DNA of 64,000 nucleotides from a virus (IMGVR_UViG_3300042900_000713:39886-103885), one strand, 5' to 3'; positions 1-64,000 are shown, numbered from the stretch's first letter. Made by a program: numbers and translations. Notes: generated by a model from the sequence alone, not told the origin.

Positions 1-34
1 TCGGAATTGTCCTGAATAGTAATTGCCATGATGA

Positions 35-166
35 TCAGATAAGGTGAGCAGGGGAACCGCAGGAACGATAGAAGTCTACCATGCGCAGAGCATCATCTAG
101 AGTGGAGAATGTTTGTGTTCTCCACTCGCAAGCATTGTACGGAGTTTGGTAACGGATTGAAAACAT
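35..166 (-). CDS. hypothetical small protein (43 aa)
   Basis: ATG at 164-166, TGA at 35-37, ATGA-overlap with next minus gene; no recognizable promoter. Confidence 0.25.
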   Translation of the reverse strand: MFSIRYQTPYNACEWRTQTFSTLDDALRMVDFYRSCGSPAHLI

Positions 167-189
167 GATCGTTTTAGAGAGTGTAAAGA

Positions 190-237
190 ATGGGGGAGGG
201 ATTCTCCCCCTTGTGCCAGTTGCTAGATTGTCACCCG
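190..237 (-). promoter_or_regulatory. cassette E1 (box + GGGGGAG hairpin; no clear -10)
   Basis: gggggagggattctccccc + ttgtgccagttgctagattgtcac. Confidence 0.5.
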
Positions 238-488
238 ATCAGGGCAGCGGCGAGACGATCGCGCTTGCGGATGTTAACAATTGACCACTGATTGCGCTTG
301 CCATTACTAGAACGGGTCGCGGTGAGAATACCATCATCTTCCATGTCTACCATTACGGCATGGATTGTACCTTTGTGACGCTTCGGATCCATACCCATAA
401 TGCGCACGAGATCGCTACATGTTTGCGGTCCCTGTTGAATGAGAACGCTGCGGACTGCGATGCGGGTCAGAGCGGAGAAGTTGAGCAT
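231..488 (-). CDS. hypothetical protein, 85 aa (possible winged-helix-like)
   Basis: Internal ATG (486-488) lies immediately after cassette E2; the 166-aa track ORF 231..731 reads through the cassette and is probably artefactual. Confidence 0.5.
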   Translation of the reverse strand: MLNFSALTRIAVRSVLIQQGPQTCSDLVRIMGMDPKRHKGTIHAVMVDMEDDGILTATRSSNGKRNQWSIVNIRKRDRLAAALIG

Positions 489-572
489 CGGTCGGTGTCG
501 GTGTTGACTCTTTAATCCTAGTCGGTCAGGAGGGGGACCCGTGAGTCCCCCGAACCAGTTGTCAGACTGTCC
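489..572 (-). promoter_or_regulatory. PeSL-like cassette E2 (subfamily A)
   Basis: ttgactctttaatcctagtcggtcagg + GGGGGA…TCCCCC hairpin + box ccagttgtcagactgtcc. Confidence 0.6.
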
Positions 573-750
573 CGGCAGCGGGGATCCGTTTCTCAACTTC
601 TCGAGAATTGCGACCGGCGCCAGTGGCAGCATAAAATCGGGTTTTTGCGCCACCGACGCGGGAGCATACGAGTTCGCTACGCTTTGGTTTCGCAGTGGGC
701 AGGATGGTGACGGTGAAAGTCTGACCGTCAATGATCTCGATGGTGTTCAT
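562..750 (-). CDS. hypothetical protein 62 aa; C-terminal ~15 aa encoded by cassette E2
   Basis: ATG after E3 leader; stop inside E2 box (…GTV*). Confidence 0.3.
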   Translation of the reverse strand: MNTIEIIDGQTFTVTILPTAKPKRSELVCSRVGGAKTRFYAATGAGRNSREVEKRIPAAGTV

Positions 751-837
751 TGGTCTCGTGTGCGGTGTTGACTCTTTAATCCTAGTCGGTCAGGAGGGGG
801 GAACCGTGTCCCCCTTGTGCCGGTTGCTAGATTGTCA
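751..837 (-). promoter_or_regulatory. PeSL-like cassette E3 (subfamily A)
   Basis: Near-identical to E4 over ~85 bp including the first codon of the downstream gene. Confidence 0.65.
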
Positions 838-1089
838 CAGCATCTCGATCAGATGCATCATCGTGGTGATCTGAACCGGGGTCTGCCAGATGATGACATC
901 TTCCAACATATTGCCATTCGGGCGCATTACACCAACCTCGAAAGTGTCGTGCTGAATGTCACCTTTGAGTCCAGAATCCTTCGGACCCGCAACTACACTA
1001 ATGGTCCAATAGTTCCGGAAAGTGTACTCTGCGCGAGTGCCACCTTTGACTACACTGTGATCGAAGAAGTTCAGATCGGAGAAGTTCAT
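835..1089 (-). CDS. hypothetical protein 84 aa
   Basis: ATG follows E4 leader; stop in E3 box. Confidence 0.5.
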   Translation of the reverse strand: MNFSDLNFFDHSVVKGGTRAEYTFRNYWTISVVAGPKDSGLKGDIQHDTFEVGVMRPNGNMLEDVIIWQTPVQITTMMHLIEML

Positions 1090-1175
1090 TGGTCTCGTGT
1101 GCGGTGTTGACTCTTTAATCCTAGTCGGTCAGGAGGGGGAACCGTGTCCCCCTTGTGCCGGTTCTTCAAGTGTCT
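1090..1175 (-). promoter_or_regulatory. PeSL-like cassette E4 (subfamily A)
   Basis: ggtctcgtgtgcggtgttgactctttaatcctagtcggtcaggagggggaaccgtgtcccccttgtgccggttcttcaagtgtc. Confidence 0.65.
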
Positions 1176-1366
1176 TGGAGTTTTATTTGGGCATTATTCC
1201 AACGGCATACCGCACGATGTTTTGTGCCACAATCTTTGGTTGATGTGTGGTTATTATCACAAATCACCTTCCACATATCACGAAAATCCCAATCTTCAAT
1301 ACATTTTGCTTTTGCACCACATCTTGCACAAGGGGTAATGGGTGGAGTTTTAATTTTCTGTGCCAT
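1166..1366 (-). CDS. Cys-rich small protein 66 aa
   Basis: ATG follows E5 TATAAT promoter; stop TGA in E4 box. Confidence 0.5.
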   Translation of the reverse strand: MAQKIKTPPITPCARCGAKAKCIEDWDFRDMWKVICDNNHTSTKDCGTKHRAVCRWNNAQIKLQDT

Positions 1367-1446
1367 CAGTTCTCTGTGTGTATGAAACTATTATAAGGCA
1401 TCCAGAGGCATCCAGAGCACCCCTTGTGCCACTGATCAGACTGTCA
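1367..1446 (-). promoter_or_regulatory. cassette E5 (box + TATAAT -10)
   Basis: Minus: CTGATCAGTGGCACAAGG…GCCTTATAATAGTTTCATACACACAGAG…ATG. Confidence 0.6.
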
Positions 1447-1762
1447 CAAGGTATTGCCAGTTCTGATAGGTTTGCTTTACATCATCAGAGAATCTTACCA
1501 GTTCAGGATAACCTTCGCAGCGAATCCAAAGATAACAAATGATGCATAAGTCTTTAACTTGTGCATATGTTTTTTGAATAAGATCTTTACCACCATTCTT
1601 ATACCATTGTGCAATCTTTGTGCAAATGAAGGAAACAACAGCAACAGAAACAGCAACAAAAACAATACAAACATTGATCAGATTGTAAAAGTGTTTTTTG
1701 TACTCGATCTTTGAAAGTACACTGATCAGATCGTCAACGGGAGGAAAAGATGCGGTAAACAT
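1436..1762 (-). CDS. small membrane protein (~108 aa, one TM)
   Basis: Internal ATG at 1760-1762 preceded by E6 and GGGAtgtgtcTCCCC hairpin; hydrophobic stretch VCIVFVAVSVAVVSFI. Confidence 0.5.
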   Translation of the reverse strand: MFTASFPPVDDLISVLSKIEYKKHFYNLINVCIVFVAVSVAVVSFICTKIAQWYKNGGKDLIQKTYAQVKDLCIICYLWIRCEGYPELVRFSDDVKQTYQNWQYLVTV

Positions 1763-1860
1763 TGTTTTCTGATGAGGGGGGAGACACATCCCTCACAAGA
1801 TTTAAGATAACAGAAAATCAGGGGTCGTGGCGATCTTATGTGCCAGTTGTCAGACTGTCC
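1763..1860 (-). promoter_or_regulatory. cassette E6 (box + leader hairpin)
   Basis: atgtgccagttgtcagactgtcc box; GAGGGATGTGTCTCCCCCCTC hairpin before ATG. Confidence 0.5.
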
Positions 1861-1985
1861 ACCTTGGTGACCTTATGGGTCTGATGATGCTGTAGGATAA
1901 GGGGACAATCAGCAAAGACAGCAGAGGGGTATCTGCTTGATCAATCCATCGCCACTGAAGCACCTCTCAAATAGTAAGATAAAAA

Positions 1986-2014
1986 GTATAAAAAAAGGAG
2001 GCATGATTGCCTCC
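1986..2014 (-). terminator. rho-independent terminator (minus strand)
   Basis: Minus: GGAGGCAATCATGCCTCC + TTTTTTTATAC, downstream of 2031..2225. Confidence 0.7.
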
Positions 2015-2030
2015 AAGTTGATGTAATGAA

Positions 2031-2225
2031 TTAGTTGCCTCCTTCGAATAGAATTGCATCAGATTCTTTCAGATCTTCGAGGGTCATTGTACCTGCAGAA
2101 TCACCCTCAAAATCTGAAGTCTGGCACTCAACAACTTCTAAACCAGCGTCTTCGATTTGATCAATCGATGAACCTCGTATCCAGCAATAGCGACCGGCAG
2201 CATCAGCGCAGAGGAAAACTTCCAT
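2031..2225 (-). CDS. hypothetical protein 64 aa
   Basis: ATG (MEVFLC) directly after E7 leader CAAAGACACACCC; intrinsic terminator downstream. Confidence 0.5.
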   Translation of the reverse strand: MEVFLCADAAGRYCWIRGSSIDQIEDAGLEVVECQTSDFEGDSAGTMTLEDLKESDAILFEGGN

Positions 2226-2316
2226 GGTGGTTGGGTGTGTCTTTGGTTGACTCTTTAATCCTAGTCGGTCCAAAGGGGGAACCGAGTCCCCCTTGTGCCA
2301 GTTGTCAGAGTGTCAC
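2226..2316 (-). promoter_or_regulatory. PeSL-like cassette E7 (subfamily A)
   Basis: ttgactctttaatcctagtcggtccaaagggggaaccgagtcccccttgtgccagttgtcagagtgtcac. Confidence 0.65.
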
Positions 2317-2622
2317 AGCAGAATCAAACTCTTCAATCTTACCATCATAAGCAATAAACCAAGTGTGATTTTTCTGATAGACAGATTCATCACCCTTACC
2401 ATTCTCCCGAAGGAGAGCATTAAGGCGAGACTTAGTTGTTTTAGTCTTCCAACCGCAATGATGAATAGTAATGAAACCTTCACCAATCTCGGCAATCTTA
2501 TGACCGTGAAGGTAAACTCGGGAAACTTCGTTACCCTCTTCATACTCAACACGAGTATTATCAAGGGACCAATCCTTACGGTTAAGGATTGCTGCGTTCA
2601 TCAGGGTTTCGATCTTACGCAT
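2305..2622 (-). CDS. hypothetical protein 105 aa
   Basis: ATG after E8 leader; stop in E7 box. Confidence 0.55.
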   Translation of the reverse strand: MRKIETLMNAAILNRKDWSLDNTRVEYEEGNEVSRVYLHGHKIAEIGEGFITIHHCGWKTKTTKSRLNALLRENGKGDESVYQKNHTWFIAYDGKIEEFDSAVTL

Positions 2623-2708
2623 GGTTTGAAGTGGTTTGGTTGACTCTGTAATCTTAAGGGGTCCGAAGGGGGAACCGTGTCCCCCTTGTGCCAGTTGTCA
2701 GAGTGTCA
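2623..2708 (-). promoter_or_regulatory. PeSL-like cassette E8 (A variant, -10 TAAGAT)
   Basis: ttgactctgtaatcttaagg + gggggaaccgtgtccccc + box. Confidence 0.6.
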
Positions 2709-2942
2709 CGCTGCCACTAGTTCAGTCGTGGGGATGAGCATACGCTCAGCAACCCAACGGCGGTAGGTTTGACCAATCGAACCGGTAGGACTTTCAAGGT
2801 AGTTAACAATCACGTCCTCACTTTCAGTGACGAAAGTGTAAACATTATTCAGATTGCCCTGAAAAGTGATGCTAACTTCTTGACCTTCGACATCAACAGA
2901 AGCGATGCAGGAAGATTGTTGCTCAGTAAAAGTGAAGTTCAT
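2706..2942 (-). CDS. hypothetical protein 78 aa
   Basis: ORF ends in E8 box. Confidence 0.5.
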   Translation of the reverse strand: MNFTFTEQQSSCIASVDVEGQEVSITFQGNLNNVYTFVTESEDVIVNYLESPTGSIGQTYRRWVAERMLIPTTELVAA

Positions 2943-3007
2943 GATAATAATAAAAAAAAGGGTTTGTTTGAGGCAGTTTTACATCTTACCTCAGGATGCT
3001 TATAAGG

Positions 3008-3160
3008 TTAGTCTTTATACAGATTATGAATCTTAGAGCGAATGGTGAACACTTGCTCTGGATCATAATCCTCATTATCCAAAGCATGACCAATGAAGTT
3101 GTAAATCATATCCCACTCATCTTCAGTAAAGAACTCTTTAATGGTGTCAGTGGTAGTCAT
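3008..3160 (-). CDS. hypothetical protein 50 aa (MTTTDT… N-terminus duplicated in 3275..3427)
   Basis: ATG after E9 leader CAAAGGCAAACCA; not in ORF track (<60 aa). Confidence 0.4.
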   Translation of the reverse strand: MTTTDTIKEFFTEDEWDMIYNFIGHALDNEDYDPEQVFTIRSKIHNLYKD

Positions 3161-3243
3161 TGGTTTGCCTTTGGTTGACTTACTTAAGATAACAGATCTT
3201 CAGGGTCTTGTGTGAGATCTCGTGCCACTTTGGAAACTGGCAC
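3161..3243 (-). promoter_or_regulatory. PeSL-like cassette E9 (subfamily B; palindromic box GTGCCA-N10-TGGCAC)
   Basis: ggttgacttacttaagata…cgtgccactttggaaactggcac; duplicate of E10. Confidence 0.6.
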
Positions 3244-3274
3244 ATCTCGACGAGATTGTAGTCTCGACTAGATT

Positions 3275-3427
3275 TTACATGCCCAGTAGTTTGTAATTAA
3301 GTTCGGATACTTCACCAACATCTAAACCAGTAATTTCCTGAACCTCATAAGAACTAAGTTGATTAAAGATCATGAGAAGTGCCGCAATCTCGCGGGCAGT
3401 GAATTGATTGGTGTCAGTGGTAGTCAT
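3275..3427 (-). CDS. hypothetical protein 50 aa (MTTTDT…)
   Basis: ATG after E10 leader; E10 is a duplicate of E9 including the first six codons. Confidence 0.4.
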   Translation of the reverse strand: MTTTDTNQFTAREIAALLMIFNQLSSYEVQEITGLDVGEVSELNYKLLGM

Positions 3428-3504
3428 TGGTTTGCCTTTGGTTGACTTACTTAAGATACAGGATTTTCAGGGTCCTGTGTGAGATCGTGTGCCACTTTGG
3501 AAAC
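3428..3504 (-). promoter_or_regulatory. PeSL-like cassette E10 (subfamily B)
   Basis: ~80-bp duplicate of E9 including MTTTDT codons. Confidence 0.6.
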
Positions 3505-3636
3505 TGGCACACGTAGGTTCATTGGTGAGTTAAAAAATCTACGGAATGCAGTAACAATAATGATACCCGTAGAAACTACACCAATCAAACCCAAAAAAGT
3601 AACCGTATCACCAGTGAAGTTGTAAGTTTCAATCAT
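3451..3636 (-). CDS. small membrane protein; C-terminal part read from cassette E10
   Basis: Hydrophobic N-terminal 40 aa; ORF continues through E10. Confidence 0.35.
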   Translation of the reverse strand: MIETYNFTGDTVTFLGLIGVVSTGIIIVTAFRRFFNSPMNLRVPVSKVAHDLTQDPENPVS

Positions 3637-3791
3637 CAGAAATCATGCCCAGAGTTAAGTGATTCGTTGAATGAAGCATCATCGTATCCATCTTCATCAT
3701 CATCACGAAGATAAGGATCATTCTCAAGTTGCTCCACAAGATCAAAACGAGATAGTTCCTCGATTTGATACCTTTGAGTGTAAGGATCCAT
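3636..3791 (-). CDS. acidic small protein ~51 aa
   Basis: ATG (MDPYTQ) after E11 TATGAT promoter/leader. Confidence 0.45.
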   Translation of the reverse strand: MDPYTQRYQIEELSRFDLVEQLENDPYLRDDDEDGYDDASFNESLNSGHDF

Positions 3792-3876
3792 TTGTTGTCT
3801 TTGGTGTGACTTGTTTATCATAGCAGCAGTTTAGAGACTTGCCTAGGTCTGTTGTGCCAGTTCTTATTCTGTCACA
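3792..3876 (-). promoter_or_regulatory. cassette E11 (subfamily D, -10 TATGAT)
   Basis: ttatcatagcagcagtttagagacttgcctaggtctgttgtgccagttcttattctgtcac; ~60 bp near-identical to E20. Confidence 0.6.
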
Positions 3877-4103
3877 ACCTCATAATCATAATCACTTACA
3901 CACCACCCAGAATCATCAGATAGTTTATCTGTCAATGCTTCAACAATGAAGTCAACAAAGTATTCTGGGTCTTCATCAATCTCAACCGTGAAGATCTTAT
4001 TCTCATAAGATTCTTCAACATCAATCATGTAGTTTTCATCTACATCATTGTCACCAGAAAAATCAAACTGAACATTGTTAACTTTAACCTGAACTTCAAT
4101 CAT
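3864..4103 (-). CDS. hypothetical acidic protein 79 aa
   Basis: ATG after E12 leader; stop in E11 box (…VVTE*). Confidence 0.55.
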   Translation of the reverse strand: MIEVQVKVNNVQFDFSGDNDVDENYMIDVEESYENKIFTVEIDEDPEYFVDFIVEALTDKLSDDSGWCVSDYDYEVVTE

Positions 4104-4186
4104 GATGTTTGAGGTGGTTGACTTGTTAATCTTAAGGGATCAGAGGGGGATCTCATGTCCCCCTTGTGCCAGTTGTCAGACCGTCA
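4104..4186 (-). promoter_or_regulatory. PeSL-like cassette E12 (hairpin GGGGGAtctcatgTCCCCC)
   Basis: Compensatory loop change relative to E3/E4 hairpin; -10 TAAGAT; box at fixed 31 bp. Confidence 0.6.
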
Positions 4187-4354
4187 CATCATACTTCATA
4201 AAACTTATAGTGGCGAATCTCTGACTGATAGAATGCTTCATCTTCAGAATCATTACAGAACCCGAGAAGATAGTTGCAAAGTTCGACCCGATGATTGCAA
4301 ACATCTTGCAGAATCTCAGGATTGCGTTGAAAGCAGTTGTTGAAATCGCGAATC
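4187..4354 (-). CDS. Cys-rich small protein 55 aa
   Basis: ATG after E13 leader CAAAGACACCCAAC; stop next to E12 box. Confidence 0.4.
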
Positions 4355-4440
4355 ATGTTGGGTGTCTTTGGTTGACTTGTTTAGTATAAGGCACCCAGAG
4401 CGGATCTTGGGTGCCTGTCTGTGCCAGTTGTCAGACCGTC
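4355..4440 (-). promoter_or_regulatory. PeSL-like cassette E13 (subfamily C, -10 TATACT)
   Basis: Hairpin ggcacccagagcggatcttgggtgcc + box gtgccagttgtcagaccgtcac. Confidence 0.6.
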
Positions 4441-4642
4441 ACATCAGGTCTTCATACTCACCAGAATCCATCGCATCTTCCAGTGCAGTCACCAGACCGT
4501 CGAAGTCTTCAGATGAAGGTAGGATACCAGTGAGAATGTTGACCAGATCACCATACTCTTCGCGGAGTTCGTCCAGATACTCTTTGCGATCAGCGTAACC
4601 GTTATCAGTGTAGACGGACATGAGTGGTTCGGTGTTGAACAA
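4439..4642 (-). CDS. acidic small protein 67 aa (alternative start MSVYT at ~4619)
   Basis: Degenerate cassette upstream; stop in E13 box. Confidence 0.45.
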   Translation of the reverse strand: MFNTEPLMSVYTDNGYADRKEYLDELREEYGDLVNILTGILPSSEDFDGLVTALEDAMDSGEYEDLM

Positions 4643-4712
4643 ATGTAATGTAGCAGCAATTCTCCACCAACACCAGAGTCCTGTGCCACTTCAGGAACCG
4701 TCTGAGAGGTGC
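4643..4712 (-). promoter_or_regulatory. degenerate cassette (box variant gtgccacttcaggaaccgtctga)
   Basis: Box-like sequence upstream of 4439..4642. Confidence 0.35.
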
Positions 4713-4896
4713 CCACAAGGACCTACAGCACCCTTGTAATAGTATTGTATACTCAAAGTACACAAACAAAAAAATAGATCAGGAACCACCCTGATCTACA
4801 TTATACTCAAACACCTACAAATACTTTAATTATAATTTACTCTACTCATTGGGTAACTTTTCTTATAGTGAGGCAAACCCATTCCTCATATTTAAT

Positions 4897-5064
4897 TTAA
4901 GCAGAAACCTCCATCCATTCAATATCATTACGGTAGACAATCATTGGTGATCCGTAATCATCAACCTCATCAACGGCAAAATTAACTGCATGATGTTCTG
5001 ATGTAAAGAACTCCAGATCATCAGGATTAGATTTAGGAGCAACTGACCAGGAAACGAATGCCAT
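4897..5064 (-). CDS. hypothetical protein 55 aa
   Basis: Internal ATG (MAFVSW) after E14 leader CAAACAAACGTC. Confidence 0.4.
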   Translation of the reverse strand: MAFVSWSVAPKSNPDDLEFFTSEHHAVNFAVDEVDDYGSPMIVYRNDIEWMEVSA

Positions 5065-5144
5065 GACGTTTGTTTGGTTGACTTGTTTAGTATAAGGCAC
5101 CCAGAGCGGATCTTAGGTGCCTCGTGTGCCAGTTCTCAAACTGG
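5065..5144 (-). promoter_or_regulatory. PeSL-like cassette E14 (subfamily C)
   Basis: ggttgacttgtttagtataaggcacccagagcggatcttaggtgcc + box. Confidence 0.6.
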
Positions 5145-5315
5145 TCTGCTGTTCTTTGCTGCATGAATCAATTCTTCTTCTGACAGAATGTCAATGTAAC
5201 CATTCGGATAAACACTGCAGAAGTGATCCAGTGCATCATCTGCTTCATCATAAGAAGCATAAACCGCCAGAGTCTCATATGCATCTGGAGTGATCTCAAC
5301 GATGTAGTGTTCCAT
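5136..5315 (-). CDS. acidic small protein 59 aa
   Basis: ATG after E15 leader CAAAGGACACCTCTC; stop in E14 box. Confidence 0.45.
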   Translation of the reverse strand: MEHYIVEITPDAYETLAVYASYDEADDALDHFCSVYPNGYIDILSEEELIHAAKNSRPV

Positions 5316-5400
5316 GAGAGGTGTCCTTTGGTTGACTCTGTAATCATAAGGTACCTACAGGGTCTTCTAGGTGCCTCTTGTGCCAGTTCTTAAAGTGTCC
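5316..5400 (-). promoter_or_regulatory. PeSL-like cassette E15 (hairpin ggtacctacagggtcttctaggtgcc, -10 TATGAT)
   Basis: Different hairpin sequence, same architecture and spacing. Confidence 0.6.
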
Positions 5401-5735
5401 AATTCTTATTTCCAAACACCAAAATATGACTCCTATGTGATAAGATTAAAATACAAAATCTTATCAGGAATCGTCCTGTTATTTTTTATTTCTTACACTT
5501 CTCATCCTAACCGATCTGTTAGAGACTTATAATATGATGTTTCACTGTTTGATTTATTATGTCCTGTTTTATTACGCCGGAGACAGGATATTATGACCAA
5601 CTCCCTCTTTTTATAATGATCAATAACACATAATGTATCATAAGATCATTTGGTTCTTTTAAGATTGTTACCTCTTAGTGCCGTAGCAAGAGTTCAATTG
5701 CTTATCAGAATTAATGTTCTTATGTATCTATTTAG

Positions 5736-5879
5736 TCACATAAACTCTTCAATGAAGTAATCAACTGTAATATCATGAATCTTACAGAATTCTTCTACAT
5801 CATCAGGTAGTTTCTCTAAGATCTCTGATGCTGTAAACTTAACATAGAGATCATAGAATTGGGTTTCATCAAACGCCAT
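5736..5879 (-). CDS. acidic small protein 47 aa
   Basis: ATG preceded by TTGACA-18-TAGACT sigma70-like promoter. Confidence 0.35.
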   Translation of the reverse strand: MAFDETQFYDLYVKFTASEILEKLPDDVEEFCKIHDITVDYFIEEFM

Positions 5880-5980
5880 AAGTGTTTCTGAAGGGGTTTA
5901 GAGGAACTTAAAGATCTTATAGAATACAATTATTCTCAACCGGGACAAACCTAGTCTAGCAGTAACCTGATGGTCTTGTC

Positions 5981-6013
5981 AAGCCTTATGTTAATATTAC
6001 GTAACATAAGGCT
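5981..6013. other. perfect 12-bp-stem hairpin AGCCTTATGTTA-N8-TAACATAAGGCT
   Basis: Lies between genes 6027..6305 and 5736..5879, overlapping the TTGACA -35. Confidence 0.6.
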
Positions 6014-6026
6014 CTTATGCTATCTC

Positions 6027-6305
6027 TTACCCCATCACCAACTCAGGAGACTTAGTAATCCTATGACTAAACATAGCAGTGCATTCAATACTGTAAGGAT
6101 AAGACTGAGAGTTAAACTCTTGAATCACCTCCCAAGTCTCATGTACACACTTAATGATCACTGCACCATCCATTTCAGGATCTTGAAGGTGTGCATTATA
6201 AAAATTACAAGCATATCCAATGGAAGAAGAACAAGAATGTTGATTGAAGAAACCATGCTCGTTGTTCCCAAAACCAATCACCTTATAAAGCGTTTGAGTA
6301 GTCAT
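6027..6305 (-). CDS. hypothetical protein 92 aa
   Basis: ATG after E16 leader CCAAGGACACCCG; the opposite-strand ORF 5970..6347 is a shadow. Confidence 0.5.
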   Translation of the reverse strand: MTTQTLYKVIGFGNNEHGFFNQHSCSSSIGYACNFYNAHLQDPEMDGAVIIKCVHETWEVIQEFNSQSYPYSIECTAMFSHRITKSPELVMG

Positions 6306-6377
6306 CGGGTGTCCTTGGGTTACCTGAGTATCTTACACGCCTTCTAGGGTCTTACAGGCATCTCTCAGACGGTTCTT
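6306..6377 (-). promoter_or_regulatory. cassette E16 (box variant, -10 TAAGAT)
   Basis: cagacggttcttaaagtggcac. Confidence 0.45.
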
Positions 6378-6511
6378 AAAGTGGCACAGCAACTCACCAT
6401 AAGGACTGTCTTATGTCTTATGATGTATTCACAACCAAACGAGGTCTGATGTAGGACCAGATGTAAATGATCGTCACTGAACCTACCAAAAAATAATAAG
6501 AATTAAAACAT

Positions 6512-6538
6512 AAAAAAAGGGTTCCTTATAAGGAACCC
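6512..6538 (-). terminator. rho-independent terminator (minus strand)
   Basis: GGGTTCCttataaGGAACCC + TTTTTTT, downstream of 6546..7058. Confidence 0.7.
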
Positions 6539-6545
6539 TGATGTA

Positions 6546-7058
6546 TCACCAGTTAGATTGGAAGTAATAATCGTTCTCTTCACAATAATCATGACGTAGA
6601 GAACAATTCCACGTTGCTTCATAATCTATGCACAACCAGGAAGGAATATTTTCACCACTAAACTCAAAAACTCTTTGCACTACAAAATCCTCCACACTAT
6701 TGAAATAACCTTCATAAACGTCCTCAAAATGCTTTAGATCATCTAGACTGTAGAGTGAAATAAAGGCATCCACAGCAGCAGGATCGTGATCATCCCGCAG
6801 TTCTTTATACTTTTCAAAGTATTCTAGGTCATTAATGCTATGTTCTTCGATAAAATCGTAGAGATCACTCTTTGAAGCATCTGTATTCTCAAGAACCTCA
6901 AGAATTACCTCAAGGTTCTTAGCATATTCTTCACCAAAGTAATCATAAACAGACAGAACTTCCTCAAGATCCCGACCATCTTCCACAAGATTGTCGATGA
7001 TCTCAACAATCTCAGAAGGAAGAGTTTCCTTATAGTTGGCGGTGAGAGTGATAGACAT
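6546..7058 (-). CDS. acidic protein ~170 aa
   Basis: Internal ATG (MSITLT) after E17; intrinsic terminator downstream at 6512-6538. Confidence 0.55.
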   Translation of the reverse strand: MSITLTANYKETLPSEIVEIIDNLVEDGRDLEEVLSVYDYFGEEYAKNLEVILEVLENTDASKSDLYDFIEEHSINDLEYFEKYKELRDDHDPAAVDAFISLYSLDDLKHFEDVYEGYFNSVEDFVVQRVFEFSGENIPSWLCIDYEATWNCSLRHDYCEENDYYFQSNW

Positions 7059-7166
7059 TGAAGTTGGTTGGTAGTGTGGTCGGTTGGTTGCCCTTCCGAT
7101 GCACTTACTATACGGCATCAGAAGGGCGGTCTTATGGGATTTTAGACCAGTTTGCGAGGTGTCACA
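7059..7166 (-). promoter_or_regulatory. cassette E17 (box + -10 TATAGT)
   Basis: ccagtttgcgaggtgtcac box; GATGCcgtatagtaagtGCATC. Confidence 0.5.
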
Positions 7167-7362
7167 TTGCCAGAATAAGATTTGCGACACGCTCTTCTCC
7201 AGGAAGTTCCTCCAAACGATTTGAAACCTCCTCAAACTGTTGCATGATGTTTAGATAATATGCAGAGAGATGTGGATTCTCTTCATATACAGACTGTTCC
7301 TTATCACACAATACACTTATAATGTCTAGAAGTTCACCAGATGTCAGGGAGATGGAAGTCAT
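7162..7362 (-). CDS. hypothetical protein 66 aa
   Basis: ATG after E18 (TTGACA in hairpin loop, -10 TATATT). Confidence 0.5.
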   Translation of the reverse strand: MTSISLTSGELLDIISVLCDKEQSVYEENPHLSAYYLNIMQQFEEVSNRLEELPGEERVANLILAM

Positions 7363-7456
7363 GAGATTTCAGTGGTGTGTAACAAATGTAATATAAGGGT
7401 TCTATGGGGGATCTGTCAACCCCCAGAACCATTAGCAATCCTTATGTGTCAGACAC
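7363..7456 (-). promoter_or_regulatory. cassette E18 (hairpin GGGGGttgacagaTCCCCC with TTGACA in loop; -10 TATATT)
   Basis: TTGACA-18-TATATT on the minus strand. Confidence 0.55.
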
Positions 7457-7610
7457 CAAAATCCTCTACATATGACTCTACACTCTCAGCAGGTTCTAGG
7501 TCAAATACTTTCTCAAAATCAATATCCTTGGCATTAAAATCTGAAAATACATTAAACTCCAAGGTTACACGAACCTTTTTCTTTTGTGCTTGAAGAAATG
7601 CAACTGACAT
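7449..7610 (-). CDS. hypothetical protein ~53 aa
   Basis: Internal ATG (MSVAFL) preceded by TTGACA-17-TATAGT. Confidence 0.45.
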   Translation of the reverse strand: MSVAFLQAQKKKVRVTLEFNVFSDFNAKDIDFEKVFDLEPAESVESYVEDFGV

Positions 7611-7631
7611 AAGAACTCCGTGTGGTTGATC

Positions 7632-7670
7632 TGAAGGTACTATACGATGATATGAGAGGTTTGTCAAGGG
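7632..7670 (-). promoter_or_regulatory. sigma70-like promoter TTGACA-17-TATAGT (minus strand)
   Basis: Minus strand CCCTTGACAAACCTCTCATATCATCGTATAGTACC; drives 7449..7610. Confidence 0.55.
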
Positions 7671-7768
7671 TGTTGAGAGTATGTATGTGAGTCTCATGAG
7701 AAATGTGAGTCTTATGAGGTTTTATGTGTATTTTTATGTCCGGGGTCTGGGAAAAATATCGGGCCTGC

Positions 7769-7797
7769 TTGACAAAAATGCCCTCGTGTGATATAAT
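7769..7797 (+). promoter_or_regulatory. perfect consensus sigma70 promoter TTGACA-17-TATAAT (plus strand)
   Basis: ttgacaaaaatgccctcgtgtgatataat; faces the iteron arrays and the HNH gene. Confidence 0.6.
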
Positions 7798-7877
7798 TAC
7801 TTCCAAGATCACAAGGATCTGAAGGGTATAAGTTACATAAGTTACATAATAATCTGATGAATCTGATGTATTTTAAG

Positions 7878-8033
7878 AACATAAGAACCATAATATACAC
7901 ATAAGATTACATAAGAACCATAAGACTACATAAGAACCATAAGATTACATAAGAACCATAAGACTACATAAGAACCATAAGATTACATAAGAACCATAAG
8001 ACTACATAAGAACCATAAGATTACATAAGAATA
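7878..8033. repeat. tandem 19-bp direct repeats TACATAAGAACCATAAGAY (~7.5 copies, 38-bp higher-order unit)
   Basis: Six perfect alternating GAC/GAT copies 7908-8021 plus degenerate flanking copies. Confidence 0.85.
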
Positions 8034-8098
8034 AAGTTTTCCACAAGTATAAAGAGTTTTCCACAAGTATAAAGAGTTTTCCACAGGTTTTCCACAAC
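8034..8098. repeat. tandem 20-bp repeats AGTTTTCCACAAGTATAAAG (2.5 copies; TTTTCCACA x4)
   Basis: Immediately upstream of the HNH gene. Confidence 0.8.
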
Positions 8099-8162
8099 TA
8101 CAGATTGTCTCCATTTACTACCCTACTTTCACCTATATACAAAAAAGTATGAGAAAATCAAT

Positions 8163-8714
8163 ATGTTTCAGAAGGTCACAAAGAAGATCTCTGATATTGA
8201 AGGTATGGAAAACTATAAGTTCTATTATGTTACCACCGATGGAGAGATCTATTCAACCAAATATAAGAAACCAAGAAGATTAAAGGAACAATGGTCTAAT
8301 GGTAATCAATCTTATAGAGTAGTTCAACTCTCTAATGGCAAGGGTAATCACAGATCCTTTTATATTCATCGTATTGTTGTAGAAGCATGGTTACCAAATC
8401 CAACAGACTCATGGGGTATTCAACATATTGACGGAAATGTTGAAAATAATGCTCTATCCAACCTAAGATGGATTGGTAGAAAAAAGGAAAGAGATGGTCT
8501 AATAGGTTTAGATACTGATCAATTAGAATTAAGTAAAGATCTAAGTGATTATATTCGTTTAGTACACGATGCTGCAATTAGAAAAAACATTCCTGTTCCT
8601 GATACATATGAGTTCTTTCATAAAATCTTAAATGAATCATTGAATGAGTACATCAATCGTTATGGTCTCAAGAAGACAATGTACTTGTTAGAGAATTCAA
8701 AAGAAACAATCTAA
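8163..8714 (+). CDS. HNH homing endonuclease (NUMOD4 + HNH_3 family)
   Basis: YKFYYVTTDGEIYS (NUMOD4-like) and IHRIVVEAWL…HIDGN…NLRW motifs; only convincing plus-strand gene. Confidence 0.8.
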   Translation: MFQKVTKKISDIEGMENYKFYYVTTDGEIYSTKYKKPRRLKEQWSNGNQSYRVVQLSNGKGNHRSFYIHRIVVEAWLPNPTDSWGIQHIDGNVENNALSNLRWIGRKKERDGLIGLDTDQLELSKDLSDYIRLVHDAAIRKNIPVPDTYEFFHKILNESLNEYINRYGLKKTMYLLENSKETI

Positions 8715-9101
8715 CGTAACTTGAGAAGGTGTTCCATCAAACTTATAATGATACGTAAGAGCATCTGCTTTTACATAATGATCATGATTTACTGATACAC
8801 CAAGAAGATCACACAGTTCCTTATGATTATCTTCTTGATATTCAATTGCATATAACATATGATTCAGAACATGCTCTTCTGAATGATACAAACATAAAAG
8901 TTCCTTAAGACGCACAATGAAATTACCGGAACCAGCACACAGATCTAAAAACTTGAAATTTGGATTCTTGAGTGTTTCTACTGGTATTTCTGCTAACATC
9001 TCATTGACCAATACTGATGGAGTAAAGACTTCACCAGTATTATCAATTCGGTCTTGAGTTCTTTCAAGACTTGAACCTACATTCTTAACCTTTTTTGACA
9101 T
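8697..9101 (-). CDS. DNA methyltransferase, SAM-binding half (motifs X and I)
   Basis: EVFTPSVLV (motif X) and LDLCAGSGNF (FxGxG); overlaps upstream ORF by 17 nt in another frame. Confidence 0.6.
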   Translation of the reverse strand: MSKKVKNVGSSLERTQDRIDNTGEVFTPSVLVNEMLAEIPVETLKNPNFKFLDLCAGSGNFIVRLKELLCLYHSEEHVLNHMLYAIEYQEDNHKELCDLLGVSVNHDHYVKADALTYHYKFDGTPSQVTLDCFF

Positions 9102-9924
9102 AATACGGATTTGGTATAACTTTTAACATATCACAAACTGTACGGAATCCTCCACTAATTTGACATGCCCTACGATAATTATCTGCCTCACTTGAATTCA
9201 AATATTCAATAATATCATCTGCTTCTTCTTTTGAATCCACTAAAATGTACATACAATTATCAGACACACCATATTGCCCGTCATCATAATACGGATAGAA
9301 GTTTCCACCTTCACGGAACACAACCTTTTTCTTTGTTGCTTCTGGTTCTTCTGTCTTATTATAGCATAGATTCAGTTCTCCTGATGCGGTAGTCTTGTTG
9401 ATACTCACAAATGCACCATCAAAGGCAATCATTGGATCATAAGTCTTTGAACGGCAAATGTGTCGCCATGCTCTTCCAATTTGTGGGTTCAGACGAGGAA
9501 TTGAGGAATCAGTATTCAGGTATTTCTGAAGTAAGTCGAGACTATGATTGGGAATAAAGGGATAGTCACGTAAATCAACATCAGTCCAGTCTTCAGATTC
9601 TTCAAAACGCACCTGTGTCGGTCCTGTACGGGGTGTCTTGTGAAGAACGTACCAGTCATAAGGTGTTCCTGCCTTAAAGGTCTTTTTACCCTCTACGGCG
9701 GAGTGAATGGAGAGTTTCTTTACCTGATTGTCAATTAGTAGATGGCGATGTGGATTATTTGGTTTTCTTAGACCAGGTGGATGTACGGAAATCATCAGAC
9801 CATTATCTTTTGTCAGTTCATATTGAATCTGAGCAAAATCCCCATAGGTACTGCTGCCCGTATTATGAGAATCCAAAGAATATGGTGGATTGGATATTGT
9901 TACATCAAATTGAATTGCGGTCAT
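9085..9924 (-). CDS. DNA methyltransferase, catalytic/TRD half (NPPY motif IV)
   Basis: ISNPPYSLDS near the N-terminus; with 8697..9101 forms a beta-class motif order (IV-TRD-X-I). Confidence 0.55.
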   Translation of the reverse strand: MTAIQFDVTISNPPYSLDSHNTGSSTYGDFAQIQYELTKDNGLMISVHPPGLRKPNNPHRHLLIDNQVKKLSIHSAVEGKKTFKAGTPYDWYVLHKTPRTGPTQVRFEESEDWTDVDLRDYPFIPNHSLDLLQKYLNTDSSIPRLNPQIGRAWRHICRSKTYDPMIAFDGAFVSINKTTASGELNLCYNKTEEPEATKKKVVFREGGNFYPYYDDGQYGVSDNCMYILVDSKEEADDIIEYLNSSEADNYRRACQISGGFRTVCDMLKVIPNPYYVKKG

Positions 9925-9985
9925 TGGAGTTGTTTATTATAGGGTCGTCTGAGATGTTCCGTGTGTCAGTTGTTCAGGTGTCCAT
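9925..9985 (-). promoter_or_regulatory. cassette E19 (box variant + TATAAT)
   Basis: Minus: CTGAACAACTGACACACGG…CCCTATAATAAACAACTCCAATG. Confidence 0.5.
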
Positions 9986-10648
9986 GAAGGACAAAATACT
10001 TTCACTTTGCCCATAGATTCTGTTTTTAGTCATTTCAAAATATTCTGTGTTCATTTCAATTCCAATGAAGTTTCTACCACACTGCTTAGCAGCAACACCA
10101 ATCGCACCACTCCCCATACAGGGATCCAATACTGTATCACCAACATTTGAACTTGCCTCAATCAACCTTGACATAAGTTTCACTGGTTTAGGTGTGGGGT
10201 GATCCTTGTAGTGTTCAATAGAATTACGCCATACGGCAGACTTACAATGCTCATTAAACACCGCTCCAGACTTCTTGGCAAATACACAATTTTCAATGCT
10301 CGATAACCAGATATGTTGCCCATTCATCGGAGAAGGATTAGTTTTTTCCCATATACAGTGCCTTACAGATAATCCATGATTTATCAGGTGACTGCGAATA
10401 TGTGAAACTTGAACCGAACCACAGAAAATATAAATGCTTCCAGAAGTCACACGAACAACTTCATCGATAAAGTCATCCAGTGGAAATGTAATAATATCTG
10501 CATGACTCTTATCGAGGTTTCTTAATCCACCACTTTTACGATTTACCTCATCATATGGTATATCCGTAAGAGTAAGAGAAATGCTCCCGTCAGCAAGTGA
10601 TGGGAGCACATTCATACAGTCTTCATTGTATAATTTTACATTATTCAT
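9974..10648 (-). CDS. beta-class DNA N6-adenine/N4-cytosine methyltransferase (CcrM/HinfI-like)
   Basis: LYNEDCMNVLP…LTLTDIPY (motif IV) and VLDPCMGSGAIG…IGIEMN (motif I). Confidence 0.8.
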   Translation of the reverse strand: MNNVKLYNEDCMNVLPSLADGSISLTLTDIPYDEVNRKSGGLRNLDKSHADIITFPLDDFIDEVVRVTSGSIYIFCGSVQVSHIRSHLINHGLSVRHCIWEKTNPSPMNGQHIWLSSIENCVFAKKSGAVFNEHCKSAVWRNSIEHYKDHPTPKPVKLMSRLIEASSNVGDTVLDPCMGSGAIGVAAKQCGRNFIGIEMNTEYFEMTKNRIYGQSESILSFMDT

Positions 10649-11273
10649 AGTTGAAAATAATTGTACTTGGACATACCTTAATTAGGCGCCCCCAATCAAT
10701 GGTATAACTAATTGTATCATAACTTTTATTTTTTGCAATCTTGCGGCGGCACTCATTAAGAGGGAAACGATTTTTATCAAGACCATTTTTCAATTCTTGA
10801 CGCATCACAAGTGCTGCTTTTTTATGAAAAGGAAGTATATAAAGTATAGCATCATTAATCTTATGATTGCAAATTGCCCATCCTTTTACGATTGGTTTTT
10901 TAGAATTAAATCGAATATAATCCTGACTTACAGTTTCGGCAAGAAAATCATCCCAAGTTGCATTTGGATCACGGAATTTATAATCAAGTGTAAATCCCGT
11001 TTTTACAATCCTACGAGTCTTAATACAAATTAGATTGAATGTAGTATCTACTCCTAACCTGTTTTTAAATTTAGATACGCTGTCATTACCATAATTGTCC
11101 TCAAAAGATTCGAAGTCAATTCTCAAACCAAGTTTCTCAAACTCAATATTCAATTGGTGAATGACTTCAAGATGCTCACCATTTTCAATGATTTTCTTTT
11201 CTTTTTTAATAGATTGTTGAAAATCATGAAGTTTATGATTTTTTAGATAAGGACGCTGAATAGTGTAAGTCAT
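10641..11273 (-). CDS. hypothetical protein 210 aa (possible methyltransferase partner or nuclease)
   Basis: ATGA-coupled to the MTase gene; E20 TATAAT promoter upstream. Confidence 0.6.
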   Translation of the reverse strand: MTYTIQRPYLKNHKLHDFQQSIKKEKKIIENGEHLEVIHQLNIEFEKLGLRIDFESFEDNYGNDSVSKFKNRLGVDTTFNLICIKTRRIVKTGFTLDYKFRDPNATWDDFLAETVSQDYIRFNSKKPIVKGWAICNHKINDAILYILPFHKKAALVMRQELKNGLDKNRFPLNECRRKIAKNKSYDTISYTIDWGRLIKVCPSTIIFNYE

Positions 11274-11366
11274 TGTTGGTCTTAGGAGATTAGTGCTGAT
11301 TACCTTGTTATTATAGCAGCAGTTTAGAGACTTGCTTAGGTCTGTTGTGTCAGTTCCTAATGCACC
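11274..11366 (-). promoter_or_regulatory. cassette E20 (subfamily D, TATAAT)
   Basis: ttattatagcagcagtttagagacttgcttaggtctgttgtgtcagttcctaatgcacc. Confidence 0.6.
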
Positions 11367-11381
11367 GCAGGAGGTGAGAGT

Positions 11382-11588
11382 TTAGGTGCATTCAATTACC
11401 TCAGCAATAGTTTCAACATCCCAACCTGGTAATATGCTATACATCCATTCCATGTGGTCATCAAATTCAGAATCTTCTAACTCAAGAACACGATTGATTC
11501 GTTCACTTACTGCAAGTGCTTCATCTTTTGTATCAAACTTTAAAAGACAAGTTTGTGTTTCTGTAACTAAAACATCGTAAGTCATCAA
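11382..11588 (-). CDS. acidic small protein 68 aa
   Basis: ORF ends in E20 box. Confidence 0.45.
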   Translation of the reverse strand: MMTYDVLVTETQTCLLKFDTKDEALAVSERINRVLELEDSEFDDHMEWMYSILPGWDVETIAEVIECT

Positions 11589-11746
11589 TTTTCCTCAGGA
11601 TAAAGTTTCCAACCATCAGCATAAAGTCCAAGTTCTTCACATCGGACTTCATAGGCAATTCGTTGAAGTAGACGCAGATCCATATCTTCCACTGATTTGA
11701 TGATAGAACGGCGGATTTGCTTGTCCTGGACCGTATCGGTGACCAT
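11585..11746 (-). CDS. small protein ~53 aa
   Basis: Internal ATG (MVTDTV) after E21 TATAAT promoter. Confidence 0.4.
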   Translation of the reverse strand: MVTDTVQDKQIRRSIIKSVEDMDLRLLQRIAYEVRCEELGLYADGWKLYPEEN

Positions 11747-11828
11747 GTGTGGTGTTCTTGATACCTCTGTATTATAGGGGCACACAGGAGCATGTGGAGT
11801 GGTGTGTGTGCCAGTTTGAGAAGTGGAT
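11747..11828 (-). promoter_or_regulatory. cassette E21 (box + TATAAT)
   Basis: gtgccagtttgagaagtggatc box; CCCCTATAATACAGAGG. Confidence 0.55.
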
Positions 11829-13258
11829 CAGAAAAGTTTACCGTGTGGTGCAAAAATGTCACTTAATTTACGATTCTTCTTTAATGAAATGTAGAGCATG
11901 TCAGTCCAAAATTCTTTTTGATCTTTTTGCTCCAAAGATTCTGATAAAAACTCAAGTTGCATCAATTTACTGATTGCAATGTTTTTATTTTTAGTTTCAT
12001 CTGAGTTGAATAAATCTTCAATGTATTGAGAAAATTCCTTTCTATTTTTAATATCTGTCTTTACTCTTTTACGCTTTATCTTTACAAATAAAGTTTCATA
12101 TTTTTTTTGCACTCCTTGCTTTTTAAATTCCTCTAATGTATTTGGATATTTGCTATAGTTATTTTCAAATTTTTTATCTAATAAAGTTTCAACCAAATCA
12201 ACTGGAGCCTTTCCTCCTCTTCCACCTGAATCTTTGATATTACTCTCAAATTTTAAATTTGATATTTTTTTATCTGATCCAGAGTTACTTTTAATTTGTA
12301 TTTTATTTTTATCCAGAGTTACTTGAGATTGCTCTACATATTCTTTTGTACCCTTCTGGTACATATTATATTCTATTTCTATTTTATCTACATTATACTC
12401 ATCATCCATATCTTCACTATTTAAGAGAAAATCTTTCATATTTACATAAACAAATCTTGCTTGATTAGCAGTAACCTTTTTAAGAGAAACTCCAATTAAA
12501 TATTCTTTTTTTATTAAATTTCTAAGAATATCATTTAATTCTGATAATGTTTGTGTTTTGGGTTTTCCTTGGATTGATTGTGATAAGATATCTTTAATTT
12601 CAGATTTTTTATCTTTACGAACAATCCATATGTCACTTGGATTCCAAGTTTCATATCTACCAGAATATACCTTCTTCAAACAGATTTTAATAAATTTAGT
12701 AAAATTATCCCCACTCTCTTTATATTCAATTTTTTCCCATTCTTTACCTTTAAATCTTTCTGTTATTTTTTTATTTTGCTTTAGATAAGATTCAAACCAT
12801 TCTGTTGGAATATGATTATTATTAAATATCTTTTTTAATTCAAGATATTCTGGATCATTTTTAACATCTTTAAGTGATTCAAAAGTTACGTTACCAATTA
12901 GTGATCTGTTGAAAATCCAAACAGATCCATCTTCTTGAGTTTTGGTAGTGAGTATTGGTGATTGTTTAGTAATAAACTTTATATCAATTTTTTGGGTTAC
13001 TATTTTACCAGATTTTTTTTCTTTATAGAGAATGGTGATAATTTTATTACTCTTATTTGCATAATTTAAAGTTGCTGTTGGATCTATTTTTTTCAAAGTT
13101 GCTGGCAATTTAATTAATTTTACAACATCAGAATAAGAACTATCAAACCTAGATTTTGATAGTTCTATATCAATTTCTCCATATTTAATTGAAATATCTA
13201 CGTTTACATCTGTATAAACCTTATCTTCTAATAAAGTCAATATTTCTTTTTCTTTCAT
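11828..13258 (-). CDS. Lys-rich 476-aa protein of unknown function on an AT-rich island
   Basis: Long ORF; GC content far below neighbours; stop in E21 box. Confidence 0.6.
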   Translation of the reverse strand: MKEKEILTLLEDKVYTDVNVDISIKYGEIDIELSKSRFDSSYSDVVKLIKLPATLKKIDPTATLNYANKSNKIITILYKEKKSGKIVTQKIDIKFITKQSPILTTKTQEDGSVWIFNRSLIGNVTFESLKDVKNDPEYLELKKIFNNNHIPTEWFESYLKQNKKITERFKGKEWEKIEYKESGDNFTKFIKICLKKVYSGRYETWNPSDIWIVRKDKKSEIKDILSQSIQGKPKTQTLSELNDILRNLIKKEYLIGVSLKKVTANQARFVYVNMKDFLLNSEDMDDEYNVDKIEIEYNMYQKGTKEYVEQSQVTLDKNKIQIKSNSGSDKKISNLKFESNIKDSGGRGGKAPVDLVETLLDKKFENNYSKYPNTLEEFKKQGVQKKYETLFVKIKRKRVKTDIKNRKEFSQYIEDLFNSDETKNKNIAISKLMQLEFLSESLEQKDQKEFWTDMLYISLKKNRKLSDIFAPHGKLF

Positions 13259-13300
13259 GGGTTTAATCCTCGAATTTATTTTTAATACTTGAGAATGTCT

Positions 13301-13696
13301 TTATCTAAACCTCTTCGGTATCTTTGGTTTCTGTACTGTTCCTGTAGTATTTGAAACTCTTTTAGATGCATACTCTGGATCCATCACTATTGAATAGTGT
13401 CTTCTTCCTAATGCATCAGTACCTCTTTGCCCTTGAGTTTTAACTGCCTTTGCACCTTTTTCTGGTTGGTCTTTAATGGACTTCTTAGGTACTAACATTG
13501 TGACATTTGATGTCTTTTCACCTTTTCTCTTCGCAAATCCACGAGCAGTGTTAGGGTGAGTGGCAGCATGTACCTCATCACCCTTGTATCCTGATTTTTT
13601 GATCTTTTCAGCAGTATCTGATGATGTACCATGATGTACTCTTACCATCTTCAATCGTTTTTCTGCTTCAGAGATAAACTGCGAATATGTTTGCAT
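13301..13696 (-). CDS. basic protein (paralog family with 45167..45580 and 47332..47667)
   Basis: N-terminus MQTYSQFISEAEK resembles MKTFQEFMMIAEA and MKSFSVFMEDVA; Lys/Arg-rich. Confidence 0.55.
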   Translation of the reverse strand: MQTYSQFISEAEKRLKMVRVHHGTSSDTAEKIKKSGYKGDEVHAATHPNTARGFAKRKGEKTSNVTMLVPKKSIKDQPEKGAKAVKTQGQRGTDALGRRHYSIVMDPEYASKRVSNTTGTVQKPKIPKRFR

Positions 13697-14044
13697 TCAA
13701 TTATTTTCAAGAATCTCATTTACCCAATCTTCACTGATATTCATTGCCATTACTTCAGCACTCCTAACATTATCAGCATATCCTTCTACGAACAGATATT
13801 CTGCAACTGATTCAAATACACTAGAACCATCTTTTCTCTTCAGTCCTTGTGATTTTAATTTTGCTCTTCCTGCTTTCTGTTTTGTTGCTTTTTCAGCTGC
13901 TTCCCTTCTTCTTTGAATGGCATCCGATTGTGCAAATTGCGTTGCTTCATCAGGTTCATCGTTTTCGCGTTCAACCAAATGATTCACATTTTCATTAAGA
14001 ATGTGTGCATTAGTAATATTAAAATAATTGTCGGAAGTAAACAT
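13697..14044 (-). CDS. hypothetical protein sharing an EGYAD…MAMNISEDW motif with 44435..45109
   Basis: LFVEGYADNVRSAEVMAMNISEDW vs LLDEGYADTEESATAIMANMSEDW. Confidence 0.55.
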   Translation of the reverse strand: MFTSDNYFNITNAHILNENVNHLVERENDEPDEATQFAQSDAIQRRREAAEKATKQKAGRAKLKSQGLKRKDGSSVFESVAEYLFVEGYADNVRSAEVMAMNISEDWVNEILENN

Positions 14045-14101
14045 AATACGAAAGAATATCTTTAGTATTATTTAGTTTCATTATTAATTGACCATCTAAC
14101 A

Positions 14102-14425
14102 TCATTCAAACTCTTTCCGCAATTTCTCATACTCTTTGCGTCGGTGTTCTTTTGATACGATTTTAGCAGCATCTTTGATTTGTTTTTCTTTCTCCAGTTG
14201 CTTCATTCGTTTCTCATACTCCTTGTCGTTTTCTTCACGATGCTTATAGAGATAAAAAACTTCGTGGTCTTGAGTCCATTGATCACTCCCCATTTCAATA
14301 CCTTCCCAACCCTTATCTAATTTAGATTGAAGTTCGGAAATAATATTTTCAAGAGAATCTTCAAAGTAAGATTCGCAATATCTTTCGGTTTCTTTGACTT
14401 GAATGCGGTTAGGTTGTTTAGTCAT
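14102..14425 (-). CDS. hypothetical charged protein 107 aa
   Basis: Minus ORF in compact array. Confidence 0.55.
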   Translation of the reverse strand: MTKQPNRIQVKETERYCESYFEDSLENIISELQSKLDKGWEGIEMGSDQWTQDHEVFYLYKHREENDKEYEKRMKQLEKEKQIKDAAKIVSKEHRRKEYEKLRKEFE

Positions 14426-14436
14426 CGTTCAATAAT

Positions 14437-14739
14437 TTAAATAAAGGAAAATTCGGGGTCTTTAACTGCGAGAACTATTTTAGAATGTTCTCTCACTCTT
14501 TCTCTCATATAACTCATATAATCCAATTCCTCTACATCTTTCCAAATACCATTGGTATGAGAACGCACCCATTCAAGATACCTACGACGAACACCCTCGT
14601 GCCCACCATCAGGTTCTTTGGTTTCTGGATTATAAGACAAACACATCCAAGTGATAAAGGTTGGTGTCTGCCAGAGGTCAATATCACAATCGGTTGTCTT
14701 ATCGGTCAAAGTTAGATTCATACTCATCGCTCTGCCCAA
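14437..14739 (-). CDS. hypothetical protein 100 aa
   Basis: Minus ORF in compact array. Confidence 0.5.
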   Translation of the reverse strand: MGRAMSMNLTLTDKTTDCDIDLWQTPTFITWMCLSYNPETKEPDGGHEGVRRRYLEWVRSHTNGIWKDVEELDYMSYMRERVREHSKIVLAVKDPEFSFI

Positions 14740-14984
14740 TCCCTCAAATCAATTACTTCATACCAATCACAATTCCTATCATACTCTCCACCTTTTGCGA
14801 CATAGGTTGTGTGAGTGGATTTGATTTCTCCTTTGTTTTTACCTTTGGAATAATAATCGTGAATTTCTTTAAACTCTACTTGTTCCCGTGCTTCCTTTTC
14901 AGTTTCATAGCACCCAATCCAGTCTCCAGTGCCGCTTTCTGGATAATAATAATCTCCTACAATCAATAAAAATGGTTTTCTCAT
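14724..14984 (-). CDS. hypothetical protein 86 aa
   Basis: ATG after E22 (-10 TATACT). Confidence 0.5.
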   Translation of the reverse strand: MRKPFLLIVGDYYYPESGTGDWIGCYETEKEAREQVEFKEIHDYYSKGKNKGEIKSTHTTYVAKGGEYDRNCDWYEVIDLRDWAER

Positions 14985-15066
14985 TTCAGTTCGTTGGTTG
15001 TTCTTTCATAGTATAGTATCCCACACACCATCCCAGAGCACCCCTTGTGCCGGTTCTTCAAGTGTC
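14985..15066 (-). promoter_or_regulatory. cassette E22 (box + TATACT)
   Basis: ccccttgtgccggttcttcaagtgtc. Confidence 0.55.
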
Positions 15067-15288
15067 TCCCCTCACTTCCTCATAAGTCGTCACATCTAAA
15101 CGGGATTTGCCTACCCACATTTTACCACAAGAAAGGCAATTCACTTTGAAAGTTGTTATATTTGCATCGGGGTTAGTATTCACTCCATTTTTATCATAGA
15201 CTGGAATATATGATGCAAGAGTTGATGATCCACCACTATGAGAAAAAGCACAATCCTCTCTAGGACATTCTGGATTTGGGTTTTTCAT
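15058..15288 (-). CDS. Cys-rich zinc-ribbon-like small protein
   Basis: CPRED…CLSCG; stop in E22 box. Confidence 0.5.
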   Translation of the reverse strand: MKNPNPECPREDCAFSHSGGSSTLASYIPVYDKNGVNTNPDANITTFKVNCLSCGKMWVGKSRLDVTTYEEVRGDT

Positions 15289-15983
15289 TCTGGAATACTC
15301 TTCAAAGCATTCTCAATAGTATCAAGAATTTCAGGAATCACATCACTATGCTTCCTCACAGTCTCAAAATCTTTCAGTGCCTGTGATTTTAGAGTTGGTT
15401 TTGGACGACGATACTCACGGAGATATGGAACCAAATGTTCTTGGTCGGTACAGTTCAACTCAATTGAAACCCATTCAATACACCTTTCCAGTTCCTCATC
15501 AGCAGCGAGTTGCTGAAGATACTGGATATTCTCTCGGAGACACTCTACAACTTTCTCTGGTGTTGGAGTTTTTCCTTTCCATTCCCAAAGAGCAGGACTA
15601 TCACCACCAAGTTCATCAATCAATCCTGAGAGTGCTGTTGCCCATCGTTTGGTCTCAATTTCCACCATATTAATTGGTTTGGGTTGTTTTGGATACATAG
15701 GTTCCTCTGTGTTTTGTGTTACGAATACTTTGAGCGTTTTTCCATCATCCTGTAGCGATGTGGTGATTTTATTGTACGGGTTCCAGTGCACATACTCTCT
15801 TGTATCTGTGATTACTTCAACTCTTGTGATTACTGGTTTTGGGGTCCTGAGAGCGTCAATATAACGGTCAAGAACAGCATCTGCTCTCACCATATAGGTG
15901 GCGGCAGGAATCTCCCCTATAGCCGCAAAGTTGCGTATTTCAATCAGACTCTCTGCGAGTTCTTTCGTTAGATTGTTAATCAT
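15285..15983 (-). CDS. hypothetical protein 232 aa
   Basis: ATGA-coupled minus ORF. Confidence 0.6.
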   Translation of the reverse strand: MINNLTKELAESLIEIRNFAAIGEIPAATYMVRADAVLDRYIDALRTPKPVITRVEVITDTREYVHWNPYNKITTSLQDDGKTLKVFVTQNTEEPMYPKQPKPINMVEIETKRWATALSGLIDELGGDSPALWEWKGKTPTPEKVVECLRENIQYLQQLAADEELERCIEWVSIELNCTDQEHLVPYLREYRRPKPTLKSQALKDFETVRKHSDVIPEILDTIENALKSIPE

Positions 15984-16273
15984 TTTAGTTTCTCTATATG
16001 TCGTTTAGCAAATTCACTCATTTTTTTAAGTTCATCTCGTCCCTCATCACTCAAAAAGTATTCGGCATCATTTACCCAGGTGCTCGCCCCAGAACTGTCT
16101 ATTTTTATCTCTGGTTTATAAGGTTTCTTTTTAATATCCTCGTATCTTTTTTTAACATCATCATAAGTTTTAATAGCATCATATCTACTAGGATTGAAGG
16201 CATTTGCGATAGTATAAAATCCTTCTCCAATAGAAGCAAATCCCATAGAAATATATTTAAGAAAGTTAGTCAT
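15980..16273 (-). CDS. hypothetical protein 97 aa
   Basis: ATGA-coupled. Confidence 0.55.
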   Translation of the reverse strand: MTNFLKYISMGFASIGEGFYTIANAFNPSRYDAIKTYDDVKKRYEDIKKKPYKPEIKIDSSGASTWVNDAEYFLSDEGRDELKKMSEFAKRHIEKLK

Positions 16274-16449
16274 TGGAGCGCCTCCAGTTCATCAGCATAC
16301 TTATAAAGAATACCAGGATACCCATTCATAGTGTCTGGGACGGTTCGCAAAGCAGTCACAAGTGCCTCACGCATATCATCTGTGGGTTCCTGGGTAAGTT
16401 CTCCACAAAAGGCGTCCCAGATTTTTTGTGTCCTCTCAGTGATGGTCAT
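16270..16449 (-). CDS. hypothetical protein 59 aa
   Basis: ATGA-coupled at both ends; not in ORF track. Confidence 0.4.
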   Translation of the reverse strand: MTITERTQKIWDAFCGELTQEPTDDMREALVTALRTVPDTMNGYPGILYKYADELEALQ

Positions 16450-16682
16450 TTCCGTGCCTCATAATAATATTTTGCATCTATTCCACAAGTATCAATTGTA
16501 GAATAACTGATTCTTTCGCAAGAGCAGAATGGTTGGACACTCTTTCCAGACACCAAATCATTACCTCTCGGTCTTACGCACCTAGCATACTCAAGTCCGT
16601 CTCCAAACCCAAGGGTGAAAATTATTTCAGCAATTTCGGGGCGGCAGTGCTTACAATTTTTACAGTATTTGAGGTCGGTCAT
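16446..16682 (-). CDS. Cys-rich small protein (CxxC x3)
   Basis: CKNCKHC…CVRP…CSCE. Confidence 0.5.
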   Translation of the reverse strand: MTDLKYCKNCKHCRPEIAEIIFTLGFGDGLEYARCVRPRGNDLVSGKSVQPFCSCERISYSTIDTCGIDAKYYYEARK

Positions 16683-16969
16683 TAATTTAGTGAATGATTA
16701 GGGTCAGTGTGTCCTGTTGCTGGAGTCCAAAGAACAGAGAGTTTTTTACCTTTTGTTGAGATGTTTATGTGGTCTATTTGTCCGCTTTTGCGTGTGATAC
16801 CAATCCACATCGCATCATCATCAAGTCTTTCTGCGTGAAACATCTCAATATCCTGAACGATAATCTCATCAGGATTTTTAGTTTCCTGTTTTGGGAAATC
16901 TGTCCTATTCTCCCGTTCCCTATGTTCTGCTATATCCAACATTTCCTCATAATTCAACGGTTTCGTCAT
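16682..16969 (-). CDS. hypothetical protein 95 aa
   Basis: Coupled minus ORF. Confidence 0.5.
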   Translation of the reverse strand: MTKPLNYEEMLDIAEHRERENRTDFPKQETKNPDEIIVQDIEMFHAERLDDDAMWIGITRKSGQIDHINISTKGKKLSVLWTPATGHTDPNHSLN

Positions 16970-17151
16970 TCTTCCTCCATCTCAAAACTCATATCATAAT
17001 ATGGCCCTAGTACTTCTGCTTTACTATAACACCAATTACAAAACTCCATACTTTCTATCATATCAACATCCCAACCACAACATTCCACGGCAGTATGAAG
17101 TGTAGAAAGAAACTCTGGAGTAAGAAGTTCTTTTAGTTCTTGTTTCGCCAT
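16966..17151 (-). CDS. hypothetical protein 61 aa
   Basis: Coupled minus ORF. Confidence 0.45.
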   Translation of the reverse strand: MAKQELKELLTPEFLSTLHTAVECCGWDVDMIESMEFCNWCYSKAEVLGPYYDMSFEMEEE

Positions 17152-17378
17152 AATAGTTCAAGTTCATCACAAATAGCATCAATTTCGTGAATAGCATCAT
17201 CCCAACCATTCACATAACTTACGTGACAATCATCCCTCCAATTTACATTCTCATTAGTTCCCGAAATAAGTTCTCGTAGTTTCTCAAGAGTTTCTTTGAG
17301 TGCCCAGGCAGTATTATGATGTTTGCTATTGGAGATTACCCGTAGGAGTTCTTCTGCGATTTGTTGATTTGTAGTCAT
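17133..17378 (-). CDS. hypothetical protein 81 aa (MTTNQQIAEELL…)
   Basis: Coupled minus ORF; its 5' end is duplicated at 17950-17985. Confidence 0.5.
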   Translation of the reverse strand: MTTNQQIAEELLRVISNSKHHNTAWALKETLEKLRELISGTNENVNWRDDCHVSYVNGWDDAIHEIDAICDELELLWRNKN

Positions 17379-17542
17379 TTTAGTGCATCAATAAATGTGT
17401 TATACATCCAAGAGATTACGAGTGCTTGTGCCCAAGTGAGAGGAAAGAAAGACACAAGTGCCCAACCAACTAATCCTATAACAACATAAAATCCAATTGT
17501 TTCACCAATCTTTTCGGCAGACTTTTCAGTCATTTTAGTCAT
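17375..17542 (-). CDS. small membrane protein 55 aa
   Basis: ATGA-coupled at both ends; FYVVIGLVGWALVSFFPLTW hydrophobic. Confidence 0.4.
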   Translation of the reverse strand: MTKMTEKSAEKIGETIGFYVVIGLVGWALVSFFPLTWAQALVISWMYNTFIDALK

Positions 17543-17883
17543 TCCACACCCTCACTCATAAGAACTTTAAGAGCATCCCATTCATCCGTAGTCAGCATAT
17601 CTTTCACTTTCTCTATAACTTCTTTACTTGATTCTCGTTTCTGAATTTCTTCTGTGGTATAATACTGAGCGGGTTTTCCATCTGCATCACCATAAGGAAT
17701 TGCATCATACCAACCTTGGTTTGGGAATAGTTTACATAATGCGCCTATATTTACATACCTTGGTCTCTCATTTTCTACAATATCTTGAATATGAGACCAC
17801 GCAACATCTTCTGCGGTCTCACTGTCATCAGCAACTACCATTACATCGTAAATAACAGAGATGGGATAAAGTTTTTTCGTCAT
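17539..17883 (-). CDS. hypothetical protein 114 aa
   Basis: Coupled minus ORF. Confidence 0.55.
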   Translation of the reverse strand: MTKKLYPISVIYDVMVVADDSETAEDVAWSHIQDIVENERPRYVNIGALCKLFPNQGWYDAIPYGDADGKPAQYYTTEEIQKRESSKEVIEKVKDMLTTDEWDALKVLMSEGVE

Positions 17884-17949
17884 TTGGAGTTCCTCTTGTG
17901 TGTATGGGAAATAGAATTGGGAGTAGATGGATTTGCACCATCATTGCTA

Positions 17950-17985
17950 AGTAGGAGTTCTTCTGCGATTTGTTGATTAGTCATT
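17950..17985 (-). repeat. duplicated gene 5' end (copy of 17340-17378)
   Basis: gtaggagttcttctgcgatttgttgatt(t)agtcat; encodes MTNQQIAEELL then diverges into a 34-aa ORF. Confidence 0.7.
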
Positions 17986-18483
17986 TCAGTTCTCCACCAC
18001 TTTGATTTCTTGAGTGTAAGAACTTCTATTTACAAAGCAGTCATCAAGCACTTCAGGTTCAGAATAATACTCCACATATCCTTCTTCTGATGCTTCAAAC
18101 CCATTTTCTTCACAACACATAAAATACTCTTCAGGAGTATAAATCACAGTGCGAATAATCTTCACAAGTTTTAGATTGGGATAGTTCTTCTCTTCCCTCT
18201 TGAGACGGTCAATCTCCTTCTGCATTTCTGCAATCTGATTTTCCAGTTGTTCGTATTTTTTCATAGGTTTGATTTCCTCAATGTGAATGATGTCTCCTGC
18301 GGTGGGTTCATCGGAATCTAACTCAAAACCATCATAGGTATGCTGACACTCATAATCACCTTCATCATTTTTATAATAATAAGGGTTGCCTGTAGCATTC
18401 TTTGTTATTTTACCTTCACAAATACATCCATTCCTCAAAGTCACTCGGACATTCTTATCAACAAACTGTGAAAGGTCAATCAT
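17986..18483 (-). CDS. hypothetical protein 165 aa with coiled-coil segment
   Basis: ATG after E23 TATAAT promoter. Confidence 0.55.
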   Translation of the reverse strand: MIDLSQFVDKNVRVTLRNGCICEGKITKNATGNPYYYKNDEGDYECQHTYDGFELDSDEPTAGDIIHIEEIKPMKKYEQLENQIAEMQKEIDRLKREEKNYPNLKLVKIIRTVIYTPEEYFMCCEENGFEASEEGYVEYYSEPEVLDDCFVNRSSYTQEIKVVEN

Positions 18484-18563
18484 TGTGGTTCTGTGTGTAT
18501 GAGTGTATTATAGGGTATTATGGACGGTTGTGGAGTTCCCTTGTGACGGTTCAAAGAGTGTCC
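18484..18563 (-). promoter_or_regulatory. cassette E23 (subfamily E: TATAAT + CATACACA leader)
   Basis: gtgtatgagtgtattatagggtat…cttgtgacggttcaaagagtgtcc. Confidence 0.6.
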
Positions 18564-18569
18564 TACCCC

Positions 18570-18731
18570 TCAAGTTCTCCATCCAATATCAGTGATTTTA
18601 TCTTCAAGTCGGGAGCACAAGGATTCCAAATCTTCAATCTTACATTCTAATCTAAACTTCGAATCATATTCAAGTTCATAAATGCGGTCTTCAAGTTGTT
18701 GAAATCGTTGTTCAAGTTGTTCTTCAGTCAT
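18570..18731 (-). CDS. coiled-coil small protein 53 aa
   Basis: Overlaps upstream gene start; stop in E23 box. Confidence 0.35.
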   Translation of the reverse strand: MTEEQLEQRFQQLEDRIYELEYDSKFRLECKIEDLESLCSRLEDKITDIGWRT

Positions 18732-18975
18732 TTTCAAGTTCCTTTGCTATTTTTTTAATCCAAATAATATCAAGTGCATCTGCTTTTCTTCCTGTTGCTC
18801 TACCCCATTTATTATAATGAACTCCACCACCATTTCCTAAATCAAATACAAAAGGACGGTCATCATCTGGATGCCTATGAAGCATTACAATTTTACCATA
18901 AAAAGTTTTATCGTCTCTGCGAACAACCTTGACAACATATCCAACACATTCTTCAAGGTCAACAAGTTCAGTCAT
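18724..18975 (-). CDS. hypothetical protein 83 aa
   Basis: Coupled minus ORF. Confidence 0.5.
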   Translation of the reverse strand: MTELVDLEECVGYVVKVVRRDDKTFYGKIVMLHRHPDDDRPFVFDLGNGGGVHYNKWGRATGRKADALDIIWIKKIAKELEND

Positions 18976-19207
18976 TCAAAACATCTCCAAGTTTAATGTC
19001 TTTGTTTCTCTGGTCTTTATGATACACCAAGCAATCCTTATTCCATCCCGATTCTTTCAGTACGATGTGGTTATAGGGAGTAGCATTAACATCTTTAAGG
19101 TATTCAGTATCCATAATCGCCTGCTCAAAAGTTCTTGCTTGTGTAGAATCTTCTGCTAAAACCCAACCAGATTTGGTAACTTCAACATAAAATAGTTTTT
19201 GAGTCAT
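18968..19207 (-). CDS. hypothetical protein 79 aa
   Basis: Coupled minus ORF. Confidence 0.5.
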   Translation of the reverse strand: MTQKLFYVEVTKSGWVLAEDSTQARTFEQAIMDTEYLKDVNATPYNHIVLKESGWNKDCLVYHKDQRNKDIKLGDVLND

Positions 19208-19527
19208 TTGTTCTCTCCTAATGTTTTTTTAAATTGATGTGAATAGTTCATTTCCGACCAAATATCATTCAGTTCTGCCCAGAATACTTCAGGATTTGAG
19301 TGATACCGTCTATCAGTCATACGATAAGACCACGCCTCAAAGGCATAATGAACGCTCTTCCATCCACAGATATACCTATCCAACCACAGAGGAGTCCAAT
19401 CGTCATTTCGGTAATCAAATGGATTCCAGCGATAATGAGGTTGACACCACTCATCCCAGGCATTTGTGTGTCCTTGAAGATAGTTGTAGGTATTGACCCA
19501 CCGTTTGTATTTTTCAAGTAGGTTCAT
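19204..19527 (-). CDS. Trp-rich hypothetical protein 107 aa
   Basis: Coupled minus ORF. Confidence 0.5.
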   Translation of the reverse strand: MNLLEKYKRWVNTYNYLQGHTNAWDEWCQPHYRWNPFDYRNDDWTPLWLDRYICGWKSVHYAFEAWSYRMTDRRYHSNPEVFWAELNDIWSEMNYSHQFKKTLGENK

Positions 19528-19685
19528 TCGTCAGTCTCCAAGTAATCACCAGTAGTATAAAGAAATAAAACACCAGTTAAAACCAGAGCAGAAATCCAAA
19601 GATTACCATCAGAAATTGTGTTTACTCCAATACCCAGAAAGATAAGTAGAGGTATTTGAAGTAGGAATTTGAATACAAATTTCAT
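19524..19685 (-). CDS. small membrane protein 53 aa
   Basis: ATGA-coupled; two hydrophobic segments. Confidence 0.35.
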   Translation of the reverse strand: MKFVFKFLLQIPLLIFLGIGVNTISDGNLWISALVLTGVLFLYTTGDYLETDE

Positions 19686-19686
19686 T

Positions 19687-19956
19687 TTAGTTCATCATCC
19701 AACAGTTGTTTTCATCATCCCAGTGCCGACTATCGTAAAACCTAAAATCTACACTATATCCAAAAAGACCAACCCCTACATTAACTCCTGCGTGGTCGGT
19801 TCTAGTTTTCCAAGAAAATTCAAAGGAAACTATATCAGCAGAGCGAAAGAAGTCAAAATCCCAATACTTATGACGAAATGGAGTTTTACGAGTAGTAGAC
19901 CAGATGTTTCCCCACCTATCAATCGGAAGTTCAATTTTGAAGTTAAAGTTAATCAT
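19687..19956 (-). CDS. Trp-rich hypothetical protein 89 aa
   Basis: Coupled minus ORF. Confidence 0.5.
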   Translation of the reverse strand: MINFNFKIELPIDRWGNIWSTTRKTPFRHKYWDFDFFRSADIVSFEFSWKTRTDHAGVNVGVGLFGYSVDFRFYDSRHWDDENNCWMMN

Positions 19957-20261
19957 TTTAGTTCATCTCCTTTATTAAGAATATCAGTCAGTTGATTTAT
20001 GATTTTATCCAGTTTCCTACCATTACCCAAATATTGAGTATCAGCATCCCACAAATAACAGGCAAGACTTTCAAGTTGAGGAATAATCATAGCACGAATT
20101 TGTTGTTCTTTAGTCATCAGTAATTCTCATCAACATGAAGTTCAGATTCATCTTCTCTACCTTTATCATACATTTCTCGGGCAAACTTTAAGAGTGGTTC
20201 GTTTACAAATTCATCAAGTCCACAGGTTATAGCAAGTTTAAAAATTTCTGCATCAGTCATT

Positions 20262-20651
20262 TCATTCTCCAATAAGTTCTACAAAGTCTCTAAAGTAGTT
20301 ATAGACTTCAAGGTAACCTAAAGAGTGTCCGTGTTCCCAAGCGAGTTCAAAACATTTGAACCTTTTAGGATTATTAGTCACACCATAGTCTTCAAACAAA
20401 TCATTCTTGAACTCTTCGTGAAGTTTAGTACTTTCAGTATCATATTGTTTGAGATGTGCTTTACATGCTTCTTCATCCAAAACTTCTTGAATGACTGCAT
20501 TAGGATATTCTTCTTTTAGTTCTGCTTTATCCTTTTCCCAAGTAGGACCAGACCAAAGAACTACACCCTTATCATAAACATAAGAGGTGATGTAATCCTT
20601 TTTGTTGGGATAAAAAGTTTGTGGTTTGGAATAATAATCAAAAGGTTTCAT
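20262..20651 (-). CDS. hypothetical protein ~130 aa
   Basis: Internal ATG (MKPFDYY) with GGAGAACTGAAATG RBS directly after stop of 20653..20874. Confidence 0.5.
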   Translation of the reverse strand: MKPFDYYSKPQTFYPNKKDYITSYVYDKGVVLWSGPTWEKDKAELKEEYPNAVIQEVLDEEACKAHLKQYDTESTKLHEEFKNDLFEDYGVTNNPKRFKCFELAWEHGHSLGYLEVYNYFRDFVELIGE

Positions 20652-20652
20652 T

Positions 20653-20874
20653 TCAGTTCTCCTTGAAGAGTTTGTAGATGGCATCAGCAATAGCAAGTGC
20701 TTCTTCCTTTCCCATACAAATATGTTGAATTCGTTTATCACCTCGTTCAGTATCTTCTTCCCAATAAGAAATGGTGCATCCATCGCATCCCCCATCAAGG
20801 TGAGTATCCTCTACATTATACCAAAAATCTTGGTGTTGTTGAATGCGAACTTGGTTTGTGATTTCAATAGTCAT
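20653..20874 (-). CDS. Cys-containing hypothetical protein 73 aa
   Basis: ATG after E24 TATAAT promoter. Confidence 0.5.
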   Translation of the reverse strand: MTIEITNQVRIQQHQDFWYNVEDTHLDGGCDGCTISYWEEDTERGDKRIQHICMGKEEALAIADAIYKLFKEN

Positions 20875-20957
20875 TTGGAGTTTGTCTTGTGTATGAGTGT
20901 ATTATAAGGCATCTGGTGACCCTGTGGAGGGTGTTTGTGCCGGTTTCTCAAGTGTCC
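20875..20957 (-). promoter_or_regulatory. cassette E24 (subfamily E; TCCACA-17-TATAAT)
   Basis: ~80% identical to E25 over 80 bp. Confidence 0.65.
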
Positions 20958-21145
20958 CCAACAGAGTTGAGAGCAAGACCAATTCTACTAATTTTATTTT
21001 CTAAACTATTGTAATACTGATAAACATAATTATCATCAAGATTATCATTTTTTGCTTTCCTCACAAGAGCAAGCAAATCGTTAATCTCATAATTACTAAA
21101 GGGTTCTACCGTCCATTCACCGATAGATACAACTTTTTTAGTCAT
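20948..21145 (-). CDS. hypothetical protein 65 aa
   Basis: ATG after E25; stop in E24 box. Confidence 0.45.
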   Translation of the reverse strand: MTKKVVSIGEWTVEPFSNYEINDLLALVRKAKNDNLDDNYVYQYYNSLENKISRIGLALNSVGDT

Positions 21146-21227
21146 CAGGTGTCTTTGTGTGTATGAATGTATTATAGGGCATCTGGTGCCCCTGTGAAGT
21201 ACCCTTGTGCCGGTTTCTCAAGTGTCC
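21146..21227 (-). promoter_or_regulatory. cassette E25 (subfamily E; TTCACA-17-TATAAT)
   Basis: gtgtatgaatgtattatagggcatctggtgcccctgtgaagtacccttgtgccggtttctcaagtgtcc. Confidence 0.65.
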
Positions 21228-21257
21228 TCGTTCTCTATTTCCGAATAGCGAATAATA

Positions 21258-21443
21258 TCATAATGCTTGGTATTCATCAAAACCTTCTGGGTTAAAATGT
21301 CCTATAGTAAGTTTAATTGTTTCACCAGTAAGTTCGTGTTTTAATACAACTCTGTGTGAATATTGTTTCACTACGATATAAGCATCATTAGAGGTTTTAT
21401 GCTTCCATCTGGAATTTATTTCAAGTTGTCTCATAATCATCAA
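21258..21443 (-). CDS. hypothetical protein 61 aa
   Basis: Stop in E25 box. Confidence 0.45.
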   Translation of the reverse strand: MMIMRQLEINSRWKHKTSNDAYIVVKQYSHRVVLKHELTGETIKLTIGHFNPEGFDEYQAL

Positions 21444-21467
21444 AATCTCTGGGTTCTACAAGTGTCC
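21444..21467 (-). promoter_or_regulatory. box remnant E26 (ctacaagtgtcc)
   Basis: Half-box at the 3' boundary of GIY-YIG cassette copy 1. Confidence 0.3.
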
Positions 21468-22139
21468 TTATTCTAATCTTTTTCTTTTGGAAGTATCAAT
21501 ACCTTTTGCTTTTTGATACTTTGTTAGATTTCCCGCATTAGTTATAAATCCAGTTTCAAGGCATTCCCATCGTTGTGCGGCAACTTTTTTTCCAGTTTCA
21601 CTTAATTGCTCTGTTGTAAGTCTGTGAATACCTATTTTTAGTTTTCTTCTCGTTAGCAAACTTTGTCTTGCTGTTTTTTGTCGTTGTTCTTTGGTTAAAC
21701 CACAAATACCAACACCAAGTTCTTTTACTTTTGCTCCACCTTTTTTTGCATTTTCTATTGTTTCTTCTTTTGTAAGTGAGTGAATACCAAGTTTCAATTC
21801 AGTTATTTTTTGACCTCCTTTTCTTCCTGCTATTCTTGCTTGTTTTATTGATATTGTTCCCGCACAACTTTCATTTAGACACCAGTTATCAGTATTATAA
21901 ACTGGTTTTATCAATCTTTGTTCTACTTTATTTGCTTCTATCCAACTTTCATCAGTAAAAGAAAATACTTCCAATATTTGTTTCTTTGGAGTATAAAGTT
22001 CCCAGCACCATTTATGAGTTTCAGGAGAACCCCAATACTCCTCATCAAATCTTTTTTCCTTATGAACTCCATAATAGTAATATGGAACTTCTTCAAATGT
22101 GATTTTATACAAGTATATTCTTGGACTATAAGAAGTCAT
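21468..22139 (-). CDS. GIY-YIG-like homing endonuclease with C-terminal NUMOD3-like repeats (copy 1)
   Basis: RIYLYKITFEEVPYYYYGVH (GIY…YIG spacing); repeated GIHSLTKEE / GICGLTKEQ modules; paralog of 42291..43088. Confidence 0.7.
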   Translation of the reverse strand: MTSYSPRIYLYKITFEEVPYYYYGVHKEKRFDEEYWGSPETHKWCWELYTPKKQILEVFSFTDESWIEANKVEQRLIKPVYNTDNWCLNESCAGTISIKQARIAGRKGGQKITELKLGIHSLTKEETIENAKKGGAKVKELGVGICGLTKEQRQKTARQSLLTRRKLKIGIHRLTTEQLSETGKKVAAQRWECLETGFITNAGNLTKYQKAKGIDTSKRKRLE

Positions 22140-22166
22140 AGTTCTACTTTACTAATACGGCATTAC

Positions 22167-22174
22167 TATTTATA
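22167..22174 (-). promoter_or_regulatory. T4-type late promoter motif TATAAATA upstream of GIY-YIG copy 1
   Basis: ~30 nt upstream of the ATG at 22139. Confidence 0.55.
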
Positions 22175-22175
22175 C

Positions 22176-22198
22176 AAGAAAAGGTGCCCGAAAGCACC
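22176..22198 (-). terminator. terminator hairpin GGTGCttcgGGCACC + T-rich tail (GIY-YIG cassette copy 1)
   Basis: Conserved with copy 2 at ~43135-43155. Confidence 0.5.
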
Positions 22199-22242
22199 CA
22201 ATCTATACTTATTGAAATTGCCGTATCAGTAAGCATCTTTAT

Positions 22243-22491
22243 TTATGTAGTTTCATTTTCTTCCTCTATCACATCATCAAGTTCTTGAACATTACTCTCA
22301 AATTTTATAAATCTCAAATTATTCAAGTCCTCTAAAAGTTCATTCTTTCTTTCATTTATCTTTTGAATTTCTTCTTTGCTTTCTTCTGTATCACTTATGC
22401 TGTTTTCATACCATACAAGATACTGTTCGCAACCCTCAATCTCTTCAAGAACAAGTTTCTCACACCTTTCAATTGTTTCTATGAGTTTCAT
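22243..22491 (-). CDS. acidic hypothetical protein 82 aa
   Basis: Minus ORF. Confidence 0.5.
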   Translation of the reverse strand: MKLIETIERCEKLVLEEIEGCEQYLVWYENSISDTEESKEEIQKINERKNELLEDLNNLRFIKFESNVQELDDVIEEENETT

Positions 22492-22690
22492 TTAGTTTCT
22501 CCTGTGCTTTACGACGAGCATCATATAATTCCCGAAGTCGTTGAGACCTCTCCCCTCGTTTCTTAACTTGTTCTGGACTATTATACCACGCACTATTATA
22601 TCCGTGCTCTGGGCATTCTGGATTTAGATTTTTATTGTCTGATACTGTGGTTCCTATTTTGATATGAGAACAGGTGCAGGTAGAGTTCAT
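22469..22690 (-). CDS. hypothetical protein 73 aa
   Basis: Minus ORF. Confidence 0.45.
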   Translation of the reverse strand: MNSTCTCSHIKIGTTVSDNKNLNPECPEHGYNSAWYNSPEQVKKRGERSQRLRELYDARRKAQEKLNETHRNN

Positions 22691-22691
22691 T

Positions 22692-22970
22692 TCAAACCTC
22701 CAAAATCACAACTTCTTTTCTTTCCATAGCAATTTCACCATCTACCAACTTACCATCAATCTCGTCTCTATACTCACAAGTATTTTCAGTAAATGAGTAG
22801 TATTCAATATTACTCTGCCACTTGGTAGTATAAACACAATGATGTATGCGGGATTGACGAATTACAAACTCATCCTCAATGTGCTCTCTATAGTTGTCCT
22901 TATAAACAATCAGGACTTCCATATCATCTGGGTAGTTCTCCAAAAGTGCTTTTAGATGTATAAGTTTCAT
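22692..22970 (-). CDS. member of MKxKxLKxLLExxPDDMEV small-protein family (92 aa)
   Basis: N-terminus MKLIHLKALLENYPDDMEV shared with 22974, 23500 and 23909 genes. Confidence 0.5.
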   Translation of the reverse strand: MKLIHLKALLENYPDDMEVLIVYKDNYREHIEDEFVIRQSRIHHCVYTTKWQSNIEYYSFTENTCEYRDEIDGKLVDGEIAMERKEVVILEV

Positions 22971-22973
22971 AAT

Positions 22974-23207
22974 TCAATAAAGCAAAAGGACATCTGTATT
23001 CACTCTTTGAAAATTCCAATAATCATCACTGTCTTCTTTATAATATAATGTATATTCAGTAGGGTTATTTAAATATGCAGGTCCCACTGTTGCTGTTATA
23101 ACTACCAAGTCTATTGTTCTATTATAGTCACTACTCCCATCATCTGTAACAATTTCCATATCTTCTGGAAATTTTTTTAATTTTTCTATAAGGTCTTTGA
23201 TTTTCAT
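22974..23207 (-). CDS. member of MKxKxLKxLLExxPDDMEV family (77 aa)
   Basis: MKIKDLIEKLKKFPEDMEI…DVLLLY. Confidence 0.5.
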   Translation of the reverse strand: MKIKDLIEKLKKFPEDMEIVTDDGSSDYNRTIDLVVITATVGPAYLNNPTEYTLYYKEDSDDYWNFQRVNTDVLLLY

Positions 23208-23217
23208 AAGTTAACAA

Positions 23218-23496
23218 TTAGTAACGAACGTCATAAAGTTCTTCCACTTTCTCAATACAGGGGCAGTAAAAATCCATTCTTGTTTTTTCTACGAAGCAAC
23301 CAACTTTAAACATATGGGGAGTTAAACTAAAAGGACTTCTCCAAGAAATCCAATCCTGCCTTTGATTACACCAATAGATGCATTTATAATAAAGATTTAT
23401 ATCCTCATAAGTCGTCAAGTAATATCCAGATTTACTTGGTTTTGTCTCTGGATATTTCGTCCAATCTTCTGTTGGGATGTTGCTATAGTTTTTCAT
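23218..23496 (-). CDS. Cys/Trp-rich hypothetical protein 92 aa
   Basis: Minus ORF. Confidence 0.5.
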   Translation of the reverse strand: MKNYSNIPTEDWTKYPETKPSKSGYYLTTYEDINLYYKCIYWCNQRQDWISWRSPFSLTPHMFKVGCFVEKTRMDFYCPCIEKVEELYDVRY

Positions 23497-23499
23497 AAG

Positions 23500-23733
23500 T
23501 CAATAAAGCAAAAGAACATCTTTTTTAACTCTTCTCCAACTTAAATCATCATCAAGGTCTTTTTTATAATACATCAACATTAGAGGGTCATTTAAATCTT
23601 CAGGATATACTGTTGCAGTTATAACTTCTGAATCTATTTCAGTATCATAGAACATATGGGAAGAAATATCTTTAACCACTTCCATATCATCTGGGTAGTT
23701 CTCCAGAAGTGCTTTTAGATGTTTGATTTTCAT
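23500..23733 (-). CDS. member of MKxKxLKxLLExxPDDMEV family (77 aa)
   Basis: MKIKHLKALLENYPDDMEV…DVLLLY; closest to 22974..23207. Confidence 0.5.
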   Translation of the reverse strand: MKIKHLKALLENYPDDMEVVKDISSHMFYDTEIDSEVITATVYPEDLNDPLMLMYYKKDLDDDLSWRRVKKDVLLLY

Positions 23734-23912
23734 CGTTCCGCAACTACCTCAAAATCTTTCATAGAAATTCGTTTTTTCATCCAATTACTTTTAGCAAGAA
23801 TACCTTGATTCGGAAAATAAGGAATTGCTATAAGAGTGTAATAGGGAAACCTCAAAATGTTCTGATAAAGAGTGTAAAGGCATCCATCTTTTTTGTATCT
23901 GTAAAGTTTCAT
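23730..23912 (-). CDS. hypothetical protein 60 aa
   Basis: ATGA-coupled. Confidence 0.4.
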   Translation of the reverse strand: MKLYRYKKDGCLYTLYQNILRFPYYTLIAIPYFPNQGILAKSNWMKKRISMKDFEVVAER

Positions 23913-24202
23913 CGTTCAACAACCTCAAGAACAAGAACATCTTTTTTAGTTAGAGGGATATCTTCATAAATTTTCTGTCCATCTTTATAGTCCGTCCTTG
24001 CATGATATGTATCAGTAAAAAACTTACCGTAAACTTCTTCTTTGAGTCTCCATTTAGTCGGAAAGGAACAGTATCCCAGTTCCCTATTATCAACTACAAA
24101 ATCATTTTCATAAACAACATATAAATCCGAAGAGTAATGAAGGACGACCTCCATATCATCGGGAAACATTTCTAAGAGTTCTTTTAGTTCTTTGTTTTTC
24201 AT
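23909..24202 (-). CDS. member of MKxKxLKxLLExxPDDMEV family (97 aa)
   Basis: MKNKELKELLEMFPDDMEV. Confidence 0.5.
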   Translation of the reverse strand: MKNKELKELLEMFPDDMEVVLHYSSDLYVVYENDFVVDNRELGYCSFPTKWRLKEEVYGKFFTDTYHARTDYKDGQKIYEDIPLTKKDVLVLEVVER

Positions 24203-24381
24203 TTCGGTGCTTTATGAGAGTTGATATGATAGTAATTCAAGTAATACCAAAAAAGATTTCTCATTCGGTCTTCATTTGTAAATCCGTCAATATGTGGATA
24301 CATATGACTTCTCCAAGAATACACACAATATTCCAATAGGTGAATGGAAGTGTAGATAGTCCATTTAGTATTTTTAGTCAT
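24199..24381 (-). CDS. hypothetical protein 60 aa
   Basis: ATGA-coupled. Confidence 0.4.
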   Translation of the reverse strand: MTKNTKWTIYTSIHLLEYCVYSWRSHMYPHIDGFTNEDRMRNLFWYYLNYYHINSHKAPK

Positions 24382-24563
24382 TCTTCCTCATCAAGTGTGG
24401 CGAGTAATTTTACGATATGATAGTATTCCTTATAATGCTCCGAGTTATTAAAATGCTCCACAGCATCTTCATAAGACAAATACATTATCTCATTTGTCTT
24501 ATGTAAGTCAGTATATACTTTGCCGTCTCGGCGTTTTTGCATAATCACCCAAAAATTAGTCAT
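24378..24563 (-). CDS. hypothetical protein 61 aa
   Basis: ATGA-coupled. Confidence 0.45.
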   Translation of the reverse strand: MTNFWVIMQKRRDGKVYTDLHKTNEIMYLSYEDAVEHFNNSEHYKEYYHIVKLLATLDEEE

Positions 24564-24698
24564 TTTTAAATCCTTTGTGTTTGATTTCTGTTTTTAGTGT
24601 GTGGTGCATTCTTAACTTTGACCGCCTTTCTATTTCTTTTTTTATATTATCAAGTATTTCTTCTGCTGTTTGAGGTTCCCAACTCTGGTTATTCATTT

Positions 24699-24890
24699 TC
24701 ACCAATCCATCATTCGTCCTGCTTTTGTGTCTGTGTAAATCATCACATATCCTGTGCTATAAGGATTGTTTTTACATTCGTAGTAATGCACTTTTGCTCC
24801 ATTTTCATCAGTAGTTCTTCCAACATACTTTGCGTCTCCTCTTCCATCAACACTCTCCCCATCAAAGAGACAATACCAAGTTTCATTCAT
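24699..24890 (-). CDS. hypothetical protein 63 aa
   Basis: Minus ORF. Confidence 0.45.
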   Translation of the reverse strand: MNETWYCLFDGESVDGRGDAKYVGRTTDENGAKVHYYECKNNPYSTGYVMIYTDTKAGRMMDW

Positions 24891-25057
24891 TTCATCATTC
24901 TATAAGTAAGTGGATAGTTGCAGTTGATGTGATTGAAGAAGTCCCAGGCGGGTTGTTCGTCTTCATCATAATAACCAAGCATCACAGTATCATACCATTC
25001 ATCCCAGCAAATTCCAAACCAGTAGAAACCATAAGAGAGTTTATCAAAGAAGTTCAT
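24887..25057 (-). CDS. Trp/Tyr-rich small protein 56 aa
   Basis: ATGA-coupled; further short coupled ORFs likely fill 25058-25404. Confidence 0.35.
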   Translation of the reverse strand: MNFFDKLSYGFYWFGICWDEWYDTVMLGYYDEDEQPAWDFFNHINCNYPLTYRMMK

Positions 25058-25404
25058 TTTCTTTCATAAGTTTTTGGATTTTCTCCTTACCATATTCTGT
25101 AAGTTTTCTTTTATTGTATCGTAATTCTTCTACTTCTTCTTTGGATAAATTCAACCAAGGAGTATCATCGGGAACTGGGAGATTGGGTTCAGTCATAATA
25201 ACACCCTTTTCCATTCCAAATATAGTCTGGTTGAGAATACTCTAAAACTCTTTTATATAATTTGGTTTCTCCTTCCGTATAAACTTCAACAGAATGAGTT
25301 TTCAAGTATTCTTCCATTTGTTTGTGGATTTTTACTCCCCTTTCATATACTTCTTGGTTAGTCATAATGTTTTTGTGTGTTTGTGTAAGAAAACTTGGTT
25401 GAAT

Positions 25405-25593
25405 TCATTCTCTTCCCCTAAATGTATCTGCGATTTCATCTGGAAGTAGAAATGAACCCATCCAACTATCATCTCTAGCAAAGTTACGACATTCAACTGA
25501 AAATGCCCTAATCACTGCTTTTCGCAGTTCATCTTCCGGCATATTCATAATATCTTCCTTCATACATCCACTATACCCAGTTGCGATAGTCAT
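25405..25593 (-). CDS. hypothetical protein 62 aa
   Basis: Minus ORF. Confidence 0.45.
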   Translation of the reverse strand: MTIATGYSGCMKEDIMNMPEDELRKAVIRAFSVECRNFARDDSWMGSFLLPDEIADTFRGRE

Positions 25594-25784
25594 TTTGTTT
25601 TCTCCGTGAGTTTTAGATACTGATATTCAACCTTACATTTTGCTGGTTGTTCCATACAGTAGATGATACCTTTGTTTCTTCCAGTATCTTCTCCTATATT
25701 AAAACCTATAGAATATACCCCAGCAAGACAAGCAGCAAAAGCAGAAACTACTGGAGCAACCCACCAATCATCATTGTACATCAT
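25590..25784 (-). CDS. small membrane protein 64 aa
   Basis: VAPVVSAFAACLAGVYSIGF hydrophobic; after E27 (-10 TATACT). Confidence 0.45.
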   Translation of the reverse strand: MMYNDDWWVAPVVSAFAACLAGVYSIGFNIGEDTGRNKGIIYCMEQPAKCKVEYQYLKLTEKTK

Positions 25785-25863
25785 TCATTCCTTGGTTTCT
25801 CACAGTATAGCAGAAGGCACACCACCTCACCAGAGACAGTGTGACGGTTCTTCAAGTGTCCTC
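25785..25863 (-). promoter_or_regulatory. cassette E27 (box + TATACT)
   Basis: gtgtgacggttcttcaagtgtcc. Confidence 0.55.
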
Positions 25864-26106
25864 AACTATGAGACAATAATGACACTGAAAAGCAAACACA
25901 TCTTTGTCGTGTGTTTTTTTCTCCTCATTTTCATACCAAGAATACACAACTTCATACCAAGGGTCTGTGCTTCCATAAGAATTGAGACCTTCAACAGTCA
26001 CAATACCACCAGAAGCACCAATCCAACGAGAACCAACTTGAATTTCTTCCCCTTTAAAAATGTGACCGACTATAAATTTGTGTCCGTTTTCGATTTTAGT
26101 TTCCAT
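25852..26106 (-). CDS. paralog A1 (METKIENGHKFIVGHIFKGEE…) 84 aa
   Basis: ~60% identical to 30377..30640; -10 TATGAT upstream; stop in E27 box. Confidence 0.5.
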   Translation of the reverse strand: METKIENGHKFIVGHIFKGEEIQVGSRWIGASGGIVTVEGLNSYGSTDPWYEVVYSWYENEEKKTHDKDVFAFQCHYCLIVEDT

Positions 26107-26140
26107 CAGTCCTTTGCGTGTATGAGAGTATCATAGCACC
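26107..26140 (-). promoter_or_regulatory. -10/leader module E28 (TATGAT + CTCATACACGCAAAG) without box
   Basis: Same leader as E29. Confidence 0.45.
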
Positions 26141-26484
26141 TTTGGTGGTGGGTTGGGGTCTGCAGGGACAGTTTGTGAATTGGACTTTTTAAGTTTGAGA
26201 GGTGGTTTGGGTTCTGGACAGTTCAAATTGGGTTCAAGATATTCCACTTTATCTTTTTGACTATATTTAAAATCATCACGAATTATTGCATTCGCCCAAC
26301 CCTCATCTCTATAAGGTCCATCAACAATATTCAACCAAACCCACAGAACTTTCTTTTGTGGGCAATACAAAACTGTTCCATCACCTTTGGTGACTTTTTT
26401 AAGTCTATAGTTATTCATTGGGTCTTGTTCTGGTAGGAAATCTTCACGGATTACTCGTGCTTTAGGGAATTCTGGTTTATTCAT
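26131..26484 (-). CDS. hypothetical protein 117 aa
   Basis: Minus ORF. Confidence 0.5.
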   Translation of the reverse strand: MNKPEFPKARVIREDFLPEQDPMNNYRLKKVTKGDGTVLYCPQKKVLWVWLNIVDGPYRDEGWANAIIRDDFKYSQKDKVEYLEPNLNCPEPKPPLKLKKSNSQTVPADPNPPPKVL

Positions 26485-26813
26485 TTTTCATCATCCCAAG
26501 GTGCTTTACGAGATAACAAATCAGAAAGACCTTGATTAAACTTTGGAGGTTCGGCAAGTCTCGCCTGAAGAGCATCAAAGTCTGTTGGAGACAATAAAAT
26601 TGTTTCGGGTTTCGCATCTCTGCCCCATATTTTCTGGAATTGGTATTTGTAGTGCATATCATAATACCCAGAATTCAAAGAAGTCCAAAATTGAAACTGC
26701 AAATGATTATCATCAAATCTATATACGGAATGGCGTATAAATCTATACCACCACCATATCGGTTTTCGTTGAAGAAACTTATTATCAAGTATAAGTCTGT
26801 TTAGAAATCTCAT
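26481..26813 (-). CDS. hypothetical protein 110 aa
   Basis: ATGA-coupled. Confidence 0.5.
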   Translation of the reverse strand: MRFLNRLILDNKFLQRKPIWWWYRFIRHSVYRFDDNHLQFQFWTSLNSGYYDMHYKYQFQKIWGRDAKPETILLSPTDFDALQARLAEPPKFNQGLSDLLSRKAPWDDEK

Positions 26814-27016
26814 TCTTCAACCTCCATTAGATTGTATTCATCATCACAAGAGTATCCACATTTCTTACACTTATAAACATCAATCATATTTAAAGTTTTG
26901 TGGTTTAGTGGAGTTGGACCCGAAAAGCAAACTCTTTCGTTAAACACTCCACCTGGATTTATAGCAATTCCTATTTGAATTTCACCTTTACATTCAGGGC
27001 ATACTAGGTTAATCAT
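26810..27016 (-). CDS. zinc-ribbon small protein ending …EVEE
   Basis: CPEC…CKKCG; junction GAGGTTGAAGAATGA. Confidence 0.5.
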   Translation of the reverse strand: MINLVCPECKGEIQIGIAINPGGVFNERVCFSGPTPLNHKTLNMIDVYKCKKCGYSCDDEYNLMEVEE

Positions 27017-27150
27017 TCTTCAACCTCATTTTCCTTTACTTCATCCAACCAACTGTAATTAGATTTAAGAAAAATATCTGGAATATAAGGACAATAAAAG
27101 ACACCATCTTCCCACCCTATCTTTACTTTAGGGAAACTAGTTTCAATCAT
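27013..27150 (-). CDS. small protein 45 aa ending …NEVEE
   Basis: Bounded by two conserved EVEE*/ATGA junctions; not in ORF track. Confidence 0.35.
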   Translation of the reverse strand: MIETSFPKVKIGWEDGVFYCPYIPDIFLKSNYSWLDEVKENEVEE

Positions 27151-27365
27151 TCTTCAACCTCCCATTCCTCTACACGAAACATATTGCGATAGCGTTGATA
27201 CTCATCAGTTTTACGATACTCTTCATCACAATAATAATCATAATCTTTTAGAAGTTTATCTATCTTCTCATTTGCCCGTTCTTCTGTTGAAAAGATATTA
27301 CAGATGTTTAGACTTGTAATTCCAGGTCCACTATCGTAATCTTCCACTACGACATAAATTTTCAT
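27147..27365 (-). CDS. MKIYVV…EVEE family protein (72 aa)
   Basis: Shares N-terminus MKIYVV and C-terminus EVEE with 27652..27891. Confidence 0.5.
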   Translation of the reverse strand: MKIYVVVEDYDSGPGITSLNICNIFSTEERANEKIDKLLKDYDYYCDEEYRKTDEYQRYRNMFRVEEWEVEE

Positions 27366-27616
27366 ATAATCATAATGTCCCTTACTTCACGACCTTCATA
27401 TTGTTTTTTTCTCCATTCAAGGAACAGTTCTTTGAGTTCCTTATCTTGAGGATAAAAAACTGGGTTCCAAATTCCACCCAAATAATTTTCCCAATTTTCT
27501 CCAAATTCATCGGTCGTCCTATAAACTGGATAATCTGGGTCATCAGTTTTCACATACCAAGTCAAAGTCTTTGAGACTTCTGTGATTTTCATTTTGTTTC
27601 TTCCAGTTTTTTCCAT
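27362..27616 (-). CDS. hypothetical protein 84 aa
   Basis: ATGA-coupled. Confidence 0.5.
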   Translation of the reverse strand: MEKTGRNKMKITEVSKTLTWYVKTDDPDYPVYRTTDEFGENWENYLGGIWNPVFYPQDKELKELFLEWRKKQYEGREVRDIMII

Positions 27617-27651
27617 TCTTCATATCTTAAGTATTTACAAAATGAATTTAG

Positions 27652-27891
27652 TCATTCTTCAACCTCAACTTCTTCTACTTTATATAACCAACGGGGAAAA
27701 TCTTCTTTTACAAATTTAATTGCTTCTTCTTTACTAACTTCCTCATTAGCAATATAATCTTTAATCTGCATTAGATACTCATTATCTCTTAATTGCTTTG
27801 ATTTTGATTGTGCTTTTTTCTTTGAGATGTATGCAGAATGAATTGCATTATAAGACGCATAACGATTATCAATTACGACATAAATTTTCAT
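27652..27891 (-). CDS. MKIYVV…EVEE family protein (~79 aa)
   Basis: Internal ATG (MKIYVVIDN) ATGA-coupled to 27888..28124. Confidence 0.5.
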   Translation of the reverse strand: MKIYVVIDNRYASYNAIHSAYISKKKAQSKSKQLRDNEYLMQIKDYIANEEVSKEEAIKFVKEDFPRWLYKVEEVEVEE

Positions 27892-28124
27892 ATATTCGCA
27901 ACCTCCGCCCATATTCCATCTACGGTCATAGCATAAAATTTTGGATAGTTTCTCAACATACGAACACACGCTGATGCTGCTGCCCAAGTATCAAAGATTG
28001 GTTGCTCAAAATAAGGACATTCTTCAATTGGTTGTTTGATTACTTGATATCTAACAGTCCAGGTGTTTCGGTCAAGAAACTCGGTGATTGAGTAGTCTTT
28101 TAAAATTTCAGGTTGTTCGGTCAT
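27888..28124 (-). CDS. hypothetical protein 78 aa
   Basis: Coupled. Confidence 0.5.
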   Translation of the reverse strand: MTEQPEILKDYSITEFLDRNTWTVRYQVIKQPIEECPYFEQPIFDTWAAASACVRMLRNYPKFYAMTVDGIWAEVANI

Positions 28125-28390
28125 TTTGTTTCCTCAAGTTCTTTTGCGGTGGTCTTGATGTATTGCATTGCGGCATTCCAACCATTCTCCCAATCATCTG
28201 GAGTAGTTCCCTGAATATGCTCTGCAGATAGCATTCCTTGTTCTGCAGCGGCACGGAGAGCGGCAGCAGCGATTGTGTGAGCGTCAGCAGGGCACAGATT
28301 ACCCCAATCCCAATACACCTGTTTAACAGCGTCAGAGACTACTTGTGTGGCGGGAGAGAGTGGTTTTTCAAACATTTTCAAGTTCCTCAC
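28121..28390 (-). CDS. hypothetical protein 89 aa
   Basis: Coupled. Confidence 0.5.
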   Translation of the reverse strand: MRNLKMFEKPLSPATQVVSDAVKQVYWDWGNLCPADAHTIAAAALRAAAEQGMLSAEHIQGTTPDDWENGWNAAMQYIKTTAKELEETK

Positions 28391-28556
28391 AAAGTTCTAA
28401 AATATCAGGACAGTGAATAATACCAGGAGATACTTGCAACTGATTTATAAGTTCTTTGAATGCAACAGCAAGGGCACGATGTTCGTGAAAAGGTTTTTGT
28501 AGACAATACTCTTCCTCCCAAGCATCATAAATTTTCTGTGCTCTTTCAGTCATCAA
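28368..28556 (-). CDS. hypothetical protein 62 aa
   Basis: Minus ORF. Confidence 0.45.
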   Translation of the reverse strand: MMTERAQKIYDAWEEEYCLQKPFHEHRALAVAFKELINQLQVSPGIIHCPDILELCEELENV

Positions 28557-28722
28557 AATTCCTCCATAATTAGAACACCCCGAAGAGTACTTTTAATAAA
28601 CCACCCATCCTCTTCATCCCAACAACAACCGACAAGTGCCTCTGCAATATCATCCGCTTCTACATCGGTTTCTACTGAAAGAGTTGTAAGTGCTTCAATA
28701 ATGAGATTAAGTTTTTCTTCCG

Positions 28723-29088
28723 TCATAGTCCAAACCTATTATAAAGATACACTTGTGCTTTCCCCTTTGTTTGAACTACAATGTTATAACCGAGTTTAAT
28801 AATAATAGTTGCTAAATTGTTTCCGTGTTGTTTAGCAGCACTCCAATTATGAGGATAATGGTCTATAAACTCCACACCTTTACCTGGATTTTCAAGTGCT
28901 TCTGTGATACTTTTGAGATAAAGTGTGGTAGTTCTTCCAGTTCCTCTGGTTGTTGCTTCTTCGTATTTTTTAGTAAGGTTATCTACTCTTTCCATTAATG
29001 AAACTGGGACTTTATCATAGTCAATAAAATCACTTACTTCTTCAAGTGATTTGTAAAGTTCTTGTGCGAGTTGTTTGTATTCATTCAT
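28723..29088 (-). CDS. hypothetical protein 121 aa
   Basis: Minus ORF. Confidence 0.5.
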   Translation of the reverse strand: MNEYKQLAQELYKSLEEVSDFIDYDKVPVSLMERVDNLTKKYEEATTRGTGRTTTLYLKSITEALENPGKGVEFIDHYPHNWSAAKQHGNNLATIIIKLGYNIVVQTKGKAQVYLYNRFGL

Positions 29089-29432
29089 TTGTGATACTTC
29101 AAAATCATTTTGAGTGTTGTTGCAGGAGACATATCATCTTCAAGTTTATGAGGTTGCAGAAGTTCTACAAGTTCCTCATATTTCTCTTTGTAGTTAGTTC
29201 CCAAATCTACATTCTTATCACACAGAGCATCTTTAAGAATTCTCAAGGATGCTTCTATTTTATCTGGATGGTTTGAAGGTGAGTATTGAAATGCATCAAA
29301 TACAGCACTCATCCATTCCGGGGGATATGCATACTTATGAAGAACTTTTCGGACTTCATCTTCGTCTAAAGTGTAGCGGAAATGATATACTGGGAAACCT
29401 ACTCCCATTTCTTTACAATACTCAAATTTCAT
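29085..29432 (-). CDS. hypothetical protein 115 aa
   Basis: Coupled. Confidence 0.5.
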   Translation of the reverse strand: MKFEYCKEMGVGFPVYHFRYTLDEDEVRKVLHKYAYPPEWMSAVFDAFQYSPSNHPDKIEASLRILKDALCDKNVDLGTNYKEKYEELVELLQPHKLEDDMSPATTLKMILKYHK

Positions 29433-29628
29433 TTTGCCCCTCTTGTTGGTCTAATCGTTTCTCAAGTTTCTCAATCCTATCACACAATTCCGTGATAATA
29501 CTAATCAAGGAAGGATAGTAAATGGTTTCCGTATCATCACCATCATTCATATCAATATACTTGGAATAGTAGAGTTCCTTTCCAAAGTCTCGGTCAGTAG
29601 TCATTTTCATCTCCAATAAGGTTAGCAA
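29422..29628 (-). CDS. hypothetical protein 68 aa
   Basis: Minus ORF. Confidence 0.45.
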   Translation of the reverse strand: MLTLLEMKMTTDRDFGKELYYSKYIDMNDGDDTETIYYPSLISIITELCDRIEKLEKRLDQQEGQNEI

Positions 29629-29890
29629 GGTCTTGAACGGTCATTTTACGAAGGTCTTCAAGCATAATAGTATTTTCTTGTACATTTCTTAATCCTTGTT
29701 TATATCCAAAATCATATCCTTCTTTTTCTGCCTCACGGTATGCTCCATGCCATTCTATATTTAAATTTCGTAGACTTCTATGACTTTCAATTAATTGGAC
29801 AAGAGACATATTGTCCCTAGTGCCGTAGTAGTATTTTCCGTGAATTTCTTTAGAGTAATCTTCAAGTAGTTGTTCGTCTTCAGTCATCAA
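29594..29890 (-). CDS. hypothetical protein 98 aa
   Basis: Minus ORF. Confidence 0.5.
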   Translation of the reverse strand: MMTEDEQLLEDYSKEIHGKYYYGTRDNMSLVQLIESHRSLRNLNIEWHGAYREAEKEGYDFGYKQGLRNVQENTIMLEDLRKMTVQDLANLIGDENDY

Positions 29891-30168
29891 AATTCCTCCA
29901 CAATTAAAACATCATTTACATAGGTAATACCAGTTTTATCAAGTTCTTCTTTTGCTTTTTGTGCATCCATAGCATCAAGTTTTCTACCCAAATAATCTCC
30001 AATATCAACCTCACAATACTCGGAGCAATAATCAGGCAGAGTATCAATCAAATAATCCTCAACACCACAAAGAATTTGAATTGCTTTGCGTTTGTGTTGT
30101 TCAGTAATCTCGGTATCGGGTCGTGCGATAATTTGAGTGATGTGATTAAAGAGTTCGTCCATAGTCAT
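29887..30168 (-). CDS. hypothetical protein 93 aa
   Basis: Coupled. Confidence 0.5.
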   Translation of the reverse strand: MTMDELFNHITQIIARPDTEITEQHKRKAIQILCGVEDYLIDTLPDYCSEYCEVDIGDYLGRKLDAMDAQKAKEELDKTGITYVNDVLIVEEF

Positions 30169-30380
30169 TTAAATCCCTCACAATCAGCATCAAGATATTC
30201 TACCACAGGTTTTCTTATAGTATCACAAAGGGTTTTCTTTGCTTCCTCATAAGAATGGAACCCCTCGTAATAGTCATTCCAAGCATACATATTAATCCAA
30301 ATAAGACCCAAGATTTTCCTTTGGGGATAAAATCTTACAAATTCCCCGTCTGTAAGTTTTGCAATACGATAGTTTTTCAT
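30165..30380 (-). CDS. hypothetical protein 71 aa
   Basis: Coupled. Confidence 0.5.
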   Translation of the reverse strand: MKNYRIAKLTDGEFVRFYPQRKILGLIWINMYAWNDYYEGFHSYEEAKKTLCDTIRKPVVEYLDADCEGFK

Positions 30381-30640
30381 TTCAGTTCCTCACAAATCAT
30401 ACAGTATTTACATTGAAAAGAAAAATGGTCTTTATCGTTGGTTTTCTTTTCTCCATTTTCATACCAAGAATACACAACTTCAGTCCAAGGGTCTATGCTT
30501 CCATATTGATTAAGACCTTCAATCGTTACAACAGTTTTACCACCACCAGCACCAATCCACCGAGAACCAACTTTGAGTTCTTCTGCTTTGAATATGTGGC
30601 GAACAATTGCTTTATGCCCGTTGATGATTTCAGTTTCCAT
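30377..30640 (-). CDS. paralog A2 (METEIINGHKAIVRHIFKAEE…) ~87 aa
   Basis: Internal ATG after E29 (-10 TATGAT); paralog of 25852..26106. Confidence 0.5.
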   Translation of the reverse strand: METEIINGHKAIVRHIFKAEELKVGSRWIGAGGGKTVVTIEGLNQYGSIDPWTEVVYSWYENGEKKTNDKDHFSFQCKYCMICEELK

Positions 30641-30720
30641 CGGTTTGCTTGTGTATGTGAGTATCATAGCAGAAACACACCACCCCACAAGGAGCAGTGT
30701 GCCGGTTCTTCAAGTGTCCT
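30641..30720 (-). promoter_or_regulatory. cassette E29 (box + TATGAT)
   Basis: gtgtatgtgagtatcatagcag…gtgtgccggttcttcaagtgtcc. Confidence 0.6.
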
Positions 30721-31057
30721 ACTTAAGGAGTTCTTCAGGGGACTTTTGAGTGCAAATTTGGTACTGGTTCCCTTCGGTTGCGGTGTGGCGAAGGCATTCA
30801 TTCCACCGAGGGTCGGGAGTTACATTAGAATACTTTGTAGACCAGTCATACCAGCGATTTGCGTGAGGAAGATAGACATTCACTCGCACAAGTCGTTGAT
30901 TAGAAAACCACGCCTTACACTGAACTCCTTCAAATACACGACCACGATTGTTATAATAAACATTACAAGTCGTAGAACGATATACTGTTTGTGAATATGC
31001 AGGAAGAGTGAATAGAAAAACTGAAGCAGCAAGAAGAAGGTTTTTCATAAGTATCAA
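30719..31057 (-). CDS. secreted protein with signal peptide (112 aa)
   Basis: MKNLLLAASVFLFTLPAYS… ; stop in E29 box. Confidence 0.55.
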   Translation of the reverse strand: MILMKNLLLAASVFLFTLPAYSQTVYRSTTCNVYYNNRGRVFEGVQCKAWFSNQRLVRVNVYLPHANRWYDWSTKYSNVTPDPRWNECLRHTATEGNQYQICTQKSPEELLK

Positions 31058-31123
31058 GGTAGAAGGTCAAGAAGAATTGCAAACTCCCAGCACAGGAGAA
31101 TTGCTGTAAAGGAATTAAAGAGA

Positions 31124-31330
31124 TTAATTTGGGTCATTATAATGTTCAAGAATTGCCTTCGCCATCGCAATTACAAGGTCTTTACTTCCAATAGACAAGT
31201 CTTCTCGTGCTCCTTTATGACAAGCAGTCAGGAAAAGTCCGTCATCATCTAGTGTGACCTCTACACGCTCATTTTCAGTTGTGAATACATCAATTTTACT
31301 GCGGATTACATTAGACATTTCAGTTCTCAA
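31124..31330 (-). CDS. hypothetical protein 68 aa
   Basis: Minus ORF. Confidence 0.45.
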   Translation of the reverse strand: MRTEMSNVIRSKIDVFTTENERVEVTLDDDGLFLTACHKGAREDLSIGSKDLVIAMAKAILEHYNDPN

Positions 31331-31492
31331 ATTTCAGGTGATTACGGCAATACTCAAATCGTTTCCATTCCTCATCAGAAAAATTGTCCGAAGCATAAGG
31401 AATACCTACGACATAAGCACAAACCTTGTTGAGTTTTTCGGATGGGTCGTTGCTTGATGCGATAAGAGCACTTGCAAGAAATTCAATCATTT

Positions 31493-31585
31493 TGGATGGG
31501 TGGTTCCTTTGCGGTTATGAAGTCATTATAGCAGAAAACACACCACACCCGAAGGTGTAGTGTGCCGGTTCTTAAAGCGTCACTT
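31493..31585 (-). promoter_or_regulatory. cassette E30: box + terminator-like hairpin + T-run + TATAAT
   Basis: Minus: CCGGCACACTACACCttcgGGTGTGGTGTGTTTTCTGCTATAATG. Confidence 0.6.
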
Positions 31586-32398
31586 GCTAGTGAAAACACC
31601 GTCAGAAAGTGAAAGGACGTTAGCACCGTTGATAAGAATCTTCTGAATGCTACCATTCTTCATTGCTTCACGCAAAATTTCATTCTGCTGATACTTTAGA
31701 TATTCTGGAGTGATGGTAGATGCAATAGACTTATTCTCATTTGCCTTCAGTTCAGCAGTTCGGTTCTTCACAATCTGCTCTCGTTCGGCAGATTGAGCAG
31801 TCACAACACGATTTACAGCATCCACCAAATCAGCAGGAAGGTCTGCTTTCACAACAACCACAGATTCAATCTGAATTTTACCCGCAAGGTCATTCTTCTC
31901 CAGAGACAGATTCAGGTTATTCTTAATAGTATCTTGTATCTTGTCAAGGGAACTATTTACTTCCAGAGCAGGATATTCATCAACTGATTGATTGACCGCA
32001 GAAGTAATCAAACGCTTAATGAAAGTAGACATTAGTTCAATTTGACCATTATCACTAAAGGAATGATTAGAAGTATCATATCCACTATAAAACTCATAAA
32101 GTGATGATGGCGACAAACTATAAGTAACAACAACATCCATATCTTTCATAATGGTGTTGTCTTTAGTTTTTGGAGTTAGGTCATTTGATTGAACTGTAAT
32201 CTTTCGGGTGTTGAAGACCTTAATGCTACCAAAGCCGTCATAGTGAATTCCAGGCAAAAGAATTTCATTTGTTACTTGACCACTGAAATTCGTATAAAGA
32301 CCATTCTCACCAGTGCTAATCGTAGTGAATTGTCCAGCAGTAAATGCAAGAACAATCACACCAGCACCGATACCAATACCAAGTTTTGCGAGAGACAT
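31580..32398 (-). CDS. SPFH/band-7 (prohibitin-like) membrane protein
   Basis: N-terminal TM (IGIGAGVIVLAFTAG), Ala/Glu-rich coiled C-terminus typical of SPFH domains; stop in E30 box. Confidence 0.55.
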   Translation of the reverse strand: MSLAKLGIGIGAGVIVLAFTAGQFTTISTGENGLYTNFSGQVTNEILLPGIHYDGFGSIKVFNTRKITVQSNDLTPKTKDNTIMKDMDVVVTYSLSPSSLYEFYSGYDTSNHSFSDNGQIELMSTFIKRLITSAVNQSVDEYPALEVNSSLDKIQDTIKNNLNLSLEKNDLAGKIQIESVVVVKADLPADLVDAVNRVVTAQSAEREQIVKNRTAELKANENKSIASTITPEYLKYQQNEILREAMKNGSIQKILINGANVLSLSDGVFTSK

Positions 32399-32594
32399 AA
32401 TTAAAAAAAAGTTAGTTAGTTAAGGAAAAAATCAATCAGAAGTTAAACCAGCGTAAATAAATGCTATTGCAACAAAAAGCAAAAGAGCGAGAGGAATCAT
32501 TTTGAGAAAGAACAACACTGGAAGTCCTCTCAAAAGAAGAATGTAGAGTAGAGCAGATACTCCTACTAAAATACCAAGAATTCGTACTACCACA

Positions 32595-32660
32595 TTGGAG
32601 TTTTCAAATCAACAAACATAGTATAGGGTGAATTGGTCGGTTATGCAAGGGGTCTTGTGC
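32595..32660 (-). promoter_or_regulatory. cassette E31 (box + TATACT)
   Basis: cttgtgccagttcaacgagtggcaac. Confidence 0.5.
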
Positions 32661-32664
32661 CAGT

Positions 32665-32943
32665 TCAACGAGTGGCAACTTTTAAAATAATCACATCAAA
32701 AGTAGGAGTATCATATAATATAAAAACTGATGCTTTCACCAAAAACTTATCATCCAAAGTATGAATCACAAAGGTAAGAGGCCATGCTTCTTCCCATCCA
32801 CATTTACCATAATAAAACAGTTTTGCCGCTTCTTCCACAATATCTTCAATTGTCTTATCATAAGGATTCAGAATTGAAAATCTCTCAAAATCAGAAGCAA
32901 GTTCTAAAATTGAAAACTTGTAGTGACGGTTAAGTGTTTTCAT
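32665..32943 (-). CDS. hypothetical protein 92 aa
   Basis: ATG after E31 (-10 TATACT). Confidence 0.5.
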   Translation of the reverse strand: MKTLNRHYKFSILELASDFERFSILNPYDKTIEDIVEEAAKLFYYGKCGWEEAWPLTFVIHTLDDKFLVKASVFILYDTPTFDVIILKVATR

Positions 32944-33302
32944 TGATCTATGAGATGTTCCTCGGTAGTTATACTCACAATCGTATAATCACCAGTCGCA
33001 ATCAACAAATTCGCAACAGCAATCGCCTTGGGCATCGTCTTATGATACTGCCAGCGTCGTTCCAGATCATTTTTGTAGTAGTAATCAATACGATACCGTG
33101 TAGTTTGTTCCACCCATTTATTTAAGTCCTTATCATAGGTTTTGCCCCTTGTAAGTTCGTCAATATTCAGAGTGGGTTCATTATCACCATTCTCATTTTC
33201 CCAAAATTCATCATAGCATTCGCCGGGACATTGTGAGAATGATGGTTGGTCTTTAGTCATTTTCCAAAAATCCCCCAAATAATATAAACAATCAAGTAGC
33301 AT
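32940..33302 (-). CDS. hypothetical protein 120 aa
   Basis: Coupled. Confidence 0.5.
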   Translation of the reverse strand: MLLDCLYYLGDFWKMTKDQPSFSQCPGECYDEFWENENGDNEPTLNIDELTRGKTYDKDLNKWVEQTTRYRIDYYYKNDLERRWQYHKTMPKAIAVANLLIATGDYTIVSITTEEHLIDQ

Positions 33303-33387
33303 ATACCGACACCTAACGCAAACTTTGTGTCTTTAATTCCATGTACTATCCAGATGTTTGCAAGGATTAATAGGATTTGAGAATTAG

Positions 33388-34047
33388 TCATTTGAGTTTC
33401 TCCATTAGAGCATCACGATAAGAATTATATCCATCATCCCAATCATCATCACCAACAACCCTAATAGCATCAGGCATCCACTCCATAAACATTTGAATAA
33501 ACCTCTCTACTTCTTCTTCATAAAGTTCACTACTCCTATTCTTTGGATTTTCCCATTTAAAAGCGAAATTAAACTCCCATTTCTTAAGAAGGTTTTTGAG
33601 TGTTAGTGTTTCGGGTTCTTGTTCATCAAACACCCCATTTTGCTTTGCAGTCTTCATAGCATCTTTGAGACTTTTTTCAGTTTCTTCTGGAGTTTGAGGT
33701 TTAGGTTCCCAATTAGATTTCAGGAGTGTTTTTGGGTCAACATACCAATTGCTCTCTTTGAGTTTTTCTAGTGGAGTTGGTTGAAACTTACTCACTCTTT
33801 CTTCTTTTGCGGCATTATATCCCTGTTGGAAGGAAATCCAACTATCTTCATTACCAATAGTCCATACACCATTCTCACGACCTTTTGGGTAATGACCGTA
33901 AACTCTTTTGAATGCTTCTTTGCAAGGAGTTTTATGATTTTGAAGTTCTTCAAGAAAAGACAGTTTTGCTTCTAATACTTTGATTTCTGCTTTTGTTTTT
34001 TCAATTTCTTGTGCTCCGATTTCTGCTTTTTCGTTTGGGAAAGTCAT
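33388..34047 (-). CDS. hypothetical protein 219 aa
   Basis: ATG after E32 TATAAT promoter. Confidence 0.55.
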   Translation of the reverse strand: MTFPNEKAEIGAQEIEKTKAEIKVLEAKLSFLEELQNHKTPCKEAFKRVYGHYPKGRENGVWTIGNEDSWISFQQGYNAAKEERVSKFQPTPLEKLKESNWYVDPKTLLKSNWEPKPQTPEETEKSLKDAMKTAKQNGVFDEQEPETLTLKNLLKKWEFNFAFKWENPKNRSSELYEEEVERFIQMFMEWMPDAIRVVGDDDWDDGYNSYRDALMEKLK

Positions 34048-34128
34048 TTGAGGTCTTTGTGTGTATGAGAGTATTATAGGGCATCAGGACACAAAGTTCA
34101 AGTGCCTCTGTGACGGTTCAAGGAGTGT
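34048..34128 (-). promoter_or_regulatory. cassette E32 (subfamily E; TTGAAC-18-TATAAT)
   Basis: gtgtatgagagtattatagggcatcagg…ctgtgacggttcaaggagtgtcc. Confidence 0.6.
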
Positions 34129-34130
34129 CC

Positions 34131-34319
34131 TCAATAATCCGTATAAGTTTTCAGTTCTCCACACTTTTTACATCGTAGAGTGTATTTGGAACCAATGGGA
34201 AAGTGTTTTCCTGTTAAAATATCTTCAGGAGTAACCTCAAAATCAAATACTTTTTTCTTGCCTTCTATCTCCCATTCGTGAAAGCATCCAGTCAGTAGAA
34301 ATTCAAGTAGTTTTTTCAT
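34131..34319 (-). CDS. zinc-ribbon small protein ~62 aa
   Basis: Internal ATG (MKKLLEF) ATGA-coupled; CxxC…CKKCG; stop in E32 box. Confidence 0.45.
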   Translation of the reverse strand: MKKLLEFLLTGCFHEWEIEGKKKVFDFEVTPEDILTGKHFPIGSKYTLRCKKCGELKTYTDY

Positions 34320-34483
34320 CCTATGCGTTTCCAGGGTTCCGTAAATACAATCCAGTTTTCTATATTGTGGGACATTTGGGCAGTCCAATGCTGATTATCA
34401 GTATCAATAGCATCAAGATAATGAATTCTAGTCTTGGGGTCAATTACACGAGTAATGTGTATGAATTTTGTTGGTTTAGTCAT
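34316..34483 (-). CDS. hypothetical protein 55 aa
   Basis: ATGA-coupled at both ends. Confidence 0.35.
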   Translation of the reverse strand: MTKPTKFIHITRVIDPKTRIHYLDAIDTDNQHWTAQMSHNIENWIVFTEPWKRIG

Positions 34484-34764
34484 TTAATCCTCTCAATTTC
34501 TGTAATGCGTTTCATAAAACTATCATCACCAAGATCGCCGGAGTACAAATAGTCAATTGCCCTCATAATTTCCGACATCTTACGGAGATGGGGCACTTGC
34601 GTTTTGAGATATTCAATTACCTCTTCACTATGATTGGGAAACCAACCCTCATCATACCTTCCTTCAGGTTTCCCATTGACTAAAATTTCTTCTTGTAGTT
34701 CATCAGCAAACTGATATACTTTGTAGTATTCATAACCGTTGTCGTTAAAATGCCCACCAGACAT
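34480..34764 (-). CDS. hypothetical protein 94 aa
   Basis: Coupled. Confidence 0.5.
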   Translation of the reverse strand: MSGGHFNDNGYEYYKVYQFADELQEEILVNGKPEGRYDEGWFPNHSEEVIEYLKTQVPHLRKMSEIMRAIDYLYSGDLGDDSFMKRITEIERIK

Positions 34765-34793
34765 AGAAAATCTCCTTTATGTATAAATTTAGA

Positions 34794-35336
34794 TCAACCT
34801 TTATGATTTTTATCAAATGGTGCCTTGAAGTAATGATTTGCCGAACTATGAAATACAATTAAACCTTCAACATTCATAAAACCAGGCGAGGCAAGAGAAC
34901 CTTTTCCTTGGAGTTCATACATTAAGTGATTAATCACAGCAGTATCAAACTCTCCAGTATAAAGAGTAGGAACAACATAGCAACATTCTGGTTTGTTTTC
35001 TTCATTCCAGATATTTACATTAAACAAGGAGAAACGCTTCTCACCTTTTGGAAGATTATAACCTCGTTGAATACCACTTCCCCACCATTCTCCGTGATGA
35101 CGACCAGGACCAAGTTTCATCAGTTCGCTCTTATTTTCAGATGCCCAACGACGAAAACCAAAGTTGTCGGCATCCTCACTCAACCAACGATTACGACTGC
35201 CGATAAACATATCTCCATCGTCAGTGATGTAGATAAGACCATTGGTTCCGTCAATCTTTTCGGTGACTACGCATTCTTTATGAAGACGGGGAATCTTGGG
35301 AAAGGGAATAAATTCAGGGTAAACAGTTAGACTCAT
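34794..35336 (-). CDS. Rnl2-like RNA ligase-family nucleotidyltransferase (adenylyltransferase domain only, 180 aa)
   Basis: Motif [10 protein letters not shown] (KxDG lysine), motif IV-like NVEGLIVF, motif V-like FKAPF…K. Confidence 0.65.
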
Positions 35337-35658
35337 TAGTTTTGTCTCCTTTAAGTTGATTACAAGTGTAGCACATTGGTTGAAGATTTTCTAAATCATT
35401 TGACCCACCTTTTGATTTGGGGAAAATATGGTCTACAGTCAGTGGGAGAAAATCTTCAGTATAAACATCCCAGTGTTTGGATTTACCTTTGTCTATTCCT
35501 CTTGCAAGAATAGTTCCTTCAATTCCACAGGAGACGCAGATACATCCTTTTTCAGCGAATACCTTCAGTCGTCTATGTGTTTTGAAAGGAGAATCTTGAA
35601 GAGATGAAATGTCTTTGATTGTATCCAGAGTGTATGAAAATTGTGGAATGAAAGTCAT
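35314..35658 (-). CDS. HNH endonuclease
   Basis: CxxC…[28 protein letters not shown] motif; ATG after E33 (-10 TATGAT). Confidence 0.75.
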
Positions 35659-35740
35659 TGAGGGTGCGTTCTTACCCTACTATCATATGGCATCCTGTGA
35701 GGCAGTGGAGTCGTCTTGGGACAGTTCTTCAAGTGTCTTT
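35659..35740 (-). promoter_or_regulatory. cassette E33 (box + TATGAT)
   Basis: gggacagttcttcaagtgtc. Confidence 0.5.
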
Positions 35741-35928
35741 TTGATTTCTTTGAGATTATTCAGGTGTTGCTTTTTCTCTTCCAAATCAGATTGTAGTTGT
35801 GACCTGAACTGATATTCAGATTTATGAATGGGTTCGTAGTTTATTTCTTCCTTAAGGTCAAGAGAAAGTTCTTCCAAGTATGATTCAAATTCTTCTATGA
35901 TATGATTGAGAGTATTAAGGGGTTTCAT
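35683..35928 (-). CDS. coiled-coil acidic protein 81 aa
   Basis: Stop in E33 box. Confidence 0.45.
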   Translation of the reverse strand: MKPLNTLNHIIEEFESYLEELSLDLKEEINYEPIHKSEYQFRSQLQSDLEEKKQHLNNLKEIKKTLEELSQDDSTASQDAI

Positions 35929-36158
35929 TCAACGTAATAGATTTTTTCTTTTGGTTTTCCAATTTGACGATTCAGAAACTTACGAGCACTTTCAATCGTC
36001 TCAAACTCTATTTTCTTTGGAAACATATTAAATTCCATAAAAGGAAACCAAAAAAAGATAAACTTTCGCTCTTGAGGAACAAAAACCATATTACCACTGA
36101 TATTTTGTTGTTCTATGATCCGATGAGCTTTGAGCATTATCCCACAACACGAACACAA
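35925..36158 (-). CDS. hypothetical protein 77 aa
   Basis: Coupled. Confidence 0.45.
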   Translation of the reverse strand: MCSCCGIMLKAHRIIEQQNISGNMVFVPQERKFIFFWFPFMEFNMFPKKIEFETIESARKFLNRQIGKPKEKIYYVE

Positions 36159-36451
36159 ACACTAGCTCGTCCTTGATCCACAGATGCAATTTTAGAAAAT
36201 GCCCCATAGCTTAGATCAATTCCAGCACCAGAATCATAAGGACCACGATCATTTACTGTCACATATACTTGTCGCCCATTATCTTGATTCGTAACCCGGA
36301 GACGAGTTCCCATACGATAATAAGGATGAGCAGCAGTATTTGCATAAGCATTAAAGGTCCTTCCTGATGCAGTGACTTGACCATGAAATCCGTCACCAAC
36401 ACCATAAAAAGTAGCAATAGTGCAAGTAAGTCCAGCAATCAAAGTAATCAT
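36137..36451 (-). CDS. RlpA-like double-psi beta-barrel (DPBB) protein with signal peptide
   Basis: TFYGVGDGFHGQVTASGRTF…TAAHP…GTRLRVTN…GRQVYVTVNDRGPY…GIDLS matches RlpA/expansin-like DPBB consensus. Confidence 0.65.
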   Translation of the reverse strand: MITLIAGLTCTIATFYGVGDGFHGQVTASGRTFNAYANTAAHPYYRMGTRLRVTNQDNGRQVYVTVNDRGPYDSGAGIDLSYGAFSKIASVDQGRASVCVRVVG

Positions 36452-36504
36452 AAAAATTTAAGTCTCCTTTAGTTTAGTTTTATGTTTTGGACGTTGTTGA
36501 TTTA

Positions 36505-36855
36505 TCAGAGATGTTCTTCAATCAGTTGTGCGATTTCTTCAAATGTTTTGCCGGCATCATTCAACTCAGCAAGGGATAATTCTTCTTTAATAAGTGGATT
36601 TGGCATATCAAGACCCGCCCATTTTTTCACAGATTCAGGAAGAGTAATGGATGCCTCATCAAAATAGTAATAAGTAAATGGAATCGCATCTTCGGTAAGT
36701 TGAATAATCCATTTATTGCCAGTTTGTTTTGCATAAACATCACACAATACACCAAGACAACAGAATCCGTTAGGAGACCGAAGATTTCCTTGTGTTTGAC
36801 TGTATTCGTTGGATCGTAGAGCAGTGACCCATTGTTGCTTGATTTGTGAATTCAT
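36505..36855 (-). CDS. hypothetical protein 116 aa
   Basis: Minus ORF. Confidence 0.5.
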   Translation of the reverse strand: MNSQIKQQWVTALRSNEYSQTQGNLRSPNGFCCLGVLCDVYAKQTGNKWIIQLTEDAIPFTYYYFDEASITLPESVKKWAGLDMPNPLIKEELSLAELNDAGKTFEEIAQLIEEHL

Positions 36856-36871
36856 TTTAATAAGTTTCAGT

Positions 36872-37135
36872 TTAATTTACTAATAGCAGGAAGGCATCCA
36901 AGATCTTTCGCATCTTAGACTTTGGTTTCTCATATGGTCTCTGTTCCCATTCAAGACCATCGGGACCACATTTACCATCTGATTTTCTTAGTTTTTCACA
37001 GTCTTCTCTCCATGTAGTAACTTCACCTTTCACATAATCAGTTGTATCATATGTGAATTTACCACACCAGGCAAAATAGATAGTATCTGGATTGATACAG
37101 TGCTTGCAAGTAATGCAGGATTTGATTTCAGACAT
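36872..37135 (-). CDS. Cys-rich protein 87 aa
   Basis: CITCKHC…CGKF…CEK; ATG after E34 (-10 TATACT). Confidence 0.5.
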   Translation of the reverse strand: MSEIKSCITCKHCINPDTIYFAWCGKFTYDTTDYVKGEVTTWREDCEKLRKSDGKCGPDGLEWEQRPYEKPKSKMRKILDAFLLLVN

Positions 37136-37213
37136 GATGTGTTTGGTTGACTTGTTTAGTATAGGATGTCTTGATCGTCTGTGAGAGACCCTTGTGCCAG
37201 TTGATCAGGTGAC
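37136..37213 (-). promoter_or_regulatory. cassette E34 (subfamily C leader, TATACT)
   Basis: ggttgacttgtttagtatagg…cccttgtgccagttgatcaggtgacc. Confidence 0.55.
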
Positions 37214-37455
37214 CTCTTGGCATTCATTTCATCTTCAATTTTACCACGCTCATAGCATCCACTCAGGTACAGTGGAGCAACCAGAATGCCCATAAGTCCA
37301 GCACCACTCGCAAAACCCCTAATATCATTACTCTTATTCAGTCCTGCAAGTCCACCCATAAGAAGAAATGCGATGAGAAGAGCAGTACCTGGATGATCAC
37401 CACAGGAATCAAGATGTCCAATTCCTTTGATTGTGCGACGAATTGTTTGAATCAT
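37156..37455 (-). CDS. small membrane protein 99 aa
   Basis: Two hydrophobic segments; stop in E34 box. Confidence 0.5.
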   Translation of the reverse strand: MIQTIRRTIKGIGHLDSCGDHPGTALLIAFLLMGGLAGLNKSNDIRGFASGAGLMGILVAPLYLSGCYERGKIEDEMNAKRSPDQLAQGSLTDDQDILY

Positions 37456-37964
37456 TTGTTATCAGGAACGATGTCGATTTGTTCAAAAATACCGATACAA
37501 ATATCACTCAAAAGATTTTCATCCATTTGTCCCATTCGTTCAATCAAAAACCTATTGATTACACTCACCGTAGTTTCAATATATTCTTCATCAGTTTCAA
37601 TATACTTTACTGCCTCGCCAAGAAGAGCATCGGCAAGTTTGGCAATCGTAGCGTCAGAGAGTTGTTGAGTCATTGCTTTTTGAGGTTGTTTGAGTTCAAT
37701 TTTTACAATATCAAGTAGAGACCGTTGCATACTTAGGTCATTAATACCTTCTTGAGTATAAGTAAAAGGTTGACCGCAAGGATGTTCAAAACAATATGAA
37801 TATGAGTGTGCACCATATTTTTTGATTGTCGTCACATACTCTTCATCATTACGAAGAGTAATATAAACTTCCTTATTAACGAACTCTTCAAGATTAATCA
37901 TTTGTTTTTTGTTGTTGTTATTATTTTTATATTCAATTATCTGCATACTGCCAATCACAACCAC
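37452..37964 (-). CDS. hypothetical protein 170 aa
   Basis: Coupled. Confidence 0.55.
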   Translation of the reverse strand: MVVIGSMQIIEYKNNNNNKKQMINLEEFVNKEVYITLRNDEEYVTTIKKYGAHSYSYCFEHPCGQPFTYTQEGINDLSMQRSLLDIVKIELKQPQKAMTQQLSDATIAKLADALLGEAVKYIETDEEYIETTVSVINRFLIERMGQMDENLLSDICIGIFEQIDIVPDNK

Positions 37965-38373
37965 CAGGAGTGACTACAGTTTCATTTCCGTCATACTCAT
38001 CAATTTTGTATATTCCATCAACTTCCTCAATTTGAAGGTCCGCATGATCACCATTTGCTTTCTTTCCAAGTTCTTCTACAACTTGAATTAGAGCAGGATC
38101 ATGACGAGAGACATTCATATAATACCAAGTTTGCTCAGAGTGTGCTTTATTATAAGCAACCCGTTCATCCATAGACATAGCACAGAACTCGTTTGAGCTT
38201 TTATGTTTGATACGTTCTGCAGGAGAAACTAACCAAACAGTAAACATACCCATGATTTTAGGTTTATTGTCTTCAATCCAAACTTGTTGCCCTTTGATGT
38301 CCCAATAACGTTGACATGCTTCTTTGCTGAGACCGAAACCACCGTAGCAGTTGTTGTAAACGACTTTTGCCAT
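37933..38373 (-). CDS. hypothetical protein 146 aa
   Basis: ATG after E35 (-10 TATACT). Confidence 0.55.
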   Translation of the reverse strand: MAKVVYNNCYGGFGLSKEACQRYWDIKGQQVWIEDNKPKIMGMFTVWLVSPAERIKHKSSNEFCAMSMDERVAYNKAHSEQTWYYMNVSRHDPALIQVVEELGKKANGDHADLQIEEVDGIYKIDEYDGNETVVTPGGCDWQYADN

Positions 38374-38456
38374 GAGTGCTGTATGTGTACTTTAATAGTA
38401 TAGGGTGAATTGAATCAGTTGTCAGTGGTCAGTGTGCCAGTTCAATAAGTGTCACA
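38374..38456 (-). promoter_or_regulatory. cassette E35 (box + TATACT)
   Basis: cagtgtgccagttcaataagtgtcac; 31-bp spacing. Confidence 0.55.
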
Positions 38457-38629
38457 TCATAATCCTGCCAGTGAGAGGTGAAGTAGTTATAATGACTGTC
38501 AACGTCTTTTTGATTCATTTCAAGTTCTTTACCCCATCGCTTACACAACCAGTTATTCTCAACGATTAGATAAAACTCATAAGTCTCTTCATTCTCAAAA
38601 TCTTTAACTTTGAAGGATTGAGTAATCAT
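38429..38629 (-). CDS. hypothetical protein 66 aa
   Basis: Stop in E35 box. Confidence 0.45.
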   Translation of the reverse strand: MITQSFKVKDFENEETYEFYLIVENNWLCKRWGKELEMNQKDVDSHYNYFTSHWQDYDVTLIELAH

Positions 38630-38832
38630 AGTGCTGGTTCAATTCCGTTATCAAGAAAAACATAATCATACCTTTCGCCGTATTCTTCACAGAGAGATGC
38701 AATCGTATTCTTTCTCATAAATCTACGAGACATTGCTTCTTCGGCAAGTTTGTAAATTTCGTTGTAGTCCAGGTCTTTGCAAACTTCTTGAGAAAGAAAC
38801 TTTGCGAGTTTAAGAGATACTTCAGTACTCAT
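38626..38832 (-). CDS. hypothetical protein 68 aa
   Basis: Coupled. Confidence 0.45.
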   Translation of the reverse strand: MSTEVSLKLAKFLSQEVCKDLDYNEIYKLAEEAMSRRFMRKNTIASLCEEYGERYDYVFLDNGIEPAL

Positions 38833-39016
38833 TCAAAACCTCCTTATACCTTTTAACTTCGTGATTGCATTTGCTACAGTGAAGAACCCCATCCCAGTCA
38901 TCGTGAATACTGGTTTCTTTGTAGTATCCTTCATCACATTTCTCACAATCTTTTTCCATACGGTCAATGTGAGTATAAAAATCCAGTTGCTGTTCTGGGT
39001 TCATCATTCTCCCCAC
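38822..39016 (-). CDS. zinc-ribbon small protein 64 aa
   Basis: CEKCDEG…CSKCNHE. Confidence 0.45.
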   Translation of the reverse strand: MGRMMNPEQQLDFYTHIDRMEKDCEKCDEGYYKETSIHDDWDGVLHCSKCNHEVKRYKEVLNEY

Positions 39017-39261
39017 CCTTCAAAGTATTCTGTAAAGAAACCAAATGCTAAACCAAATTTGTATTGTTGAAAATCTACACTAAAAAGAGAAGAACCGAAA
39101 AAAGAAAACAAGATGTTAATACCACCAGAAGAATGAATTATACCACCAGGAGTTTCATAATTTACCCAAAGTAGTGCTCGGTTCTTGATAATACCAAACT
39201 GCAAAGTGCGATCTACTTCACCATTAGTCCAAATTTTCTTATCAAATTGAAAGAGTTGCAT
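39004..39261 (-). CDS. hypothetical protein ~85 aa
   Basis: Internal ATG just after stop of 39263..39556; track ORF begins at TTG. Confidence 0.4.
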   Translation of the reverse strand: MQLFQFDKKIWTNGEVDRTLQFGIIKNRALLWVNYETPGGIIHSSGGINILFSFFGSSLFSVDFQQYKFGLAFGFFTEYFEGWGE

Positions 39262-39262
39262 T

Positions 39263-39556
39263 TCAATATTCCTCAATAAAAATGTAACCAACACCACCAC
39301 AGGTTTCGCAAGGATAAAGATAACATTCACCCCAAGAATACTCTGGGTAATCATCAACTACGAAGTTTGTAGCAAATACTTCACTAACATCTTTAAAATC
39401 TTCCAGTTCGTTAGGGTCGTCTGCTGAAACATAATGAAGTGTCCAAGATTTTCCGTGAGTTTCGCAATCAGGGCACTTACGAATTTCTGTTACACCTTTA
39501 ATGATGTTACGAAGTTCATCTGCGTCAAGCGTAATTCCGTTTTCAGAGCGTTGCAT
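39263..39556 (-). CDS. Cys-rich protein 97 aa
   Basis: CPDCETHG…CETCGG. Confidence 0.5.
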   Translation of the reverse strand: MQRSENGITLDADELRNIIKGVTEIRKCPDCETHGKSWTLHYVSADDPNELEDFKDVSEVFATNFVVDDYPEYSWGECYLYPCETCGGVGYIFIEEY

Positions 39557-39558
39557 TA

Positions 39559-39819
39559 TCAGTGAGAAAAATAAAGAACTTGGTCTAGAACATCTTGAAT
39601 ACCTTGTTCGGTGGTAATCAAGTTTGCGGCGACTTTAGATTTGAGATAAGTGTTTGGAGTTTGAATCCAGTGCCTCATCGCATCATAATCCCCACCGCAC
39701 AATGAGTAAAGATGCTTAAAGATTTCAAGAAACTTTACATCATCATACCAATCGGTGACTCCTAAAATTTCACCTGCCTTTCCAGCAGACTTTTGAAGTA
39801 GGTGTTTATCAGAAATCAT
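39559..39819 (-). CDS. hypothetical protein 86 aa
   Basis: Coupled. Confidence 0.5.
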   Translation of the reverse strand: MISDKHLLQKSAGKAGEILGVTDWYDDVKFLEIFKHLYSLCGGDYDAMRHWIQTPNTYLKSKVAANLITTEQGIQDVLDQVLYFSH

Positions 39820-40685
39820 ACTCGAAATCCGTGTTGTTGTGCTTGGGCGATGATGTTCTCGTAGGAATGAGAAGTCAACTCAATATCTCGGTCATACAGA
39901 AAATCCTCTGCGTCTTCTGCAAGAGTTTCTTTAGAAACTTTAAGAATACCTTTTTCCAAGTATCCATAATCCCTTGATTCAGTCACAGATTTAGTTTTCC
40001 CACAAACATCGCACTTTCCTGTCCAATGTGAAGAACAACCGACAGAATATTCACCATACTTAGTTCCACATTGGTTACATACTTGATATGCTTCTTGAAG
40101 AGTCTTCGCAGTAACCGAAGTTTCTGTAGGAAATTCTACGAACATAGGCATAGCATCCAGTTCCTCATCAGTATACTGTGGATTATCAGGATTCTGAGTA
40201 AGGGAAAGTCGTGCTTCAAGATCTTTGATTTTGGAGAGTGATTCCTCATAAGTTTCCATCAACGATACATAATCTTTACTACTATACAACTGCTTATCTT
40301 GCAGTTCGTATTCTTCCATCAGTTTATCCAGATACATCTTTTCGTTAGAATCGCTGAAAGCAAGACGACAGGCACCGTCCATAATACTGTATTCGGCAAA
40401 TCCAACAGCACGAAGAAAACCCCGGAAGAGATCATAATATTGATGCACATTTAGATCTTGTGCAGGTGCCTCAATCGTGATTGTATGCTTATCAACGATT
40501 TCTGGGAAATACTTACTCGGAGTTGATTCGGAATCGTTGACGTAAGAAAACTGGACTTTTGCGTTGTAGGACATAATGAGTTGCGTTTCAATGTAGTTAC
40601 TATAAAACCCTTGACGGCAAAAGTCAAGGGTTAGTGGGCGGTTCAGAAACTGTCTACTCTCCCCAATACTCATAAAGAAATCCAT
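39816..40685 (-). CDS. hypothetical protein 289 aa with C-terminal zinc-finger
   Basis: CNQCGTKYGEYSVGCSSHWTGKCDVCGK. Confidence 0.6.
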   Translation of the reverse strand: MDFFMSIGESRQFLNRPLTLDFCRQGFYSNYIETQLIMSYNAKVQFSYVNDSESTPSKYFPEIVDKHTITIEAPAQDLNVHQYYDLFRGFLRAVGFAEYSIMDGACRLAFSDSNEKMYLDKLMEEYELQDKQLYSSKDYVSLMETYEESLSKIKDLEARLSLTQNPDNPQYTDEELDAMPMFVEFPTETSVTAKTLQEAYQVCNQCGTKYGEYSVGCSSHWTGKCDVCGKTKSVTESRDYGYLEKGILKVSKETLAEDAEDFLYDRDIELTSHSYENIIAQAQQHGFRV

Positions 40686-41097
40686 TTGGAGTTGAGTAGT
40701 GAATATGAACTACTGTGCTACAACTACGAATATAGGACGAACACACAGGGCAGGGTCTCGCATTTCGTAGTTCTTGTCCTCCGTGACCACCTACACGACA
40801 AACAATAATTGTATCAGCATCTTCTTTTGCTTTTATAAGAACTCGCAACTCTCCGTGAAGGTAGATTTTATTTTCCAGTTGTGGTTCGTTGAAAATCCTT
40901 GCAGCATTCTGTGCCGCCCAATACTGAATTGGGTGAGTAATTTCATAAGAATTTACAGCAGAAGCAATAATACGATTTTTCTTCAAAAGAATCGCACCAA
41001 TCTTCTTCGGTGCGTCTGAAGACATAGAAACTGCATATGCTTGCTTAAGTATTTCCCTCTTCAGTGGAGACTTTGTTGCCAAGATTTGCGATTTCAT
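40654..41097 (-). CDS. cytidine/dCMP deaminase-fold protein (start may be internal ATG at ~41025)
   Basis: LHGELRVL (H[AG]E zinc motif) and RPCPVCSSYI (PCxxC); T4-type phages encode dCMP deaminase. Confidence 0.6.
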   Translation of the reverse strand: MKSQILATKSPLKREILKQAYAVSMSSDAPKKIGAILLKKNRIIASAVNSYEITHPIQYWAAQNAARIFNEPQLENKIYLHGELRVLIKAKEDADTIIVCRVGGHGGQELRNARPCPVCSSYIRSCSTVVHIHYSTPNGFLYEYWGE

Positions 41098-41275
41098 TAG
41101 AAAGTTCAGTTAGATCGTTTCGGTCTAAAACTATTAAATCATTTTGTGCTGTGTATGTCCTCACATAATCACAGGAGAGTGAGAGGATTGCAGATACTAA
41201 CTTTGATTCTGTATCTGCACCAGCATTTCTTGCATCCCACACTCGGGTCATAAACTCTTGTGCTTTGTCACTCAT
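41045..41275 (-). CDS. hypothetical protein ~76 aa
   Basis: Internal ATG (MSDKAQEF) 2 nt after stop of 41268..41897. Confidence 0.4.
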   Translation of the reverse strand: MSDKAQEFMTRVWDARNAGADTESKLVSAILSLSCDYVRTYTAQNDLIVLDRNDLTELSNEIANLGNKVSTEEGNT

Positions 41276-41897
41276 TTTCTTTAATGTTGTAGATATAATG
41301 GTTTGAAGTTTCAAATGTTCTTGTGTTTTCCACAGAATATACAGTAGTATCAATCTCATATCCAGGGTTTTTGGAGATGCGATTGAATGTCCAAGCACTA
41401 TCATACCATATAATCCTGTTGTTTGGATAGGCATAATAGTTACCAGTTTCTACCTTGAATAAATGAGCACACTTATGTTCTGGCGTTTCAGAATAATTGA
41501 AATCAGTCATTCCTTTATTCTCAAATCCCCAGTCAAGTGTGAACATATAGTTACCTTGAACTTTAGTATTGTCTGGACGAATAAGTTCTGCTTTCAATCC
41601 AGCAAGACGATTTCTTCGTTGAACATCAATATAAGAAGAAAAACAGTCCCAATACATTATTTGATTGAGTGGTTCTATTTCAGCATCAGGTTTCCAACAA
41701 AGTGAGTGTAATGGTCTGCGTGTCCAGTTTACGCCATTTTCCAAAAAACACTCAAACAATGGAACTCTTTTTTCCATTGATGCCACGGAATGAACATCAC
41801 ATTTCGTAACTTCTCCGTGACCTTGTTGGTGATTATATAAAAATTCATTACGAATGTAACAAGACCAATCTGGTAGATTATGATTTAGATAAGACAC
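41268..41897 (-). CDS. hypothetical protein 209 aa
   Basis: Long minus ORF. Confidence 0.55.
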   Translation of the reverse strand: MSYLNHNLPDWSCYIRNEFLYNHQQGHGEVTKCDVHSVASMEKRVPLFECFLENGVNWTRRPLHSLCWKPDAEIEPLNQIMYWDCFSSYIDVQRRNRLAGLKAELIRPDNTKVQGNYMFTLDWGFENKGMTDFNYSETPEHKCAHLFKVETGNYYAYPNNRIIWYDSAWTFNRISKNPGYEIDTTVYSVENTRTFETSNHYIYNIKENE

Positions 41898-41900
41898 TAA

Positions 41901-42179
41901 TTAATTCTTCTCAAAGTTGTTTCTAAATTCTTCTAATTTTTCTGGTTCATTAAGAACTGTATTAAGACCATATTGAGCAATAAATGAATTAAGAACTGGA
42001 TCGTCTACAGATTCCTCAAGATAAAGTCCACTCACCTTATTGTAGAAGTTCTCAACATCTTCAGTGACATAAGTACCAGTATCACTATCTAATCCTGACT
42101 TTGCATATGAATATAAGGCATTAGTAAGGATTTCAAGTTCTTGCTCGGACAGTTGAAAAGTAACTTTGTATTGTGACAT
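41901..42179 (-). CDS. hypothetical protein 92 aa
   Basis: Minus ORF. Confidence 0.5.
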   Translation of the reverse strand: MSQYKVTFQLSEQELEILTNALYSYAKSGLDSDTGTYVTEDVENFYNKVSGLYLEESVDDPVLNSFIAQYGLNTVLNEPEKLEEFRNNFEKN

Positions 42180-42290
42180 TTGGTTTAATGTTTTCTTTAT
42201 TTAGAATCAATTAAGTTTTTTAGGTTTGCTGCACTCATTACACACAGTAGAAAATCCGTACTTAAAGCGTTCGATTTTTTGAAAGTGTCC

Positions 42291-43088
42291 TTATGACATT
42301 CGTATTCTTTTAGAAGTATCTATACCTCTTTTGTTTTGATACCGGGTAAGTGGTCCTGATGTTGATACATATCCAGTTTCAAGGCACATCCATTTTTGTG
42401 AGTTTGTTATTTTACTACCTATTTTACCACCTATTTTACCATTTTCAATTGTTTGTTCTGCAGTTAATCCAAAAATTCCTACACCAAGTTCTTTTGTTTT
42501 TTTACCACCCTTTTTATTATATTTTTTACCATTTTCCATTCTTTGTTCTGGGGTAAATCCGCATATTCCTATACCAAGTTCCTTTGCTTTTTTACCAGCT
42601 TTTTTACCATCTTCCGTCATTTGTTCTTTTGTTCTTCCACAAATCCCTGTTTTATTTTCCTTATGTTTTTGTCCTGATATTTTCCCACCTTTTTTACCAT
42701 CTTTGGTCATTTGTTCTTTTGTTCTTCCGTGAACTCCTATACCAAGTTCTTTTGTTTTTTTACCAGTTATTTTACCTGAATTTCTACAAATTTCTAAAGA
42801 AACCTTACCACCACAATTTTTATTAAGACACCATTTATCAGTATTATAAAATGATTTAATCAATCTTGTTTCAACTTCTTGTGCTTTAATCCATCCTTCA
42901 TCTGTATAAGAAAAGACTTCAAGTATTTGTTTCTTTGCTGTATAAAAATTCCAGCACCACTTATGAGTATATGGGGAACCCCAGTATTCCTCACCAAACT
43001 TCGTTTCCTTATGAACTCCATAGTAATAGTAAGGAACTTCCTCAAAAGTAATTTTGTATATGTAAATTCTTGGACTTTGTGAAGTCAT
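42291..43088 (-). CDS. GIY-YIG-like homing endonuclease with expanded NUMOD3-like repeat array (copy 2)
   Basis: RIYIYKITFEEVPYYYYGVH; six or more KELGIGxxGxTxEQ modules; ~75% identical to copy 1 over the N-terminal 100 aa. Confidence 0.7.
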   Translation of the reverse strand: MTSQSPRIYIYKITFEEVPYYYYGVHKETKFGEEYWGSPYTHKWCWNFYTAKKQILEVFSYTDEGWIKAQEVETRLIKSFYNTDKWCLNKNCGGKVSLEICRNSGKITGKKTKELGIGVHGRTKEQMTKDGKKGGKISGQKHKENKTGICGRTKEQMTEDGKKAGKKAKELGIGICGFTPEQRMENGKKYNKKGGKKTKELGVGIFGLTAEQTIENGKIGGKIGSKITNSQKWMCLETGYVSTSGPLTRYQNKRGIDTSKRIRMS

Positions 43089-43113
43089 CGTTATTCTATA
43101 AGAACTGCATTAT

Positions 43114-43121
43114 TATTTATA
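43114..43121 (-). promoter_or_regulatory. late promoter motif TATAAATA upstream of GIY-YIG copy 2
   Basis: ~28 nt upstream of the ATG at 43088. Confidence 0.55.
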
Positions 43122-43134
43122 AAAGTTTATAATA

Positions 43135-43155
43135 GAAAAGGTGCCCGGAAGCACC
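43135..43155 (-). terminator. terminator hairpin GGTGCttccgGGCACC + T-rich tail (GIY-YIG cassette copy 2)
   Basis: Paralog of the 22176-22198 element. Confidence 0.5.
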
Positions 43156-43199
43156 TAATCTTGTCCGTAGAGAATTGCAGTTCCTATAGACAATATTAT

Positions 43200-43433
43200 T
43201 TATTCATCTATTTTAATAGGTTTATCGCAAGAATTGCAATAATAACTAAATCCAGTCTTAAAGTATTTAACTGACTGAAAGTTTTCCAAATTCAGTGGTT
43301 TGGTTTCTTTGCACCGAGAACAAGTTCGTTCAGCGGGGAGTGATGATAATGTCTTTTGCACCTTGAGTTTTGATGTGATTTTCCCAAAAAATCGCTCCCT
43401 CCAGGTCAAGAAAAATTGCAGTGTGCTGAACAT
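43200..43433 (-). CDS. Cys-rich small protein 77 aa
   Basis: CSRC…CNSC. Confidence 0.45.
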   Translation of the reverse strand: MFSTLQFFLTWRERFFGKITSKLKVQKTLSSLPAERTCSRCKETKPLNLENFQSVKYFKTGFSYYCNSCDKPIKIDE

Positions 43434-43472
43434 AAGTTTTTTTCTTTGGTTTGAGATAAATGACTTCGTATT

Positions 43473-43658
43473 TCATTTTTCGCTTTCTTTGAGTAGTTTA
43501 ATTTTATCAAATTCTTTGGGATAAATCAAGATGCATACCTCTTTCAGTCTTTCTTCTGGATACTTATTAATACAAACTGTAATGTACGAGTTACATATAA
43601 ACTGAATAGTACCAACATAATCTTTATACTGAACCACAAGACCTTCATAAAATGTCAT
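43473..43658 (-). CDS. hypothetical protein 61 aa
   Basis: Minus ORF. Confidence 0.45.
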   Translation of the reverse strand: MTFYEGLVVQYKDYVGTIQFICNSYITVCINKYPEERLKEVCILIYPKEFDKIKLLKESEK

Positions 43659-44347
43659 TGAAACCTCTTTAGAACCTTATTGTTAATATCATAAAGACCA
43701 AGAGCGCCATCAGGAGAACCACACTCTGGATCCAATACAATAGAGTTTTCATTCATAAAAACTGTATGATAATGACCCGAAACAAGTACATAATCTTGTG
43801 TTCGGTTGTTCTTCCACCATTCAATTCTTTGCTTTTTTTCTCGCTGAATTGGACCGTAGAGCATTGTAGACTTTGTGGATCTATTCAATCTATCTTCATA
43901 TATTAGACAATAATCATCATACTCAGGAACTTCAATACGACTTGAAAAGTATGCGTGTGCAACTCGGTATTCTATTTGATTTTTATCCTGAAATACCACA
44001 CCATAAGGCATTGTATTAAGAAACTCATACAATTCTTCCAAAGAAATATTAGAGTTCTCAAAGTCATTTAGAGTTCTTTGAAGATCTTCACCAATAAAAA
44101 CGTTATTACCTTTTAAATGACGGAGTAATTTGTTTTGATGATTGGATTGAAGACAAATCGCAGAGTTATTCTCAATTTGTTCTTTGACCTGATTATATAC
44201 GGAAACGGAGTTAGTGTTTTCTACACGAGAATCAAATAGGTCTCCCAGAAACAATGGAGTTAAATTGTGATTAATACAATACTCCAGTGCAGATTTCAGT
44301 AAATGTGCCTGAGAATGCACATCACTGATTAATGCAAATGACTTCAT
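43655..44347 (-). CDS. calcineurin-like metallophosphoesterase (candidate RNA-end healing phosphatase)
   Basis: LISDVHSQ (DxH), FLGDLFD (GDxxD), LQSNHQ (GNH-like), VSGHYH; ATG after E36 terminator/TATAAT module. Confidence 0.7.
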   Translation of the reverse strand: MKSFALISDVHSQAHLLKSALEYCINHNLTPLFLGDLFDSRVENTNSVSVYNQVKEQIENNSAICLQSNHQNKLLRHLKGNNVFIGEDLQRTLNDFENSNISLEELYEFLNTMPYGVVFQDKNQIEYRVAHAYFSSRIEVPEYDDYCLIYEDRLNRSTKSTMLYGPIQREKKQRIEWWKNNRTQDYVLVSGHYHTVFMNENSIVLDPECGSPDGALGLYDINNKVLKRFQ

Positions 44348-44428
44348 TGAATTTTTCTTGGTTATGAAAACATTATACCATAAAAAAGAGGGTCTTGAGA
44401 ACCCTCTGTGTGCCAGTTTGAAAAGTGG
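44348..44428 (-). terminator. E36: box + intrinsic terminator hairpin + T6 overlapping extended -10 TGGTATAAT
   Basis: Minus: AACTGGCACACAGAGGGTTCTCAAGACCCTCTTTTTTATGGTATAATG. Confidence 0.65.
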
Positions 44429-44434
44429 TTTTAA

Positions 44435-45109
44435 TCAACGAAGTCCATATTTTTTGATATCTGCTTGTGCATCATCTCTTGCTTGAAGTTCTTTACCTTT
44501 TCTATATTCGCTACCAGATCCTGCTCTATTTTTTCTTGCTTGTGATGTTGAACGCTTACGCCATTCTGGTGTATCCACCATATTAGAAAGACTACGAAGA
44601 ATAATTTCTTTATCACCACCAAGTTTTTTTGCCTGTCTTTCAATTTTACCACGATTCATTTTTTTGAATCCCTCATCAAGAACTTCTTCACAAATACTCT
44701 CCTTCCAATCTTCACTCATATTCGCCATAATAGCAGTTGCTGACTCTTCAGTATCAGCATAACCTTCATCAAGAAGATGTGTGAGGATTAGGTCGTAGAG
44801 GTCTACTTCTTCTTTTCTAGTGTTCCCATGAATTGGTTCCAGTCCTCGTCTACGACGGGATTTATTACCAGCACCTCTGTCTCCAAAATCAGAATATCTT
44901 TCTCCTTTGCCACCTGTTGATTTTTTATCTCGTGGACGTTCATCGCGAACTCCAACATTAAAAGCAGTGGCACGATCTCTTGATGATACATATGGACTAT
45001 GTTGTTTTGCAATCATCTTGTCCTTACGAGGACCATCCATCATTGCCTCATCAAGTTCATAAACACCTTGATATGCGTCTAGAAGATCTAGAAATTCTCT
45101 TGCGTTCAT
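44435..45109 (-). CDS. basic Arg/Lys-rich protein 224 aa
   Basis: TATAAATA 19-26 nt upstream of ATG; shares EGYAD…MANMSEDW motif with 13697..14044; stop in E36 box. Confidence 0.55.
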   Translation of the reverse strand: MNAREFLDLLDAYQGVYELDEAMMDGPRKDKMIAKQHSPYVSSRDRATAFNVGVRDERPRDKKSTGGKGERYSDFGDRGAGNKSRRRRGLEPIHGNTRKEEVDLYDLILTHLLDEGYADTEESATAIMANMSEDWKESICEEVLDEGFKKMNRGKIERQAKKLGGDKEIILRSLSNMVDTPEWRKRSTSQARKNRAGSGSEYRKGKELQARDDAQADIKKYGLR

Positions 45110-45127
45110 TTTACAAATACGTTTTAG

Positions 45128-45135
45128 GTATTTAT
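45128..45135 (-). promoter_or_regulatory. late promoter motif TATAAATA
   Basis: ~20 nt upstream of the ATG of 44435..45109. Confidence 0.5.
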
Positions 45136-45166
45136 AAAAAAAAGAATCCTCTCTTTTTGAAGTGGA

Positions 45167-45580
45167 TCATCTATTTTTATTTAATCTTTCTACATGCTTT
45201 TTATTTAATCTTTCTACATGCTTTTTATGTCCCTCTTCATCTCTATAAATGTGTCTACCGGGAACTGTTAGGTTATATCCAAGTCTATCTTTTCCACCAT
45301 GCCATTTATCTTTTCTTAAAAATTTATCAGCATTTTGTTTAGCAAAAGTCCTTTTACCTTTTTCAGTTTTCTTTTCTTTAAATCCCTTTGATTTTTGTTG
45401 AGGTCCAATAACCTTAATTGCAGTTATCATATTACTAAATCTACTATCAGAGTCCCTTTCACCACGCTCTCTTTTAGCTTTATCTCTTGCAAGATGTCTC
45501 TTCATTTGAGATTGCATTTTAGGTTCATTCATTGGCTTAAATGCTTCAGCAATCATCATAAACTCCTGAAAGGTTTTCAT
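45167..45580 (-). CDS. basic protein 137 aa with tandem KKHVERLNK repeat
   Basis: TATAAATA ~30 nt upstream; 27-bp tandem duplication at the 3' end. Confidence 0.55.
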   Translation of the reverse strand: MKTFQEFMMIAEAFKPMNEPKMQSQMKRHLARDKAKRERGERDSDSRFSNMITAIKVIGPQQKSKGFKEKKTEKGKRTFAKQNADKFLRKDKWHGGKDRLGYNLTVPGRHIYRDEEGHKKHVERLNKKHVERLNKNR

Positions 45581-45610
45581 ATTAACAAATACTTTTTAGA
45601 TATTTATAAA

Positions 45611-45618
45611 TTTTAATC
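45611..45618 (-). promoter_or_regulatory. late promoter motif TATAAATA
   Basis: ~30 nt upstream of the ATG of 45167..45580. Confidence 0.5.
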
Positions 45619-45637
45619 ACTCAAATAGATTCCCATA

Positions 45638-46093
45638 TTATCCTCTAATAATAGTATCAAAACCCTCCTCGTTTGTTGGAAGTTCATATTCTTTTATCAT
45701 TCTCTCAAGGACTTCTGGTGGAATGACTTTACCTGGTCTTTGGGTATTTCTTTTGAGTGCTGTTTCTAATGATACCACAAAGTACACTGCTGTTTTTTTA
45801 TAAGTATCTGGAATATGCTTAAGTTTCTCACGTCTTTGCTTCTTGGTCAAATTTGTTTGATCCCAAATTATACTCTTACCATCTTCTATTGCTTGCCTAA
45901 GAACCTTCATCATAGCAATCTGTGCGAACCTTATGTTTCCTTTAAAAACAGTATTATAAGATTGCTGGCGTTCTTTTGCGACCTCTTGAAGAATGTCATC
46001 AGAAGAAACGCGAACATATTTTTTGTATTTTGGATCATTGGAGAAGGTTGATTTTCCTGCAGTAGGAATGCCAACAAGCATTATCAGTTCCAT
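45638..46093 (-). CDS. polynucleotide 5'-kinase (T4 PseT kinase-domain-like, P-loop)
   Basis: Walker A GIPTAGKST near the N-terminus; 151 aa; overlaps the RNA ligase gene by 10 nt. Confidence 0.7.
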   Translation of the reverse strand: MELIMLVGIPTAGKSTFSNDPKYKKYVRVSSDDILQEVAKERQQSYNTVFKGNIRFAQIAMMKVLRQAIEDGKSIIWDQTNLTKKQRREKLKHIPDTYKKTAVYFVVSLETALKRNTQRPGKVIPPEVLERMIKEYELPTNEEGFDTIIRG

Positions 46094-47244
46094 TTCAAGT
46101 TACCCCACATCCAACGAGCACTTTCAATTTTCGTTTGGGAACTCAAAGATTTTCCAATCATTTTTATCAATACCTCTTGAGAACCTTTACCCGCTTTCAT
46201 TTCATACATTATAGGAACATATTTAGTCAGCAAGATTTTCTGGACGAACTCAACAGCGAAGTCTTTCTTATCAGGATACTTTGTATTTCCAGTCACAAAG
46301 AGTTCCGCCAAATCACAGGCAACGTCTTCCAGACCCACCCAGAATGCCCTCTCAAAAGAGCGTAGGCGTTGAGCGTCCTCTGGTGTCAGCAGCGGCACCA
46401 AATCGTCTACAGAGTCGTCTAGGATGGTCTGAAGGACATTCTTCTCCTGACTGATGCTGTCTTTGGAGCGGTGGCGAAGCACATAATCATCTGCCTTGAT
46501 CTTAATCATATGACCAGAATCAAAACGAATTACCACACCCTCCAAGTCTTCCCATTTACGGATGTGTTCTACAATCTTGGTGATGTCTTTGTCATCACCA
46601 GCAATTGCTTTGACTATAGGAATATTCCATGATTCGGTATATCGCTTCATAATATCATAGGGAACATATTCACCAGTATTTAAATAACGAATGCCAGTCA
46701 GAATCAGTTGATCTTCAGGATAATCAATGACAATACGATTCTTACGAGAGCACCATTCAAAAATAGGAGTGGTTCCCTTTTGGATACATTTATTAATAAA
46801 GGTGGAATAGTGTGATTTATCAGAAATGAACGCTTCTGCTTGTTCAGAAATATCAGTAACACCTGCCTTGGTTGCGAGGAGGAAACCCTCTTTGGTGGAA
46901 ATATGACGAATCATGGATCCATCAAGTTTCTCTAGAACAACGTGAGGTTCATACAGATTGATTCTATTCAGTTGAGTTTCTTCCTTCTCACCAGCATTAA
47001 AGAATTTATTGTATGGTCTTGAAATAAGAACTCCATTATCATCAAAAATCAAACCACGACATTCCCGACGAACAGAAGAACCTACAGGGTCATTAGAGTC
47101 CCACTTAAAGGTTTCCTCAAGTGCGACCATATACTGAATTACGGTGTAACCTTCTTTCTCCATTACCCGGAACTCATCTCTACCTTCAATATGAGGAAGA
47201 ACGTCATGAATGGTTTTAATTTCTGGGAAGTCGTAATTCATCAT
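46084..47244 (-). CDS. rnlA: RNA ligase 1 (T4 RnlA-like)
   Basis: ECRGLIFD…, motif I EKLDGSM (KxDG), IFEWC; length 386 aa like T4 Rnl1 (374 aa); TATAAT after terminator hairpin upstream. Confidence 0.8.
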   Translation of the reverse strand: MMNYDFPEIKTIHDVLPHIEGRDEFRVMEKEGYTVIQYMVALEETFKWDSNDPVGSSVRRECRGLIFDDNGVLISRPYNKFFNAGEKEETQLNRINLYEPHVVLEKLDGSMIRHISTKEGFLLATKAGVTDISEQAEAFISDKSHYSTFINKCIQKGTTPIFEWCSRKNRIVIDYPEDQLILTGIRYLNTGEYVPYDIMKRYTESWNIPIVKAIAGDDKDITKIVEHIRKWEDLEGVVIRFDSGHMIKIKADDYVLRHRSKDSISQEKNVLQTILDDSVDDLVPLLTPEDAQRLRSFERAFWVGLEDVACDLAELFVTGNTKYPDKKDFAVEFVQKILLTKYVPIMYEMKAGKGSQEVLIKMIGKSLSSQTKIESARWMWGNLKWN

Positions 47245-47322
47245 TACTTTGATTTATAAGGTCATTATAGCAAAAAAGGAGGGCGTTGAAACCCTCCTTG
47301 TACCAGTTTAAAAATTGTCTAC
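47245..47322 (-). terminator. E37: terminator hairpin + T6 + TATAAT (degenerate box)
   Basis: Minus: GGAGGGTTTCAACGCCCTCCTTTTTTGCTATAATGACC. Confidence 0.65.
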
Positions 47323-47331
47323 TACAGAAGG

Positions 47332-47667
47332 TTATGGTGATGGAGTAGAATTTTGTTTTTTGTTTTTTACTGTTCGTGCAATTTGTTTTACAAGATCAAC
47401 AGTTCCTTTCACTGCTTGAGTTACATTACGTGATGTTTGTGCAGACTTTGCTTTAGCATTTTGTCTTTGATATTCTTTTCTTTTTTTGAGTGCTTCTGCT
47501 TTTTCTTGTTGTGCCCGAAATAGTTGAGATGTAATTTTTCTTTTAGTTTTTGATTTTTTTCTTGCTGCCCTAGTTAAATCTACGGATCTTTTTTCACGAG
47601 CATCTGATTCTGCCTTAGCAGTTGCAACATCTTCCATAAACACAGAAAAGGATTTCATAAGCACCAA
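47332..47667 (-). CDS. basic Lys-rich protein 111 aa (MKSFSVFMEDVA family)
   Basis: Paralogous N-terminus; intrinsic terminator downstream. Confidence 0.5.
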   Translation of the reverse strand: MVLMKSFSVFMEDVATAKAESDAREKRSVDLTRAARKKSKTKRKITSQLFRAQQEKAEALKKRKEYQRQNAKAKSAQTSRNVTQAVKGTVDLVKQIARTVKNKKQNSTPSP

Positions 47668-47909
47668 AAACTCTTCTAGTATTTATTTAAAGTTCTTCGT
47701 GATAAGGCATAAAGACATATTCTTCAGGTTCTTCACCCTCAACCACAAACTCTTCAAAAATTGCATGTGAGTCATCAAAGTGTTCTTTATTCACAAGATA
47801 TTGCATTCGGTTACAATAAAACTCTTCAATTTGGTAGATGCTCAAGTTGCGCTCTGCTTGTGTCATGTAAAATACTACTTCAAAATTTATACAGTTTGAT
47901 CGTGATTAA

Positions 47910-48146
47910 TTAAGTTGCAAATGCTTCCACCACACGAGATTCTTCATTTTCCACAAGAGCAAATTTTTCTGCTTTCACAATATATTCACGAAGTTTTGGG
48001 TAGTATTCTTCATACCCTTGATATTCATAATGATTAGAAATTAAGACAAAACACTCATCATCAGTTTCAGCAATAACATTCCATAGTCCCCCGTATTCCG
48101 AACAGGGAAAACTGATTGCGTGGTCAACGATATACAGATATTTCAT
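47910..48146 (-). CDS. hypothetical protein 78 aa
   Basis: Minus ORF. Confidence 0.45.
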   Translation of the reverse strand: MKYLYIVDHAISFPCSEYGGLWNVIAETDDECFVLISNHYEYQGYEEYYPKLREYIVKAEKFALVENEESRVVEAFAT

Positions 48147-48233
48147 TAGTTTGGGTAAATTACTCCTTAATTGTAGTAGAGTTTTGTGTTTTAGTCAAGA
48201 GTAGTTGGCGTTTAGTTTCTGTAGTCATTAATT

Positions 48234-48512
48234 TCAGTCTATAGTAGTAAAACGGTCACTCCAAAGAATGTAGAACCTTTCGCTAAGGTTCTGAAGCATG
48301 GTATATCGTTGAACGATTTCGCTGTCAATTGGAAGATCAACCATACCATAAGGACAAGCAAAATCAAAAGAAGTTGACGCTTGCATGAGAACTTCATTAA
48401 TCAGTTCGTGTTCGGCAAAGGTCAAGAGAACTTGAATGTCACCTTGAGCAATGTGAGAATCTTCGTTGGTGTCTTCAACAACCGGATAGTTGGGAGTAGG
48501 AAGAGAAATCAT
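48234..48512 (-). CDS. hypothetical protein 92 aa
   Basis: ATG after E38 TATAAT. Confidence 0.5.
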   Translation of the reverse strand: MISLPTPNYPVVEDTNEDSHIAQGDIQVLLTFAEHELINEVLMQASTSFDFACPYGMVDLPIDSEIVQRYTMLQNLSERFYILWSDRFTTID

Positions 48513-48590
48513 AATTTGATTTTGTTTACAAGGTTATTATAGAGTGTTTGAGTGAGAAGTGAGAGCATCCTTGTGCCAGTTTAGCAATCG
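48513..48590 (-). promoter_or_regulatory. cassette E38 (box + TATAAT)
   Basis: ccttgtgccagtttagcaatcgccac; 31-bp spacing. Confidence 0.55.
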
Positions 48591-48717
48591 CCACTCTCCA
48601 GGCAGGCACTGACATCCTGAATTTCCTTTGCCTTGCGCGTGAGTTCCTTAAGATGCAGTGAGAGGATGTTGAGATCGTCTTCTGTGCGTCCCATAAGAGC
48701 ATCATAGACTCTCTCAA
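48526..48717 (-). CDS. hypothetical protein; C-terminus read through cassette E38
   Basis: ORF continues through box and -10 until TAA in TATAATAA. Confidence 0.35.
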   Translation of the reverse strand: MRESMMLLWDAQKTISTSSHCILRNSRARQRKFRMSVPAWRVAIAKLAQGCSHFSLKHSIITL

Positions 48718-48789
48718 AGGCCGCTGCGGTTTGTAATGTGAGTTGTCTTTCCATTATTTGATATTATGTTAATGAAGGAATAAATTTTT

Positions 48790-49299
48790 TCATTTTTGAC
48801 GAACCTGTTCTACTTTAGTTTGGTTACCATCAAGATTATATTCTTTATTTAAATCTTTATTCCACACAGTTCCGTGAATAAAACCAACGCCACCAAAAAC
48901 AATAGCGGCGATCAGAATGGCGGCACCTCTTTTAACTTCATCTTCAGTGGCATCATCATTATCAGCGAAATCAGAAATGTTAAGTCCTACAATTTTCTGA
49001 GTCAACCAAGTTGCACCAGCACCATAAGCAGTCATAAGAATCAAAGGAGTAAAATACAAAAGAAGGGCTGAACCTCCAAGAAGTCCCATCAACCAAATAC
49101 CACCAGATCCACCACTAAAGTCTAGACTGCTTCCACCAGAATTTTCACGAATCTCACGGAGGTTGATGATTTGTTCTGCACCATAAACATTTTGAAGTTG
49201 TTCTTTTGCTCCACCAGAGGTGCTTGCACCAACTTCAATGTCAACATAACCAGATTTACTCCCAAGCCAGCATTTTGCCGTCCAACGTCGTGATGCCAT
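48790..49299 (-). CDS. Gly-rich membrane protein 169 aa (2-3 TM)
   Basis: Hydrophobic segments IWLMGLLGGSALLLYFTPLILM and AAILIAAIVFGGVGFI; ATG after E39 terminator/TATAAT. Confidence 0.55.
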   Translation of the reverse strand: MASRRWTAKCWLGSKSGYVDIEVGASTSGGAKEQLQNVYGAEQIINLREIRENSGGSSLDFSGGSGGIWLMGLLGGSALLLYFTPLILMTAYGAGATWLTQKIVGLNISDFADNDDATEDEVKRGAAILIAAIVFGGVGFIHGTVWNKDLNKEYNLDGNQTKVEQVRQK

Positions 49300-49384
49300 A
49301 ATAAGATTCCTTTGAGTTACTGTGTAATTATACTAAAAAAGGGTTGCTTGTGACAACCCCCTGTGACAGTTTTTAAATTGGCTC
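49300..49384 (-). terminator. E39: box variant + terminator hairpin + T6 + TATAAT
   Basis: Minus: GGGGGTTGTCACAAGCAACCCTTTTTTAGTATAATTAC. Confidence 0.6.
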
Positions 49385-49547
49385 AACCACCCCGTTCCTG
49401 AAGAGACCTTACCATCAATTTGGAAAATTTTTCCATTTGTTCAAAATGGACTGTTGCTGGATTATCGTTGATTGCTAGTTTAAGTGCGATTAGTTCTTCC
49501 CATTCTTCAGTACTTAATGGTTTAACATTAAATGTAGTAAATGTCAT
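49383..49547 (-). CDS. hypothetical protein 54 aa with late-type promoter
   Basis: TATAAATA 30 nt upstream of ATG; stop in E39 box; plus ORF 49420..49605 is a shadow. Confidence 0.4.
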   Translation of the reverse strand: MTFTTFNVKPLSTEEWEELIALKLAINDNPATVHFEQMEKFSKLMVRSLQERGG

Positions 49548-49577
49548 TTTATCTTATAAATTTGCACATTGTAACAG

Positions 49578-49585
49578 TATTTATA
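49578..49585 (-). promoter_or_regulatory. late promoter motif TATAAATA
   Basis: 30 nt upstream of the ATG of 49383..49547. Confidence 0.5.
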
Positions 49586-49628
49586 CAATTATGTTGGTTT
49601 GCTAACAATTTATTGTAAAACTCAATAA

Positions 49629-49853
49629 TTACATCTCACCAAAGAACGGACCAAAAGATCCGCTGCTGCCAAATTTACGACTATCTAATTTTTCTAGAAG
49701 GATTTGAGTTTTTTCAATGCTATCAACAGCATAAATTAGATCAGCAATTGATTTGATTACCAACGGACTCTCATTTCTTGAGGCAAAAGAAAGTGCATTT
49801 TTTAGATGACTTTGTGCTTCTAATAGTTCTTCTTTGACTTTTTCGGAAAGCAT
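49629..49853 (-). CDS. hypothetical protein 74 aa
   Basis: Minus ORF. Confidence 0.45.
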   Translation of the reverse strand: MLSEKVKEELLEAQSHLKNALSFASRNESPLVIKSIADLIYAVDSIEKTQILLEKLDSRKFGSSGSFGPFFGEM

Positions 49854-49874
49854 TTTAATCTCCAGTTAATAGTA

Positions 49875-50075
49875 TTAATTTAGTTTAGTTTGTGGATTAA
49901 GTAAAGTACGGCAATCCTCCTCTGGAAGCATACACATAGCGCAGGATGCAATTTGATAGACATCTTCTTTTGAAAGTCCGTCCAGTGTCATACAGGGTCC
50001 GTCTCCAAAGGCAATAGAAAAACTATAACCATCATCAGGGTGGCAGGAACCACAAGTTTGGATTTGTTTTTTCAT
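49875..50075 (-). CDS. Cys-rich small protein 66 aa
   Basis: CGSCHPDD…CAMC. Confidence 0.45.
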   Translation of the reverse strand: MKKQIQTCGSCHPDDGYSFSIAFGDGPCMTLDGLSKEDVYQIASCAMCMLPEEDCRTLLNPQTKLN

Positions 50076-50593
50076 TAAAACTCATTCATTCCAAGAGGTC
50101 CAGTTACTTTTTTAAGAAGAAAACTACCATCACCTCGATCTATCCATACTACCTCATCACCGGTTTTAAGATTTGCTTCCTCTAACAGGTCGTCAGGAAA
50201 TTGAATATAATAGTCATCCACACCATTTTCAATTTTTCGCTCAATAGGAAGACGCCACTTGACTACCTTATCTGGTTTAGGTTCTTCTGGAGATAGTTTA
50301 GAAAGATATTCCATATCACTATGTCCCCAGGGTGGCATACAATCATCAATTTCTTGTTGCTTGACTTTACTTACAGTTTCTTTCCAGGCATCTTTAAACT
50401 TTGTATCAAATTCTTGAAGATAATACTGAAGATACTCATCTACAGCATACATAAGAGTTTCTGTTTTCTTTAAATTATGATTCTCAAGAGCATCTATTGC
50501 ACTATCCAGAATCTCACGGGCACTACAGATTTTTGATGATACAGACTCAAGTTCGTTGAGTGAGTTCCACACCTTTTGATAATCAAGAGTCAT
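50075..50593 (-). CDS. hypothetical protein 172 aa
   Basis: Coupled. Confidence 0.55.
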   Translation of the reverse strand: MTLDYQKVWNSLNELESVSSKICSAREILDSAIDALENHNLKKTETLMYAVDEYLQYYLQEFDTKFKDAWKETVSKVKQQEIDDCMPPWGHSDMEYLSKLSPEEPKPDKVVKWRLPIERKIENGVDDYYIQFPDDLLEEANLKTGDEVVWIDRGDGSFLLKKVTGPLGMNEF

Positions 50594-50752
50594 TTTGATT
50601 TAGTCTGTTTTGGATTGCTTGTTGAATTATAACCTGGATTTCAGAAGAAGTAAAGTGATTCATAAATGCCCAAGTAGGGTCATTTTTATCCCAATCCATC
50701 GTATAAGACCCATCAGTATTTTGAGTAATTTTAAGAGAATCTATTTCTTGAG

Positions 50753-51001
50753 TCATTGATAACTTTCCATTACAATATCAATACGAGCATCTACTGCATT
50801 AATAGAATGTATGGTCTCACATAAAACATTTGTAGTCTCAATGTTCGCCTCCTCAAGGCATTTAATGTCCTCAAGAGCACCATTATACTTTTCTTCAAGA
50901 ACATTCATTCTTTCTTCAAGTTCTTGAATGATTTGATATAAACTAGGCGATGCATTTTCATTACCATAACGAGAAATCATATAATCATAAAAATTTTTCA
51001 T
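50753..51001 (-). CDS. coiled-coil protein ~82 aa
   Basis: Internal ATG (MKNFYDY) ATGA-coupled to 50998..51312. Confidence 0.45.
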   Translation of the reverse strand: MKNFYDYMISRYGNENASPSLYQIIQELEERMNVLEEKYNGALEDIKCLEEANIETTNVLCETIHSINAVDARIDIVMESYQ

Positions 51002-51312
51002 TTTGGTTTTTTGATTTGCTGAAAGGGAACATTGAGAGTATCTGCATAAGTAACCGGGCATTCTGACGTTGAACCGTAAGTAATAACCCATTTGTTCAGA
51101 AGTATTATAGCACATTCCTTGCGATATGCAAATGCTTGCTTGCGTTGGTCAAAGTACTCTTGTGATTTGAAAGGAAGGGTCTCTGCATCCTCAAGAAGTG
51201 AATACTCAATAGTGTTCACAAAGTTTAAGTAAGTTTCTTTAAGTTCTTCTGTTGGGTTTTTTACCAGACATTCAATAAGTTCTTCAATGTTCATTTTTTG
51301 GTTTTGTATCAA
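50998..51312 (-). CDS. hypothetical protein 104 aa
   Basis: Coupled. Confidence 0.5.
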   Translation of the reverse strand: MIQNQKMNIEELIECLVKNPTEELKETYLNFVNTIEYSLLEDAETLPFKSQEYFDQRKQAFAYRKECAIILLNKWVITYGSTSECPVTYADTLNVPFQQIKKPK

Positions 51313-51526
51313 ATACTTTATAAGAATCTTTCACTAATTTATATCGTTTGAGATATGAGTCGCAATGTTCCTTACAAACAAAAAAGCATCTTTTAAAATC
51401 CTTACCTTCCATAAACTCCAAAGTTACAGGAAAGCTTTCGTGAAAAGTTTCGGATAGGACTAATACACTTGCAGGAGATTTTAGAGTTGGATTTTTTTGA
51501 ATTTTTGTTGGTTGTTTTCGTTTCAA
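51284..51526 (-). CDS. Cys-containing protein 80 aa
   Basis: Minus ORF. Confidence 0.45.
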   Translation of the reverse strand: MKRKQPTKIQKNPTLKSPASVLVLSETFHESFPVTLEFMEGKDFKRCFFVCKEHCDSYLKRYKLVKDSYKVFDTKPKNEH

Positions 51527-51692
51527 TCAGTTTCCTCATAAAGTTGTTGAGATTTTTCGTAACCCATTCGATAAGCAGTTTTTAACCATTCCATCATAGA
51601 ATCTCGATTTTGTGTCTCATAGTCAGTCCAAAATCTTTCAGCACGGATGTGAAAACCTTCTTGTTCATAAAACCAATTTTCAAATTCATCTT

Positions 51693-51917
51693 TCATTGTT
51701 CAGTAAAAAGTTTCTTATAGTATTCATTGTACCTCATGTAAGAGGTAATGGAAGGTTTAAATCCTAAAGAGTTACAACACTCAATGTAAAGGTTAAAGTT
51801 GTACCAGGGAGTTGAATTGCACAATGCAGGGTAGTTTTTATTAGTGTACCCCATATTTTTTCGTAAGTCAATCATAAATTCTAACTTTTTTTTAGATAAA
51901 GTAAAAATTCTGTTCAA
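51693..51917 (-). CDS. hypothetical protein 74 aa
   Basis: Minus ORF. Confidence 0.45.
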   Translation of the reverse strand: MNRIFTLSKKKLEFMIDLRKNMGYTNKNYPALCNSTPWYNFNLYIECCNSLGFKPSITSYMRYNEYYKKLFTEQ

Positions 51918-52165
51918 TTAACCTTTGATAATTTGTCATTTAATTCTTTTTCAAGATCTTTTGCTATCCTGTCATATTTGAGATTCTGTGTCCAAGTGGT
52001 AATAAAGTTATTAGGATGAAATCTTACCATCCATAAAAATCTTACCATATTTATTTTCATCATTTTGACGACCAATAGAAAATAATCGACAACATTCTGG
52101 TCTGTAATCATTACATACAAAACAATTCCCAATACAAGAAGCAATCCGTAATTAAGTGAAAGCAT
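51914..52165 (-). CDS. small membrane protein 83 aa
   Basis: LLLVLGIVLYVMI hydrophobic. Confidence 0.4.
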   Translation of the reverse strand: MLSLNYGLLLVLGIVLYVMITDQNVVDYFLLVVKMMKINMVRFLWMVRFHPNNFITTWTQNLKYDRIAKDLEKELNDKLSKVN

Positions 52166-52238
52166 ATATCTGTTTATGATGTGAAAATATTTATTAATCT
52201 AAATGTAAATCACCGACTACTTTATTCAAATGGTGAAG

Positions 52239-52442
52239 TCATTTGTCAATCCTCCAGTGCTCATTACCTTCCCGTTGTATCCAAAAAAAATATTTCCTAT
52301 TTATTGAAGCAAGAAAAATCATATTACCATTTTCCTGCTCCACTTCGCAAGCGTGAAAAGATTGCATAATGTTTGAGAACCTGTTCTTTGCTTTGGAACT
52401 CAAAGGAGTCACATTTACAAATTTTTTCTTGGTCACAATCAT
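52239..52442 (-). CDS. hypothetical protein 67 aa
   Basis: Minus ORF. Confidence 0.4.
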   Translation of the reverse strand: MIVTKKKFVNVTPLSSKAKNRFSNIMQSFHACEVEQENGNMIFLASINRKYFFWIQREGNEHWRIDK

Positions 52443-52466
52443 TTGGTTGGTTGCTTTATGAGTATA

Positions 52467-52670
52467 TTATACAAGATTTTTGGGTTCTTTGGTGAACCTT
52501 GTGACACCTGTAGGATTGTCCTCACGGTGCTTCTTGATAAAAATGTTTGCCTGGCGAACCGTGCTCACATCTTCCAGTTGCTCACCATTGTAAATAATGA
52601 CAAATCTCTTTCCCCAAGGGACTGTTGCATACCCATCCTCAAGAATAAATCCTCCCGTCTTACTTGCCAT
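52467..52670 (-). CDS. hypothetical protein 67 aa
   Basis: Minus ORF. Confidence 0.45.
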   Translation of the reverse strand: MASKTGGFILEDGYATVPWGKRFVIIYNGEQLEDVSTVRQANIFIKKHREDNPTGVTRFTKEPKNLV

Positions 52671-53238
52671 AATAATCTAAGTCCTCGGTGTAACGCTTCA
52701 ATATAGTAATACATAATTCGTTGTAGAACTCCATATTCTCACTCAGTTGTTCGGGTGAACTGTCAAAATCATTCGTGAGTAATTCAATAGTTCGTTGAGA
52801 AGGAATATCTGCAAACAGAAGAGTTAAACCTGCAACAATATAAGAAGCAGTATGATGCCCCGGAGAAATATTAGGCATCCCAATGATCTCATCAAATGGT
52901 TTGGGTTCAATTTCCTCATATTGAGGCATGTTCTCACTATACCAGGAAATTGCCCCCATACCACACATATAGACACAACCTTTGAGAAGATAGTCCTGTG
53001 CTTCCGCAGTCATTGTAGAAAGGTATTCTCTCTTTGGAACTTCACCTTTCTTGAGTGCTTCAGTAACTTCATCAGGAGTATCATCAAACTCGTGATCCTC
53101 ATGAAGAATATTTGAAAGGTCATGTCGTTTAATTAAGCACTCAAAAAATTGGAGTGAAAATTCAGTGGTCTCTTCAGTTTCTTTCTTAACTTCAGCAATA
53201 CGAGACTGAAGTGCCTTGATGTCAAATTTTTCTTCCAT
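52660..53238 (-). CDS. hypothetical protein 192 aa
   Basis: Minus ORF. Confidence 0.55.
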   Translation of the reverse strand: MEEKFDIKALQSRIAEVKKETEETTEFSLQFFECLIKRHDLSNILHEDHEFDDTPDEVTEALKKGEVPKREYLSTMTAEAQDYLLKGCVYMCGMGAISWYSENMPQYEEIEPKPFDEIIGMPNISPGHHTASYIVAGLTLLFADIPSQRTIELLTNDFDSSPEQLSENMEFYNELCITILKRYTEDLDYYGK

Positions 53239-53807
53239 TATTCAGTGAGAAATTGTTTTTCGTAGTTTAAAAGTTCTTGTGGTGTTTCTATGTAGTTACT
53301 GACAGAATCTGTTGGTTTATGATACCAGTTTCTACCGTAGTTTCGCTTCATCAGTTGAATATCTAAATGTTGATACTTTTTATCAGTAGGAACATAAATC
53401 TTGAAGTCACCTTTTTGATTTGATGTCAGTAATGAGAGTTGGCGATTCTCTTCTGAGGTGATATCAACAGTTGTACATGCAATGTAAAAGAGTTTCTTAA
53501 ATTGATCATATTCATTCAAGTAAATCTCTGAGTGATCCATAATCATTCTTCCCATAAATTGAGGAGAATAGCAATGATCTTTACAGAGTGGCCATTTGGA
53601 ATCCTCTTGTTTTTTCTGAAGAGCAGTGAGTGTAATGTACCCTGAAGGAATGGAGAGAGCGTGTACTAGATCGTAATAAGGTCTTGTAACTCCTCGTAGT
53701 ACGTCTTTGTCGTTTAGTTTTGACCTCCATAGATCTAGATTTGATGTGAGTGCATTGAACGCAATGAGACAGTAAGTATCAATACGATATTGAGTTGTAG
53801 GTTTCAT
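53238..53807 (-). CDS. hypothetical protein 189 aa
   Basis: Coupled. Confidence 0.55.
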   Translation of the reverse strand: MKPTTQYRIDTYCLIAFNALTSNLDLWRSKLNDKDVLRGVTRPYYDLVHALSIPSGYITLTALQKKQEDSKWPLCKDHCYSPQFMGRMIMDHSEIYLNEYDQFKKLFYIACTTVDITSEENRQLSLLTSNQKGDFKIYVPTDKKYQHLDIQLMKRNYGRNWYHKPTDSVSNYIETPQELLNYEKQFLTE

Positions 53808-53810
53808 GAA

Positions 53811-55169
53811 TTACTTTTTGATTACGTCAGCAACGAAGTTACCCTTTACAAATACCTCGTCAACCACATTCTGCACACGGCGAGCAGTTGCAATGCCAAC
53901 TTTGTTATTGTACACGGGAATGACCACTTTGCCAAATGGTTTGATGTAGTTAGAGAAATCACCTGGTTCCAGTTCACCAGACTTCATACGGGCAGTATCA
54001 TCAGGATTCACCCGAATGCAACGACCAATGCTCTGAACAGTAGAGATAAAGTTTTGTTGACGAAGAAAGATACAAGACTGAATACCAGGAACACTGATAC
54101 CCTCGGTGAGAATACCAATATGTAGAACAACAAACTTACGATTGGAGTCAGCACCATACTCACTCAACGTATCCAGAAACTCAGTACGTGAAACCTTACG
54201 CTTACCCACATATGCTCCCAACTTGGAGGTAATATGCAGAACTTCATAACCATTGTCGTGCATTTCCTCCATAAAGGAAGTTTCAGAGAGCATCTTTATC
54301 ATTACTTTGGTGTTCGGTGCCACCACCAGAACCTTGTTCATATCATCATCATTAAAAATAGTATCACATAGAGTGTAGAAGTCACGTTCGTGTGCAGTTT
54401 CTTTGTCACGGAATGAACCAACTTCCGTCACCGCAACCACAGGAGGAAGAATACTACCATTGAGAAGCAGTTCAGGTGCCTTGACATTATGAATCTTGGA
54501 ACCAAATACCTCAGCATTATTGTTACCGGGTTTTGATGCAACTTGACTGAACTTAGGAGTTGCAGTGAGAGAATAGAAGTTCTTTGCAGTCTTACTGATT
54601 GCCTCTACAGCATCAAAGAACTTACCATTTACGGCATTATGACATTCATCCAAGTAAACAACATCAATGTCCAGTTCTGCTTTTACAATTTTATCCAGAG
54701 AATGATAAGTGGTAAAGATGAGTTTGTGACCTTCTGTCTTCTCATGCCAGTAAGCAAGTTCTAGAAAGTCAGTGATACGAGTGTGCTTGGTTTCACCACT
54801 ATGAATGTGGGCGATAGAAGCATTATCAATAAACTTCTCAAACTCTTCGCTGAGTTGCTGGCAAAGAACTAGTTTCGGAGCAACCACTAGAATGGTCTGG
54901 TTACTTTCACCTTCGGTGAAACGATGCTTCGCATCGGCAATAATCATAATAGTTTTACCCGCACTAGTAGGAGCGACTGTAAGCATCCTAGAGTGCTGTC
55001 GCATCAGTCCAAAGACTTCTTGCTGGTGAGGACGCAAATCAAACATGGGTAGTTTCCTTGTGTACGAGATCATTATAGCAGTAAAAAAGTCCACTAGGAG
55101 GTTCCCAGTGGACGGTTTCTTAAGTGGTTCAGAGGCTTTAGAGATACAATTGTTTCTCAAAAGGAACAA
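53811..55169 (-). CDS. superfamily 2 DEAD/DEAH-box helicase (ResIII-like)
   Basis: Motif I APTSAGKT, motif II LDECH, motif III-like SLTATP; ATG after E40 terminator/TATAAT. Confidence 0.75.
   Translation of the reverse strand: MFLLRNNCISKASEPLKKPSTGNLLVDFFTAIMISYTRKLPMFDLRPHQQEVFGLMRQHSRMLTVAPTSAGKTIMIIADAKHRFTEGESNQTILVVAPKLVLCQQLSEEFEKFIDNASIAHIHSGETKHTRITDFLELAYWHEKTEGHKLIFTTYHSLDKIVKAELDIDVVYLDECHNAVNGKFFDAVEAISKTAKNFYSLTATPKFSQVASKPGNNNAEVFGSKIHNVKAPELLLNGSILPPVVAVTEVGSFRDKETAHERDFYTLCDTIFNDDDMNKVLVVAPNTKVMIKMLSETSFMEEMHDNGYEVLHITSKLGAYVGKRKVSRTEFLDTLSEYGADSNRKFVVLHIGILTEGISVPGIQSCIFLRQQNFISTVQSIGRCIRVNPDDTARMKSGELEPGDFSNYIKPFGKVVIPVYNNKVGIATARRVQNVVDEVFVKGNFVADVIKK
55050..55120 (-). 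terminator. E40: box variant + terminator hairpin + T6 + TATAAT
   Basis: Minus: GTCCACTgggaacctcctAGTGGACTTTTTTACTGCTATAATG. Confidence 0.6.
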
Positions 55170-55187
55170 ACCTATTCTACACAGTTT

Positions 55188-55613
55188 TTATAGGGTTGTC
55201 AAGTAATTTAAATATTCTTGATAAAGTTCATTTTCTCTTTTATATGCTGCTATTTCATGTGATTGTTGATAATACTCCAAATCTTCCATACACTCACCCA
55301 TATAATACCTTTTGGAGGACTTGAGTTTCAGTTCCCCCTTTACCCACTGTAGAATATGTTCACACTCATGTAAAAGTGTTTTCACATAGGTTTCCTTATC
55401 CAAGTGTGTATCCAGTTCTATTAGGAAACTTCTTGGACGATATGATCCTTCAGCAATATCACAATATCCATAAGCACCGTCTTTTTTCAAACTTCGGTGA
55501 AGAACTTCAATATCCAGTTTGTGTCGAGGAAGATACTCAGACACAAACCAACACACTACTTTTTTGCAAAGACGCTTGGAATAACCGTATCCAGTGGTTT
55601 GTAGAAAAATCAT
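55188..55613 (-). CDS. small HExxH protein (possible zinc metallopeptidase fold)
   Basis: LLHECEHILQW; ATG after E41 hairpin/TATAGT. Confidence 0.45.
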   Translation of the reverse strand: MIFLQTTGYGYSKRLCKKVVCWFVSEYLPRHKLDIEVLHRSLKKDGAYGYCDIAEGSYRPRSFLIELDTHLDKETYVKTLLHECEHILQWVKGELKLKSSKRYYMGECMEDLEYYQQSHEIAAYKRENELYQEYLNYLTTL

Positions 55614-55734
55614 TTAGAAAGAATTGAGAATGGTGTAGGTAACACGAGTTCCCCAGTTCATAAGAATCATAAAGGATCCTACGAAAAGCAGTCTCTCAAG
55701 GGTTGAAAAGGTCATCAGGTCTCTTGGGTTGCTC

Positions 55735-55798
55735 ACATACTATAAAGCACCTTGCAGGTGATCCTGAAGGTGCTTGTGACGGTTTGTGGAGTGGTTCT
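55735..55798 (-). promoter_or_regulatory. E41: box variant + hairpin + TATAGT
   Basis: Minus: GCACCTTcaggatcacctgcAAGGTGCTTTATAGTATG. Confidence 0.5.
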
Positions 55799-57041
55799 AG
55801 ATCTCTACAGGTCCTGGGTATCTTGGTCCATCTTTAAGAGCAACTAGGTGAGTATTGACTACAGCAATCTTGGTTCCCTCCCACCAACTAGTTTCTAGTC
55901 TCATAGATGAAAACCTTATATCAGTATTACGAATGAACACTGCTTTGTTTTTATTTGTATAATATGGGAAACTATCTTCATTCCAAAAAGATATATGAGT
56001 TGGATCACACCAAGCACCATTACCTTCTGTAGATGGGACTTCAATAAATGCCCACCCTCCAGGTGCTAGAACACGATGTATCTCCCTCATAGTTTTAATA
56101 GGATCTCTTAAGTGCTCAATCACATGAGAAGCATTGAGTACTCCAACACTATTATCTTCTAAAGGAATACCATCGTTTAAATTGCAAGTAATATCTCCAT
56201 CTTCTTGATCTATAGTGGTATATCCTTCTTTAGGGAATAAACCGCCACCCATATCAATTTTTAATAGTCCTTTATCATCAGCATCCTTTTCCGCAAGTCG
56301 TTGTGCATACTGATTATGGAGTTCTTTAGTTTTAATTTGAATTGCTTCATTTCTTTCTAGGAAACTATTATCTCCAGTAATTCTGTAAATATAAAGAACT
56401 TTAGGAATATGATAAAAATTAGTTTCAAGATAAGTTTTTATCATCAATTCATGGTCATCACATATAGAAAGTTCTACATTATGCCCACCAATTTGATGAT
56501 AAACATCCCTTTTCCATGCTCTTACATGATCTGGAGCATACCAAATATAAGAAAGTGAGTGACTAGATGGTTCAAAAGAATTCATCGCAATCAGTTTCTT
56601 ACCATTCCAGTCATAATTCGTATAAGTCCAACCAAATACGGGACCATAGGGAACAAACTTATCTTCCATATGATAAGTTGCATTATTACTATAAACAAAA
56701 CCACACTCTGGATTATTTTCAAATGCTATTTCAAGTTCGTTTAAGCAATCTGGAGTAAGAATGTCGTCATGGTCAACTTCAACAAGAACATCTCCAGTTC
56801 CTAATGAGAATGCTTTATTTTTTACATATCCGATGTTAGTATTGTTTTCTTTGTCTTCGAAGATTTTTACTTTGCTATCTTTTGTGATTTTTTGCGAAAG
56901 TTGATTTTTAGTTAAAGATCCATTTAAATAAAGAATCCATTCCCAGTCATCGTGAGTTTGTTTTGTGATGCTCTCATAGAGTTCATCAAGATAAGAATGT
57001 TGTTTATGTGAAGGCGTAATAATACTAAATTTCATTTTCAA
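55797..57041 (-). CDS. bifunctional glycosyltransferase family 2 / class I SAM-methyltransferase
   Basis: N-terminus FSIITPSHK…, VEVDHDD (DxD); C-terminus LEDNSVGVLNASHVIEHLRDP…VLAPGGWAFIEV (Methyltransf_11-like). Confidence 0.7.
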   Translation of the reverse strand: MKMKFSIITPSHKQHSYLDELYESITKQTHDDWEWILYLNGSLTKNQLSQKITKDSKVKIFEDKENNTNIGYVKNKAFSLGTGDVLVEVDHDDILTPDCLNELEIAFENNPECGFVYSNNATYHMEDKFVPYGPVFGWTYTNYDWNGKKLIAMNSFEPSSHSLSYIWYAPDHVRAWKRDVYHQIGGHNVELSICDDHELMIKTYLETNFYHIPKVLYIYRITGDNSFLERNEAIQIKTKELHNQYAQRLAEKDADDKGLLKIDMGGGLFPKEGYTTIDQEDGDITCNLNDGIPLEDNSVGVLNASHVIEHLRDPIKTMREIHRVLAPGGWAFIEVPSTEGNGAWCDPTHISFWNEDSFPYYTNKNKAVFIRNTDIRFSSMRLETSWWEGTKIAVVNTHLVALKDGPRYPGPVEI

Positions 57042-59860
57042 TCAAAGAAGAATAAGTGAAATAATCTTGAGTTAGTTAGGTCTGTTCCAAAGTATTCATT
57101 TGCAGAGTGAATACATTTTGCATCAAAAAGAACCAGACGATTAAAAACATTGCCAGCGGTGTCTACAAGTTGAAATTTGGTCTTATCATAATAACCACCT
57201 TCAAAAACATTAGTATCTTTAAAATCATTTTCATTTCTTAATTTTGTATCTTTATGAGCATACAAAGAAGTCCCACAAGAGAATGGTGCATCAGGAGTTA
57301 GATATACCATACCGGCAAGTGTTTGTCCATCGCAGTGATACACTAGAGAATCTTCTGCTGTGCAATACTGAAATCTACCACACATTCCGTGAGTTTCAGT
57401 CCAGTTTGTAATCTTTTTCCCTATAATTTTCTCAAATGCTTCCTTCGTTCCTGGGGCAATATACTGTTGATTTGAACGACTGCCTTTATAGTAATTAAGA
57501 TTTGGTTCAAATTCTTGTTGAAGAGCAAATTCTCTTACAGCATATGGGTCAGCATAAAAATCATCTACAATCCAAAGTCTCGGTTTGGTTGTTGTATTAA
57601 TAGTGAATGAGTTAATAGTTTTTTCTTCACTGACCTTTAACAGAGCATAGTTATGAAGATTTTGTGGGCAATCCCCACTATCTTGATAGATGTTGGTATC
57701 AATTAAGAAGTAATAATCTGGAAATGGAAGTTTTCTTTCCGGATCTACGAGTCTTGTTGTTTGCTCCAGCATCTTATCATACTGCTTTAGTTCATCATAA
57801 GTTTGAGCAAGATATACAATGTGCTCATTTCTTACTGGGCAGTATTTTTCTGCTTTATGAAACCATTCTATTGCTTTCTCATAATTTCCAAGATACTTAT
57901 ACCCAAGACCAATAGAGAATGTAGAGAAATAAGACATCTCGTGAATACCTTGTGCATTTACGTGCTTTAGATATTCTTCAAAGTAGAAAATAAATCTGCG
58001 GGCAAACTCTTTTGAGTGTGCTTCTTTTAAGGGATAAAAATTTCCTCCATAACAATCTTGATAAGATTTTGCAATATACCAGAAGTGATAAGTATCCGTG
58101 AGCATTGTTTCTTCACGAATCATTTTTTCTTCAAGTTTAAGTGCATCAGTAATATACTTAGTTCTTATAGTATAACTTTCCCCATCACTGGTTCCCGACA
58201 TTCTTAAACCGCGAGGAAGATTTAATCTCTCAAAGTTCTCTCCTTTATCATTATCCAGATAAATGATTTCGTGAGCGAGATCGTGTTGAAATCTCCAGGG
58301 TAGTTTTGCATTCCAAATCCAGGCACGATAGTAGATACAACCAGGATTAACTGCAGTTACATGAAAACTTTCAGTATTAGTATTATAGAAATAAGACCAA
58401 TCAAAATCTTCGTCTACTTCTAGATATTCATCACAATCCATTTTCATGATCCAATCACACCCGTGGTCATTACGAAGTGTGGTTTGAAGTAAATGGTCTC
58501 GGTTCCAACCAAAACCAACCCAACCTTCCTCAATATTATAAATGAAACCAGGAATGTTCTTATCTGCAAAAAACTCTTTTACAATATCTGGTGTTCCGTC
58601 AGTGGAACCATTATCTTGAAATACATAAAAATCAATATGTCTCCAGACACTCTCAAGCATTCTACGAATACCCTTCGCTTCATTCTTAAACATAGAAATC
58701 ATACAGATATTTGTACGGATTTCTTGCCCAGACTTGTGTGCCCGAAGAAAGTTATAGTATCCTAGATACTCGTTGAGCATTAGAACTGAACCTTGTTTCG
58801 ATGCTTCTTCCGCATAAATTCCGTCTGCTTCGTAAATATGAGCAAAACGAAGGTTCTTTGCAACACTCCAACGAACCATGTATTGTGAAGTATCAATCTG
58901 TGCAATTTTAGGAGTGTCTGTGGGTGCAGTGCGAGGTTCATCATTTGCCCAGACCTGACCCCAAGTAATGATTGAAGCATCACTGTTGAGGTGTGATTGA
59001 ATATTGCTCCACCAATTTGGATGAATTATATTATCATCATCTAAAATATAAACCCAATCATTATCACTTGGATTTAACTGATTCTTAATATATTCTAGAC
59101 CAATATTGCGATTTGGATTTCCCCAGAACCCAGTCTCTTGTGAATGAATAACAGTAGCATTTTCTACTGTGTGCTCATTCTTTACAGTATCATCAAATAC
59201 TACAACCCATTCACATTCTCTCGGAACTGAACCTACAATAAACTCAAGATTAAAAGGTCTACGAGAAGGAGTGACGATGAATACTTTTGAGTTCAATTCA
59301 ACCTCGGTCTTCTCATAAACCCAACAAGTTTCTTGTGTGGTAATTTTATTTCCAAGAACTTCTTGAACTGCCTTTTCAACTCCAGGAAAATCGACATTAA
59401 GATAATCGTGCCCAGCAATTACGCCCCCTTGCTTTACTTTTGGGAGCCAAGAAATTATATCGTCTTTTACATCTTGGTATTCGTGTGAAGCATCAATAAA
59501 AACAAAGTCTAATGAGTTGTCTTCAAATTGCTTGACTCCTTGTAGTGATTTTGCACGAATACCTTTATAATACTTTCTTACTGGTTCCATATTATTCAGG
59601 AAAGTATCGTAAAGATTAGAAGTGTCCATTTCATATTGTTCGTGTTCAACACTTCCTTCCCACGTATCCACACAGTATAAATCAATATCTTTTCCCGAGT
59701 TTGCAATTTCTACCGCCATATAAGCAGAAGACATTCCTTTCCAAGAACCAATCTCTACAAATTTACTTCCAGATGAAAATCTTTTCACCATAGAACTATA
59801 AAGTTCTGGATAATTAAACCAGACTTCACCGAATTGCGATTGGTTGTAAATGTGGTTCAT
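57038..59860 (-). CDS. 940-aa multidomain enzyme: N-terminal SAM-methyltransferase, two GT-A glycosyltransferase modules, TPR-like segment, C-terminal 2OG-Fe(II) oxygenase-like domain
   Basis: FVEIGSWKGMSSAYMA (MTase), YILDDDN (DxD), FQDNGSTDGT (GT2), YHCDG…NRLVLFDAKCIHSA (oxygenase-like). Confidence 0.7.
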   Translation of the reverse strand: MNHIYNQSQFGEVWFNYPELYSSMVKRFSSGSKFVEIGSWKGMSSAYMAVEIANSGKDIDLYCVDTWEGSVEHEQYEMDTSNLYDTFLNNMEPVRKYYKGIRAKSLQGVKQFEDNSLDFVFIDASHEYQDVKDDIISWLPKVKQGGVIAGHDYLNVDFPGVEKAVQEVLGNKITTQETCWVYEKTEVELNSKVFIVTPSRRPFNLEFIVGSVPRECEWVVVFDDTVKNEHTVENATVIHSQETGFWGNPNRNIGLEYIKNQLNPSDNDWVYILDDDNIIHPNWWSNIQSHLNSDASIITWGQVWANDEPRTAPTDTPKIAQIDTSQYMVRWSVAKNLRFAHIYEADGIYAEEASKQGSVLMLNEYLGYYNFLRAHKSGQEIRTNICMISMFKNEAKGIRRMLESVWRHIDFYVFQDNGSTDGTPDIVKEFFADKNIPGFIYNIEEGWVGFGWNRDHLLQTTLRNDHGCDWIMKMDCDEYLEVDEDFDWSYFYNTNTESFHVTAVNPGCIYYRAWIWNAKLPWRFQHDLAHEIIYLDNDKGENFERLNLPRGLRMSGTSDGESYTIRTKYITDALKLEEKMIREETMLTDTYHFWYIAKSYQDCYGGNFYPLKEAHSKEFARRFIFYFEEYLKHVNAQGIHEMSYFSTFSIGLGYKYLGNYEKAIEWFHKAEKYCPVRNEHIVYLAQTYDELKQYDKMLEQTTRLVDPERKLPFPDYYFLIDTNIYQDSGDCPQNLHNYALLKVSEEKTINSFTINTTTKPRLWIVDDFYADPYAVREFALQQEFEPNLNYYKGSRSNQQYIAPGTKEAFEKIIGKKITNWTETHGMCGRFQYCTAEDSLVYHCDGQTLAGMVYLTPDAPFSCGTSLYAHKDTKLRNENDFKDTNVFEGGYYDKTKFQLVDTAGNVFNRLVLFDAKCIHSANEYFGTDLTNSRLFHLFFFD

Positions 59861-60549
59861 AACTTAGCTCTTTCCTCAATAAGTTTTAAAATTTCTTGAT
59901 TCAGTTCTTGCCCTTTTGATGGGGCATAAAGTGCTCTGGGTCTTGGGTCAGTTCCTTCTGGTGGATCAGTAAGATAATAAACTGCCAGACTCTTTCTATA
60001 AACTCCTTCTGGACAAGTCATTGGAGTTGCAAATCCGTGCCAGGAATTGTGAGTTGTATCAAATAAAACTGCACGATTAAAGATATTATCTACTGTAACT
60101 ATCTTTTCATCCGGTTTATTTATTAAATTATTATGAGACCAAAATTCAAGATTACCACCCCATTCTACATTCCAATTTTGAGTTGTATAAATGATAAGAT
60201 TTAATTTTCTTTGAAGTTTTAATTTAGGATGAATTGAATAATCTAGATGGACATTTAATTTACCATTTTTTCCAAGTAAATGTAACCCACCACCATGCAA
60301 TCCAATATCAGGGTATAGTGTTTTTATTCCTGTTATTTCTTTGAGTTTTTCAATAAACTCTGGAGAATTTAAATATGCAAAAGTTTTATAAGTTTCTGGT
60401 CCAAAATAATACCAGTTATTACAAGATCTTTTAACTTCCAGTTGGTTGTTATATTCAAACCACGCTGGGCAATTATATTCTGGAAATTCTTGTTCTATTC
60501 TTTTTGCTCTTTCAATATCAAAAAAATTATCTATGATATGATATTTCAT
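59857..60549 (-). CDS. 2OG-Fe(II) oxygenase-like protein
   Basis: NVHLDYSIH (HxD) and NRAVLFDTTHNSWHGF; homologous to the C-terminal domain of the 940-aa protein. Confidence 0.55.
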   Translation of the reverse strand: MKYHIIDNFFDIERAKRIEQEFPEYNCPAWFEYNNQLEVKRSCNNWYYFGPETYKTFAYLNSPEFIEKLKEITGIKTLYPDIGLHGGGLHLLGKNGKLNVHLDYSIHPKLKLQRKLNLIIYTTQNWNVEWGGNLEFWSHNNLINKPDEKIVTVDNIFNRAVLFDTTHNSWHGFATPMTCPEGVYRKSLAVYYLTDPPEGTDPRPRALYAPSKGQELNQEILKLIEERAKL

Positions 60550-60699
60550 ATATGCTCATAATCTGTTCTTGAATGTATTTATTATACGTCTCATATGCTT
60601 GTGATCTTCCTGGACCCCAAATAATTCCAATTGCTCCTGGTACTTCTTGAGCAACATAAACACTTAAAGTATCAAGCGTATTCGTCAAGGTGAGAGGGA

Positions 60700-61500
60700 T
60701 TAAATGCCGAACCGTGCTCTCATCGCCAAAAAGTTTTGTGAGATTTCTGATGCTGTGAGTGCTCTGTTGTATAATTTGTACGAATACATTATTCCATTAA
60801 AGGATCTAGCAAAGTTTGTATCCAATCCTGCTGTTATTCTTGTTAGGCTATCTCCAAATATTCTAGTTGTTGATAAAGAACTTCGTATAAAGATACCATT
60901 AATATAATATGAAAATCCATTTGTAGTTTTGATTACAACTAAATGGCATATATTTGGATAACTAGTATAATTCACCAATATTGTTGGGGCAAAATTATTG
61001 TTATGTACTCCTACTACAAATCCGTTAGTTCCAAAACAAAACTGATATCCTGCGTAGGCACTATTGTTATAATTGTAATAAGTATCACCAGATAGTCCAT
61101 TTCCAGACCTATTTCCATAATATGATGTTCCAGAAAGACTTTCAGTATAGGAGGCATATATGGTTGAGTTTGCTTTTAACCAATATTCATACGTAAGTGA
61201 ACCCTCAATTTGTGCAGTTGTTAAATTAGGAGCAATATTGGTAACATAATCATCAACCCCATCAAAACTCAAAGAACCACCATTAGACGCATTATAACCC
61301 ACACCATTCACAAGAGTTCCATTATTTCCATTACCACTCAAATCAGTCCAAGTCGTTCCAGAACCTCCATAAGAACTTGAAACTCCCGCATCCAGATTCA
61401 ATACTAATCCAGACTGAACTACTCCTTTGGTTGCAACGTGAGTTCTTCCTGTGTTTGTGAGTGCTGCCCAGTTCTTTTCAACACCACCATAAACACCCAC
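60700..61500 (-). CDS. LamG/concanavalin-A-like jellyroll domain protein (paralog 1 of 3)
   Basis: TWTDLSGNGNNGTLVNGVGYNASNGGSLSFDGVDDYV … YNRALTASEISQNF. Confidence 0.6.
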   Translation of the reverse strand: MGVYGGVEKNWAALTNTGRTHVATKGVVQSGLVLNLDAGVSSSYGGSGTTWTDLSGNGNNGTLVNGVGYNASNGGSLSFDGVDDYVTNIAPNLTTAQIEGSLTYEYWLKANSTIYASYTESLSGTSYYGNRSGNGLSGDTYYNYNNSAYAGYQFCFGTNGFVVGVHNNNFAPTILVNYTSYPNICHLVVIKTTNGFSYYINGIFIRSSLSTTRIFGDSLTRITAGLDTNFARSFNGIMYSYKLYNRALTASEISQNFLAMRARFGI

Positions 61501-61501
61501 C

Positions 61502-61756
61502 TTACATTACCTCCATAGGTGCAGACCATTCTGGAGTGTTTAAAATATCTAAAATCTCTTCATAAGTGTAATACCCCTGAATGGTTGTGAGTGCCTGTAC
61601 TGATGGTGGTGGAGTTTCTCCGTCCCACTTTACAAACGTCAAAGTTTCATCCACAGATTTTCTTACAGTCTCGGCGGAAGTTTCTAATACCTGTGAGAAA
61701 TCAATAAGATTGAGTTCTGATGTTGCAAAGATGCAAAAGTTTCTATCGTCGTACAT
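61502..61756 (-). CDS. hypothetical protein 84 aa
   Basis: Between LamG paralogs. Confidence 0.45.
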   Translation of the reverse strand: MYDDRNFCIFATSELNLIDFSQVLETSAETVRKSVDETLTFVKWDGETPPPSVQALTTIQGYYTYEEILDILNTPEWSAPMEVM

Positions 61757-61773
61757 ATTAGTTTTTTAAATAT

Positions 61774-62514
61774 TTATGTGAGACCATAACGTCCTTTAAG
61801 AGCATCATAGTTTTGTTTTACTTCTGTTGCGGAGAGTGCTCTGTTGTATATTTGGGTGTTGGAGATGTTGCCTTTAAAAATTCGTGAACCAAAAAAACTA
61901 AAACGAATTTGCGCAATAAACAAATCTCTATTGATTATATAATTAACGTTACCATTACTAGCAGTTCCCGTATATACTTGGATGCCATTTTTATATCCCA
62001 ATAACGATGTTCCATTTTTGGCATAAGTTATATTTTGCCAAACTGAAGTTGTAATTTGAATACCTTTTCCTGCGCCAATTCCACCTCCACCAGTAGGTTG
62101 AAAGGTTGCTCCGTCGTGCCAAGCAAGATAAAAATATCTGTTTGTAGTTGCATCTTCAGATTGTAACACCCATCCCTGATTAAAACTAGTAGTGGCGTGA
62201 TCAAAATCTATCATTGAAACAAGTGCAAGAGTTTGAACTGCGGGATTAACCCAAACAGATAAAGTAAAATTTTGGTTGCGAATAGTTGAGGGATTAGTTA
62301 ATGAAGTATAATCATCAACCCCATCAAAAACAAAAGACCCATAATTGCTTCCACTATATCCCACTCCATTCACAAGAGTTCCATTATTTCCATTACCACT
62401 TCTATCAAACCAAGTCAGTCCAGATTTTGGATAAGACCTTGCATTTGCCGCATCAAGATATAAGACTAATCCTGATGTTACTCCCAGTGGTTCTTTTGCT
62501 CCGTGCATTAACAT
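61774..62514 (-). CDS. LamG-like domain protein (paralog 2)
   Basis: LTWFDRSGNGNNGTLVNGVGYSGSNYGSFVFDGVDDYT … YNRALSATEVKQNY. Confidence 0.6.
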   Translation of the reverse strand: MLMHGAKEPLGVTSGLVLYLDAANARSYPKSGLTWFDRSGNGNNGTLVNGVGYSGSNYGSFVFDGVDDYTSLTNPSTIRNQNFTLSVWVNPAVQTLALVSMIDFDHATTSFNQGWVLQSEDATTNRYFYLAWHDGATFQPTGGGGIGAGKGIQITTSVWQNITYAKNGTSLLGYKNGIQVYTGTASNGNVNYIINRDLFIAQIRFSFFGSRIFKGNISNTQIYNRALSATEVKQNYDALKGRYGLT

Positions 62515-62539
62515 TTTTTATTTCCTCTTCTTTTTATAT

Positions 62540-63232
62540 TCAAAGACCATAGCGGGACTTGGTTGCATTATAGTTTTGTTTGACTTCTGCTGCGGAGAGT
62601 GCTCTGTTGTATCTAAAATAATTATAAACATTCCCTTGCCCATTTCTACCTCCTTGTTGATCACTTCCAATCCAAGTGGATACTGGAGAAGGTGTTGTTG
62701 TTCTTGTAATTGATGTGGTGTTAGTAATCATAAGAGTTCCGTCAATATATACTTTATGCTCGTTGCTACCATTTGTAGTGTAAACATACATATGAGGAAT
62801 TGTTATATCAGATAAAGTAGTAATCCTACCAATCTGGGTAAATGTTACAGAAGAACTTAAAACATAAAACTCTATATCTCTAGTTGCACCATAATAATTA
62901 TTTGGATGTATGATATGTCCATTTGCCTGTCTAGAAGAAGAAATCCAACCATCCTTATTCCAAGTTGTAGTGACAGATTTTGCCCACACTATAACTGTTT
63001 CAGCATAAGGATTAGCAAGATTATATGTAACATAATCATCAACCCCATCAAAAACCAAAGAACCCTTATTAGCACTAGAATATCCAACCCCATTCACAAG
63101 AGTTCCAGTATTACCACGACCACTCAAATCAGTCCAAGTGGTTCCAGACCCTGGATAAGACTTTGGATTTGCTGCGTCTAAACAAAGAACGAGATTATCT
63201 GTTATTATTTTTGGATTGTAATTTATCGCCAA
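62540..63232 (-). CDS. LamG-like domain protein (paralog 3)
   Basis: TTWTDLSGRGNTGTLVNGVGYSSANKGSLVFDGVDDYV … YNRALSAAEVKQNY; GATAAATA ~28 nt upstream. Confidence 0.6.
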   Translation of the reverse strand: MAINYNPKIITDNLVLCLDAANPKSYPGSGTTWTDLSGRGNTGTLVNGVGYSSANKGSLVFDGVDDYVTYNLANPYAETVIVWAKSVTTTWNKDGWISSSRQANGHIIHPNNYYGATRDIEFYVLSSSVTFTQIGRITTLSDITIPHMYVYTTNGSNEHKVYIDGTLMITNTTSITRTTTPSPVSTWIGSDQQGGRNGQGNVYNYFRYNRALSAAEVKQNYNATKSRYGL

Positions 63233-63265
63233 CTTTATTTCACCTGTTTCTTATGAGAGTATTTA

Positions 63266-63628
63266 TCAAATTTTATGAATCTTAATTTCTTTATAAAATG
63301 AGTGAGTGAGTTCATTAATTTCTTTTTTGATTCTTGCTCGTTCATCATTAGTTCGATAAACACTTCTTGCAAGTTCAATAAAATGAGAAGAAAAATCTTT
63401 AGTTCTTTCTAATTTTCTTAAATCATCTTCAATCTTCCATAGTTTTTGATTGACTTCTTTAAGTTTTTGTAAATATGACGAAAGATATACCTGATGATTT
63501 TTTGCAATTTCAATAAGATCATTTAGTTCTTGGGTAATGAAACTACTAGATGAATGTTCTGACTTGATTTGGAGAATAGTAATCTTATCTAATAGTTCAC
63601 CGACTGATGTTTGAATGTTTATTTTCAT
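63266..63628 (-). CDS. coiled-coil protein 120 aa
   Basis: Minus ORF. Confidence 0.5.
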   Translation of the reverse strand: MKINIQTSVGELLDKITILQIKSEHSSSSFITQELNDLIEIAKNHQVYLSSYLQKLKEVNQKLWKIEDDLRKLERTKDFSSHFIELARSVYRTNDERARIKKEINELTHSFYKEIKIHKI

Positions 63629-63661
63629 TTATGAAGACTCATAATAATATTTTTTTAATTC

Positions 63662-64000
63662 TCATAAAACCTCTTGAACTTTATTTTTAATTTTAAGTAT
63701 TCTATTACTCCACCATTTCCTTACATCTTGAGAACTTACTTTACTATCTAGAGTATTTAATACATCACTCCAAGTTTCGGCAAAAATCCAAGGAGGATTG
63801 TCTTCATATTTGAAAGTATTTTCTATTTCTTTTTGTATTCCAACTACAATAGGAATTGCTCCATTCATTGATGCCTCATAAAGACGAAAACAATCCAGAG
63901 AAGAATTACCACGACCACAAGGAACAAAAGTAGATTGAGAATATACTTTACACATTAGTTCTTTTGATAATGAGTCTCCAATCATATAAGGTGTAATTTG
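63662..64000 (-). CDS. partial gene running off the window end
   Basis: ORF open at the right edge. Confidence 0.4.
   Translation of the reverse strand, partial: QITPYMIGDSLSKELMCKVYSQSTFVPCGRGNSSLDCFRLYEASMNGAIPIVVGIQKEIENTFKYEDNPPWIFAETWSDVLNTLDSKVSSQDVRKWWSNRILKIKNKVQEVL

What the first reader, a model, noticed from the sequence alone, without database searches (positions are those of the whole stretch)
55797..63232. Glycan-modification / decoration cluster at the window 3' end
Five classes of genes sit together here. One is a GT2-methyltransferase fusion. Another is a 940-aa SAM-MTase-GT-GT-TPR-oxygenase multidomain protein. A third is a free 2OG-Fe(II) oxygenase-like protein (HxD…H). 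Three tandem LamG-like jellyroll paralogs share a conserved LSGNGNNGTLVNGVGY…FDGVDDY core. Nearby are an SF2 helicase and an HExxH protein. The combination suggests synthesis or modification of a polysaccharide ligand and lectin-like virion or host-surface proteins. The domain order in the 940-aa protein is unusual.
Basis: partly seen in the sequence, partly recalled or inferred. Interest (0 to 1): 0.55.

Follow-up and report, generated by a model that had tools for sequence, protein, structure and literature searches.

The report
Cyanophage fibre-linked glycosylation and hydroxylase cluster
The window ends inside a roughly 21-kb block of late genes from an uncultured freshwater cyanophage, where tail-fibre and lectin-like proteins sit beside soluble sugar-adding, methylating and hydroxylating enzymes that probably decorate phage proteins, although no experiment has tested this.

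Summary
All genes lie on the minus strand.

- **Conserved operon.** It runs 2OG oxygenase (60549-59857), then the 940-aa protein, then GT2-methyltransferase, and ends at a strong hairpin.
- **The 940-aa protein.** In order it carries a sugar-O-methyltransferase, a GT-A domain, a GT2 plus helical TPR domain, and a DUF6445 domain. The GT2-TPR part resembles the SunS/ThuS peptide glycosyltransferases. DUF6445 is shown here to be an oxygenase like protein prolyl hydroxylases.
- **Distribution.** The GT2-TPR-DUF6445 core has 659 metagenomic relatives and is essentially virus-specific. It lies next to the GT2-methyltransferase in 71 of 79 viral loci.
- **LamG genes.** The three LamG genes and an 84-aa partner form a variable tail-fibre-associated cassette array.
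- **Extent.** An identical metagenome contig continues about 13 kb past the window end. It adds RCC1 propellers, more glycosyltransferases and methyltransferases, a sulfotransferase and a (Gly-X-Gln)n fibre. This block is conserved in 51 viral contigs and in cultured phage S-SRM01.
- **Expression and location.** T4-type late-promoter motifs precede the LamG genes and the operon. No enzyme has a membrane segment.

Best reading (inferred): a late cytoplasmic system that hydroxylates and glycosylates proteins, probably fibre proteins. Host-surface remodelling remains a serious rival. The helicase and HExxH genes are unrelated neighbours.

The parts
63662..64000 (-). 3' part (C-terminal 112 aa) of a 259-aa putative glycosyltransferase resembling the RXYLT1 C-terminal domain. 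The gene starts beyond the window end.
   Evidence: Full gene is in L004:9188-9967, which is identical to the window over the 1423-nt overlap. Pfam RXYLT1_C E 1.2e-4, below the cutoff.
63266..63628 (-). DUF6165 protein (120 aa). It is the last gene of the conserved upstream block of RCC1 and glycan-enzyme genes.
   Evidence: Pfam DUF6165 42.6 bits against a cutoff of 27. Same position in 51 IMG/VR loci and in S-SRM01 gp348.
63260..63267 (-). T4-type late-promoter-like motif GATAAATA, 27 nt before the LamG3 start.
   Evidence: ATAAATA occurs 15 times on the minus strand and 0 times on the plus strand. Ten copies lie 12-30 nt upstream of a start codon.
62540..63232 (-). LamG3, a free-standing Laminin_G_3 jellyroll protein (230 aa).
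   Evidence: Pfam 30.7 bits against 27.6. PHROG 24074 and 8510 'virion structural protein'. Alignment A4.
61774..62514 (-). LamG2, a free-standing Laminin_G_3 protein (246 aa).
   Evidence: Pfam 51.7 bits. tblastn matches the C-terminal domain of S-PM2 virion protein p176, an S-SKS1 protein and a Flavobacterium phage 'structural protein'.
61771..61778 (-). Late-promoter-like motif CATAAATA, 14 nt before the orf84 start.
61502..61756 (-). orf84, a small protein that co-occurs with LamG genes. Possibly a fibre assembly or adaptor factor.
   Evidence: Its only phage homologues are in S-SKS1 and Flavobacterium phage immuto. These same phages carry LamG homologues, and in both the gene lies inside a tail-fibre cluster.
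60700..61500 (-). LamG1, a free-standing Laminin_G_3 protein (266 aa, GTG start).
   Evidence: Pfam 32.1 bits. It matches the third LamG unit of PHROG 24074.
60576..60583 (-). Late-promoter-like motif AATAAATA, 26 nt before the 2OG oxygenase start.
59857..60549 (-). Free 2OG-Fe(II) oxygenase resembling prolyl 4-hydroxylases (230 aa). First gene of the conserved operon. Its stop overlaps the next start by 4 nt.
   Evidence: Pfam 2OG-FeII_Oxy_3 54.1 bits. H101, D103, H171 and R185 each conserved in at least 21 of 22 homologues. 76-77% identity in L005 and L006.
57038..59860 (-). 940-aa multidomain enzyme. Domains: sugar-O-methyltransferase (about 1-185), GT-A #1 (about 190-375), GT2 (385-560), helical TPR domain (568-745), DUF6445 2OG oxygenase (about 758-940).
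   Evidence: Pfam. AlphaFold models. Foldseek to ThuS/SunS, MycF/SpnH/MeT1, and OGFOD1/PHD2. hhalign of DUF6445 against the free oxygenase family. 659 homologues.
55797..57035 (-). GT2-methyltransferase fusion. Probable ATG start at 57035, giving 412 aa. Last gene of the operon.
   Evidence: Pfam. 57.6% identity to S-CRM01 gp90. 73-84% identity in L005, L006 and L008. Adjacent to the core gene in 71 of 79 loci.
55746..55774 (-). Terminator-like hairpin that closes the operon.
   Evidence: RNA fold -19.5 kcal/mol, z = -5.5 against shuffles. Also seen in the scan.

Best explanation
Window 55.8-64 kb is the promoter-distal end of a co-oriented block of about 21 kb. The block belongs to the late tail-fibre region of an uncultured freshwater T4-like cyanophage (Kyanoviridae, distantly S-SRM01-like).

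Gene order, reconstructed with an identical metagenome contig:
1. A (Gly-X-Gln)21 fibre with a C-terminal region that looks like an S74-type chaperone (not HMM-tested).
2. RCC1 propellers interleaved with a protein carrying N-terminal TPRs (its C-terminal half is unassigned), DUF8361, a sulfotransferase, a methyltransferase-GT2-methyltransferase protein and a putative GT.
3. DUF6165.
4. LamG3, LamG2, orf84, LamG1.
5. 2OG oxygenase, the 940-aa enzyme, GT2-methyltransferase.
6. A terminator-like hairpin.

**Shown here**
- The domain identities.
- The operon structure.
- The late-promoter motifs.
- The absence of membrane segments.
- The conservation and adjacency patterns.

**Inferred mechanism**
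- The three-gene operon is a cytoplasmic protein-modification cassette.
- One or both oxygenases resembling prolyl hydroxylases hydroxylate a residue of a target protein. These are the free enzyme and the fused DUF6445 domain.
- The helical TPR domain holds the target.
- The SunS-like GT2 domain attaches the first sugar.
- GT-A #1 and the GT2 of the downstream fusion extend the glycan.
- The two methyltransferase domains O-methylate the sugars.
- The upstream block adds further sugars, methyl groups and sulfate.
- The most likely targets are phage late proteins made at the same time. These are the fibre, the RCC1 propellers or the LamG proteins.
- The LamG proteins themselves are exchangeable, lectin-like components of the fibre apparatus that recognise the host.
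For: **Enzyme identity points to a protein acceptor**
- Domain HMMs are above curated cutoffs.
- The best structural matches of the GT2 plus helical region are the peptide glycosyltransferases ThuS and SunS, over about 400 aligned columns at E 2e-9.
- The best NCBIfam hit is the SunS family, though weak. The PDB sequence search gives a weak hit to the flagellin glycosyltransferase GmaR.
- DUF6445 models at pLDDT 94. It is closest to the protein prolyl hydroxylases OGFOD1 and PHD2. It keeps H-x-D...H plus Arg.
- The methyltransferase domain is closest to the sugar O-methyltransferases MycF, SpnH and MeT1.
- No enzyme has a 19-residue hydrophobic stretch above 1.6, and none has a signal peptide.

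**Operon structure and timing**
- The genes overlap or nearly abut: a 4-nt overlap and a 2-nt spacer. A hairpin of -19.5 kcal/mol ends the unit.
- NATAAATA motifs precede LamG3, orf84 and the oxygenase gene. The motif occurs 15 times on the coding strand and never on the other strand. It lies mostly 12-30 nt before start codons.

**Conservation**
- The operon is 73-90% identical in freshwater and TARA marine contigs, while the neighbouring helicase is 33% identical.
- The core and the GT2-methyltransferase are adjacent in 71 of 79 loci.

**Link to tail fibres**
- Of 13 loci carrying the window-type oxygenase, 11 have a collagen-like fibre gene within 6 kb.
- In L005 and L006 the operon directly follows collagen-like fibre genes. 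L006 also has S74 and LtfC-like genes upstream.
- In isolate DSL-LC02, a glycosyltransferase-methyltransferase-DUF6445 island sits between a collagen-like protein and tail-fibre genes.
- In S-WAM2, DUF6445 and a 2OG oxygenase follow four tail-fibre genes.
- In S-SRM01 the upstream block follows baseplate and long-tail-fibre genes.
- The window phage's own contig has a (G-X-Q)21 fibre upstream.

**Gene fusions linking the parts**
- DUF8361 and Methyltransf_24 are free genes in the upstream block and are fused to the core in relatives.
- RCC1-LamG fusion proteins exist.

**Outside evidence**
- A 2OG oxygenase was detected in the S-SCSM2R virion proteome (PMC12801897).
Against: - There is no direct evidence of any glycosylated or hydroxylated virion protein in any cyanophage. 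The acceptor is unknown.
- Nineteen 'type B' loci lack the window-type oxygenase. The one annotated (L084) places the same gene pair among ThyX and ribonucleotide reductase genes, not fibre genes. Fibre adjacency is therefore lineage-dependent and may be phylogenetic inertia.
- The adjacent fibres are (G-X-Q)n with almost no Pro or Lys. Collagen-style prolyl or lysyl hydroxylation of the repeats is not supported.
- The SunS and GmaR similarities are at fold and architecture level only. The NCBIfam score is 19 bits against a cutoff of 350.
- GT2 plus TPR proteins also occur in polysaccharide pathways.
- The Foldseek list for DUF6445 also includes HygX, a small-molecule oxygenase, at similar E-values.
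- The literature on large cyanomyoviruses reads such clusters as host cell-wall modification genes (PMC12801897).
- Late-promoter motifs are consensus matches, not expression data.
Confidence: 0.45

Rival explanations
1. The cluster remodels the host cell envelope. The enzymes would alter LPS O-antigen, exopolysaccharide or S-layer glycans of the infected picocyanobacterium. Possible benefits are blocking superinfection, stopping progeny from sticking to debris, or changing grazer recognition. The LamG proteins would bind that glycan.
For: - This is the standard reading of glycosyltransferase and epimerase clusters in P-SSM2, S-SCSM1 and S-SCSM2R (PMC12801897).
- The weak NCBIfam hits of the GT2 domains are to polysaccharide enzymes: TuaG, WcaA, EpsE and HpsE/N.
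- A sulfotransferase and sugar O-methyltransferases fit sulfated or methylated cyanobacterial exopolysaccharides.
- S-SRM01 has a nucleotide-sugar epimerase in the block.
Against: - There is no initiating phosphoglycosyl transferase, flippase, polymerase or membrane-embedded synthase. No enzyme has a transmembrane segment.
- The best structural match of the core GT2-TPR region is to peptide or protein glycosyltransferases. It is fused to an oxygenase like protein hydroxylases.
- The cluster lies inside late tail-fibre gene blocks and has late-promoter motifs, not an early host-takeover context.
- The core family is absent from cellular genomes. Only 2 MAG contigs matched among 185,579 species.
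Confidence: 0.25
2. The oxygenase and glycosyltransferase cassette modifies a host protein or a small molecule. Examples are a translation factor or ribosomal protein, as OGFOD1/Tpa1, EarP or PHD-type enzymes do, or a metabolite or nucleotide sugar. Its position next to fibre genes would be incidental.
For: - The closest folds of DUF6445 include OGFOD1, a ribosomal protein prolyl hydroxylase, and HygX, an aminoglycoside oxygenase.
- The annotated type B locus (L084) lies among nucleotide-metabolism genes.
- Syn9 carries an array of such oxygenase genes away from fibre genes.
Against: - Fibre adjacency recurs in several lineages with different gene arrangements: DSL-LC02, S-WAM2, S-SKS1, L005, L006 and L115.
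- Fusions link the cassette to modules of the fibre-adjacent block.
- The operon has late-promoter motifs.
Confidence: 0.12
3. The cassette hypermodifies phage DNA. It would oxidise a base, then glycosylate and methylate it, as in T4 glucosyl-hmC, base J, or phage TET plus glycosyltransferase systems.
For: - The combination of oxygenase, glycosyltransferase and methyltransferase superficially matches known DNA hypermodification logic.
- The annotated type B locus (L084) is next to ThyX and ribonucleotide reductase genes.
Against: - The oxygenases are of the P4H/PHD type, not TET/JBP or AlkB.
- The methyltransferase is closest to sugar O-methyltransferases.
- The glycosyltransferase carries a TPR protein-binding domain and matches peptide glycosyltransferases.
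- No hydroxymethylase or other DNA-modification gene is adjacent.
Confidence: 0.05
4. There is no single system. The genes are independent accessory genes that accumulated at a hypervariable junction between the late and early regions.
For: - The window lies at a boundary with a hyperplastic region of small ORFs, homing endonucleases and an RNA ligase.
- LamG copy number and order differ between near-identical contigs.
- The block after DUF6165 varies among relatives.
Against: - The three-gene operon is conserved as a unit, with overlapping genes, across freshwater and marine phages.
- The upstream block is syntenic in 51 contigs plus S-SRM01.
- Domain fusions connect separate genes of the region.
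Confidence: 0.08

Closest known systems
SunS/ThuS glycocin S-glycosyltransferases and Listeria GmaR (flagellin O-GlcNAc transferase)
   Same: - An N-terminal GT2 (GT-A) catalytic domain is followed by a helical TPR-like domain that binds a peptide or protein substrate.
- These are the top Foldseek hits, over about 400 aligned columns.
- They are also the best NCBIfam hit, though weak, and GmaR is a weak PDB sequence hit.
   Different: - Sequence identity is only 14-16%, far below the family cutoff.
- No SunA-like precursor peptide or flagellin is present.
- The phage protein has an extra C-terminal 2OG oxygenase and, in this variant, extra N-terminal methyltransferase and GT-A domains.
Mimivirus L230 and animal LH3 (PLOD3), bifunctional collagen hydroxylase-glycosyltransferases (PMC9614988, PMC5802723)
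   Same: - One polypeptide carries glycosyltransferase domain(s) at the N-terminal side and a 2OG-Fe(II) oxygenase at the C-terminus.
- It is virus-encoded and often lies next to genes with collagen-like repeats.
   Different: - The oxygenase is of the PHD/OGFOD1/P4H type, not a lysyl hydroxylase domain.
- The neighbouring phage fibres are (Gly-X-Gln)n without Lys or Pro acceptors.
- No homology beyond the superfamily level was detected.
Cytoplasmic Skp1 prolyl-hydroxylation and glycosylation pathway of Dictyostelium and Toxoplasma: PhyA, Gnt1, PgtA, AgtA (PMC3515798, PMC11570480)
   Same: - Soluble cytoplasmic enzymes are used.
- A PHD-type prolyl hydroxylase creates the acceptor, and multidomain glycosyltransferases then build a short glycan on it.
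   Different: - That pathway is eukaryotic and its enzymes are separate proteins from other GT families.
- It has no methylation or sulfation.
- The target here is unknown.
Chlorovirus PBCV-1 A064R (GT-GT-methyltransferase) and A111/114R, which glycosylate the capsid (PMC9614988, PMC7826918)
   Same: Virus-encoded, soluble, multidomain enzymes combine two glycosyltransferase domains with a sugar O-methyltransferase to build a methylated glycan on a virion protein.
   Different: - The domain order and GT families differ.
- There is no oxygenase or TPR domain.
- It is a eukaryotic giant virus, and its acceptor is the capsid N-glycan.
Mycobacteriophage virion glycosylation (Freeman et al. 2023, PMC10527164, known to me through the reference list of PMC12801897)
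   Same: Tailed-phage glycosyltransferase genes placed by structural genes modify virion proteins. That these include methyltransferase genes is from my own recollection, not from a source read here.
   Different: - The host is an actinobacterium.
- The enzymes are simpler single-domain proteins.
- No oxygenases are involved.
- It has been shown experimentally, unlike this cluster.
Cell-wall and LPS gene clusters and 2OG oxygenase arrays of large T4-like cyanophages: P-SSM2, S-SCSM1, S-SCSM2R, Syn9 gp45-60
   Same: - Same virus family.
- Same enzyme classes: GT2, epimerases and many 2OG-Fe(II) oxygenases, including DUF6445 (Syn9 gp46 and gp52) (PMC12801897).
   Different: - In those phages the genes are separate, and the literature interprets them as host-surface or metabolic genes.
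- The fused GT2-TPR-DUF6445 core, its conserved partner genes, and the link to fibre genes have not been described. A full-text search for DUF6445 found 0 papers.
Synechococcus phage S-SRM01 gp335-gp349 (PMC8557907)
   Same: It is the only cultured phage found with the upstream block of RCC1, TPR protein, DUF8361, sulfotransferase, glycosyltransferase and DUF6165. The TPR protein is 63.5% identical. The block lies directly after baseplate and long-tail-fibre genes.
   Different: - No match to the 2OG / 940-aa / GT2-methyltransferase operon or to the LamG array appeared among the S-SRM01 hits listed.
- An epimerase follows DUF6165 instead.
- The terms I searched for in the paper (glycosyltransferase, sulfotransferase, chromosome condensation, tail fiber, 2OG) returned no discussion of this block.

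Membership tests
GT2 / GT-A glycosyltransferases | Pfam Glycos_transf_2 match above the gathering score | tested here: met
   GT2-methyltransferase scores 60.3 bits against 23.3. The 940-aa protein scores 55.2 bits against 23.3.
GT2 / GT-A glycosyltransferases | DxD metal and nucleotide-sugar binding motif | tested here: met
   D475-C-D477 is invariant in 57 homologues. The 412-aa protein has 'VDHDD' and GT-A #1 has 'LDDDN'.
SunS-family peptide glycosyltransferases | GT-A domain followed by a helical TPR-like substrate-binding domain | tested here: met
   AlphaFold model: strands and helices at 385-560, then helices at 568-745. The top Foldseek hits are ThuS and SunS, with about 400 columns aligned.
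SunS-family peptide glycosyltransferases | Score above the NCBIfam TIGR04195 equivalog cutoff | tested here: not met
   19.4 bits against a cutoff of 350. This is a resemblance in architecture, not membership.
SunS-family peptide glycosyltransferases | Adjacent small precursor peptide as acceptor | tested here: inconclusive
   The only small ORFs nearby are orf84 and a 33-codon ORF in the 60550-60699 gap. Neither resembles a glycocin.
2OG-Fe(II) oxygenase superfamily (P4H/PHD-like) | H-x-D...H iron triad plus a basic residue binding 2OG | tested here: met
   Free enzyme: H101, D103, H171 and R185 each conserved in at least 21 of 22 sequences. DUF6445 domain: H842, D844, H918 and R932 invariant across diverse members, including Syn9 and S-WAM2.
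2OG-Fe(II) oxygenase superfamily (P4H/PHD-like) | Double-stranded beta-helix fold | tested here: met
   The DUF6445 model has pLDDT 94.4. Foldseek to OGFOD1 gives E 9e-7 and TM 0.61, followed by PHD2. hhalign against the free oxygenase family gives probability 79% with the HxD motifs aligned. The free enzyme scores 54.1 bits on Pfam 2OG-FeII_Oxy_3.
2OG-Fe(II) oxygenase superfamily (P4H/PHD-like) | Protein prolyl hydroxylase activity | not testable with these tools
   Fold neighbours include both protein hydroxylases and a small-molecule oxygenase, HygX.
Laminin_G_3 / concanavalin-A-like lectin fold | Pfam PF13385 match above the gathering score | tested here: met
   32.1, 51.7 and 30.7 bits against 27.6.
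Laminin_G_3 / concanavalin-A-like lectin fold | Virion association or ligand binding | not testable with these tools
   Indirect evidence only. Homologous domains end S-PM2 virion protein p176 and PHROG families labelled baseplate or virion. Free copies lie in fibre clusters.
Class I SAM-dependent sugar O-methyltransferases (TylF/MycF type) | Methyltransf_24 match and fold similarity to sugar O-methyltransferases | tested here: met
   78.2 bits against 26.3. Foldseek matches MeT1, SpnH and MycF with TM 0.6-0.69 normalised to the target.
LH3 / mimivirus L230 bifunctional collagen-modifying enzymes | Glycosyltransferase and 2OG oxygenase in one chain | tested here: met
LH3 / mimivirus L230 bifunctional collagen-modifying enzymes | Lysyl-hydroxylase-type oxygenase domain, and Gly-X-Lys or Gly-X-Pro acceptor repeats in neighbouring collagen-like proteins | tested here: not met
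   No lysyl hydroxylase structure is among the top 50 fold matches. The neighbouring fibres are Gly-X-Gln with almost no Lys or Pro.
Bacterial surface-polysaccharide biosynthesis clusters (Wzx/Wzy, ABC or synthase type) | Membrane-bound initiating transferase, flippase, polymerase or synthase | tested here: not met
   The maximum 19-residue hydropathy is 1.49 or lower for every enzyme in the window and the upstream block.
T4-type late transcription unit | NATAAATA motif shortly upstream of genes on the coding strand | tested here: met
   Three motifs lie in the cluster. The strand bias is 15 to 0, and ten copies lie 12-30 nt from a start. Expression timing itself was not tested.
Phage virion-glycosylation systems | Glycans demonstrated on virion proteins | not testable with these tools
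   Only gene context is available.

The most novel reading that the evidence does not exclude
Tailed cyanophages encode their own cytoplasmic pathway that couples protein hydroxylation to protein glycosylation. A virus-specific enzyme fuses a SunS-like protein glycosyltransferase to a PHD-like oxygenase, and partner oxygenase, glycosyltransferase, methyltransferase and sulfotransferase genes help it. Together they coat tail-fibre proteins (Gly-X-Gln fibres, RCC1 propellers or LamG adhesins) with methylated or sulfated glycans. This would be the first such system in phages of Gram-negative hosts. It would also give a function to the long-unexplained abundance of 2OG-Fe(II) oxygenase genes in cyanophages.
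Probability: 0.25. Interest if true: 0.8.

Novelty: new variant of a known kind. Interest (0 to 1): 0.6.

Why it matters
- **An open question.** Cyanomyoviruses carry many 2OG-Fe(II) oxygenase and glycosyltransferase genes whose roles are unknown. They are usually assigned by default to host-surface remodelling or nitrogen sensing.
- **What this locus adds.** Two oxygenase types, including the uncharacterised DUF6445, are hard-wired to glycosyltransferases that resemble protein-directed enzymes and to sugar methyltransferases. The wiring is by gene fusion, operon structure and synteny. The genes repeatedly sit in late tail-fibre blocks.
- **A testable hypothesis.** Phage-made glycoprotein fibres can be looked for in cultured phages such as S-SRM01 and DSL-LC02.
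- **Consequences if true.** It would bear on host range, adsorption, resistance to proteases or grazers, and how phage particles interact with marine and freshwater polysaccharide gels.
- **Enzymology.** The core is modular, with interchangeable N-terminal modules, and is conserved at 73-90% identity between freshwater and marine contigs. That makes it an attractive target for biochemical study.

Tried and rejected
1. **Collagen-style prolyl or lysyl hydroxylation of the neighbouring fibres.** Rejected. The repeats are Gly-X-Gln with almost no Pro or Lys.
2. **Near-identical DNA in cultured phages.** None found by megablast. Only protein-level relatives exist.
3. **Cellular homologues of the core, to infer the substrate from bacterial context.** Only two MAG contigs matched among 185,579 species genomes.
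4. **First AlphaFold run of the whole 940-aa protein.** It left DUF6445 unmodelled (pLDDT below 50) because the alignment was too shallow. A second run with a diverse domain alignment solved this.
5. **Homology of the 120-aa genes that precede LamG or propeller genes in L005, L006 and L008 to DUF6165.** No BLAST similarity.
6. **The upstream TPR protein (446 aa).** PDB sequence search and NCBIfam found only the TPR part. Its C-terminal half remains unassigned.
7. **Helicase and HExxH genes as part of the system.** Rejected on the terminator hairpin and non-conserved neighbourhood.
8. **A glycocin-like precursor peptide next to the SunS-like enzyme.** None recognisable.
9. **tRNAs.** None in the window.

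Full report
**What the window is**

The 64-kb window has about 35-40% GC and almost all its genes lie on the minus strand. No cultured phage shares near-identical DNA over the cluster region searched. Protein and distant DNA matches place it among T4-like cyanomyoviruses (Kyanoviridae). The closest are the freshwater phages S-SRM01 and S-CRM01. Most of the window is a hyperplastic region of small ORFs. It holds an RNA ligase, a DNA methylase, a Band-7 protein and two GIY-YIG endonucleases. The finding lies at its 3' edge.

**Checking the observation**

- **GT2-methyltransferase fusion (55797-57041).** It passes the Pfam cutoffs.
- **940-aa protein (57038-59860).**
  - Pfam finds Methyltransf_24, a weak GT-A hit, Glycos_transf_2, TPR and DUF6445 in that order.
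  - An AlphaFold model built on 57 homologues shows four well-formed N-terminal domains.
- **DUF6445 is a 2OG oxygenase.**
  - A profile-profile comparison with the free oxygenase family gives 79% probability, with the HxD motifs aligned.
  - H842, D844, H918 and R932 are invariant from freshwater contigs to Syn9 and S-WAM2.
  - A pLDDT-94 model matches OGFOD1 and PHD2 best.
- **Free oxygenase (59857-60549).** It passes 2OG-FeII_Oxy_3. H101, D103, H171 and R185 are each conserved in at least 21 of 22 homologues.
- **Three LamG proteins.**
  - All pass Laminin_G_3.
  - They share a 168-nt N-terminal block (74-79% nucleotide identity) and a 69-nt C-terminal block around a variable middle.
- **Helicase and HExxH genes.**
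  - Both are present.
  - A hairpin of -19.5 kcal/mol (z = -5.5) separates them from the cluster.
  - Other genes replace them in relatives.

**The cluster is larger than the window**

- A look-up of the DUF6165 protein found metagenome contigs that carry it. One of them (L004) is identical to the window over the 1423-nt overlap.
- Together with L152 they extend the map about 13 kb beyond position 64000.
- The full order is:
  - a large protein of at least 819 aa;
  - a 497-aa fibre with (Gly-Val/Ala-Gln)21 and a C-terminal region that looks like an S74-type chaperone (not HMM-tested);
  - RCC1, a 225-aa protein, RCC1;
  - a 446-aa protein with N-terminal TPRs and an unassigned C-terminal half;
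  - a 261-aa protein, DUF8361, a Cys-rich 117-aa protein, RCC1;
  - a sulfotransferase and a 232-aa protein;
  - a methyltransferase-GT2-methyltransferase protein (716 aa);
  - an RXYLT1-like protein (259 aa; its last 112 codons are window 63662-64000);
  - DUF6165;
  - LamG3, LamG2, orf84 and LamG1;
  - the 2OG oxygenase, the 940-aa enzyme and the GT2-methyltransferase;
  - the hairpin.
- The upstream block is syntenic in 51 IMG/VR contigs. It is usually preceded by a collagen-like fibre gene.
- It also occurs in cultured S-SRM01 as gp335-gp348, directly after baseplate-wedge and long-tail-fibre genes.

**The conserved operon**

- The oxygenase, core and GT2-methyltransferase genes overlap or nearly abut.
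- They are 73-90% identical in freshwater and TARA marine contigs, while the adjacent helicase is only 33% identical.
- The invariant core is residues 385-940 (GT2-TPR-DUF6445). It occurs alone at about 565 aa, or with swapped N-terminal modules: Methyltransf_24, Methyltransf_31, DUF8361 or an extra GT-A domain, reaching 1482 aa. It has 659 relatives.
- The 940-aa arrangement is therefore one recurrent variant, not a singular oddity.
- The family is essentially viral. Only two MAG contigs matched among 185,579 species genomes.
- In 79 viral loci the GT2-methyltransferase is adjacent in 71.
- Two contexts exist.
  - Type A has the window-type oxygenase. In 11 of 13 such loci a Gly-X-Gln fibre gene lies within 6 kb.
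  - Type B loci lack the window-type oxygenase. The one annotated (L084) lies among ThyX and ribonucleotide reductase genes and carries a different P4H-like oxygenase two genes downstream.
- Isolates add independent arrangements.
  - DSL-LC02 has a glycosyltransferase-methyltransferase-DUF6445 island between a collagen-like protein and tail-fibre genes.
  - In S-WAM2, four tail-fibre genes are followed by DUF6445 and a 2OG oxygenase.
  - In S-SKS1, a fibre and LamG gene is followed by an orf84 homologue, one more gene and a 2OG oxygenase.
  - Syn9 has a tandem array of such oxygenases.

**What the enzymes look like**

- The GT2 plus helical region matches the peptide S-glycosyltransferases ThuS and SunS best by structure.
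- SunS is also the best, though weak, NCBIfam hit. The flagellin glycosyltransferase GmaR is a weak PDB sequence hit.
- All three are GT2-plus-TPR enzymes that act on proteins or peptides.
- The N-terminal methyltransferase resembles the sugar O-methyltransferases MycF, SpnH and MeT1.
- No enzyme in the window or the upstream block has a transmembrane segment or signal peptide. No initiating transferase, flippase or polymerase is present.

**Timing**

- The T4 late-promoter core ATAAATA occurs 15 times on the coding strand and never on the other strand. About 23 occurrences are expected on both strands together.
- Ten copies lie 12-30 nt upstream of a start codon. Two of these precede GIY-YIG endonuclease genes.
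- Three motifs lie in the cluster: before LamG3, before orf84 and before the oxygenase gene.
- This suggests late expression but is not expression data.

**The LamG genes**

- Their homologues are C-terminal domains of virion or baseplate proteins: S-PM2 p176 and several PHROG families.
- One PHROG profile has three LamG units in one 892-aa chain.
- RCC1-LamG fusion proteins exist.
- orf84 has phage homologues only where LamG homologues occur. In both cases they lie inside tail-fibre clusters.
- A contig that is otherwise identical (L003) departs from the window exactly at the conserved C-terminal LamG block. It then carries a LamG3-like copy instead of orf84 and LamG1.
- This pattern fits exchangeable host-recognition cassettes. 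An assembly chimera cannot be excluded.

**Interpretation**

- Shown here:
  - the domain identities;
  - the operon and terminator structure;
  - the promoter motifs;
  - the soluble nature of the enzymes;
  - the synteny and the gene fusions.
- Inferred: the operon hydroxylates and then glycosylates a protein. It adds O-methylated sugars, and the upstream block adds further sugars and sulfate. The substrates are phage late proteins of the fibre apparatus.
- I give this 0.45.
- The main rival is host envelope glycan remodelling, at 0.25. It is the standard reading in the literature (PMC12801897). The missing membrane machinery, the protein-directed architecture and the late, structural context all weaken it.
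- Other rivals are a host protein or metabolite as target (0.12), independent accessory genes (0.08) and DNA hypermodification (0.05).

**Comparison with known systems**

- The system works most like three known cases.
  - The bifunctional hydroxylase-glycosyltransferases mimivirus L230 and LH3 (PMC9614988, PMC5802723).
  - The cytoplasmic Skp1 hydroxyproline-glycosylation pathway (PMC3515798).
  - The chlorovirus multidomain glycosyltransferase-methyltransferase enzymes (PMC9614988, PMC7826918).
- It is not a member of any of these.
  - The lysyl hydroxylase features and the Lys/Pro acceptor repeats were tested and not met.
  - The SunS equivalog threshold was not met.
- A full-text search found no paper mentioning DUF6445.
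- The terms I searched for in the S-SRM01 paper returned no discussion of the block.
- I rate the finding a new variant of a known kind, namely virus-encoded glycan-modification clusters. Its interest is moderately high because it makes the role of cyanophage 2OG oxygenases experimentally testable.

Noticed in passing
window 53811-55202: The 452-aa helicase ORF is probably over-extended. Homologues align from residue 41, which implies an ATG start at 55046 and about 411 aa. A terminator-like hairpin (55113-55089) and a near-consensus sigma-70-like promoter (55202-55174, 11 of 12 matches) lie inside the extension.
   Followed up: partly
window 42291-43088 and 21468-22139: Two paralogous ORFs (265 and 223 aa) begin with a GIY-YIG-like N-terminal motif, read by eye and not HMM-tested. 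Each is preceded by two NATAAATA motifs, about 100 nt and about 26 nt upstream of the start.
   Followed up: partly
whole window: ATAAATA is absent from the plus strand and present 15 times on the minus strand. The total is below the shuffle expectation of about 23. The motif therefore looks avoided except upstream of genes.
   Followed up: yes
L003:11100-12191 compared with window 61438-62000: A contig otherwise identical to the window switches sequence at the conserved C-terminal LamG block, around 61,850-61,950. It then encodes a second LamG3-like gene instead of orf84 and LamG1. The LamG2 C-terminus there is a LamG2/LamG1 chimera. This is either strain-level cassette recombination or an assembly chimera.
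   Followed up: partly
P0257, P0310: Metagenomic proteins of 561-579 aa fuse an RCC1 propeller to a Laminin_G_3 domain. This links the two kinds of putative fibre proteins of this block.
   Followed up: no
L004:4020-4373 (beyond the window end): A 117-aa protein with 10 cysteines, in a CxxCxxCC-like pattern, is conserved inside the upstream glycan block. Its role is unknown.
   Followed up: no
L084 and other 'type B' loci: In another phage lineage the gene pair appears in the order GT2-methyltransferase then core. In L084, the one locus annotated, it sits among ThyX and class II ribonucleotide reductase genes. A conserved 214-aa protein with no Pfam hit and a 190-aa 2OG oxygenase follow it there.
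   Followed up: partly
window 60550-60699: The 150-nt gap between LamG1 and the oxygenase gene holds a possible 33-codon ORF and the late-promoter-like motif.
   Followed up: no
window 45167-45580 and 47332-47667: Small, very basic Lys/Arg-rich proteins follow late-promoter-like motifs. They might be internal virion or DNA-binding proteins.
   Followed up: no
window 46084-47244, 9974-10648, 31580-32398: A T4 Rnl1-type RNA ligase, an N6/N4 DNA methylase and an SPFH/Band-7 protein lie in the small-ORF region upstream of the cluster.
   Followed up: no
window 1-2000: GC content is 47%, against 33-40% elsewhere in the window. The cause was not examined.
   Followed up: no
L144 (S-SCSM2R ORF194-195) and L145 (DSL-LC02): In both isolates a 324-aa gene sits immediately upstream of a protein containing DUF6445. 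It is annotated 'MGP protein' in S-SCSM2R and 'beta-mannosyltransferase' in DSL-LC02. Whether the two genes are homologous was not checked. This could be another recurrent pairing of DUF6445 with a glycan enzyme.
   Followed up: no
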